Shown piece after piece: positions 1 to 27,722 of a stretch of DNA of 27,722 nucleotides. Origin of the DNA: a candidate division FCPU426 bacterium. GTDB lineage: Bacteria; Oederibacteriota; JAAXVQ01; JAUVAV01. Numbering within the stretch: the first letter of the stretch is position 1; each line of letters starts with the position of its first letter. Location of the stretch: NCBI GenBank assembly GCA_030637655.1, contig DAOWGI010000036.1, positions 1 through 27,722 on the forward strand, read 5' to 3'. The notes below the pieces were generated by a model that searched no databases, was not told the origin of the DNA, and saw only the letters and a program-made list of their open reading frames with translations. A program made the translations under genes and the position numbers.

Positions 1-42
1 GATGAGCATGCGAAGTCTCCTTACCTGTTGATTTGAAACCAT
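1..42 (-). CDS. istA: IS21-family transposase IstA, N-terminal 14 codons (partial)
   Basis: AAGGAGG RBS (48-54), then ATG at 42 giving MVSNQQVRRLRMLI, similar to the MVTDQQVRRL start of IS21 transposases. Only 14 aa are visible. Confidence 0.65.
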   Translation of the reverse strand, partial: MVSNQQVRRLRMLI

Positions 43-140
43 TTACGCCTCCTTTTCTTGACGTAAACAGTTTACTTTTCTTTACGACATTCCGGAAATT
101 CTAATTGTCGTTGACAGGTAATTTTGATTGTCGCTCATCA
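1..140 (-). mobile_element. Left end of an IS21-family-like insertion sequence (continues beyond window start)
   Basis: Minus strand reads TGATGAGCGACAATCAAAATTACC-TGTCAACGACAATTAGAATTTCC: a 5'-TG end with two tandem CGACAATYARAATT repeats, as expected for IS21 ends. It is followed by an RBS and an IstA-like start. Confidence 0.7.
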
Positions 141-1178
141 ATTATTCATCTTCCAGTAACCATCATGCCTTAGTCTTCCTACTACTATGCCGGGAGCTAT
201 TCCCAGTTTGACTGCAAATTGTCGAATTTCATCTTCGGTTAGCTTATTATTATCAACAAATTCCTGATATTCATCCTCTTTAATCAATGTTTCTGCTGCA
301 AAATCATCTGCTTTTTTTTCAAGTTTTTCTGTTCCATCTCGATCAAACGCAATATATGTTTTTCGTTTATCATGAAGAATAAAATGTCCTAATTCATGAA
401 ATAAGCTAAACCAAAAGATGTCAGTCCATTTTCCGCGTATACTTAATAAAAGAATTGCTTTTTTAGATTGGCAAAAAAAAGATGCTCCATGAGCATATGT
501 TTTCCTGAAATGCGGCAGTAAAACAAGTGCAATACCGCATTGTGCCAGGCATTGTTTTAACTTAGGCAAAAACAGCTTAGGAGATTGCCGACTCATTTTT
601 TTTATTTCATTTAATCTTCTCTTGAGACTACTTTTATCAAAGTCATCTGTGCTGACTTCTTTCGCCTTTATCTCCGCCGCCCTTAGCCATGCTGCCAAAG
701 CCAATGGTGATGGAACTCTTGCCTTACTGCATCGAAACGCAGGCTGGTATGAAGCAATTTGTTCAATATTTGTTAAAGAGGCAACTCCAAAATATTTTCT
801 CAATGTTTTTATTTTCTTTCTTATATCAGTTACTTCCGGTATAAATTTATTTTGAACCAAATCTTTTACAGGTAATTCCTGTAACAGCGTTTTTTCTTTA
901 TCCATTTTTTGATTTTCCATTAATTTCGCTTTAATCAACTGGCATTCCGATTCCAACCCTGTCCAGATAGTCGCAGGCACCCCCACTACCATCTCCAATT
1001 GTATGGCAGTTTCAGGCGTAATGGCTTTTGTCCCTTTTATTATTTCATTGATCATCTGGAGCGGCCGACCCATACGTTGGCTAAGTTCGGTTTGACTCAG
1101 ACCAAGTTCCTCCAATACTTCGTGTAAATATTCGCCGGGAGGAATAGGAATATCGGAATGAATATTTTTAGTCATCAT
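138..1178 (-). CDS. higA: HigA-family XRE HTH antitoxin fused to ImmA/IrrE metallopeptidase domain, probably C-terminally clipped by the IS
   Basis: N-terminal PPGEYLHEVLEELGLSQTELSQRMG...AITPETAIQLE (HigA HTH) and FWFSLFHELGH (HExxH). It lies directly downstream of and overlaps higB. Confidence 0.9.
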   Translation of the reverse strand: MMTKNIHSDIPIPPGEYLHEVLEELGLSQTELSQRMGRPLQMINEIIKGTKAITPETAIQLEMVVGVPATIWTGLESECQLIKAKLMENQKMDKEKTLLQELPVKDLVQNKFIPEVTDIRKKIKTLRKYFGVASLTNIEQIASYQPAFRCSKARVPSPLALAAWLRAAEIKAKEVSTDDFDKSSLKRRLNEIKKMSRQSPKLFLPKLKQCLAQCGIALVLLPHFRKTYAHGASFFCQSKKAILLLSIRGKWTDIFWFSLFHELGHFILHDKRKTYIAFDRDGTEKLEKKADDFAAETLIKEDEYQEFVDNNKLTEDEIRQFAVKLGIAPGIVVGRLRHDGYWKMNN

Positions 1179-1470
1179 AATGTTTACTCACCTCTTCTAT
1201 CTGGATAATTTCAAGCTGTTTGCCCTTGTTGGTTATTATTAATCTGTAAAATCCGGTTAACTTTATGGCGTATTGCCCCTTCCGCCGGCCGTGTAATTCA
1301 TGACAACGTAAAGCAGGCAATTTGCATAACTGAGCAATATCTCTCGTCTGTCGTATGGTATTTATTCTTAAAACATATTTACGTGCTACCTGATCCCCCC
1401 ATTTTCTAACCCCTAGTTTGAACTTTTTATAGCATTTTTCCAGATCAGAAGTCCGAAATTGAATGTCCAC
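1168..1470 (-). CDS. higB: HigB (RelE/ParE superfamily) toxin
   Basis: LRCHELHGRRKGQYAIKLTGFYRLI...IEEVSKHY is the plasmid-maintenance-killer pattern. Start re-assigned to GTG at 1470 (GGAG RBS upstream); ATG 1482 is an alternative. Confidence 0.85.
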   Translation of the reverse strand: MDIQFRTSDLEKCYKKFKLGVRKWGDQVARKYVLRINTIRQTRDIAQLCKLPALRCHELHGRRKGQYAIKLTGFYRLIITNKGKQLEIIQIEEVSKHYDD

Positions 1471-1485
1471 TATATTCTCCATTTT

Positions 1486-1566
1486 ATGCACCCAATGGGC
1501 GAATATTATTAAATCATTTTTATTTCCTTTCGTCAACACAAAATATGCACCCATTAGGTGAATATT
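1486..1566 (-). promoter_or_regulatory. higBA promoter with two palindromic operator-like sites
   Basis: TTGACG (1536-1531)-N17-TTTAAT (1513-1508) on the minus strand, flanked by ATGCACCCAATGGGCGAATATT (1486-1507) and ATGCACCCATTAGGTGAATATT (1545-1566). Confidence 0.7.
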
Positions 1567-1960
1567 TTTCAATATATCGATTATAAAGCATCTCCAGGGT
1601 TTCCTGAGGTTGTTCTGTTAAACCATAACCTTCGGGCGAGAATTGAAAAGAACTGTCATCAACCGGTAAAATCCGCGAAGCAAATTCCGTGACATGTTCC
1701 GGTAATTTTTCCAGTGGTAATTCAGAATTCAACCGTTGGCCTTCTTCTTCCAATTTGGCTTGTATATACTTCATCATCCGGCGATAATGGGCGCTGTCAA
1801 CAGTTAAAAACATATTCTTTAAACGCGCACATTTCGGTGAACAAATAGCGCTCAAATAGCGGACTTGGGGGGCATATAATACTACACCTATGTTAATAAA
1901 TTTCCCTGTTACAATATCATGAATATATCTGAGAATCGAAAAGCTATATGCGGTTTTCAT
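1520..1960 (-). pseudogene. DUF3037-domain protein, apparently truncated at the 3' end
   Basis: MKTAYSFSILRYIHDIVTGKFINIGVVL...LEMLYNRYI is a DUF3037 pattern, with a GGAGG RBS before ATG 1960. The frame runs into the higB operator/promoter after ...YIEKY. Confidence 0.7.
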
Positions 1961-2032
1961 ATTAAAATCCTCCGTATACTCCGGTAAAATGGGCGAAAAC
2001 AAACCAGCGCTATTAAGTTGACTAACCATTTG

Positions 2033-3058
2033 TCAGCTACTTTTTTTACTCTTTCTCCCCAACTTTTTTGTTTCATCAATCAAGACGTCAAGAGCATTTC
2101 TTTTTTTATCATAAGCAAATTGTCTTTTTTTAGAATATTTTTCATATTCTTTATTGACCGAGTCTATAGCAAGCTTATGTGATATTCTTCCTGCATTGTT
2201 TAATATTTTTCTTTCATTAAGCCTTAAAAAGCCATCCAGTTTCCTAATCCAATACTTCATATACATTGGAACCCGCCTCATGGCCTGCCCTTCCGCAAAA
2301 ATTAAATATTGCTCCACCAAATTATTCAAAGCCAACAATTCTTTTTCGTTTAAATAATTCTTAGCAATTTCAATATCATCTTTGCGGATTTTTACTCCGC
2401 GCCAGTTAGTTAATCCCATATTGGGCTTCTTGCTGTCTGCTCTTGAGCGAATAATCTCTGCCGCGGTTTGGCCTGTAATTGCCCAGTGCATTTTATTTTG
2501 AACAGTCTTAAAAAAATCAATACTCATTTCAGCCGTGGGATCATAGTCAACGCTGGTGGCATAAATATCCGTTATCTTTTGATAAAACCGTCTTTCCGCG
2601 GTGCGGATATCCTGAATACGCCTGAGTAATTCATCAAAGTAATCAAAGGGCTGATCGGGATTTTTTAATCGCTCATCATCCAGCACAAATCCTTTAACAA
2701 TAAATTCTCTAAGGTGCCGCGTTGCCCACTGTCGGAAATGGGTTGCTATCCTTGATTTGATTCGATAGCCTACGGAAATAATCATATCCAGATTATAAAA
2801 TTCGACTTTGCGTCTGACCTGCCGGCTACCTTCCTTTTGAACTGTCAAGAATTCCTTGACAGTTGCCTGCGGTAGAAGTTCCTGGTCTTCATAAATATTT
2901 ATAATATGGAGGCTTATATTCTGTTTGGTCGTTTGAAACAGTTCTGCCATCAATTGCTGGGATAACCAAACCGTTTCATCCTGAAACCTGACATCAATTC
3001 TGGTTTCGCCTGCTTCCGTCTGATAAATAATAAGCTGTGATTGATTTTTATCTGTCAT
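2033..3058 (-). CDS. Virulence RhuM-family protein (copy 1)
   Basis: ETVWLSQQLMAELFQ, FYNLDMIISVGYRIKS, FRQWAT, GFVLDDERLK, IAKNYL motifs. Start at MTDKNQSQLIIYQ. Confidence 0.9.
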   Translation of the reverse strand: MTDKNQSQLIIYQTEAGETRIDVRFQDETVWLSQQLMAELFQTTKQNISLHIINIYEDQELLPQATVKEFLTVQKEGSRQVRRKVEFYNLDMIISVGYRIKSRIATHFRQWATRHLREFIVKGFVLDDERLKNPDQPFDYFDELLRRIQDIRTAERRFYQKITDIYATSVDYDPTAEMSIDFFKTVQNKMHWAITGQTAAEIIRSRADSKKPNMGLTNWRGVKIRKDDIEIAKNYLNEKELLALNNLVEQYLIFAEGQAMRRVPMYMKYWIRKLDGFLRLNERKILNNAGRISHKLAIDSVNKEYEKYSKKRQFAYDKKRNALDVLIDETKKLGRKSKKSS

Positions 3059-3121
3059 AGTTGCCTTTCCCAGCACATTCTTCCACATCGCTCATTGTTA
3101 TTTCGGGTTTCTTACATATCG

Positions 3122-3236
3122 TATATTCCCCGGCATTATCACCGTTTTGTGATTCGCAGGAAAATATACAAGGCTTTGTTCTGCCCGAGGGCATATCCCT
3201 CAGAAATGTAACCGCTTCTAAATAAGGTATGGTCAT
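3122..3236 (-). pseudogene. HipA-like kinase N-terminal fragment (DUF3037-associated type)
   Basis: MTIPYLEAVTFLRDMPSGRTKPCIFSCE...GEY with GGAGG RBS. Close paralogue of 6690-6804; similarity stops at ~3122. Confidence 0.6.
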
Positions 3237-3268
3237 CTAACCTCCGCAAGCACCGCTCCAGGTCAATT

Positions 3269-3293
3269 GAAACCAGTGGCTGGCACCTGATTC
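3269..3293 (+). repeat. 25-bp island motif copy 1
   Basis: GAAACCAGTGGCTGGCACCTGATTC. Confidence 0.9.
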
Positions 3294-3396
3294 CGCAACC
3301 ACCGTTCGCCAGACCGATTGTACCCGTACTGTCGGCAAATAATCTAATATTTCTCTAATATTAAATCCTTTAATTCAACCAATTCTTGCTCCAATA

Positions 3397-3419
3397 GAAA
3401 CCAGCCTGGCACCTGATTC
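3397..3419 (+). repeat. 25-bp island motif copy 2 (2-nt shorter)
   Basis: GAAACCAG--CCTGGCACCTGATTC. Confidence 0.85.
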
Positions 3420-3447
3420 CCTTTGATAAAAATCTTGTATTTACTCA

Positions 3448-4263
3448 TTACCTCGTATTCCCCTTGTATTGTGGAATAACGACCAACTTATCTAAACGCC
3501 GGTGTATCAATGAAATTAGTGCAAAACTATCCAGGGCATCTTGCTCGTCCATTTGCCAATTCAGTTTGGCTTCATGAGCCAGAGGGTTACGAATAAAACC
3601 ATAAACTCCTTTCAATAGGTTGGCAAACCCTTTATGCTCTGCCTGTTCTGATTTTGTTCTTAACGTATTAATTGCAACCATTGGGTTATCGATTGCAAAG
3701 GCTTGATCAATGATTTTTACACCATCATCCGTAAGACCTGTTTTCTCTCGCAATCGACCCAGCACGCCTTTTGTCGCTTCAAAGACAGCATGAAAATAAT
3801 TTTCCGCCACAAGTTCAGGCAAACAATATTTAAACACTTCGGAATGTGTTCCTCTATTTTGTAATTTCAATTTCAAATTTGACGATTTTTGCAAAGCCTC
3901 TTGTACAGTTTTGGTTTGTGAAACAGCCGTTAGCTTACCTTCACCATTCAGTGATAACCCAGACAACGAAAGAATTTGATTAAGTTGTGCTTTGCGATTC
4001 TCAAATAACTCCATTTCCTGAAGATAACGGGCAGGTGACATTGCGTTTTCCAAAAAGACACCAATTTTATTGCCACATTTATCCGCAACTTGTTGGTCTG
4101 AGAACGCCTGAAAAAGTCTTCGCCATTTTGTCAAAGGCCCAGGGTCAGCAATTTGACACTGGGCAAGCAACCTTCCTATTTCACCTCCTGTAAATCCTCC
4201 CCCTGTATCACCAAGAATTTTGCATACTGCTTCCAATATTTCCGGGGAAAAGCTAGGTATCAT
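3448..4263 (-). CDS. TIGR02391-family protein (AbiJ-like N-terminus, HEPN-like C-terminus)
   Basis: ENYFHAVFEATK, EHKGFANLLKG..RNPLAHE (RxxxxH), DALD..ALISLIHRRLD. Confidence 0.85.
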   Translation of the reverse strand: MIPSFSPEILEAVCKILGDTGGGFTGGEIGRLLAQCQIADPGPLTKWRRLFQAFSDQQVADKCGNKIGVFLENAMSPARYLQEMELFENRKAQLNQILSLSGLSLNGEGKLTAVSQTKTVQEALQKSSNLKLKLQNRGTHSEVFKYCLPELVAENYFHAVFEATKGVLGRLREKTGLTDDGVKIIDQAFAIDNPMVAINTLRTKSEQAEHKGFANLLKGVYGFIRNPLAHEAKLNWQMDEQDALDSFALISLIHRRLDKLVVIPQYKGNTR

Positions 4264-4335
4264 TGTGGCCCTCCATCTACAAACGCTTTACATAATATAG
4301 CCCAGCATTCCAAATTATTCTTTACGATAATATCG

Positions 4336-4360
4336 AGAACCAGTACCTGGCACCTGATTC
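4336..4360 (+). repeat. 25-bp island motif copy 3
   Basis: AGAACCAGTACCTGGCACCTGATTC. Confidence 0.85.
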
Positions 4361-4446
4361 CGTCTTCGGAATTCACATTACCCTTCTAAAATCGGCTTCA
4401 AGATTTCCGAACTTTTTTCAGAAAAGCTGTCATCTATTTGACAATC

Positions 4447-5469
4447 TCATTTTTCATCTTTTCTAACATCACTCTCAATCTGTTTCAGGTCATTCTCCAA
4501 TTCGTTTAAGCTGTTTTCATGGAATGTTTTATTTTGAACCTCTTTATATTTTTTTAACTCTAAATTTGATTTTTCTAAAGCCATTTGGCGGCTTATTTTT
4601 CCGGCATGTGTAAGCAAATCTCTACCATTTAACTTCAAAATGTTATCAAGCTTGCCAATCCAATCATTCATATACATTGGTGTGTGTTGTTGGGCCATAG
4701 TCTCGGCAAAGGCAAGGTATTGCTCTACCAATAATCCAAGGAGTTTTATTTCATTTTCGTTCAAATAGTTTTTAGCAATACTGACTTCGCTTTTTTGGAT
4801 TTTAATATTGTTTTTTTTGTCGTATGATTGCATTCCCAAAAGGGGTAAAGAAGCATCTACTCTGCGAAAAACCAGTTCTGCTGCGGTCTGCCTGCTTATA
4901 GCCCAAAGTAGTTTGTTTTGTACAATCTTAAAAAATTCAATAGTCATCTCATCTTTCGGATCATAATCAATACTGGTTATATATATATCTTTTATCTTCT
5001 GATAGAAAAACCGCTCAGAAAGGCGGATTTCACGGAGTCTTTCTTGTAATTCATTGAAATAGTTCATGGAATTGCCGGTTTTAAACCGTTCATCATTCAG
5101 GGCAAAACCTTTTATGATATAGTCTTTTAAACGCTGTGTTGCCCAGATACGGAATTGCGTAGCCACTTGTGATTTTATTCTATATCCGACCGAGATAATG
5201 GCATCCAGATTATAGAATTTCTGTTTACGGTTTACTGCTCGATCACCCTCTTTTTGAACTATTAAGAAATCCTTACAAGTTGCTTTTTCGTCCAATTCTC
5301 CCTCTTCATAGATATTTTTTAGGTGCATGGTGATATTTTGTGGTTTTACTTGAAAAAGTTCAGCCATCAGCTTTTGAGTAAGCCAAACAGTTTCATTTTC
5401 CAAACGAACATCTATTTTGATGTTACCGCCGGGGGATTTATAGATAATTATTTCGGAATTTTGTTCCAT
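4447..5469 (-). CDS. Virulence RhuM-family protein (copy 2)
   Basis: ETVWLTQKLMAELFQ, FYNLDAIISVGYRIKS, IRLSERFFYQKIKDIY, IAKNYL motifs. Confidence 0.9.
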   Translation of the reverse strand: MEQNSEIIIYKSPGGNIKIDVRLENETVWLTQKLMAELFQVKPQNITMHLKNIYEEGELDEKATCKDFLIVQKEGDRAVNRKQKFYNLDAIISVGYRIKSQVATQFRIWATQRLKDYIIKGFALNDERFKTGNSMNYFNELQERLREIRLSERFFYQKIKDIYITSIDYDPKDEMTIEFFKIVQNKLLWAISRQTAAELVFRRVDASLPLLGMQSYDKKNNIKIQKSEVSIAKNYLNENEIKLLGLLVEQYLAFAETMAQQHTPMYMNDWIGKLDNILKLNGRDLLTHAGKISRQMALEKSNLELKKYKEVQNKTFHENSLNELENDLKQIESDVRKDEK

Positions 5470-5472
5470 AAT

Positions 5473-5577
5473 TTAACTTTCCAATTCTTTTTGGGTGGCA
5501 CTTAAGGTATCAAGCGCCTGTTTTAATTCAGCCGTAGATTCTTTAAATTCAATTTTTGATGATTCCTTCACTTTCAT
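5473..5577 (-). pseudogene. AlbA_2/Schlafen-like domain N-terminal fragment
   Basis: GGAG RBS, then MKVKESSKIEFKESTAELKQALDTLSA (ES..IEFKES...LSA pattern), ending before the expected FAN motif. Confidence 0.6.
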
Positions 5578-5620
5578 AAGCTCCGCTCAATTCGTTTTTT
5601 TAGCTTTCATTCATTGTTTA

Positions 5621-5651
5621 TATATTCCCCGGCACCATCACCGTTTTGTGA
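5621..5651 (-). pseudogene. 31-bp sliver of the HipA-like kinase gene
   Basis: TATATTCCCCGGCACCATCACCGTTTTGTGA matches 3122-3152 at 29/31 positions. Confidence 0.7.
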
Positions 5652-5674
5652 ACCCAATGGCCGGCACAGGCTTT
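5650..5674 (+). repeat. 25-bp island motif copy 4 (degenerate)
   Basis: GAACCCAATGGCCGGCACAGGCTTT. Confidence 0.7.
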
Positions 5675-5691
5675 CTATTAAAATCCTGCTT

Positions 5692-6068
5692 TTAACCAGA
5701 CACTTCCCAGTGCCCCCCTTTTCGAGCTCCTACCCGTTTAAGCCGCCCTGATTGACGGAGTGCTTTAATCTGCTTTTCGACAGCTCTTTCGGTTATTTTT
5801 AATATTTCCGATATTTCCGAAATCGTTGTAGCGATGATATTTTAAATAGTGATAATATTTTTTCAGATGTTTTTCCCGAACTTTTCACTCCTTCGGTATC
5901 TTTAAATCTATTCAGAAACGCCGGGTGAAGAGGAAGCTCAACCGTTAGAAAAGTCCTTTCTTCATCTGTATGAAATACCGGACGTGACGAGCCATTAACT
6001 TTGCATTCACGTATTATCTTTGGAATACCTGTTCCGCGTCCTTCGGTCATTTCCAGTTCTTTAAGAAA
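5692..6068 (-). pseudogene. C-terminal fragment of a RecG-C/HATPase_c_4 + winged-HTH regulator, frameshifted
   Basis: FLKELEMTEGRGTGIPKI..., then after a frameshift near 5830-5840, TTISEISEILKITERAVEKQIKALRQSGRLKRVGARKGGHWEVSG*. The 5' part is missing at motif copy 5. Confidence 0.75.
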
Positions 6069-6089
6069 CCCGTGGCCGGCACCTGATTC
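6065..6089 (+). repeat. 25-bp island motif copy 5
   Basis: GAAACCCGTGGCCGGCACCTGATTC. Confidence 0.9.
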
Positions 6090-6560
6090 GCTCTATAGCC
6101 AACTGATATTAGTAACAGTTCAGTGAACTGCGGTTAAACAAAGGTTGTCATACCCGCATGTAGTAAGCGGGTATCCAGTGACTTTTAAGTCCTTTAAAAT
6201 CAAAACCTCTGGTTCCCCGATTAAAGCATTCGGGGATGACAAACGATAAAAATCACTTCACTGAACTGTTACTGATATTATGACATCAAGGTTGTAATAT
6301 TTGATTTGCTTGGTTTGAGTTTTGCCTTTTATTGCACCATGCCTGGTGGTATGTCGGAAATGCCGACTTACCTCTTTTTCGTTCAGTTCGCCCTCTTTAA
6401 AGATGTTACTAATATGTTCGGTTATGGTTGTTCGCCCTTTTCCGAACAATTCCGCTATCTGCTCCTGCGTAAGCCAAACTGTCTCACCTTGCAAACGGGT
6501 TTGTATGCGGGTTTCATTGTCCGCTGTTTGATAGATTATTATTTCAGAATTTTGTTCCAT
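6090..6560 (-). pseudogene. RhuM-family protein (copy 3), MITE-interrupted and truncated
   Basis: MEQNSEIIIYQ...ETVWLTQ...YYNLDVIISV. The coding sequence resumes as ISVGYR at ~6092-6109 on the far side of the MITE, then meets motif copy 5. Confidence 0.85.
6112..6272. mobile_element. 161-bp MITE with 16-bp perfect terminal inverted repeats and 8-bp target duplication
   Basis: GTAACAGTTCAGTGAA (6112-6127) / TTCACTGAACTGTTAC (6257-6272), flanked by TGATATTA at 6104-6111 and 6273-6280. Contains a double-hairpin TTGTCA...TGACAA repeat. Confidence 0.85.
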
Positions 6561-6582
6561 ATTCAACTCTCCAAAATCGGCT

Positions 6583-6804
6583 TTAATATTTCGGGGATGG
6601 TATATCAATAAAATCAGCTAATAAAGAAGCAATAATTTCCGCTGAAAGACTTTTTACACCACTATCCATCCCGGCTTTCAATTCAACCACATATTCCCCG
6701 GCATCATCCCCGTTTTGCGATTCGCAAGAAAATACCCAAGGCCTTGTTCTGCCGGAGGGCAGGTCTCTCTGAAATAAAACCGCTTCTAAATAAGGTATGG
6801 TCAT
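6583..6804 (-). pseudogene. HipA-like kinase N-terminal fragment (longest copy, ~70 aa)
   Basis: MTIPYLEAVLFQRDLPSGRTRPWVFSCE...EYVVELK...LSAEIIASLLADFIDIPSP is a HipA-like N-lobe pattern, far shorter than a full kinase. Confidence 0.65.
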
Positions 6805-6849
6805 CTAACCTCCGTAAACAGCACTCGCCAGATCGATTGTATCAGGTCC

Positions 6850-8472
6850 CTACTTCTCTGATTTAATTTTTTGTAAAGAAACTTTATAGCCATAAGTTTC
6901 CAATTTTTGCTTTGCATTTTTCAAAGCAACTTTACTGAAAAATGGTATTTCCAAGTCATTTTCTACCGAACTTATTACAGCAAAAACCACTTCATAATCA
7001 GAAGCTTTCGGTTTATTTTCAATATCAAATATCCTATGTGCTTTTGATAGTTTTGCGCTTACTTTTTTTCTGAAATCTTCATCTCTTATAAAGAGTTCGC
7101 CAGACACGATCCCCTGGTTGAACAAATGACTTAAAACAGATGAACCGCCATAATGTTTTACGTGTATCATTTTTTTGTTTTTTGCAAACAGATCACAAAA
7201 TTCAATTTTACTATAACCGCCTCCATGGCTGATGTTTTTTCTATCCATACAACAAAATTGCTTGTCTTTTTGAGCAATCTTTATATTATAATCATTTTCA
7301 TTTCCATGCTGATAAGATGGCAAATCAATAGATATTGCTTGATTTCTAAGTGCTTGATATTCTTTATCCACTGATTTAGTAAAACTTTTTTCCACTTCAT
7401 ACCATTTCCCATTACTCAGCAAATATGTTTTTTCTTTGGTGCGGTCGTTTATTTCACAATACATACAATTGTATGCAGACCATTGGTGTTTAAGGCTGTC
7501 GTTTTGAGAATCAAAACAATATATTTTTTTCTTTTTCAATATTTCTATAGATAATTTATTTTTATCATCTTCAGATGCATCAGACAATGAATTAATAAAA
7601 GCGGATAAATTTATGTCATCATATTGTGTTTTAGGTCGCGCGCTATTTTTATATGAAAATCCTGAAACCTCTTCCCATTTCACAAGTTCTGGCACAGCCA
7701 TCCACGTTTTACCTTCTTGGTTGTTCTTTATATTTTCAATTAATTGCCCATCTAAAGTTTCGATTAGTTTTGGATCTTTTATGTCAGCAATCTGATCGAT
7801 CCAACCAAAATCCTTTTTATAATCTGTTTTTAAATATGTTTGGTAACATGTTTCTAAAAAATCCTTTATATTTGTCAAATCAACTTTGACTGAAACGCTC
7901 AAAGCGTCTTTACCTGTTATATTTTTTCCAAAAGTTTCATCTATAGTTTTTCCGGTAATTGATTGGACTAAATCTTGCTCAATATCAATTCCAAAATCCG
8001 CAGCTACACCTCCGCGGCTTAATTGTTCACTGGTATCTTTAGGAACAGAAGACATATTTTTTTTATCAATTCTGCGAAGACTGTCAGCATCAACAATATT
8101 GAGTGCTGTTTTTAAGCCAAAGCGTTCTTCCCATACTCCATGATTAAGAAGCGTCCAGCCATACCCAAAAGGAATTGCAAAAATTCTTCCTTGCTGTTTC
8201 ACTAATAAAACAGCCTTTGAGGTTGCGCTAAAAAGTTTTGATTTTGGTACATTTTCATATTTCTTATTATTGAAACTATCGTTAAAAAAATCTTCGATCC
8301 ATGCCGGTTCAAAATATTGTGAATCACCATAATATAACGTACCGATAGTGTTGGTTTTGTATTTGATATCTTCTTCTGTGAGCTCAGTATATTTCCCAAG
8401 AATATCCTCAGGCTTTGTGTACGATTCTTTAATAAGGTAGATGGTTAATTTGTTTGTTGGAATTTTGGCCAT
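6850..8472 (-). CDS. TIGR04141-family sporadically distributed protein (DUF6119)
   Basis: LTIYLIK, FAIPFGYG, FGLKTALN, LSNGKWYEV, IEFCDLF, HVKHYGGSSVLSHLFNQG, IPFFSKVAL motifs; 540 aa. Confidence 0.85.
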   Translation of the reverse strand: MAKIPTNKLTIYLIKESYTKPEDILGKYTELTEEDIKYKTNTIGTLYYGDSQYFEPAWIEDFFNDSFNNKKYENVPKSKLFSATSKAVLLVKQQGRIFAIPFGYGWTLLNHGVWEERFGLKTALNIVDADSLRRIDKKNMSSVPKDTSEQLSRGGVAADFGIDIEQDLVQSITGKTIDETFGKNITGKDALSVSVKVDLTNIKDFLETCYQTYLKTDYKKDFGWIDQIADIKDPKLIETLDGQLIENIKNNQEGKTWMAVPELVKWEEVSGFSYKNSARPKTQYDDINLSAFINSLSDASEDDKNKLSIEILKKKKIYCFDSQNDSLKHQWSAYNCMYCEINDRTKEKTYLLSNGKWYEVEKSFTKSVDKEYQALRNQAISIDLPSYQHGNENDYNIKIAQKDKQFCCMDRKNISHGGGYSKIEFCDLFAKNKKMIHVKHYGGSSVLSHLFNQGIVSGELFIRDEDFRKKVSAKLSKAHRIFDIENKPKASDYEVVFAVISSVENDLEIPFFSKVALKNAKQKLETYGYKVSLQKIKSEK

Positions 8473-8525
8473 GTTAACCCGCTCCTCAATAAATTTAAAA
8501 AGGAAAGATTTAATCCTTAGTTTCG

Positions 8526-9236
8526 TTATTCATCTTCATTATTGTAGGCCTCGACATATTGCTTCTTTATCTGACCAATCAACTTTTTCTTCCCGTGGAC
8601 GGCCAAAGAATTAAAATTAAATTCCAGGCACATTTTCATGTCTTGCTGTGAAAAATAATTTTGCCGGAGCAACACTTCCTGAAAGTGTTCAAAGTTTTCT
8701 TCTTCCTCACTCAATACTCTGGCAAAAATAGCAAACAAGACCTCCTTCATGTTGTTTTGAATCTGAGCAACACAATCTAATATTTGAGTGATCTTCTCAT
8801 CGAGCTGTTCCTGCGACTCAAAGAATATATTGCCGTTTGAATGAGCCACATCATTGCGCTGATCGATTATCTTATGCCATTGTCCAATTTGACCATTGTC
8901 AAAACCTATCAACTTGAAGAACCTCAATATGCTTCGCTCATTTAATTCACTCAAACTGAACGGCGTTCCAGAGTTTAAAAGCTTATTTTCAATATCTTTT
9001 CCAAATCCAATCAATGCTTTTTGAAAACAATCCGGCCTAACTGATTTTATTTTCCAGATAGAAAAATACACAAACATCATAAACGACATATGATATGCAA
9101 GAAATGAAAATTGATACTTTTTATTCTCATAGTTGCATACAAACGCATCCCAAAGAAACGGCAAATACTCCTGTTCTTTTTCAGTACAATAATAGCTGGG
9201 CAAATAGTCTAAAATAGCTTGAGCGTCCTCAATCAC
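8526..9236 (-). CDS. Hypothetical protein with HEPN-like RxxxxH motif
   Basis: 236-aa ORF that looks helical by eye, containing IDQRNDVAHSNG. Start overlaps the M-S gene stop (ATGA). Confidence 0.6.
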   Translation of the reverse strand: MIEDAQAILDYLPSYYCTEKEQEYLPFLWDAFVCNYENKKYQFSFLAYHMSFMMFVYFSIWKIKSVRPDCFQKALIGFGKDIENKLLNSGTPFSLSELNERSILRFFKLIGFDNGQIGQWHKIIDQRNDVAHSNGNIFFESQEQLDEKITQILDCVAQIQNNMKEVLFAIFARVLSEEEENFEHFQEVLLRQNYFSQQDMKMCLEFNFNSLAVHGKKKLIGQIKKQYVEAYNNEDE

Positions 9237-11830
9237 TTCTCACCCCAGACTTTGGCAATACGGTCTTTGATTTTTTGTTCGTACATTTTAATGAGTTTTT
9301 TGTTGGCATCTACTATTTGTTGTTCCTGCTGAATTGTATATATAACCTTATCTTGTACTTCCGTATCCGGACGAGGAATTAACCATTTTGAAACAAAATC
9401 TTTAGGAACTCTCTGCAATCCACCAGTTCCTGTCATTTTTGCTTTACCAGATCCCCTAAAACTCCTTGGTACTATGTTGTAATATATCCATTCAGGACGA
9501 ACCTTGTTACCAGCTCTTAAAACATAAAATTCACTTGAACCAAAACCTATACCATTGAGCAAATTACGCGCAAGCCCAGCTTTTCCATTTTCGAAACATG
9601 GTGTTACTTTCGCCAACAACACATCTTCATTTTGGAAATATGTATACCCCTCAAAGACATCCCCTAACCGTTTTTTTTGTTTAGACTCAAAATACATTTG
9701 ATTTTCATTGATATCTGCCATAGGGACAAAAGAAACTACTAGTTCTTGATTCTTATCCGAAATTCGTGACTTCTTTGGATTTAATTCACAAACTTTGCCC
9801 AACTCCACCATCTCCCACTCAGGATCAATATCAATGCGCGGCTTGTAGTTTTCAACAACTTGCCGCGCGCCGTTGATGATTTTTTGATAGCCATCTAATT
9901 CTGCAACGATTTCTTGTTGGATGGGTAATGGGGGCAAGGGCAATTGAATGTTTTTCAAGACTCTAACTGATGCAACATTTTTTATTGCTGCACCATATGT
10001 TAAGTTATTGAGTGAGCATTGAAACTTATCACTCTCCATCATATATTTTAAGTAGTTTTTGTCGATTTTATTTGACGGCGACAATTTTAACAGCGCTTGG
10101 TTAATTATACCAGGTTTAAGCCATGTAGGTGCAATGGCCACTTTCCCCATCGTTCCAGAGCAACTCATTATTAAGTCGCCAGGGTTTAGATGAAATTGTG
10201 TCATTTCCTGGTATTTTTTTTCATCTATATAATATCTAACTGCATTAAAGTCGTTTTGGATCGCATGACTTTGTTCATATATACAATACCCGGACGACAC
10301 AAAAATGTCTTTTTTTAAACTTCCGCCAAAAGGTCCACGCTTAAATTCTGCAACATCTCCCAATTTTTTAAAAATGTAATTACTTGATCGAAACTCATCT
10401 CTTGTTTTGTACCTCTCTCCGCTCAGATTATATTCCCCACCCTCTGCAATCTTACTTTTTTCAACCAAATGTATATTCTGCCATCCATCGCTGTTAAATA
10501 CTTTTCCTGCAAGCAGTGCTTCTTTATATTCCATAATCGCTTGATACGCCTCTGGCAGATCATTTTTCTTGATGGGCCGGCGTTGGGCCCCGAGGTCAAA
10601 GCCGTCGTTTTCGATTTTGACGAATAATAGTTTATCCGTCTTTTTGGCTAATTTTTTATCGAACCAGAGAATAGACGTTTTTACGCCTGAATAGGGATTA
10701 AACAGTCCGGCAGGCAGGGATATCACCCCGACTAAAAAGTGATCCTCCACCAGCATTTTGCGAAGCTGTTTATAGGCGTTGGATGTTTGAAAAATAATGC
10801 CTTCCGGCACAATAATCGCGGCGCGGCCCTGAGGGTTCAAATGTTCAGCCATGTAATCCACAAACAGCACTTCCGAGCGGTTGGCTTGCACGGAAAAACG
10901 GTTATGGGGTTTGATCCCGCCTTTGGGCGACATAAAGGGCGGATTGGCCAGGATGACATCCGCTTTTTCATCCCATTTTTCGTCACGGGAGAGCGTATCA
11001 TATTCCGCAATGCTTGGATTACTGAATCCATGTAAATACATATTCACCAGCGAGAGGCGCACCATATCAGGAGAAATGTCATATCCAAAAATGTTGTCAA
11101 CCAGGCGCTTTCTGTCATCTGAAGTCAGTTTCTCGCCTTTATACCCTTTTCCGTTAATGGTAAGTTCCGAAAGTTTGATGTCCTGTAATTCAAAGGGCTT
11201 GGGATCATGCTTAGGGTCATAATTTTTTGAATTTCTTTTAATGATGTGTTTATACGCGGAGATTAAAAACCCGGCCGTGCCGCAGGCAGGGTCCAGAATC
11301 CGCTCGTTTTTTTTAGGCTCCAATATCTCAACCATAAAATCAATGATGTTTCTTGGAGTCCTGAATTGTCCGGCATCTCCCTGACTGCCTAATACGGAAA
11401 GCAGGTATTCAAAAGCATCGCCTAATCTTTCGGAATGATCATACTCAAAGGTATTAATCTCTTTAAGAAAATCTTTTAATGTTTCCGGGTCACGATAGGG
11501 CAAATAAGCATTTTTGAATATATCCCTGAACAGTTGCGGAACATTGTTGTTATAATTCATGTTCTGAAGGGCTTCGCCGTATAAATTAACAACTTCCTGT
11601 CCGCTGTTTCTCGGATCAAAAATATTTCGCCAGGCGTATTTTTTATATTCTTTTGTAAAAAACTTGGCTTTGCCGCGGGGCAGGCTTTCCGCCTGCCTGT
11701 CCATATCATCCATGAATTTATAAATAAGCGCGATGGTTATCTGTTCAACCTGCGACTTGGGATCAGGTATTTTGCCGACCAGAATATCGCGGGCTGAATC
11801 TATCCGTCTTTTGGTCTCGCTATCTAACAT
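9233..11830 (-). CDS. Type I-like N6-adenine methyltransferase fused to a two-TRD specificity subunit (HsdM-HsdS fusion)
   Basis: GQFRTP, DPACGTAGFL and NPPF motifs in the N-terminal ~480 aa. The C-terminal part has two TRDs (KLGDVA...PLPPLPIQQEIV; LGKVC...GTGGLQRVP) of HsdS type. Confidence 0.9.
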   Translation of the reverse strand: MLDSETKRRIDSARDILVGKIPDPKSQVEQITIALIYKFMDDMDRQAESLPRGKAKFFTKEYKKYAWRNIFDPRNSGQEVVNLYGEALQNMNYNNNVPQLFRDIFKNAYLPYRDPETLKDFLKEINTFEYDHSERLGDAFEYLLSVLGSQGDAGQFRTPRNIIDFMVEILEPKKNERILDPACGTAGFLISAYKHIIKRNSKNYDPKHDPKPFELQDIKLSELTINGKGYKGEKLTSDDRKRLVDNIFGYDISPDMVRLSLVNMYLHGFSNPSIAEYDTLSRDEKWDEKADVILANPPFMSPKGGIKPHNRFSVQANRSEVLFVDYMAEHLNPQGRAAIIVPEGIIFQTSNAYKQLRKMLVEDHFLVGVISLPAGLFNPYSGVKTSILWFDKKLAKKTDKLLFVKIENDGFDLGAQRRPIKKNDLPEAYQAIMEYKEALLAGKVFNSDGWQNIHLVEKSKIAEGGEYNLSGERYKTRDEFRSSNYIFKKLGDVAEFKRGPFGGSLKKDIFVSSGYCIYEQSHAIQNDFNAVRYYIDEKKYQEMTQFHLNPGDLIMSCSGTMGKVAIAPTWLKPGIINQALLKLSPSNKIDKNYLKYMMESDKFQCSLNNLTYGAAIKNVASVRVLKNIQLPLPPLPIQQEIVAELDGYQKIINGARQVVENYKPRIDIDPEWEMVELGKVCELNPKKSRISDKNQELVVSFVPMADINENQMYFESKQKKRLGDVFEGYTYFQNEDVLLAKVTPCFENGKAGLARNLLNGIGFGSSEFYVLRAGNKVRPEWIYYNIVPRSFRGSGKAKMTGTGGLQRVPKDFVSKWLIPRPDTEVQDKVIYTIQQEQQIVDANKKLIKMYEQKIKDRIAKVWGEK

Positions 11831-11895
11831 AGTTTCTCCTCTTTAAAGTTCATGAGTTTAGCCCCGTTACAAGTGGTTATGTCACTATCCGAAAT

Positions 11896-11993
11896 TTGTC
11901 ATCCCGGCAATATTTTAGCCGGGATCCAGTGACTTTTAATTCTTTTAAAATCAAAACCTCTGGATCCCCGATAAGATCATTCGAGGATGACAA
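11896..11993. repeat. Double-hairpin REP-like element (TTGTCATCCCG...GGATGACAA)
   Basis: Closely similar to 6145-6242, including the spacer CCAGTGACTTTTAA...AAAATCAAAACCTCTGG. Confidence 0.8.
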
Positions 11994-12036
11994 GCAAAAA
12001 AAACGGCTTTCCTCAACAGGAACTAGTTACCTTGCA

Positions 12037-14562
12037 TTACATAAATGCATTAAGCGGCACGTAATCCTTGACATATTCCATGACCGGAACCATCAACTCG
12101 CCCAATTCCTGTAAATCCCGCATATTAAACCTTGGGTTTGTCGCAAGAGATGAAAATTCCCCTGTTTCCATGATCTGTCTTATTTCATTATCCGAAATAT
12201 AGGCTTTCATAAACTGCCCGATAATATGCGCGAATTCAGGCTGCGGATGGTAAATGGAAATAAATTTCTGCACTTCTTCTTCCAGCAGTTCGTCTTTGGT
12301 CTTGAACTTTTTGATAGTACCGAATATCTTCTCGAGAATTTCCCGCAAGCTTACCCGGCGGTCTAATTTGATGGACTTGCGCAGTTTTTCAAGATCAAAA
12401 TATTCTTCAGGCTTGTTAAATACTTCCTGCTTGATATAGGCTTCCGCTTCCTCAAATTTGCCCTCATTGATTTTCGCCTTGATATGCTCATCCGCGCTGA
12501 TTGTTTCCTCAAATTTTTCAAACAGCTTGCGGTCAATCCTCATGCCTTCCAGACCAATGACCTTTTCATGAAGACCCGTAATCGGATCGGGATTGACATT
12601 TTCATATTCAATTGATTCTTTTGGCAAAATAACAGGGTCAGGTCCGGTTACTTTGGCATTGTTTTTCGGCAATTCAAGGACTTCATCATAAGGATACTTG
12701 TCATCAAAATATTCACAATTGGCAAAAAAATCAAAGAGTTTGAATTTTTCTTTTTCCTGCTTATAGGCTTCTGTGCCGCCCATTCCATCCGCTTCTTTGT
12801 GCACAAACGCGTATTTGCGCGTGCCACGGCCTTTTATCTGAATGAAATCAGTCGGCGAAAATATCGGCCGCAGCATACACAGATTAAGAATGTCCCGGCA
12901 GTCATAGCCGGTAGTCATCATGCCCACAGTTACACAAACACGGGTTTTTGAGGTGCTGTACCCGTCTACAAACTTTGAATTTCCATTTAAGCGATTATTG
13001 GCAAAGTTAATAGTCATTTGCTGCGCGCCGGAAACATTGGATGTTATTTGAACAGCAAAATCCGAATTATATTTGCCGGGATATTTTTGATGCGCGAGCT
13101 CGTTTAAGATTTGTGTGACTTTTGAGGCGTGATTTTGACTGACACAAAAACAAATGGTTTTACCGATCTCCTTGGTTAACGGATCACGCAAAGCATTATC
13201 AAAAAATGTTTTACAGAATGTAAGGTTGGTCTCATCAGAGAATAATTTTTTCTCAAAATCTTTTTGATAAAATATTTTTTCCTCTTCCCCGCCTTCCTCA
13301 TTGGCCATGACAACAGCATAGCCTTCATCTGATAATAATTGGGTTGTGATTTCCGTTCTGGCGTCGATTGTGATCGGATTGATTAAATAGCCCTCGCGAA
13401 CCCCGGCCAGCAAAGAATAACGAAAGGTCGGATCACTGTCCAGGCAGCCAAAGGTGGTATAAGTGTCCAACAATTGCCTTTGTTCCAAAGCCCGCGGATC
13501 ACGATTGGCCAGATGGCTTATATCCACATTTTTAAGATAATTTTTAGGGGTTGCGGTTAGTCCCAGTTTATACCCGATAAAATATTCAAAAACCGCACGG
13601 CTATTGCCTCCGATTGATCTATGCGCTTCATCAGAGATTACCAGATCAAAATCCGTTGGGCTGAACAAGTCTTTGTACTTATTATTAAACAGCAATGACT
13701 GTACGGTTGAAACAACGATTTCCGCCCTGATCCAATCGTCTTTATTCTCTTTATAAATCACACATTTAAAATCATTTTTAAGATAATCTTTAAAATTTCT
13801 CCTGGCCTGATCTTCCAGTTCCAAACGGTCCACCAGAAATAATACGCGCTTGGCATTACTTGTGCGCAAAAACAGTTTACTCACTGCTGCTGATACCAGG
13901 GTTTTGCCGGTGCCGGTTGCCATTTCAAATAGAAACCGGTCCTTTCCTTGCTTCACAGCATCTTGAATAGAACGAACCGCTTGCTTCTGATACTCGCGTA
14001 AAAAACGCAATCCGCTATTTTCGATAAACTTTTCTCTCTGCGATTCATCCTGCCATTGCGGGTCTTTGCTGTAATTCTGGTTCTGAGTTATGGCAATATA
14101 ATCATGGCCGACTTCTTCCCGAATAAGCGCATCCCGGTCTGGCGTAAATGCCTGTTTGTGCGAAATAGAATCTTGTGAGGGAAAGGTCGTGATAATATGG
14201 GGGTTGTCTGTTTCAACATCCCAAAAATAATGAATATTTCCGTTGGATAAGATCACAAAGCGCACGTTTATAGATTGCGCGTATTGTCTGGCTTGTTCCT
14301 TGCCGTCCAGCGGGCTTTTGTCTTCCTTCTTTGCTTCTAAAACAACAAAAGGGAAACCGTTTTTGTCTAAAAGGAGAAAATCAATAAAGCCATTTTTGGT
14401 TTTTTCAAAATCTTCCCCCAGCTCATTTAATGCCCGCTCGCTCAATTTGGCATTAACTTCCAGAGCAATATTGGCCCGGCCTTGATTGGAATCAAAAAAG
14501 CGCCATCCGGTATCTTCCAGAAGTTTATTGATTTTGATTCTTGCTTTGGCTTCTTTTGGCAT
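12037..14562 (-). CDS. hsdR: Type I restriction endonuclease subunit R (EcoEI-like DEAH helicase/nuclease)
   Basis: FIDFLL..VLEAKK..QARQY nuclease motif, REYQ, MATGTGKT, FLVDR, DEAH, GLTATP, TTGYD, QIKGRGTR. Start at MPKEAKAR with an AGGAG RBS. Confidence 0.9.
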   Translation of the reverse strand: MPKEAKARIKINKLLEDTGWRFFDSNQGRANIALEVNAKLSERALNELGEDFEKTKNGFIDFLLLDKNGFPFVVLEAKKEDKSPLDGKEQARQYAQSINVRFVILSNGNIHYFWDVETDNPHIITTFPSQDSISHKQAFTPDRDALIREEVGHDYIAITQNQNYSKDPQWQDESQREKFIENSGLRFLREYQKQAVRSIQDAVKQGKDRFLFEMATGTGKTLVSAAVSKLFLRTSNAKRVLFLVDRLELEDQARRNFKDYLKNDFKCVIYKENKDDWIRAEIVVSTVQSLLFNNKYKDLFSPTDFDLVISDEAHRSIGGNSRAVFEYFIGYKLGLTATPKNYLKNVDISHLANRDPRALEQRQLLDTYTTFGCLDSDPTFRYSLLAGVREGYLINPITIDARTEITTQLLSDEGYAVVMANEEGGEEEKIFYQKDFEKKLFSDETNLTFCKTFFDNALRDPLTKEIGKTICFCVSQNHASKVTQILNELAHQKYPGKYNSDFAVQITSNVSGAQQMTINFANNRLNGNSKFVDGYSTSKTRVCVTVGMMTTGYDCRDILNLCMLRPIFSPTDFIQIKGRGTRKYAFVHKEADGMGGTEAYKQEKEKFKLFDFFANCEYFDDKYPYDEVLELPKNNAKVTGPDPVILPKESIEYENVNPDPITGLHEKVIGLEGMRIDRKLFEKFEETISADEHIKAKINEGKFEEAEAYIKQEVFNKPEEYFDLEKLRKSIKLDRRVSLREILEKIFGTIKKFKTKDELLEEEVQKFISIYHPQPEFAHIIGQFMKAYISDNEIRQIMETGEFSSLATNPRFNMRDLQELGELMVPVMEYVKDYVPLNAFM

Positions 14563-14710
14563 ATTGCTCCTTTTTAACCGGGAGACGTTTTTTCGTTTCA
14601 TATTATGGCACAATTATATGCCCTTCTCACTTTTCAACCAATCACAATTGGTTCAAATCCAACCACAACTCACACTTCTTCCTTTTTTAAACAGGTCGTC
14701 TATTTTTCTC

Positions 14711-14735
14711 GAAACCAGTGGCCGGCACCAATTTC
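14711..14735 (+). repeat. 25-bp island motif copy 6
   Basis: GAAACCAGTGGCCGGCACCAATTTC. Confidence 0.85.
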
Positions 14736-14758
14736 ACCAACATACGAAGCATACTTGT

Positions 14759-15346
14759 TTAATTGATCAGCTCACGGCAAAATGCTTCTAATGGGCCATA
14801 ATTTCCCCGGTCCGCCTCCTGCATGGACTTGATATATGTTTCCCGGATTTTAGTTTTCTCAATCAATTCCTTATCCGGCCAGTTGGGCAATTTTTCACCC
14901 CGACCGAAAAGGAATATATCCGAAATCAGCCTGGCATGTCTTCCGTTTCCATTGAAAAAGGGGTGAGTTTTTACCAGTCTATGGTGTATATATACACTTC
15001 TATCAAACACACTTAACGTATTGTTTTTTTCCCAAAATTCAATATCCTTGGCCAAATTATATATCTCTATAGGTATTTGAATCGGTTCCACACCAAGATT
15101 TAAGGAGACCGTCCGAAAAGTCCCCGCCCAGGTCCAGGTTTGTTCAAACATTTCTTTATGCACTTTTTTTATAAACTCAACTGTCATTAAATACTTCCTG
15201 CGCTTTAATAGGTATTTGCGTGTGGCCTGGGCAATGTTATATGCTTCATATTCATTAAGTTGGGTTTGGGTTTCTATGTGTTTCGGGATTAAATGAGAGA
15301 CATCGCCAATAGGAGTCGCATCAGGAACAGCTTCAAATCCAGGCAT
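14759..15346 (-). CDS. Mobile mystery protein B (Fic domain)
   Basis: HPFFNGNGRHARL Fic motif, N-terminal PDATPI...LNEYEAYNI, WTWAGTFR. Confidence 0.9.
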   Translation of the reverse strand: MPGFEAVPDATPIGDVSHLIPKHIETQTQLNEYEAYNIAQATRKYLLKRRKYLMTVEFIKKVHKEMFEQTWTWAGTFRTVSLNLGVEPIQIPIEIYNLAKDIEFWEKNNTLSVFDRSVYIHHRLVKTHPFFNGNGRHARLISDIFLFGRGEKLPNWPDKELIEKTKIRETYIKSMQEADRGNYGPLEAFCRELIN

Positions 15347-15793
15347 TTATTCTTCCCAGAGCGAAGCATTGGGATTTTTCGTAAGTTCACGTGTTAGTTC
15401 ATCTAATTCCTTATGATATGTTTTATCGTCAGGCGCCTGATTTTCAAGTGCCATATTAGCGTATGTACGCTTTAGTATCCGCTCAGCAGTTTTTCCGGCC
15501 TGGCGTTGTATCATTTCTTCAAGCGTAACCGGCAGCGAAACACTCATTAAAAGATAGCCATTAAAAATGCTAATATATCGTTCGAGTGTTTGTAAGTTGG
15601 CTGAAGACAGATTTTTCTCAAGTTTGGTCACTGCCTGCCTGGTTATACCAAGCCTCTTGGCCACTTGTTTCTGAGTCATGCCCAGAGATTTTCTAATATC
15701 TTTTAGACGCCGGCCAAACTTAAATACTGGCATAGGATTGCCTGATTTTGTAAGTTCAGATAATTGTCTTATTTTTAGAGCACTTGTTGTCAT
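15347..15793 (-). CDS. Mobile mystery protein A (XRE HTH)
   Basis: IRKSLGMTQKQVAKRLGIT HTH, MALENQ motif and C-terminal LWEE. GGAGGAGG RBS before ATG 15793; abuts the Fic gene. Confidence 0.85.
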   Translation of the reverse strand: MTTSALKIRQLSELTKSGNPMPVFKFGRRLKDIRKSLGMTQKQVAKRLGITRQAVTKLEKNLSSANLQTLERYISIFNGYLLMSVSLPVTLEEMIQRQAGKTAERILKRTYANMALENQAPDDKTYHKELDELTRELTKNPNASLWEE

Positions 15794-15803
15794 ATTATCC
15801 TCC

Positions 15804-15870
15804 TCCACAAAAGCAACTTTGGAGTTTCTATTTTATTATAATTAAGCTACTTTAAAGTTGCTTTTGTGGA
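15804..15870. promoter_or_regulatory. Inverted-repeat operator/promoter upstream of mobile mystery A
   Basis: Perfect 17-bp IR TCCACAAAAGCAACTTT / AAAGTTGCTTTTGTGGA around a minus-strand TATAAT (15835-15840). Confidence 0.65.
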
Positions 15871-15933
15871 ATTATAGCAATTATAACAATAACAGACAAC
15901 TCTAAATGAATTCCGGGGTGTCTTTTTTTAAAC

Positions 15934-15958
15934 GAACCCAGTGGCTGGCACCTGATTC
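15934..15958 (+). repeat. 25-bp island motif copy 7
   Basis: GAACCCAGTGGCTGGCACCTGATTC. Confidence 0.9.
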
Positions 15959-15964
15959 ATCTGA

Positions 15965-16114
15965 TTCCCCCAGCTCATTTAATGCCCGGCCGCTTAATTT
16001 GGCATTAACTTCCAGAGCAATATTAGCCCGGCCTTGATCGGAATCAAAAAAACGCCATCCGGCTTCTTTCAGGAGTTTGTTGATTTTGATTCTTGCTTTG
16101 GCTTCTTTTGGCAT
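15965..16114 (-). pseudogene. Truncated second copy of hsdR (first 50 codons)
   Basis: MPKEAKARIKINKLLKEAGWRFFDSDQGRANIALEVNAKLSGRALNELGE aligns to 14413-14562. The upstream ~80 bp is also shared. Confidence 0.9.
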
Positions 16115-16219
16115 TTTGTTCCTTTTTAATCGGGACACTTGTGGCACAATTATATGTCCTAATCACTTTTCAACCAATCACAATTATTTCAAATATTGAT
16201 AAAATAAGAAGGGCCAGGC

Positions 16220-16906
16220 TTAAAAATCTATAGAACTTTCCTTAAAACTAAAATATTCATTCCCGCCGATAATAATATGATCCAGTAACGTAATTTCCAC
16301 TGTCTTAAGCGCTATCTTAATAGCTTTGGTGATATCCATATCTTCCCTGGAAGGCTCCAAAGACCGGGCAGGATGATTGTGGCTAATCACCACACCTGCG
16401 GCGTGGTGATACAATGCTTGTTCAACAATTGTTCTTGGAAAGACAATTATCTGATTAACGGTCCCGTTTTTTATTGCCTCCATGGCAATTAGCTGATTAC
16501 GATTGTCCAGAAATAACATTTTAAACTCTTCATCAGCCAAACCCTTAAGCGAAACCTTTAAGTAATCATAAATAAGTTGCGGTGATGAGAGCAAATCCCT
16601 GCTATGAAGATTGTTTTCCATATAAAAACCGGAAATATCCTTCAACAATTTCAAAAACAAAGCTGAATGCTTTGATATCCCACGAACGCCTTGCAACTCC
16701 TTGTAATCAGCATCAAGCACGCCATTTAAATTTTTAAACCGGCTAAGTAATTCTTTAGCTGTTTTTTTTGTGTCTTTACGGGCAATAGCATAGGACAAGG
16801 CCAGTTCTAAAACCTCATAATCCAGCCATCCCTTTAATCCGGCTTTTTCATATTTTTCTTTCATTCTGCTCCGGTGTCCGATATAACCGGTGACTGTCTC
16901 TTTCAT
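16220..16906 (-). CDS. radC: RadC-family JAB-domain protein
   Basis: GHRSRMKEK, YEVLELAL, EEFKMLFLD, GTVN, HNHP..SLEPSRED, LLDHIIIG motifs. Confidence 0.92.
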   Translation of the reverse strand: MKETVTGYIGHRSRMKEKYEKAGLKGWLDYEVLELALSYAIARKDTKKTAKELLSRFKNLNGVLDADYKELQGVRGISKHSALFLKLLKDISGFYMENNLHSRDLLSSPQLIYDYLKVSLKGLADEEFKMLFLDNRNQLIAMEAIKNGTVNQIIVFPRTIVEQALYHHAAGVVISHNHPARSLEPSREDMDITKAIKIALKTVEITLLDHIIIGGNEYFSFKESSIDF

Positions 16907-16933
16907 AAAAATCCATCCATCCTTATAAACCAG

Positions 16934-16958
16934 GAAACCGGTGGCTGGCGCCTAATCC
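16934..16958 (+). repeat. 25-bp island motif copy 8 (outermost)
   Basis: GAAACCGGTGGCTGGCGCCTAATCC. Confidence 0.8.
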
Positions 16959-17057
16959 TATAATCACCAGGGACATCAAACCTGACCACAGGAATGCGCA
17001 GGCCAGGTAATATAATATTTTGGTTATTTCCATAATTGAATGTTTGATTTTCGATAC

Positions 17058-17082
17058 GGGCGAATACAAGATTCGCCCCTAC
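17058..17082 (-). repeat. GTAG-type REP-like hairpin, possibly also a terminator
   Basis: Minus strand GTAGGGGCGAATCTTGTATTCGCCC; stem GGGCGAAT/ATTCGCCC just downstream of the radical SAM gene. Confidence 0.65.
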
Positions 17083-17109
17083 AGCGTCGATTTTTTATTT
17101 TAAATGTAT

Positions 17110-18087
17110 TCAAAATATCCCCGGTATTTCCCTCTCACACTGGGGACATTTCCCTTCTGCGATATGCACGACATTGGTTTGGTAGCCGTGCCGTTGCACT
17201 AACAGCGTTTGGCACTCAGGACAGTAGGTCGAATCATCACCAGCTCCCAAATTCCCCAAATACACCCATTTCAATTTCCGTTTTGCCACCTCTCGGGCTT
17301 GCTGCAGCAACTCCGGATCTGTCGGCGGTGCTTCCCACTTATATTGCGGATAATAACGGGTAAAATGCACTGGGATTTCAGACGAAACCTCAGCAATCCA
17401 ATCCACCAATGCGCTAATCTGCTGAATATCGTCATTGCCTGCTGTTACGATTAAATGTGTAATTTCCAGATGCGCATGTTGAGCTATGATCTTGACATTG
17501 CGCAACACCGGAGCTAATTTCGCTCCGCAAAAGTGTTGATAAAATTCTTCCCGTATGGATTTAATATCCACATTCCACGCGTCAATCCAGGGCAGCAATT
17601 CCTGCAAGGGTTCGGGATTAATATAACCATTGGTCACTACCACATTGAGCAAACCCTTCGCACGTACCAATTTCGCGCAATCACGCACATACTCAAAATT
17701 GATCAACGGTTCGTTGTACGTATAGGCCACTCCGCAGGCACCCTGTTGTTGCGCTTCGGAAACCACTTGCTGCGCTGTCAGTGTTGAGAGTGGGGGATGT
17801 TTTTGTGATATATTCCAATTCTGGCAAAAGGAACAGCGAAAATTACACCCGGCTGATCCCAGTGAAAGAATGGATTGCCCTGGTTTGACATGAAAGAGCG
17901 GCTTCTTTTCAATTGGATCCAGCGCCAAGGAAGAAATCCGGGCATACGCTTCCGCGACCAAGGTTCCCTGGGTGGCGCGCCTAATACCGCAGCGGCCGGT
18001 TTTATTTTCCTTAATCAGACACCCGTGCGGACAGAGTGTACAGCGTACCTGTTCGCCTTCCAACACCCAATAGCTCGCTGGCTGCAT
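17110..18087 (-). CDS. amrS: AmmeMemoRadiSam system radical SAM enzyme
   Basis: CTLCPHGC..GRCGIR, DPIEKKPL, GCNFRCSFCQN (CxxxCxxC), AYTYNEP and C-terminal CPEC/CPQC. Confidence 0.9.
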   Translation of the reverse strand: MQPASYWVLEGEQVRCTLCPHGCLIKENKTGRCGIRRATQGTLVAEAYARISSLALDPIEKKPLFHVKPGQSILSLGSAGCNFRCSFCQNWNISQKHPPLSTLTAQQVVSEAQQQGACGVAYTYNEPLINFEYVRDCAKLVRAKGLLNVVVTNGYINPEPLQELLPWIDAWNVDIKSIREEFYQHFCGAKLAPVLRNVKIIAQHAHLEITHLIVTAGNDDIQQISALVDWIAEVSSEIPVHFTRYYPQYKWEAPPTDPELLQQAREVAKRKLKWVYLGNLGAGDDSTYCPECQTLLVQRHGYQTNVVHIAEGKCPQCEREIPGIF

Positions 18088-18113
18088 GTGATACCCTCAA
18101 TTCCAATGGCTGA

Positions 18114-18590
18114 TCATTTTCCTTTATCCAATGAAGTCTGACTAGCCAATAAGGTTTTAACCTCTTCCATAAAGGCATTGATATCCTTAAATTGACGATA
18201 CACCGAGGCAAAACGAACGTAAGCCACATCATCCAATTCCGCCAATTTTCGCATGACCAGATCCCCTACTTCTGAGGCCGGAATCTCTTTTTCCATGCGG
18301 TTTTGGATAATCTTCTCTATCTCATCTACTGCCTGCTCTAATTGCTCTGTGGATACCGGACGCTTTTCACACGCTTTGCGCATACCGGAAACAATTTTAA
18401 AACGGTCAAACGGCTCACGTCGATTGTCCTTTTTCACCAACATGGGTAAAATGTCTTCCACCTGTTCGTAGGTGGTAAAGCGTTTTCCGCATTGCAAACA
18501 TTCACGGCGACGCCGGACGGCCAGCCCATTTTTACTGGTTCTTGAATCAACTACCTTGTCCTCTTGAAAACTACAGAAGGGACATTTCAT
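18114..18590 (-). CDS. nrdR: Transcriptional repressor NrdR
   Basis: MKCPFC..KVVDSR..RRRRECLQCGKRFTTYE, ATP cone, VAYVRFASVYR. Confidence 0.97.
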   Translation of the reverse strand: MKCPFCSFQEDKVVDSRTSKNGLAVRRRRECLQCGKRFTTYEQVEDILPMLVKKDNRREPFDRFKIVSGMRKACEKRPVSTEQLEQAVDEIEKIIQNRMEKEIPASEVGDLVMRKLAELDDVAYVRFASVYRQFKDINAFMEEVKTLLASQTSLDKGK

Positions 18591-20857
18591 TGGGTGGTCC
18601 CCCTTTCCAGATTTAAAATCTTTTGCCTTAATTCTTCAGCCTTCGGATACTGCGGCGCTTTTTTCAAAATATAGCGGTATTCGCTTGCTGCTTCCAGCCC
18701 TAATCCGCGCTTCTCTAATATCAAAGCCCGGTTGAGTCGGGCTTCCAGATACTGGGGTTTTAATTTCAAGGCCTCTTCAAAAGCGGTTATCGCACCTTCC
18801 AACTCTCCACGCCGGGCGCGCACAATCCCCAGATTGCTCCAAGTAGATGCCCGGGTATTGATATCACCCCGCCAATTTTTTTGAGTGGCCGCGGCAAAGA
18901 ATTGATGAGCAACATCCGTCTGGTTTTTCATCAACGCAATATACCCTTTATACGAATACGGCAGCGCAAATTCCGGAAAAACATCCATTAAGTGTTTGAT
19001 GATCGCTTCCGCTTTCTGCCATTTTTTTTGCGCAAGATACACTGAGGCCAGATCCAAGGCAAAATAGACATTGTACGGATCCAATTCCGAAGCCTTTTGG
19101 CACGCTTCTTCTGCTTCTGCCAATTTTTTTCGATCTACAAAATCACCCCAATATTTATAGACTCGTCCCAAATTATTAAAATCATACCCATTCAAGGGAT
19201 TCATACCCATAGTGTGTTTGTGAATTTCAGCCGCTTTTTTAAGTAAGGGGGCCTTGTCTTGGGCTCGTTTGGCTGCTTCTTCATGAGCAATTCCGTATTT
19301 GACCCAATAAATCTCCCGATTGGGATTGATGGCTACCGCGCGTGACATTTCCAGCATAGCCTGTTGCGGGTAACCACGCGTGAGTAAAACTATACCTCGT
19401 TTAAAAAAAATATCCCCTGTCCATAAACGCAAGGATAACATCATGCCGGTCAAAAGCAAACCGCAGGCCGCCAAATAGAGCATCCATTTGTTGAGCCGGA
19501 TGTTTTCCAGGGAAAATGGTTCCCGGCTGATTTTAGGATCCATAATTTCGGTCTCTTCCCGCGGCAGGGTGGGTCCCAGGGCAATTAAGAACCAGAACAA
19601 AGAACCATAGGCCACGACTGTGAAATTAAACTGGTTTTGTACCAAGAATCCAATTTGTGCAATACCCACACCAATGCTAAGATACCGTCGGGTGGGTGGT
19701 AAGTGTTTTTGCTGTTTCCACAAAATCGCAAAAAACACCACCAAGAGCCACAACCAGGCACCCAAGCCCAGCAAACCGGTGGTCGCTCCGATTTGCAGGA
19801 AGAAATTATGCGCTTTTTCCGGTGTCCCATTCCACTCCAAACGCCAATATTCCGCCAAACGGTATTTGGGAAAGGTGATCTGAAAGGTATCCAGCCCACT
19901 GCCTAACACGGGCTTGTCCCGCATCATTTGCAAAGCGCTCCGCCAAATGTACAAACGCGGGGTTATTTTTACATGTTTGATATCCAAGGTCGCCCAAGTA
20001 CGAACCACAGTATGTTTAATAGTCCCGCGAACATACGGCGAGAATAGCGTCAGGGCGCCCAACAATACCAATAAAATTATCCAGCGCAGATTGCGCGACC
20101 ACAAATACCCTCCGCGGCGCGCGTCATACAGGACATACACTGAGAAAAAAACCATTTCCGCGACGAGCGCGTAAAACGCTCCCCGGCTCTTGGTAAAAAA
20201 AATGGCTAAGGCCATCAGGACCACAGCCAGTAATAAAAACCTTTTGGTCTGACGACGCTCACTATTTAAAAACAGCATGAGCGCGATAGGCAGGGCCATC
20301 AGGACATACGCGGCTAAAAAATTCGGATTGCCCAAAGATCCAAACAAACGGGAGGCGGAATATGTGTTCGGATTCCACATAATAAAATCAATGCCGAAAT
20401 TTTGCGCGATACCATACCCTCCGGCCAGCACCCCGGCCAAGACAATCATGACTAAAAATTTCTTAATGTCTTGCAAGGTCCGGACATAGTGGTGCACTAA
20501 AAACCATAACAACAGATAATTAGCTATGGTTAAAATACCTTCAAAATCTTCGTACACACCAAAAATACTGGTTGCCTTATTATTGGTCCAGATGGTAGAC
20601 AAGAGTGAGCTTATAGCTATTAAAATGACCGGCCCCCATAAGGGCGAGGGACGAAAACGGAAGCTGCCTACCAGCATGACTTTGGTCATAAAAGCCATAG
20701 CGGCAATCAAGGTGAAAAGACGTAAGGCCGTAATTTTGTTAAATTCAAATACATCATGCGTAAAGGTAAAAAAAATCAACGGCACTACGAGCAACATGGC
20801 CATCAATGCGAAAAGTATAATTTGATTGCAGAGCTGATTAAGTTTTTCTCTGGTCAC
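18587..20857 (-). CDS. O-antigen ligase (Wzy_C) family membrane protein with C-terminal TPR repeats
   Basis: Many hydrophobic segments, GSLGNPNFLAAY, TKSRGA, RLYIW, GSGLDTF, AHN motifs and a TPR-like tail. Start re-assigned to GTG 20857 (AAGGAG RBS). Confidence 0.85.
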   Translation of the reverse strand: MTREKLNQLCNQIILFALMAMLLVVPLIFFTFTHDVFEFNKITALRLFTLIAAMAFMTKVMLVGSFRFRPSPLWGPVILIAISSLLSTIWTNNKATSIFGVYEDFEGILTIANYLLLWFLVHHYVRTLQDIKKFLVMIVLAGVLAGGYGIAQNFGIDFIMWNPNTYSASRLFGSLGNPNFLAAYVLMALPIALMLFLNSERRQTKRFLLLAVVLMALAIFFTKSRGAFYALVAEMVFFSVYVLYDARRGGYLWSRNLRWIILLVLLGALTLFSPYVRGTIKHTVVRTWATLDIKHVKITPRLYIWRSALQMMRDKPVLGSGLDTFQITFPKYRLAEYWRLEWNGTPEKAHNFFLQIGATTGLLGLGAWLWLLVVFFAILWKQQKHLPPTRRYLSIGVGIAQIGFLVQNQFNFTVVAYGSLFWFLIALGPTLPREETEIMDPKISREPFSLENIRLNKWMLYLAACGLLLTGMMLSLRLWTGDIFFKRGIVLLTRGYPQQAMLEMSRAVAINPNREIYWVKYGIAHEEAAKRAQDKAPLLKKAAEIHKHTMGMNPLNGYDFNNLGRVYKYWGDFVDRKKLAEAEEACQKASELDPYNVYFALDLASVYLAQKKWQKAEAIIKHLMDVFPEFALPYSYKGYIALMKNQTDVAHQFFAAATQKNWRGDINTRASTWSNLGIVRARRGELEGAITAFEEALKLKPQYLEARLNRALILEKRGLGLEAASEYRYILKKAPQYPKAEELRQKILNLERGTTQ

Positions 20858-20994
20858 AAATGACTCCTTATAAATATCGAAAAATTGTTTTATTAAGCTC
20901 GAATAACAGTCCCTGAGTTTGTGGGGGTATTCTAACAAATCTCGCAGCAATTCGGTATTATTTTATTTTCATTTTCAGTAACACGTTTTTTTGT

Positions 20995-21094
20995 TTGTCA
21001 TCCCCGAATGCTTGTATCGGGGATACGGTTTAAAAAACCAGATTCCCGATTAAACCCTCGGGAATGACAACCTTTGTTTAACCGCAGTTCACTG
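20995..21094. repeat. Double-hairpin REP-like element with part of the MITE flank, inverted relative to the 6.1 kb copy
   Basis: TTGTCATCCCCGA...CGGGAATGACAA followed by CCTTTGTTTAACCGCAGTTCACTG, the reverse complement of 6121-6144. Confidence 0.8.
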
Positions 21095-21102
21095 ACATAT
21101 TA

Positions 21103-21291
21103 CCATTTTCACACTCTATATTGGGGCAGATGCCCAACTTACTACTACATCCTTGGTCTAAACGGTCGGGGGCGTTGTTGGCGACGGTCAAATATCCAGG
21201 CTATGGCGTGCACTATGCGCTCTGCGGCTTTTCCATCCCCAAAAGGACAGGCACGGTAGCGGCAAAATGCCAATCAGTCATAATGGAAACC
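21103..21291 (-). pseudogene. Internally deleted duplicate of the wecB 3' region
   Basis: 21103-21255 matches 23075-23227 (10 mismatches in 153 bp). 21254-21291 is identical to 23809-23846. Confidence 0.9.
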
Positions 21292-21453
21292 GCCACGGTT
21301 TGGGCAATAGTTATCCAGAGAAATTCCCAACCACTCTTCTGCATGATCAAAATTGGCGAAGTAACACCTTGCAATCGAGAAAAAAACGATTTAAGCTTTA
21401 AATCTGGGGGATTTTAGGCTGCTACCTTTCGCATAAAATAAAGAAGTTATCAA

Positions 21454-21552
21454 ATGGCCAATGAATGTTTTTTCTTGGGATCAGGATTTTCTAAAGCGAT
21501 ATATAGTTTTATGCCTAGTATTTATGAATTATCTGATGAGGTTAATAAATAA
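21454..21552 (+). pseudogene. SIR2-like domain N-terminal remnant
   Basis: MANECFFLGSGFSKAIYSFMPSIYELSDEVNK* resembles the hhLGAGFS...P...EL start of SIR2-like proteins; only 32 aa. Confidence 0.5.
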
Positions 21553-21759
21553 TTATAAAATAGCTCCGGGCTGTGTTCTTCACTCGTGCTTAAGACCCGC
21601 TGATTTCCTTCTCCCTTGATATAGAGAGGAAGGTTTGCTACATTGTAGTTAATTCAAGGAAGGAAGGTCAGGGAGGAAATTAAAGCTCTGCTGTGTCGGG
21701 TAATCAAAAATCAGTTAAATTTTCTGCCACAAAAAGTACGAAAGTGAGAACTAAATAAT

Positions 21760-23013
21760 ATGAAAAAAAACGCTACCATAATTATCATAGGCGCAGGCCC
21801 TGCCGGAACTTCTGCCGCGTACCATTTAACCCAGGCCGGCATAGATGTTTTGCTATTAGATAAAGAGTCTTTTCCGCGCGACAAGATTTGCGGTGATTGT
21901 CTTTCACCTTCAAGTATGCAGGAATTGGAAAAAATCGGACTAAGAGATGAAGTTACAGCCAAAAGCAATGAAATAGATGGATGTATTTTATATGCTCCCA
22001 ACAAATCCTATTTTACGGTAGATAATTGTAAAGCCAGGCCTCATTTAATGATGCGGGAAACACTGGACAATATGTTGCTTAAAAAAGCTTGTGAAAAAGG
22101 AGCGGATTTTTTGGAAAATACAAGAATAATCTGTTTAGAAAAAAAGCCTGACAGAATAATTCTTAAAGATGACTCGGGAGAAAGCTACTCCTGCAAATTA
22201 GCTATAATTGCCACTGGTTCCAATTCTTCGCTGCCTATCCGTTTGGGATTGTTAAAATTGCCATCTGCAGACGCTATAGCCTGCCGTGCCTATGTCGCAG
22301 ATATAAATTTTTCCTCAGACAAAATTCTACTTAGTTACGCGAAAGACCTATTGCCTGGCTATGGTTGGGTGTTTCCCCTGGGTAAGGGCAAAGCCAACGT
22401 AGGCATAGGTTATTTTTTTAGCAAGGGAAACAACCCTAATCCCAGAAAGATTTGGAAAACATTCGCAAAATTTCTAGAAAAAGAGGGAATATTTGGCAAA
22501 AATACAAAACCTGTTTCAGAGGTTAAAACTGCTTTGATGCGCATGGGATTGAGAGGTAACCGGCTTTTTGCTGAACGTATTCTTTTGGCCGGGGATTCTG
22601 CCAGCGCGATTAATCCCCTGAGCGGAGAGGGTATATACTATGCTTTACAAACCGGACGATTTGCTGCCTGGGCCGCGCAGCAAGCCATCGAGGCGGGTGA
22701 TTTTACAGCTCAACAATTGTTGGCTTACCAAAAAATGTTGAAAGAAAACTACAAAAAGAAATTTAAGAATTATCGAAAAATTAATAGGTTACTAAGCAAT
22801 CAGGCAATTATTAATCAGATGGTCAAGATTGCCGGAGAAAAACGTGAATTAGCTGAAACAATTTTTGTAACCCTGCTTGGTGAAAGCAACCCTATGAAGT
22901 CATTGAAACTTTTTGCCAAGCATATCATCAAAAGCTGGTTTGGGATTTTTAAGATTGTAAGAAAAAAAGTTTCGTCTCGGGATGGCGGGATAAATAAAAA
23001 AAAGGTGGGGTGA
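21760..23013 (+). CDS. Geranylgeranyl reductase family FAD-dependent oxidoreductase
   Basis: IIGAGPAG, FPRDKICGD, GYGWVFP, ANVGIG, LAGDSASAINPLSGEGIYYAL. Confidence 0.9.
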   Translation: MKKNATIIIIGAGPAGTSAAYHLTQAGIDVLLLDKESFPRDKICGDCLSPSSMQELEKIGLRDEVTAKSNEIDGCILYAPNKSYFTVDNCKARPHLMMRETLDNMLLKKACEKGADFLENTRIICLEKKPDRIILKDDSGESYSCKLAIIATGSNSSLPIRLGLLKLPSADAIACRAYVADINFSSDKILLSYAKDLLPGYGWVFPLGKGKANVGIGYFFSKGNNPNPRKIWKTFAKFLEKEGIFGKNTKPVSEVKTALMRMGLRGNRLFAERILLAGDSASAINPLSGEGIYYALQTGRFAAWAAQQAIEAGDFTAQQLLAYQKMLKENYKKKFKNYRKINRLLSNQAIINQMVKIAGEKRELAETIFVTLLGESNPMKSLKLFAKHIIKSWFGIFKIVRKKVSSRDGGINKKKVG

Positions 23014-23116
23014 GAAAGCTGAAAATATTACCAAACACTGAGAAATATCTACAGTACTTTGAATGCCAAACTTTCCATTTTCACACGCTATATTGGGGCA
23101 GATGCTCAACTTACTA

Positions 23117-24283
23117 CTACATCCTTGGTCTAAACGGACGAGGACGTTGTTGACGCCGGCCAAATATCCAGGCTATGGCGCGTACTATGCGCTCTGCGGC
23201 TTTTCCATCCCCAAAAGGACAGGCACGTCGTTGCAAATGTCGCGGACCTTGGAGCAATTGCTTAGAAACCGCGTGAATTATTTTGTCTTGTGCCAGGGGC
23301 AGCAGACGAGCTCCAACAGCCAGAGCTTCCGGCCGTTCGGTTATTTCGCGTAATATTAAGACCGGAACACCTAACGCCGGCGCTTCTTCCTGAATTCCAC
23401 CGGAATCGGTTAAAACCAACTCTGCCTGCGAGAGAAGCTGAATAAAAGGCTGGTAGGCCATAGGCGCAATACGATGTAAATTTCCCGGTGCGCCCCGAAA
23501 TAATGTTTGTACGATTTTTCTTACCTGCGGATTCCGATGTATGGGAAATACAAAATGCACTTGTGGAAAACGACGAGCCAGCGTATAAAGCGCACGGCAT
23601 ATTTCAATCAGCGGTCTCCCAAAATTCTCGCGCCGGTGGGCTGTTACCACCACCACCCTTTCATGGCCAGGATCCAAGCCCAAACCGGCGATGGTTCCTG
23701 ACAGATCTTGTCGCAGCACCGAATCCAGAGCATCCACTACCGGATTGCCGGTAATAAAAATCCGGGAGCGCTCAATCCCTTCAGCCAAAAGATTATGGTA
23801 AGCATGCGCGGTAGCGGCAAAATGCCAATCAGTCATAATGGAAACCATCCGCCGATTGACTTCTTCCGGAAAAGGATTGGCATGATCATAGGTGCGCAAA
23901 CCGGCCTCCACATGGCCTACCGGGATTTTCTGATAAAAGGCAGCCATAGTTCCAGCCAGAGTAGTAGCTGTGTCTCCTTGCACTACGACCAAATCCGGAG
24001 AGCACTGCTCTAACACTTTTTCGCAACCGCGTAAAGCAGCGGCCGTTAACCCGGCCAGAGTTTGTTTGGGCCGCATCAGGTTGAGGTCCAGGTCCGGCAC
24101 AATCCGCATCAGATCCAATACTTGATCCAGCATTTCCCGGTGTTGCGCGGTTACCACCACAGTAGCGCGAAACTGTTTTGGCGCCTGTTGCAAACAGGCA
24201 ATCACCGGAGCCAATTTGATGGCCTCCGGCCGTGTCCCGAACAAGAGCGCTACCTGAATAGGTTTTTTTCGTTTTATAACCAC
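23117..24283 (-). CDS. wecB: UDP-N-acetylglucosamine 2-epimerase (non-hydrolysing)
   Basis: FGTRPEAIKLAP, QGDT, HVEAGLRT, PFPEE, HRRENFG, TDSGGIQEEAP, PFGDG. Start probably GTG 24283. Confidence 0.95.
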   Translation of the reverse strand: MVIKRKKPIQVALLFGTRPEAIKLAPVIACLQQAPKQFRATVVVTAQHREMLDQVLDLMRIVPDLDLNLMRPKQTLAGLTAAALRGCEKVLEQCSPDLVVVQGDTATTLAGTMAAFYQKIPVGHVEAGLRTYDHANPFPEEVNRRMVSIMTDWHFAATAHAYHNLLAEGIERSRIFITGNPVVDALDSVLRQDLSGTIAGLGLDPGHERVVVVTAHRRENFGRPLIEICRALYTLARRFPQVHFVFPIHRNPQVRKIVQTLFRGAPGNLHRIAPMAYQPFIQLLSQAELVLTDSGGIQEEAPALGVPVLILREITERPEALAVGARLLPLAQDKIIHAVSKQLLQGPRHLQRRACPFGDGKAAERIVRAIAWIFGRRQQRPRPFRPRM

Positions 24284-25284
24284 AAAATCACCAACCCTAT
24301 CACACACAAGACAATAACAATCATATCAATAAACGCCACTGCCGCAGAATTGGTAAACCCGCGCTGCAATAAAAAGTGATGTCCATGCCGATTGTCAGCT
24401 TTAGATATGGGTTCGCCTCTACGCCAACGGCGTAGAATTACTTGTGCGGTATCGAAAATCGGCCAACCCAATACCAAGCAGACAAATATCCAGACCTCAA
24501 AGGAAAGGGCCCGGCCCACCAGGAGCAACGCGGCAAAACCGAGTAAAAAACCGAGAACATTTGAACCCGCATCGCCCAGAAATATTTTAGCGGGAAAATG
24601 ATTGAAACGCCAAAATCCCAAAGCTGCCCCGGCCGCAGCGGCTGACACCAGGGCAGCTAAAAAACATTGATAGCGTGTCACCATATCCTGACTCTGCGAA
24701 GCCAGCAGCAGCGCGCCCAAGGTAAGGGCGCAACCGCTGATCAGAGCTTGACTGGAAGCCAGACCGTCCAAGCCATCAATAAAGTTAAAAGCATTGATGA
24801 CAAAAATCAACCAAACACAGGCCAGAAAAATACCTATCCCCGGCCAGAGGTGCCACCAGTATCCTACCCACGGCAACTGTAGCGTCTCAATACGAAAGCC
24901 GGCCAACACCACCAAACCGACAGCCGACAACTGGGCTAATAATTTTACTTTGGGAGGCAAAGGCAGCCGGTCATCCAGCAAACCCACACAGGTAATCAAA
25001 AAAACCGCAAAAAAAAGAAAAGGTAGCCGAGTACCAAAATAACCTTCGCGATAGGTGACCAACACTTGACCAAAAGACGTATACTGCAACACAATCCACA
25101 AACTGACCAGCAGGGCTGAAAAAATCGCCAGACCACCCCACAAGGGAACCAAACGACGATGGTGCTTGCGCCGGCGATCCGGTTTATCAATAACATCAAA
25201 CCGTTCCGCCACGCGACGCACCGGCGGTGTGATTAAAAAAGCAACCACGCCGGCTATAGCAAAAACCAGCAAACTGGTTAGCAT
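24274..25284 (-). CDS. MraY/WecA/TagO-family undecaprenyl-phosphate GlcNAc-1-phosphate transferase
   Basis: VPLWGGLAI, GLLDD, NAFNFIDGLDGLA, FNHFPAKIFLGDAGS, ADNRHGHH. Confidence 0.92.
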   Translation of the reverse strand: MLTSLLVFAIAGVVAFLITPPVRRVAERFDVIDKPDRRRKHHRRLVPLWGGLAIFSALLVSLWIVLQYTSFGQVLVTYREGYFGTRLPFLFFAVFLITCVGLLDDRLPLPPKVKLLAQLSAVGLVVLAGFRIETLQLPWVGYWWHLWPGIGIFLACVWLIFVINAFNFIDGLDGLASSQALISGCALTLGALLLASQSQDMVTRYQCFLAALVSAAAAGAALGFWRFNHFPAKIFLGDAGSNVLGFLLGFAALLLVGRALSFEVWIFVCLVLGWPIFDTAQVILRRWRRGEPISKADNRHGHHFLLQRGFTNSAAVAFIDMIVIVLCVIGLVILWL

Positions 25285-25347
25285 GCAAATGCTCCCTACA
25301 CCAGGGTTGTCCTCACATCAAACCAGGAGGAGCGACGGGTATTGGCA

Positions 25348-25854
25348 CTAATTGTCTAAAAATGGTTTGAATTGAATCAACTCGATGCCTGCTTCTTTCA
25401 ACATGGTCAATGACAGTTCATCCGGATATCCACCCTCAAATTTGATGGTTTTAATCCCGGCGTTGATCAACATTTTTGTGCAGATCACACAAGGCTGCGT
25501 TGTGCAATACAATGTTGAGCCTGCAATGGAAACCCCATGAATGGCAGCTTGAATAATGGCATTTTGTTCACCATGCAGACCACGGCAGATCTCATGCCGC
25601 TCACCGGAAGGCACATTCATTTTGGCTCGCAAACATCCGGTCTCACGACAATGCTTTAGGCCGCGCGGCGAACCGTTGTATCCGGTTGCGACAATCCGTT
25701 TGTCTTTGACCAAAATGGCTCCTACCGAACGACGCATACAGGTGGAGCGTTTGGCAACCACGCGGGTGATTTCCATAAAATACTCATCCCACGAGATACG
25801 CTCTTGTTTTTTTTCTCCCAGGTCTGCCACGTTTTGACTCCCGGTCAAACTCAT
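25348..25854 (-). CDS. dCMP deaminase / ComEB-like cytidine deaminase family protein
   Basis: SWDEYFM, RSTC.RR.VGA, ATGYNG, HGEQNA, PCVIC. Confidence 0.93.
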
Positions 25855-27080
25855 AATGGAAACCGTTCACACAGTTCGCGAACACTATTGCTGATTTTCT
25901 CCAACTCCGCTGCTTCTCCATTCCCGCGCACCACCTGATCAATGTACCCGGCAATCTGATGCATTTCCGCTTCACGCATGCCTTGCGAGGTAATGGCCGG
26001 AACTCCCAAACGAATACCCGAGGTAATTCGCGGGCCGAGCGGATCATCCGGTATTCCGTTTTTGTTGACCACAATACCGCCCTCTTCCAAACGCCGGGCT
26101 GCATCCGCCCCGGTCATGTTTTCTTTGCGCAAATCAATGAGGATCAGATGATTATCCGTCCCATTGGTCAGCAAATTAAAGCCTCGAGAGAGCAGCTCCT
26201 CGGCCAGGACTTTGGCATTGCTCACGATCTGTTGCGCGTATGCTTTAAAGGCCGGTTGGTGAGCCTCGTGAAATGCCACTGCTTTGGCTGCAATGACGTG
26301 CATTAAAGGACCACCCTGCACACCGGGAAAAATAGCGGCATCCACCTTTTTCGCAAATTCATTTCTACATAGAATAAAACCACCACGCGGTCCACGTAAT
26401 GTTTTATGGGTGGTCGAAGTAATCACATCCGCATACGGCACTGGAGACGGATGCGCGCCACCGGCAATTAATCCCGCGATATGCGCGATATCCACTAAAA
26501 AGTAGGCGCCGGTTTCATCACAAATCGAACGCATAGCCGCAAAATCAATAATGCGCGGATAGGCGGACGCCCCGGCAATAAGTAAGCGGGGCTTGAGTTC
26601 CCGGGCCTGTTTGGCCAGCGCCTCATAATCTATTAGATGCGTAACCGGATGTACTTTGTATGAATGTGCTTCGTACAATTTGCCGGAAAAATTAAATTTA
26701 GCGCCGTGCGTCAGATGTCCGCCGTCAGCCAAATCCATGCCCAAGACTTTGTCTCCGGGTTGTAATAGCGCCATGTACGCGGCCAGGTTGGCTGTACTTC
26801 CGGAATGCGCTTGCACATTCGCATGCTCTGCCTGATACAAGGCTTTCACCCGGTCAATGGCTAATTGCTCGACACGATCCGAGGGACCGCACCCTTGATA
26901 GTAACGCGCGTTGGGATAGCCTTCGGCATATTTGTTGGTGAAAATACTGCCTTGGGCTTCCAGCACTGCCGGCGAAGAAAAATTTTCAGATGCTATCATT
27001 TGTAAGCGAAATCGTTCCCGCTCGATCTCTGCCTTTAATACTTCCTGGATTTCCGGATCAACTTGAGCTAAGGGGTTCAC
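25851..27080 (-). CDS. glyA: Serine hydroxymethyltransferase
   Basis: [39 protein letters not shown]. Start probably GTG 27080. Confidence 0.97.
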
Positions 27081-27093
27081 ACTAACACCTTCT

Positions 27094-27561
27094 TTATACG
27101 GTTTGTTTTGCAGCTGAAGCATATTTTTTCTCGATCTCTGTAATTTTATCCAAACGGCGCTGATGGCGGTCACCGCCAAAACGCGCATTCAACCAGGCAC
27201 GAACCATGGCCTCGGCCATTTCCTTTCCGAATACCCGTCCCGGCAAGACCAGTATATTGGCATTGTTGTGTTCCCTGGCGTATTGGGCTACATAAGTATT
27301 GTATGCCAAGGCAGCGCGAATACCCGGCACTTTGTTGGCAACAATGGTCATACCAATACCAGTACCACAAATCAGAATGCCTTGGGCGTCAGCATCCTGT
27401 GCCACCCTCTCAGCCACACGCACACCGATGTCCGGGTAATCACAGGATTCTTCGGTCGTGGTCCCATAGTCTTCCACTTTTTCTCCGGCTTCGTTGAGCA
27501 TCTGTTTCAACTTCTCTTTGAGTTCATAGCCGGCATGATCACTTCCGATAATCAATTTCAT
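27094..27561 (-). CDS. rpiB: Ribose-5-phosphate isomerase B
   Basis: GSDHAG, DYPD, ICGTGIGM..ANKVPGIRAA, HNNAN, RHQRR. Confidence 0.96.
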   Translation of the reverse strand: MKLIIGSDHAGYELKEKLKQMLNEAGEKVEDYGTTTEESCDYPDIGVRVAERVAQDADAQGILICGTGIGMTIVANKVPGIRAALAYNTYVAQYAREHNNANILVLPGRVFGKEMAEAMVRAWLNARFGGDRHQRRLDKITEIEKKYASAAKQTV

Positions 27562-27687
27562 ACTTATCTCCCTTCATTAATATGCTTATTGTCAAAAATA
27601 TTTGATTTAAATTCTTAAAAATACTTTTAATTAAGGTTTTTTTGCTTTTATACCACGCTCTCCTAAAGCCACGCTCATTTAAAAGAT

Positions 27688-27715
27688 TCACCACAGAGGC
27701 ACAGAGGGCACAGAG
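27688..27715 (+). repeat. Short tandem CACAGAG repeat
   Basis: TCACCACAGAGGCACAGAGGGCACAGAG (three CACAGAG units), intergenic, at the window edge. Confidence 0.6.
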
Positions 27716-27722
27716 TTACACA

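Follow-up and report, generated by a model that had tools for sequence, protein, structure and literature searches.

Co-oriented short repeats in a defence island of a candidate division FCPU426 bacterium belong to a RAYT-linked dispersed family

The 27,722-nucleotide stretch of DNA analysed here (the window), from a candidate division FCPU426 bacterium, contains eight co-oriented copies of a 25-bp imperfect palindrome, all of them within a defence island. We consider it probable (about 0.65) that these sites are a subtype of a short dispersed-repeat family that is linked to a REP-associated tyrosine transposase (RAYT), and that they are the break-and-join points by which a patchwork island was shaped.

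By synteny the island is at least 21 kb long and consists of window positions 1–17041 plus positions 1–3971 of contig C17. The insertion point lies within the first 25 codons of a gene for a 152-aa membrane protein (orf152), and the island's limits in the window are as follows.

1–17041, minus strand: the window's part of the island, with a GC content of 0.35–0.40 compared to 0.46 in the core
16965–17041, minus strand: left island boundary, a 77-bp perfect direct repeat that comprises the ribosome-site region and the first 25 codons of orf152

The twin of the 77-bp repeat is at C17:3972–4048 and is 100% identical, and in seven of seven relatives the site is empty, with a radical-SAM gene followed directly by the orf152 orthologue. 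Both properties of an integrase-type island, direct repeats at the two ends and an empty site in relatives, are present. The assembled 21 kb contains no integrase gene; the island centre is unassembled, and one edge of it is the end of an IS21-family element that is held in the assembly gap between the window's part and C17:1–3971. Insertion of the island as a whole is a separate event, larger than those proposed at the short repeats. The sequencing runs that contain the island are labelled cold seep metagenome.

A scan of the window with the consensus of the initial annotation, allowing three or fewer mismatches, found five sites, all on the + strand, where 100 shuffles gave an expectation of 0.00; there are no mismatches at 3269, 6065 and 15934, and three each at 14711 and 16934. 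The other three copies are degenerate, through a 2-nt deletion (3397–3419), a diverged left arm (4336–4360) or a diverged right arm (5650–5675). The repeat described in the initial annotation is thus real, with eight copies that all have one orientation, and their common reading direction follows the sense strand of the minus-strand genes, which are themselves co-oriented. Direct reading confirmed its dyad symmetry (8 of 12 pairs); the irregular spacing, 128 bp to 8.6 kb, and the lack of copies in the housekeeping half, past position 16958, also hold. Comparison of the copies shows a conserved unit of 25–26 nt and nothing conserved outside it. The copies, numbered from the island boundary inwards, are:

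16934–16958, minus strand: M1, core GGCGCCAGCCAC with one mismatch; the first feature inside the island, 6 nt past the end of the 77-bp direct repeat
15934–15958, minus strand: M2, exact core; the homology of an hsdR 5' fragment to full hsdR stops 6 nt short of it
14711–14735, minus strand: M3, flanked by the stop of the Fic gene on one side and the hsdR promoter region on the other
6065–6089, minus strand: M4, adjoining an N-terminally truncated regulator fragment (5799–6050)
5650–5675, minus strand: M5, degenerate, core TGTGCCGGCCAT; adjoins a truncated copy of the rhuM leader module
4336–4360, minus strand: M6, degenerate, core GGTGCCAGGTAC; downstream of rhuM2
3397–3419, minus strand: M7, with the 2-nt deletion; homology to contig C17 (2290 onward) starts directly after it
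3269–3293, minus strand: M8, exact match to the consensus

By Pfam and NCBIfam the cargo between sites is as had been claimed, namely TIGR02391, two RhuM genes and a fragment, a regulator C-terminal fragment, an hsdR/hsdM-S/TIGR04141 block, an HTH gene with Fic, and an hsdR 5' fragment with RadC, and the window has no recombinase gene.

The heart of the motif is the 12-mer GGTGCCAGCCAC, with the invariant form GGTGCCAG(C/G)CAC. This genome has 18 exact copies of the 12-mer, on both strands and on 14 contigs, against 0–1 copies of seven control words, and 60 copies at one mismatch or fewer, against 1–26 for control words. The core is also enriched in sister genera of the same family, with 36 copies in G008, 15 in G005 and 7 in G002 (the reversed control word has 0 copies in each), and it is found in the housekeeping intergenic spaces of other genera as well. 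Nearly all of 24 core sites lie between long open reading frames, and the others in doubtful short ones. Outside the island the core has the orientation of neighbouring genes in seven cases and the opposite one in four. Scattered over the genome on both strands, the 12-nt core shows the pattern that the initial annotation had named as refuting its reading, and it is not specific to the island. All 10 copies of the 25-nt subtype are nevertheless in one island and in the same orientation, which a plain dispersed-repeat model does not predict. The 25-mer has no match in a genome contigs database or in viral contigs, and its 11 single matches in metagenome contigs are read as chance, since all are on contigs of 56–71% GC with one copy each. 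The 12-mer and its complement brought up only unrelated papers in a full-text literature search, ARAGORN found no tRNA or tmRNA gene in the window from which the site might have originated, and there is no match to a known RNA family at Rfam gathering thresholds.

The initial annotation had proposed looking for an HUH (RAYT) enzyme beside the motif, and this genome has one with the core on its flanks:

G000:C87:11622–12266: 214-aa REP-associated tyrosine transposase (RAYT) of the HUH/Y1 family, encoded on contig C87

This protein scores 84.6 bits with NF047646, the REP-associated tyrosine transposase model (cut-off 80), matches PF01797 with an E value of 7e-19, and has the HFH motif and the YIDRNP tyrosine. 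Five of the six intact orthologues, which are from four genera, have the core 75–120 nt upstream, on the same strand as the gene, and a second copy, inverted, downstream (G000:C87, G002:C12, G002:C13, G008:C145 and G004:C154); at the sixth, the contig ends after only 113 nt of upstream sequence. A decayed RAYT copy on G000:C49 has the same arrangement of upstream and inverted downstream core. The spread of the core and the inverted copies that flank RAYT genes make this a RAYT-linked, REP-like family, neither attC nor an island-specific site. We note that G005, a 98%-complete assembly with 15 core copies, has no close orthologue of the 214-aa RAYT. A link to a second Y1_Tnp family, of about 335 aa, was rejected because a symmetric-core or exact-core copy is near only two of its 14 loci, and an abundant 110–170-bp repeat (190 BLAST hits on 72 contigs) is a different family that adjoins no Y1_Tnp gene checked.

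These observations bear on the suggestion that several islands, each driven by an integrase, integrated in tandem at one place and that the sites are the repeated att cores they left behind. The island does have the classical signature, with 77-bp repeats by which the target gene regains its 5' end and with the site empty in all seven relatives, and M1 is only 6 nt from that repeat. However, the unit repeated inside the island is the 25-mer and not the 77-bp repeat, copies are as little as 103 bp apart, the assembled sequence is devoid of an integrase gene, and the same core flanks RAYT genes and occupies housekeeping spaces in other genera, so that we regard such an origin as very unlikely.

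The family is probably the cognate flanking repeat of the 214-aa RAYT, and we infer that this protein is the enzyme acting at the sites, and that the rearrangements arose through the sites and do not simply coincide with them. The RAYT would recognise the 12-mer and nick one strand there. Such nicking may spread short units, of which the 49-bp insertion at 3257–3305 could be an example, and would turn the sites into break-and-join points, beside which deletions, segment replacements and insertions of foreign DNA might occur over time. The outcome would be an island that is a patchwork of defence and toxin-antitoxin genes, with truncated ones lying directly beside motif copies, and the strand specificity of HUH enzymes could account for the uniform orientation.

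The positions of truncated genes agree with this proposal. Seven truncated genes or modules end 0–25 nt from a copy (at 16958, 15958, 6065, 5650, C17:1264 and two sites on C42), and those adjoining motif copies include orf152', hsdR', the regulator fragment and an hsdS remnant. Three further features concern these seams and M8:

15965–16194, minus strand: hsdR promoter and 5' fragment, 85% identical to 14413–14658 and cut off beside M2
3257–3305, minus strand: 49-bp segment with M8, whose borders are an imperfect 15-nt direct repeat (13/15)
6691–6839, minus strand: paralogous rhuM leader with no motif, the "empty" comparison for M8

Two paralogous copies of the leader (window 6691–6839 and C17:2370–2520) do not have the 49-bp M8 segment. 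M8 is therefore a small insertion in otherwise continuous sequence, which is the behaviour of a dispersed repeat and not of a fixed cassette boundary. This also bears on whether the sites are operators or promoter elements that belong to the accessory genes and travel with them. On the sense strand, copies do precede start codons by 50–250 nt, that of the RAYT gene included, but RAYT genes have an inverted copy downstream too, and M8 is inserted in a leader, two paralogues of which work in its absence. A sigma-54 promoter was rejected, since the core holds a -24 TGGCAC and has no -12 GC at the right spacing in the contexts read by eye. Moreover, the core is within 1.5 kb of only one of 11 homologous rhuM loci in relatives and absent at the other ten, so the motif is not an intrinsic part of rhuM genes. 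A regulatory role as the explanation of the sites is marginally less probable than the att cores.

The initial annotation saw in the sites recombination sites or scars of an integron-like capture system. Their coincidence with mosaic seams supports the first part; the second is not supported, with no attC structure and no integron integrase above the cut-off. Capture by other means would have a trans-acting recombinase, either the RAYT or an enzyme not seen here, cut out a motif together with its gene(s) in circular form and integrate the circle at a motif already in place; this would explain why all copies of the 25-nt subtype are co-oriented in one island. Four single functional units are bracketed (HTH-Fic, 1.2 kb; rhuM2, 1.3 kb; TIGR02391, 0.9 kb; and an MBL-fold gene, 1.0 kb), the MBL unit has a GC content of 0.287 between neighbours of 0.365 and 0.454 with the shift falling at motifs, the same leader follows the motif in two places with different genes before it, and in G005 the 12-mer joins four 246-bp units in tandem. 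Ten repeats distributed among about 22 intergenic spaces would nevertheless be expected to enclose some single genes. None of the units was found in another context, the rhuM homologues of relatives mostly lack the core (above), M8 is an insertion and not a cassette border, and the 8.6-kb unit is made up of five genes and two other repeat elements. We think cassette capture unlikely. Somewhat less likely again is a specific form of it, in which the RAYT and its hairpin-less 12-nt site would be a gene-capture system that cuts site-plus-gene units on one strand and pastes them at a resident site in one direction, a functional analogue of the integron built on single-strand HUH chemistry and not on a tyrosine recombinase.

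Gain or loss exactly between two motifs, which the initial annotation had proposed to look for, was not observed. Among the joints listed for positions 1–19500 in Logan contigs of four runs, none connects motif to motif; these contigs are short and rare variants are dropped from them, so this result says nothing against excision. A 49-nt skip (3256/3306) and a 9278/3268 joint were rejected as population variants, because the six diagnostic letters of the C17 paralogue at 3194–3213 assign both to that paralogue mapping onto the window. One low-depth X4 contig joins 3185 to 3270 with three other letters between.

Integron attC sites are 57–141 nt long with paired R and L boxes. Short imperfect palindromes that share one orientation and separate accessory genes, mostly single and on the same strand, do resemble an attC array, and could be taken for one in a cluster that lacks an integrase (CALIN). 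As the initial annotation recognised, the site has no attC-like structure: only 25–26 nt are conserved, the flanks are not, and it does not fold. Nine copies folded as single-stranded DNA had free energies between -1.8 and -6.8 kcal/mol and z values between -0.84 and +1.01 relative to shuffles, and thus no stable hairpin, and no covariation is seen at eight flank pairs across 101 distinct sites. The symmetric variant is present in only 30 of the 101, and two copies on C42 have a 10-bp stem. The best TIGR02249 match in the genome (91.6% complete, with the island gapped) is 85 bits against a cut-off of 265 for the integron integrase IntI, the matches being Xer-like genes on C83 and C41. In addition, the core here is found outside arrays and around a transposase gene. 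A CALIN is already contradicted by the structural tests, and we give it next to no chance.

REP-type repeats are usually viewed as passive intergenic furniture or selfish mini-elements. Here one REP-type subtype is concentrated in a single acquired defence island, in one direction, and exactly at cut or swapped segments. Should the linked RAYT act at these sites, this would offer a concrete mechanism for the reshuffling of a defence island in a little-studied uncultured lineage and would extend RAYT substrates to hairpin-less sites; should it be inactive there, the case would be a useful warning that co-oriented short palindromes arrayed in an island may represent a dispersed-repeat family and not a new integron. 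The family resembles REP/REPIN and RAYT systems, as described in PMC3116915, PMC3337134 and PMC5581495, in being a short, over-represented, mostly extragenic repeat, in the inverted copies that flank a single small Y1/HUH transposase gene passing the NCBIfam RAYT model, and in being common to related genera. It differs in that, with neither a stable stem-loop nor flank covariation, it is not a palindromic-hairpin REP in the classical sense. The GTAG or CGTC tetranucleotide at one end, a REP feature named in PMC3733652, does not adjoin the core here, and column counts across the 101 sites show neither tag. The number of copies is small, about 45 (some 18–60), and one subtype occurs in a single island only, where its copies share an orientation and lie at rearrangement seams. 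RAYT groups 1 and 4 have low-copy flanking repeats, with 12–14 occurrences, according to PMC5581495. A literature search that combined REP, defense island and gene cassette gave no REP-bounded defence cassettes among the matches listed.

In one-ended capture of the ISCR/IS91 type, by HUH enzymes of the Y2 class, a 5' fragment of a gene is followed by the site, the cargo and then the same gene complete. This topology is seen twice here (orf152' ... orf152 and hsdR' ... hsdR), a likeness of outcome only, as no Y2 enzyme, oriIS or terIS was identified in our analysis. Xer/dif-type modules have a 28-bp site whose orientation alternates and in which a 6-bp centre separates two 11-bp arms, while the site here is 25–26 nt long and always in one orientation. 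The neisserial intergenic mosaic elements (NIME) are dRS3 repeats separated by RS elements; the repeats are about 20 bp long, show short inverted symmetry at their ends and are arrayed with unrelated sequence between them. It has been proposed that a recombinase uses them as sites and that they thereby favour the exchange of genes nearby, and they serve as a phage integration target (PMC1797815). They differ from the sites described here in sequence and lineage, in that the spacers here are whole genes, up to 8.6 kb, and in the candidate enzyme, a Y1 HUH transposase here and a phage transposase in that account. The G005 array of 246-bp units looks much like a NIME.

The imperfect 25-bp palindromes described in the initial annotation are present and repeated as it reported. 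A search with its consensus, allowing ≤3 mismatches, finds five sites on the plus strand (0 expected from 100 dinucleotide-preserving shuffles), reading of the sequence adds three degenerate copies, and all eight have the same orientation:

3269-3293, plus strand, copy M8, exact match to the consensus
3397-3419, plus strand, copy M7, degenerate, 2-nt deletion
4336-4360, plus strand, copy M6, degenerate, left arm diverged
5650-5675, plus strand, copy M5, degenerate, right arm diverged
6065-6089, plus strand, copy M4, exact match
14711-14735, plus strand, copy M3, 3 mismatches
15934-15958, plus strand, copy M2, exact match
16934-16958, plus strand, copy M1, 3 mismatches

Since the minus strand carries all genes from 138 to 20950, the sense-strand reading of the sites is GGAATCAGGTGCCRGCCACTGGTTTC. 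An alignment of the genome's ten known copies with 40-nt flanks shows conservation confined to ~26 nt. ARAGORN and Rfam gave no matches in the window, and Pfam and NCBIfam bear out the gene content previously assigned to it. This content includes a compact restriction-type block (6850-8472 and 9233-11830), in which an 865-aa N6 DNA methylase/type I specificity fusion adjoins an 858-aa hsdR-type helicase, and next come a 236-aa protein without a family assignment and a TIGR04141/DUF6119 protein.

The window is one whole contig (C68) of a 3.28 Mb assembly in 120 contigs, and the full 25-mer is found outside it in this genome only on contig C17, where two copies bracket a metallo-β-lactamase (MBL)-fold gene. 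In relatives G004, G007 and G009 the radical-SAM gene (window 17110-18087) is followed by an orthologue of C17:3980-4438, which encodes a 152-aa membrane protein (orf152), and this adjacency is kept in 7/7 relatives examined, indicating that C68, read backwards from 17041, leads across a gap into C17 in its forward direction. In the assembly the island covers 17.0 kb of C68 and 4.0 kb of C17, with a GC content of 0.35-0.40 versus 0.46 in the flanking core, and both its ends carry a 77-bp repeat of 100% identity (window 16965-17041 and C17:3972-4048) that begins shortly ahead of the orf152 start codon and reaches codon 25. Next to the island's unassembled centre, the start of C17 (1-107) is the end of an IS21-family element (IstA-like protein of 519 aa and IstB of 247 aa; C85 1507-3925) that is also found where contigs C85, C66 and C67 end; no integrase gene is present in the assembled parts on C68 and C17. 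All ten copies of the 25-nt subtype lie within this one island and point in the same direction. We note that both ends of the window are short repeats common to other contigs: 1-140 is identical to C35:1-140, and the last 140-190 nt of 27423-27722 match C13, C4, C55, C94 and C116 at 91-98% identity.

Unlike the full 25-mer, its 12-nt heart (the core), GGTGCCAGCCAC, is not private to the island and is found across the genome. There are 18 exact copies, spread over 14 contigs (8 forward, 10 reverse), versus 0-1 for each of seven control words (the word reversed and six shufflings of it), and 60 copies with ≤1 mismatch versus 1-26 for the control words. Among 40 relatives searched, the core is enriched in members of the same family (36 copies in G008, 15 in G005 and 7 in G002), three genomes in which the reversed control word does not occur. 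The flanks of the core sort into subtypes; that of the island is GAATCAGG...TGGTTTC, and a second, GAAC(T/A)GG...T-run, lies on six other contigs. In G005 (C3 6250-7330) the core joins four non-coding units of 246 bp in tandem, each containing two palindromes, between a NUDIX-like and a short-chain dehydrogenase-like ORF.

On C87 the T-run subtype closely precedes a Y1_Tnp gene, and on C49 it precedes a decayed copy of this gene. The 214-aa C87 protein passes the cut-off of NCBIfam NF047646, REP-associated tyrosine transposase or RAYT (84.6 bits, cut-off 80), and has the HFH motif and the YIDRNP tyrosine. A search of the family's 11 genomes gave six intact orthologues, the query included (54-100% identity), five of which (G000:C87 of this genome, G002:C12, G002:C13, G008:C145 and G004:C154) have GTGCCAG(C/G)CAC on the strand of the gene, 75-120 nt upstream and in most cases followed by a T-run, and an inverted copy downstream; the sixth, G004:C132, shows no copy, its contig ending after only 113 nt of upstream sequence. 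The core (≤1 mismatch) has a genome-wide density of ~1 copy per 100 kb of strand, so this arrangement is not due to chance. A second family of proteins (~335 aa, range 330-350), whose Y1_Tnp domain is N-terminal (G000:C82:7653-8042 plus 13 loci from relatives), occurs in 1-7 copies in every genome of the family and is not flanked likewise, with a copy nearby in 2 of the 14 loci. In G005, which is 98% complete, the best match to the 214-aa RAYT (E 4e-19) comes from this other Y1 family, showing that the repeats can exist without the enzyme in the assembly.

Copies of the motif or its core stand at seams. At M1 a truncated orf152 copy runs into the motif, six nt past the end of the direct repeat; an hsdR 5' fragment matches the full hsdR at 85% identity until six nt before M2 and is unrelated beyond; the regulator fragment 5799-6050 starts at M4 and is missing its N-terminal part; and the rhuM2 leader stops at M5, the rhuM1 leader extending 115 nt further. 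On C17 a 54-nt hsdS-type 3'-end remnant (94% identity to window 9248-9301) begins directly after a motif copy, and the MBL unit (GC 0.287) shows composition shifts at its two motifs. On C42 one core copy lies ~20 nt past the end of a response-regulator fragment, and another adjoins the end of a 403-bp piece with 95% identity to the Fic-type gene of C17. The same leader follows the motif at window 3397 and at C17 2265, the motif being preceded by a TIGR02391 gene in the window and by the MBL-fold gene on C17. A common leader of ~230 nt with a 62-codon ORF (MTIPYLEAVTF...; window 3089-3396 and 6609-6839, C17 2290-2545) lies ahead of the two rhuM copies and, on C17, ahead of an unrelated DUF4062/Fic pair, so its cargo varies. 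M8 lies inside a 49-bp segment, edged by an imperfect 15-nt direct repeat (13/15), that is missing from two paralogous leader copies (window 6691-6839 and C17:2370-2520), indicating that at least one copy arrived alone within continuous sequence, as a dispersed repeat would. The order gene 5' fragment, site, cargo, complete gene occurs twice; ISCR-type one-ended capture with homologous rescue has a similar topology, which is a lead and not a test.

We favor, at a probability of roughly 0.65, a short repeat that is linked to a RAYT and lacks a hairpin, with the island subtype marking seams of rearrangement and probably promoting them. Outside the island the core agrees in direction with its neighbour genes in 7 cases and opposes them in 4 (our own count, over same-direction neighbours), so a preference for the sense strand does not by itself account for the 10/10 co-orientation in the island; an HUH enzyme acting strand-specifically might be one source of it, and stepwise stacking of units might be another. 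A cassette stacker driven by such an enzyme is a much less probable reading. None of the units with a motif on both sides turned up in another context, and no motif-to-motif joint is present among the joints listed from contigs of four other runs; as such contigs are short and lose rare variants, this does not argue against excision. The relatives compared belong to different genera, with radical-SAM proteins ≤70% identical.

Single-stranded DNA folds of nine copies (-1.8 to -6.8 kcal/mol) are no better than shuffles (z -0.84 to +1.01). Among 101 distinct core sites pooled from this genome and loci from relatives, none of eight candidate stem-extension pairs exceeds shuffled controls, and 30 have the symmetric variant GGTGCCAGGCACC. 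Two copies on C42 (2170-2195 and 6035-6060) have a perfect 10-bp stem (GGCAAAGGTG / CACCTTTGCC) with a CCAAC loop, the only subtype resembling a textbook REP hairpin. The repeat family overall is a conserved word, not a hairpin. The earlier proposal of integron-like recombination sites is partly supported, as to their position at rearrangement seams. The array is not an integron: the assembly has no IntI, and attC architecture and fold are lacking.

In its working the favored RAYT-linked repeat is most like the REP/RAYT family. It shares the flanking arrangement, enzyme type and extragenic over-representation, and lacks the hairpin and the terminal tetranucleotide, so we class it as a variant and not a plain member. 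Two reports (PMC3116915, PMC3337134) define RAYTs and their REPs by flanking like that of the 214-aa gene, and a third describes low-copy flanking repeats (12-14 occurrences) for RAYT groups 1 and 4 (PMC5581495). There is also a resemblance in outcome to the neisserial dRS3/NIME arrays, for which PMC1797815 proposed a role as recombinase sites promoting the exchange of adjacent genes.

The window contains other repeats. A separate and far more abundant one of 110-170 bp with two internal hairpins (6104-6272, 11896-12003 and, inverted, 20986-21111) has 190 BLAST matches on 72 of the 120 contigs, often at contig ends; it is not beside any of the Y1_Tnp genes checked, and a C38 copy is 98.8% identical over 164 bp. 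In the housekeeping half, a 156-bp direct repeat (21100-21255 and 23072-23227, 93% identity) and a 44-bp repeat (21248-21291 and 23803-23846, 95% identity) lie on both sides of the FAD-oxidoreductase gene and extend into the wecB region.

Follow-up and report, generated by a model that had tools for sequence, protein, structure and literature searches.

What a short motif does when it recurs along a defence island, and whether it marks clean module borders or the points at which genes have been cut, is the question raised by this window (the whole stretch of 27,722 nucleotides analysed here). The motif, GAAACCAGTGGCTGGCACCTGATTC, was present in eight direct copies, all on the + strand (P=0.008 for 8/8), over a span of 3269-16958. 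These copies sit in a low-GC defence and toxin-antitoxin island adjoining core genes at ~17040; GC was 0.31-0.42 in the island (1 to ~17040) versus 0.40-0.51 in the core genes, and the 10.6 kb of core sequence in the window contained no copy. A scan with the core pattern gave seven matches with zero mismatch at 3273-16951, again on the + strand only, where 0.8 were expected by chance; for the full 25-base motif the chance expectation was 0. Six copies scored 35-44 bits in a weight-matrix scan, against a top score of 18.6 among 100 shuffles. Copy 4 reached 17.2 bits, and copy 2 only 11.5 (ungapped) because of a 2-nt deletion.

The 25-bp motif is an imperfect palindrome, with ~10-bp arms GAATCAGGTG and CACTGGTTTC (gene orientation) around a GC-rich centre of 5-7 bp. 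Comparison of the flanks revealed nothing common to the copies beyond these 25 bp, and target-site duplications were seen beside none of the eight. The bare motif folded into a very weak hairpin (-0.9 to -2.6 kcal/mol), and no larger conserved hairpin appeared when 10- or 40-nt flanks were included. Solitary arms, excluding those inside motif copies, were near background (~22 in shuffles). The gene-upstream arm was diverged in copies 4, 6 and 8, the opposite arm being near consensus, and copies 2 and 3 were diverged in the other arm. A central variant was common to neighbours in four of seven adjacent pairs, which was not significant (P=0.064).

The modules that meet at these sites comprise RadC, XRE-Fic, a type I RM operon, rhuM units and TIGR02391/PD-Lambda-3_B. 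Family matches (PD-Lambda-2_B, PDC-M66A/B, three of PDC-S05, PD-Lambda-3_B, type I RM and PDC-S04/SoFic-like) are those of typical island cargo. A Pfam scan of the 24 larger ORFs of the window, into whose left part the array reaches, gave no match to recombinase, integrase or transposase families, and the window contained no tRNA or tmRNA.

The preliminary description placed the motif at gene-truncation junctions rather than in clean intergenic space. This was true of five of the 16 motif flanks, whose breakpoints were mapped by homology at 0-9 nt from the motif, but not of eight others, in which a gene stop preceded the site (by 17, 23, 28 and 86 nt) or the start or promoter region of the next module followed it (after 27, 32, ~100 and 125 nt). 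Copy 1 (3269..3293, identical to the consensus) has the ATG of a kinase sliver 32 nt off on its low-coordinate side. Copy 2 (3397..3419), whose deletion lies in the arm toward lower coordinates, is preceded at 28 nt by the TIGR02391 stop, copy 3 (4336..4360) lies 86 nt past the stop of an intact rhuM gene (4447..5469), and copy 4 (5650..5674), with a degenerate arm toward higher coordinates (4/10 positions differ), follows the natural stop of a regulator by 17 nt. Both flanks of copy 6 (14711..14735) are clean, with the Fic stop 23 nt before and hsdR, with its own promoter region, ~100 nt after. Between copies 7 (15934..15958) and 6, the XRE-Fic module (14736..15933, - strand) is complete at either end and has a promoter-like site of its own at 15899..15871 and a 67-bp operator-like palindrome at the XRE start. 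Copy 8 (16934..16958), the nearest to the core genes, lies 27 nt from the RadC ATG and carries four mismatches, three of them in its core-side arm.

The five mapped breakpoints belong to the hsdR duplicate, the rhuM fragment, the regulator fragment, a kinase piece and a kinase-leader stub. At copy 5 (6065..6089) a truncated gene stands on either flank. The rhuM (PDC-S05) N-terminal fragment (6090..6608, - strand) ends with ..ISVGYR, as had been proposed, and three nucleotides (GCG) then lead to the motif; this reading sets aside a MITE-like insertion of 175 bp (6104-6278) with 25-nt terminal inverted repeats and an 8-bp target duplication, TGATATTA. On the other side, the 3' part of an AlbA_2/HATPase_c_4-type regulator (5692..6064, - strand) retains roughly the C-terminal 140 of ~500 residues, appears to be frameshifted near 5799-5841, and matches positions 47-88 of 89 of Pfam HATPase_c_4. 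The proposed cut in this gene was also confirmed: homology begins at the F of FLKELEM, 4 nt inside copy 5, corresponding to residue 359 of a 501-aa homologue, and three of three intact homologues read G-D/E-F/Y-LKEL at this point.

Beside copy 7, a duplicate covering the promoter region and the first ~58 codons of hsdR (15965..16194, - strand) is 85% identical to 14413-14658, and therefore came from another allele rather than from a fresh local duplication. Its homology to intact hsdR stops at GGGGGAA, after which TCAGAT and then copy 7 follow, in agreement with the cut described earlier. The extra bases noticed there correspond to a 9-nt partial arm (15959..15967; ATCTGATTC on the + strand, GAATCAGAT on the - strand) between copy 7 and the duplicate. 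At copy 4, the HipA_2/PDC-M66A-like kinase piece (..QNGDGAGEY.., 5607..5649, - strand) is cut on its 5' side exactly at the motif; homology covers 5621-5651 and ends within the first GA of the copy, this GA being common to both, as the preliminary description stated. The fifth breakpoint lies in the 103-nt filler that separates copy 2 from copy 1 (3294..3396, - strand), whose 29 nt adjoining copy 1 on its high-coordinate side repeat the kinase-unit 5' leader in truncated form, ending GCGGA. The right part of this filler was significant (P<0.0005), its left part, compared with the DUF6119 3' end, was not (P=0.31), and the other ~62 nt had no assignable origin.

The breakpoints disregard gene boundaries. 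They fall on the outer edges of a motif that is itself intact, with both sides represented, and the arms are of perfect consensus at the three flanks with a gene-upstream truncation. The sharing of junction bases with the motif ends was found at all five, where 2-4 nt of the terminal GAA/TTC are common to the junction (GAA for copy 7, GA for both copy 4 and copy 1, and no more than TTTC for copy 5). No motif-like pseudo-site existed at the homologous positions of the intact paralogues (best weight-matrix scores -16 to -0.7, versus 35-44 bits). Placement was also compared with random expectation, as had been suggested: within this one locus, 3 of 24 end-points of in-window paralogous segments fell at most 10 nt from a motif against 0.5 expected (P=0.02), and the five breakpoints within 0-9 nt occupy a target of ~2% of the island. 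On the other hand, at least five gene-disrupting junctions of the island are without the motif (three kinase-sliver 3' ends, the regulator frameshift and the MITE-like insertion), so general island decay contributes.

The three flanks in neither class are one flank of copy 2 and two ORFs that had been cited as cut genes. The orphan ORF tail (..VLDIIVK..GGPQ*, 4260..4335, - strand) between copy 3 and the TIGR02391 ATG exists as described, its stop overlapping that start by 4 nt (ATGA), but it had no credible homologue (a search of 1.84 billion representatives gave a single match, with a repetitive protein) and no match in a family search; its truncation is therefore unproven. Likewise, copy 8 does lie inside a 36-aa hydrophobic ORF (16923..17033, - strand), of which it forms codons 26-34, but homologue and family searches with this ORF were both empty. 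Two of the five cited examples thus are short ORFs without coding homologues, an outcome that the preliminary description had itself named as counting against its claim.

Our preferred explanation, put forward tentatively, is that a recombinase encoded elsewhere uses the motif as an att-like site, which delimits serially added modules, and that the truncations stem from site-anchored deletions or aberrant events. A site-specific recombinase whose gene lies outside the window would use the motif for attachment and crossover, and the island from 1 to ~17040 would have been built by modules inserted one after the other at the motif, following the same logic as the tandem accretion of integrative elements, cis-mobilizable elements and cassette arrays. 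The single direct copy at each seam would then be due to this serial insertion. Truncated flanks would be secondary, produced by deletion or by aberrant excision and re-insertion, each event running from the outer edge of the site to an unrelated position with a 2-4 nt match to GAA/TTC. We infer all three steps (recombinase action, one-by-one arrival of modules and later truncation) from the arrangement of this locus. The size and anatomy of the motif, with its arms and central region, presumably fit simple recombinase core sites, and independently varying arms would be the look expected of hybrid sites arising from crossing-over between different partners. The eight direct copies restricted to the island, the clean flanks, the absence of common sequence beyond the 25 bp, the typical island cargo and the core-side arm mismatches of copy 8 count for a recombinase site, as would, if real, the central variants common to neighbours.

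Several observations count against it. No recombinase family was matched among the 24 larger ORFs, and the motif did not turn up in any of the other sequence collections searched. Strand exchange by tyrosine and serine recombinases takes place in the centre of their sites, and recombination with a secondary site would be expected to yield hybrids in which one arm is foreign; the mapped breakpoints edge an intact motif, with perfect arms at the three gene-upstream truncations, and their occurrence on both outer edges is unlike the outcome of a single crossover point. The non-significant clustering of central variants and the disrupting junctions without motif also weigh against it, as does, for copy 8 as the end of a target gene, the lack of a homologue of the 36-aa ORF.

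The arrangement fits a known kind, with an unfamiliar site. The tandem ssrA islands of Dehalococcoides are bounded by a 20-bp direct repeat, some of them being without integration modules (PMC3146451), and a CIME/accretion scheme is set out for elements such as ICESt1 (PMC5704250). Such systems share with our locus the array of unrelated modules beside a core locus, one short direct repeat per seam in a single orientation (here in 8/8 copies), many modules lacking a recombinase of their own, and accessory, defence or toxin-antitoxin cargo. In tandem accretion systems, however, the repeat is copied from a known target gene (tmRNA, tRNA or rlmH), at its 3' end, whereas here it is a free-standing palindrome of 25 bp for which no target gene emerged; the copy at the core-side border lies inside an ORF without homologue or family, and the window contained no tRNA or tmRNA. 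At least some of their units carry an integrase, of which none was found in our window, and several seams here cut through genes. SCCmec composite islands are a further example of such accretion.

Integrons and CALIN arrays resemble the locus in their defence and toxin-antitoxin cargo and may, for four modules, also do so in their co-oriented cassettes with a site tens of nucleotides past the stop (here 17-86 nt); CALIN arrays, moreover, have no integrase nearby. The integron integrase is described as recombining attC with degenerate genome sites (conserved GWT), imprecise excision altering the genome (bioRxiv 10.1101/2022.09.11.507474). In contrast to our weakly folding 25-bp site, attC sites are imperfect inverted repeats of 55-140 bp, which fold in single-stranded form and carry R''(RYYYAAC)...R'(GTTRRRY) boxes. 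The modules here are multigene with their own promoters, five flanks are truncated, and breakpoints occur on both site edges, all unlike integrons. A scan of 1-17100 for RYYYAAC...GTTRRRY box pairs gave six candidates, none at a seam; two were paired, both inside genes and weaker than the best of 20 shuffles. The locus is not read as an integron, since folding and the box-pair scan gave no attC-type structure and the Pfam scan no IntI integrase within the window, although such a gene might lie beyond base 1.

The pdif (XerC/D-site) modules of Acinetobacter plasmids have 28-bp sites (11-6-11) with an AT-rich centre and alternating orientation. They are likewise small, often with toxin-antitoxin or accessory genes, bounded by short palindromic recombinase core sites and without a dedicated recombinase adjacent. 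Xer/dif-type modules were not matched, the sites here being of 25 bp, GC-rich at the centre and all direct. In the R64 shufflon, Rci inverts segments within one gene family at sfx sites; a tyrosine recombinase with a partly conserved site there swaps adjoining DNA regardless of coding sequence, but the modules here are unrelated and in direct order, and no Rci-like gene was found in the window. REP/BIME elements with their RAYT transposases are short, repeated extragenic palindromes known from rearrangement joints; they form stable hairpins and are dispersed genome-wide in both orientations. A repeat of this type was not matched either, owing to the weak hairpin, the single orientation and the confinement to the island part of the window.

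Besides our preferred explanation of a recombinase attachment site, it is possible, though unlikely, that boundary-blind capture was the main mode, an enzyme joining the motif to near-random short matches and so building the array; such a platform would differ in kind from precise cassette exchange. The breakpoints with their short microhomologies and without pseudo-sites in intact copies would be accounted for, as would the gene fragments on both flanks of copy 5, the filler ending in a leader stub and the origin of the hsdR duplicate in another allele. The preliminary description took this view, which was supported in part: at the five breakpoints one partner is the motif and the other has no more than the short match to its ends. 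The view does not extend to the half of the flanks that look precise, including both ends of the XRE-Fic module, and two of the fragments cited in its favour lack coding homologues. The motif-less fragment junctions of the island also speak against it, and deletion accounts equally well for the same junctions: at one locus, capture and deletion are indistinguishable.

A rather unlikely alternative is that the motif is a palindromic repeat bound by a protein, REP-like or operator-like, and no recombinase substrate, at which stalled replication or nicking would create a hot spot of microhomology-mediated deletion. Sites of replication arrest are known to attract deletion end-points, and in E. 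coli REP elements are present at the joints of duplications. The palindrome, the junctions at both outer edges and their short identities would all be expected, but the hairpin is very weak, the copies share one orientation and are restricted to the island, and the meeting of unrelated modules exactly at the site is left unexplained.

Searches beyond the window bear on how widespread the site may be. A scan of 185,579 species genomes, the source genome not among them, gave 48 single matches and no arrays; 46 matches were in loci of 50-72% GC and two in loci of 47% and 50%. Plasmids and phages gave chance matches only (at most 22 nt), no paper containing the motif string was found, and 5.8 billion protein clusters yielded at most two word-sharing candidates, none of which scored. 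It is doubtful, if conceivable, that the motif is the site of an undescribed cassette platform, unrelated to IntI/attC, of a lineage outside the scanned genomes. Such a platform, with a simple 25-bp palindromic site, would assemble anti-phage islands module by module; its enzyme, by cutting at the outer edges, could also connect the site with nearly any sequence, giving boundary-blind capture or deletion. As the motif was not found elsewhere in these searches and neither polymorphism nor an empty site was seen, mobility is something that we infer.

Improbable, too, is the idea that the motif consists of two terminal inverted repeats set end to end, as a miniature transposable element without a body or the remnant of one, whose tips would be cut by a trans-acting transposase, intramolecular transposition giving deletions anchored at either end. 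Breakpoints that coincide with the two tips of an intact unit, the palindromic GAA...TTC layout and the extra partial arm beside copy 7 would suit such an element. Known MITEs, however, are far larger than 25 bp, and a MITE or IS-end remnant was not matched: flanking duplications were absent at all eight copies, no transposase was found in the window, solitary arms were at background frequency and all copies had one orientation. Coincidence, with the motif an ordinary intergenic signal such as an operator ahead of each operon, in an island decaying everywhere, would agree with the four copies 27-125 nt upstream of operon starts and with the many motif-less junctions, but is very improbable given the enrichment of paralogue end-points and of breakpoints at the motif, and offers no reason for homology to end at the edge of a site.

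If a recombinase truly uses the site, the locus would show how a defence island is put together and worn down at a simple site other than that of an integron, and anti-phage and toxin-antitoxin genes would thus have a second, independent way of being stocked in cassette arrays; the locus would also provide a concrete 25-bp substrate, with defined edges and microhomologies, for testing the gain and loss of island modules. Should the motif be no more than a repeat where deletions tend to end, the locus would be a case of ordinary island decay.

It is worth adding that a possible decayed ninth site (6839..6863, strand not assigned) scored weakly, at -0.7 bits, within the top 0.08% of 25-mers. It overlaps the DUF6119 stop and directly precedes the kinase-unit leader, the same position as that of copy 1 in the paralogous kinase unit.

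The low-GC part of the window (1 to ~17040, GC 0.31-0.42) carries genes exclusively on the minus strand and is a defence and toxin-antitoxin island. It encodes a HigB-like toxin with an XRE/M78 protein (PD-Lambda-2_B), DUF3037 (PDC-M66B), three rhuM genes or fragments (PDC-S05), three N-terminal slivers of a HipA_2/PDC-M66A kinase, TIGR02391 (PD-Lambda-3_B), a regulator fragment, DUF6119/TIGR04141, a HEPN-like protein, a type I restriction-modification system (hsdR and a fused hsdM-S gene), an XRE-Fic pair and RadC. The fused gene is one 865-aa ORF (9233-11830) in which N6_Mtase precedes two Methylase_S regions. From 17110 on, housekeeping genes of GC 0.40-0.51 were found, encoding a radical-SAM enzyme, NrdR, a Wzy/TPR protein, UDP-GlcNAc 2-epimerase, a glycosyltransferase (family 4, WecA/MraY type), dCMP deaminase, SHMT and RpiB. 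None of the 24 larger ORFs scanned fell into a family of integrases, recombinases or transposases, and the window has neither tRNA nor tmRNA.

The motif GAAACCAGTGGCTGGCACCTGATTC, 25 bp long with two arms of ~10 bp around a centre, occurred eight times, always on the plus strand, copies 1 to 8 starting at 3269, 3397, 4336, 5650, 6065, 14711, 15934 and 16934. It is a real repeat at module seams, and statistically supported: the core pattern gave seven perfect matches, all inside the motif-bearing interval, against 0.8 expected by chance, and six copies reached 35-44 bits with a weight matrix, whereas 100 shuffles never exceeded 18.6. One half of copy 4 is degenerate (17.2 bits) and copy 2 lacks 2 nt; across the 10.6 kb of core DNA no copy was seen. 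In gene orientation the site reads GAATCAGGTG-CCRGC-CACTGGTTTC, an imperfect palindrome, and no conservation beyond these 25 bp and no flanking duplication was observed at any of the eight copies. The arms diverge independently (copies 4, 6 and 8 versus copies 2 and 3), three of the four mismatches of the copy at the island border fall in its core-side arm, and a central variant was common to neighbours in four of seven adjacent pairs (P=0.064). A possible decayed ninth site, a weak candidate from sequence comparison, may overlap the DUF6119 stop at 6839-6863, the same place as that of copy 1 in the paralogous kinase unit.

The preliminary description placed the motif at gene-truncation junctions rather than in clean intergenic space, DNA being captured or deleted regardless of gene boundaries. 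This was partly right: among the 16 flanks, i.e. both sides of every copy, five had breakpoints mapped by homology, eight were clean and three could not be judged. On the gene-upstream (higher-coordinate) side of copy 7, a second version of the hsdR promoter with the first ~58 codons occurs, 85% identical to the resident gene; this duplicate is cut as had been proposed, homology ending at GGGGGAA. TCAGAT then precedes the motif, so that a 9-nt partial arm intervenes. The two hsdR 5' regions (14413-14658 and 15965-16194) are just 85% identical, with a 16-nt indel between them around the start as annotated; the shortened one is therefore a remnant of another hsdR allele rather than the product of a recent duplication at this locus. 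At copy 5, a cut rhuM is indeed joined to a cut regulator. Gene-upstream, the rhuM N-terminal fragment stops at ISVGYR three nt short of the motif. Gene-downstream, the regulator starts at the F of FLKELEM four nt inside it; in Pfam HATPase_c_4 the fragment covers positions 47-88 of 89, and its start falls at residue 359 of a 501-aa Planctomyces plasmid protein. All three intact homologues examined read G-D/E-F/Y-LKEL at this position. The two remaining breakpoints involve kinase sequences, namely a piece gene-downstream of copy 4 which, as previously noted, ends within a GA common to the motif, and a 29-nt leader stub of the kinase unit gene-upstream of copy 1, ending in GCGGA (P<0.0005). The regulator fragment itself (5692-6092) is spread over two frames that overlap (5799..6092, and 5692..5841 with an HTH_11 match) and apparently suffered a frameshift in addition to its 5' truncation. 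No support was found for the small ORF 5473..5586 as its N-terminus.

The eight clean flanks showed gene stops, gene starts or a promoter region at varying distances. Genes stop before copies 6 (Fic, 23 nt), 4 (regulator, 17 nt), 2 (TIGR02391, 28 nt) and 3 (rhuM, 86 nt), and copies 8 and 1 are followed by the ATG of RadC (27 nt) and of a kinase sliver (32 nt), respectively. Copy 6 is followed by the hsdR promoter region and copy 7, 125 nt further on, by the XRE start, which is accompanied by a promoter-like site and a 67-bp palindrome. This near-perfect palindrome (15804-15870) lies where the XRE gene begins, directly after the promoter-like site that ranked best in the region, and is probably the antitoxin operator of the XRE-Fic pair; it was the source of the sole Rfam matches (miRNA, spurious). 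At the three other flanks, homology gave no breakpoint. The orphan ORF described at copy 3 is present and overlaps the TIGR02391 ATG by ATGA, but it had no coding homologue, its single match among 1.84 billion representatives being spurious and no family being recognised. It resembled neither the gene upstream of a plasmid homologue nor PD-Lambda-3_A, and was rejected as a partner gene of TIGR02391. Likewise, the short hydrophobic ORF reported at copy 8 does contain this copy (36 aa), but no homologue was found. Homology stopped at the motif for five flanks as anticipated, but the ORFs at copies 3 and 8 could not be mapped in this way. Next to copy 2, ~62 nt could not be assigned, and their alignment with the DUF6119 3' end, as a truncated end of such a gene, failed a shuffle test (P=0.31).

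Self-BLAST yielded six paralogous segment pairs, motif and MITE pairs being left out, and three of their 24 end-points lay within 10 nt of a motif, compared with 0.5 for eight randomly placed sites (P=0.02). However, at least five gene-disrupting junctions of the island are devoid of motif: the frameshift of the regulator, a MITE-like element and the three places where a kinase sliver ends downstream and rhuM follows. Island decay also occurs away from the motif and, given the eight clean flanks, the opposition to clean intergenic space was no more than half right. The sharing of junction bases with the motif ends was confirmed. Where both parents could be inferred, the ambiguous bases were GAA (copy 7) and GA (copies 4 and 1); at copy 5 they were at most TTTC, as deduced from distant homologues. 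They always corresponded to the terminal GAA/TTC of the palindrome, and the joint chance occurrence of three junctions sharing at least 3, 2 and 2 bases is unlikely according to a 4^-k rule, a hand estimate on small numbers. Intact paralogues displayed nothing motif-like at the homologous breakpoint positions (best scores -16 to -0.7 bits). A derivation of the motif from the rhuM region following GYR was dismissed, local alignments being no better than with shuffled motifs (P=0.17-0.56) and a weak PADLOC alignment (E=0.033) depending on ISVGYR. The breakpoint partner is therefore short and near-random, in agreement with the initial proposal.

Our tentative explanation, which we hold with slightly less than even confidence, is that the motif is an att-like site for a recombinase encoded elsewhere, that modules were added serially and that truncations are secondary. 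This is the simplest account of the clean flanks. It would also accommodate the shared orientation of the copies, their restriction to the island and the meeting of unrelated modules exactly at the site, as well as the independently diverging arms, the core-side mismatches of the border copy and the central variants shared by neighbours. A recombinase from outside the window would act on the 25-bp site and island modules would arrive there one after another, following an already known logic of tandem accretion. Truncations could then arise either from the recombinase working on degenerate sites or from microhomology-mediated deletion by the host where a protein is bound to the site. It is awkward that an intact motif has breakpoints at its outer edges on either side, and that the three flanks truncated gene-upstream have perfect arms, since one foreign arm would be expected after a single crossover in the centre with a secondary site. 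We infer mobility, an enzyme and a direction of events at the motif; recombinase action and host deletion, or capture and deletion, are not separable from one locus, and a recombination mechanism is plausible but unproven. Parallels are described for Dehalococcoides ssrA islands, which have a 20-bp direct repeat at their borders and in some cases no integration modules (PMC3146451), and for CIMEs, which retain attL and attR after loss of integration genes (PMC5704250). An integron integrase is also described as acting at degenerate attG sites, imprecise excisions altering the genome (bioRxiv 10.1101/2022.09.11.507474). As in the att-bounded tandem modules of those islands and CIMEs, direct copies of a site occupy the seams between unrelated modules. 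The type of arrangement is known, whereas the free-standing palindromic site and the breakpoints anchored at its edges are unfamiliar.

Among the alternatives, a REP-like nature is not demonstrable, in view of the weak hairpin (folding gave a marginal -0.9 to -2.6 kcal/mol), the one orientation and the confinement to the island. A canonical integron or CALIN was rejected: the 25-bp site lacks an attC-type fold, no IntI is encoded in the window and the modules are multigenic with their own promoters. A scan for RYYYAAC...GTTRRRY pairs gave six candidates, two of them paired, both within genes and weaker than in shuffles. An att site derived from a tRNA, or membership in a described RNA family, was rejected given the absence of Rfam matches at any copy and of tRNA or tmRNA in the window, and a MITE given the absence of duplications and of a parent element. 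A sigma-54 promoter (consensus TGGCAC-N5-TTGC) was rejected on reading the sequence, as the motif misses the -12 element and has no genes downstream on the strand concerned. Coding sequence can be discarded, the reading frame differing among copies 3, 5 and 8.

No relative of the motif turned up in the collections searched. A pattern scan of 185,579 species genomes detected no arrays and 48 single matches, at chance level, 46 of which were in loci of 50-72% GC and two at 47% and 50%. Plasmids and phages gave chance matches only (up to 22 nt), the XRE-Fic module matched no plasmid, and segment 3240-6100 retrieved rhuM genes only. The motif string was found in none of the papers searched. Protein searches with a motif-spanning ORF returned nothing among proteins of 24-79 residues and two word-sharing candidates among those of 80-2000 residues, neither of which scored.

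Several other rearrangements were observed. The kinase sliver is followed by rhuM three times on the minus strand (3236 to 2033, 5648 to 4447 and 6804 to 6258), with the motif absent at all three junctions; in the first unit, DUF3037, the usual partner of the kinase, comes directly after rhuM. It looks as if rhuM took the place of most of the kinase gene. The MITE-like element (6104-6278, 175 bp) ends in inverted repeats of 25 nt, comes with the 8-bp target duplication TGATATTA and lies inside the rhuM fragment at copy 5; partial relatives were located between hsdR and hsdM-S (11895-12024) and, inverted, in the core (20986-21111). Finally, the UDP-GlcNAc 2-epimerase gene recurs in two pieces, 93% and 95% identical (21100-21291 corresponding to 23072-23227 and 23803-23846), upstream of an FAD-dependent geranylgeranyl-reductase-like gene (21760..23013); it looks as though the latter gene was inserted with partial duplication of the neighbouring epimerase gene.
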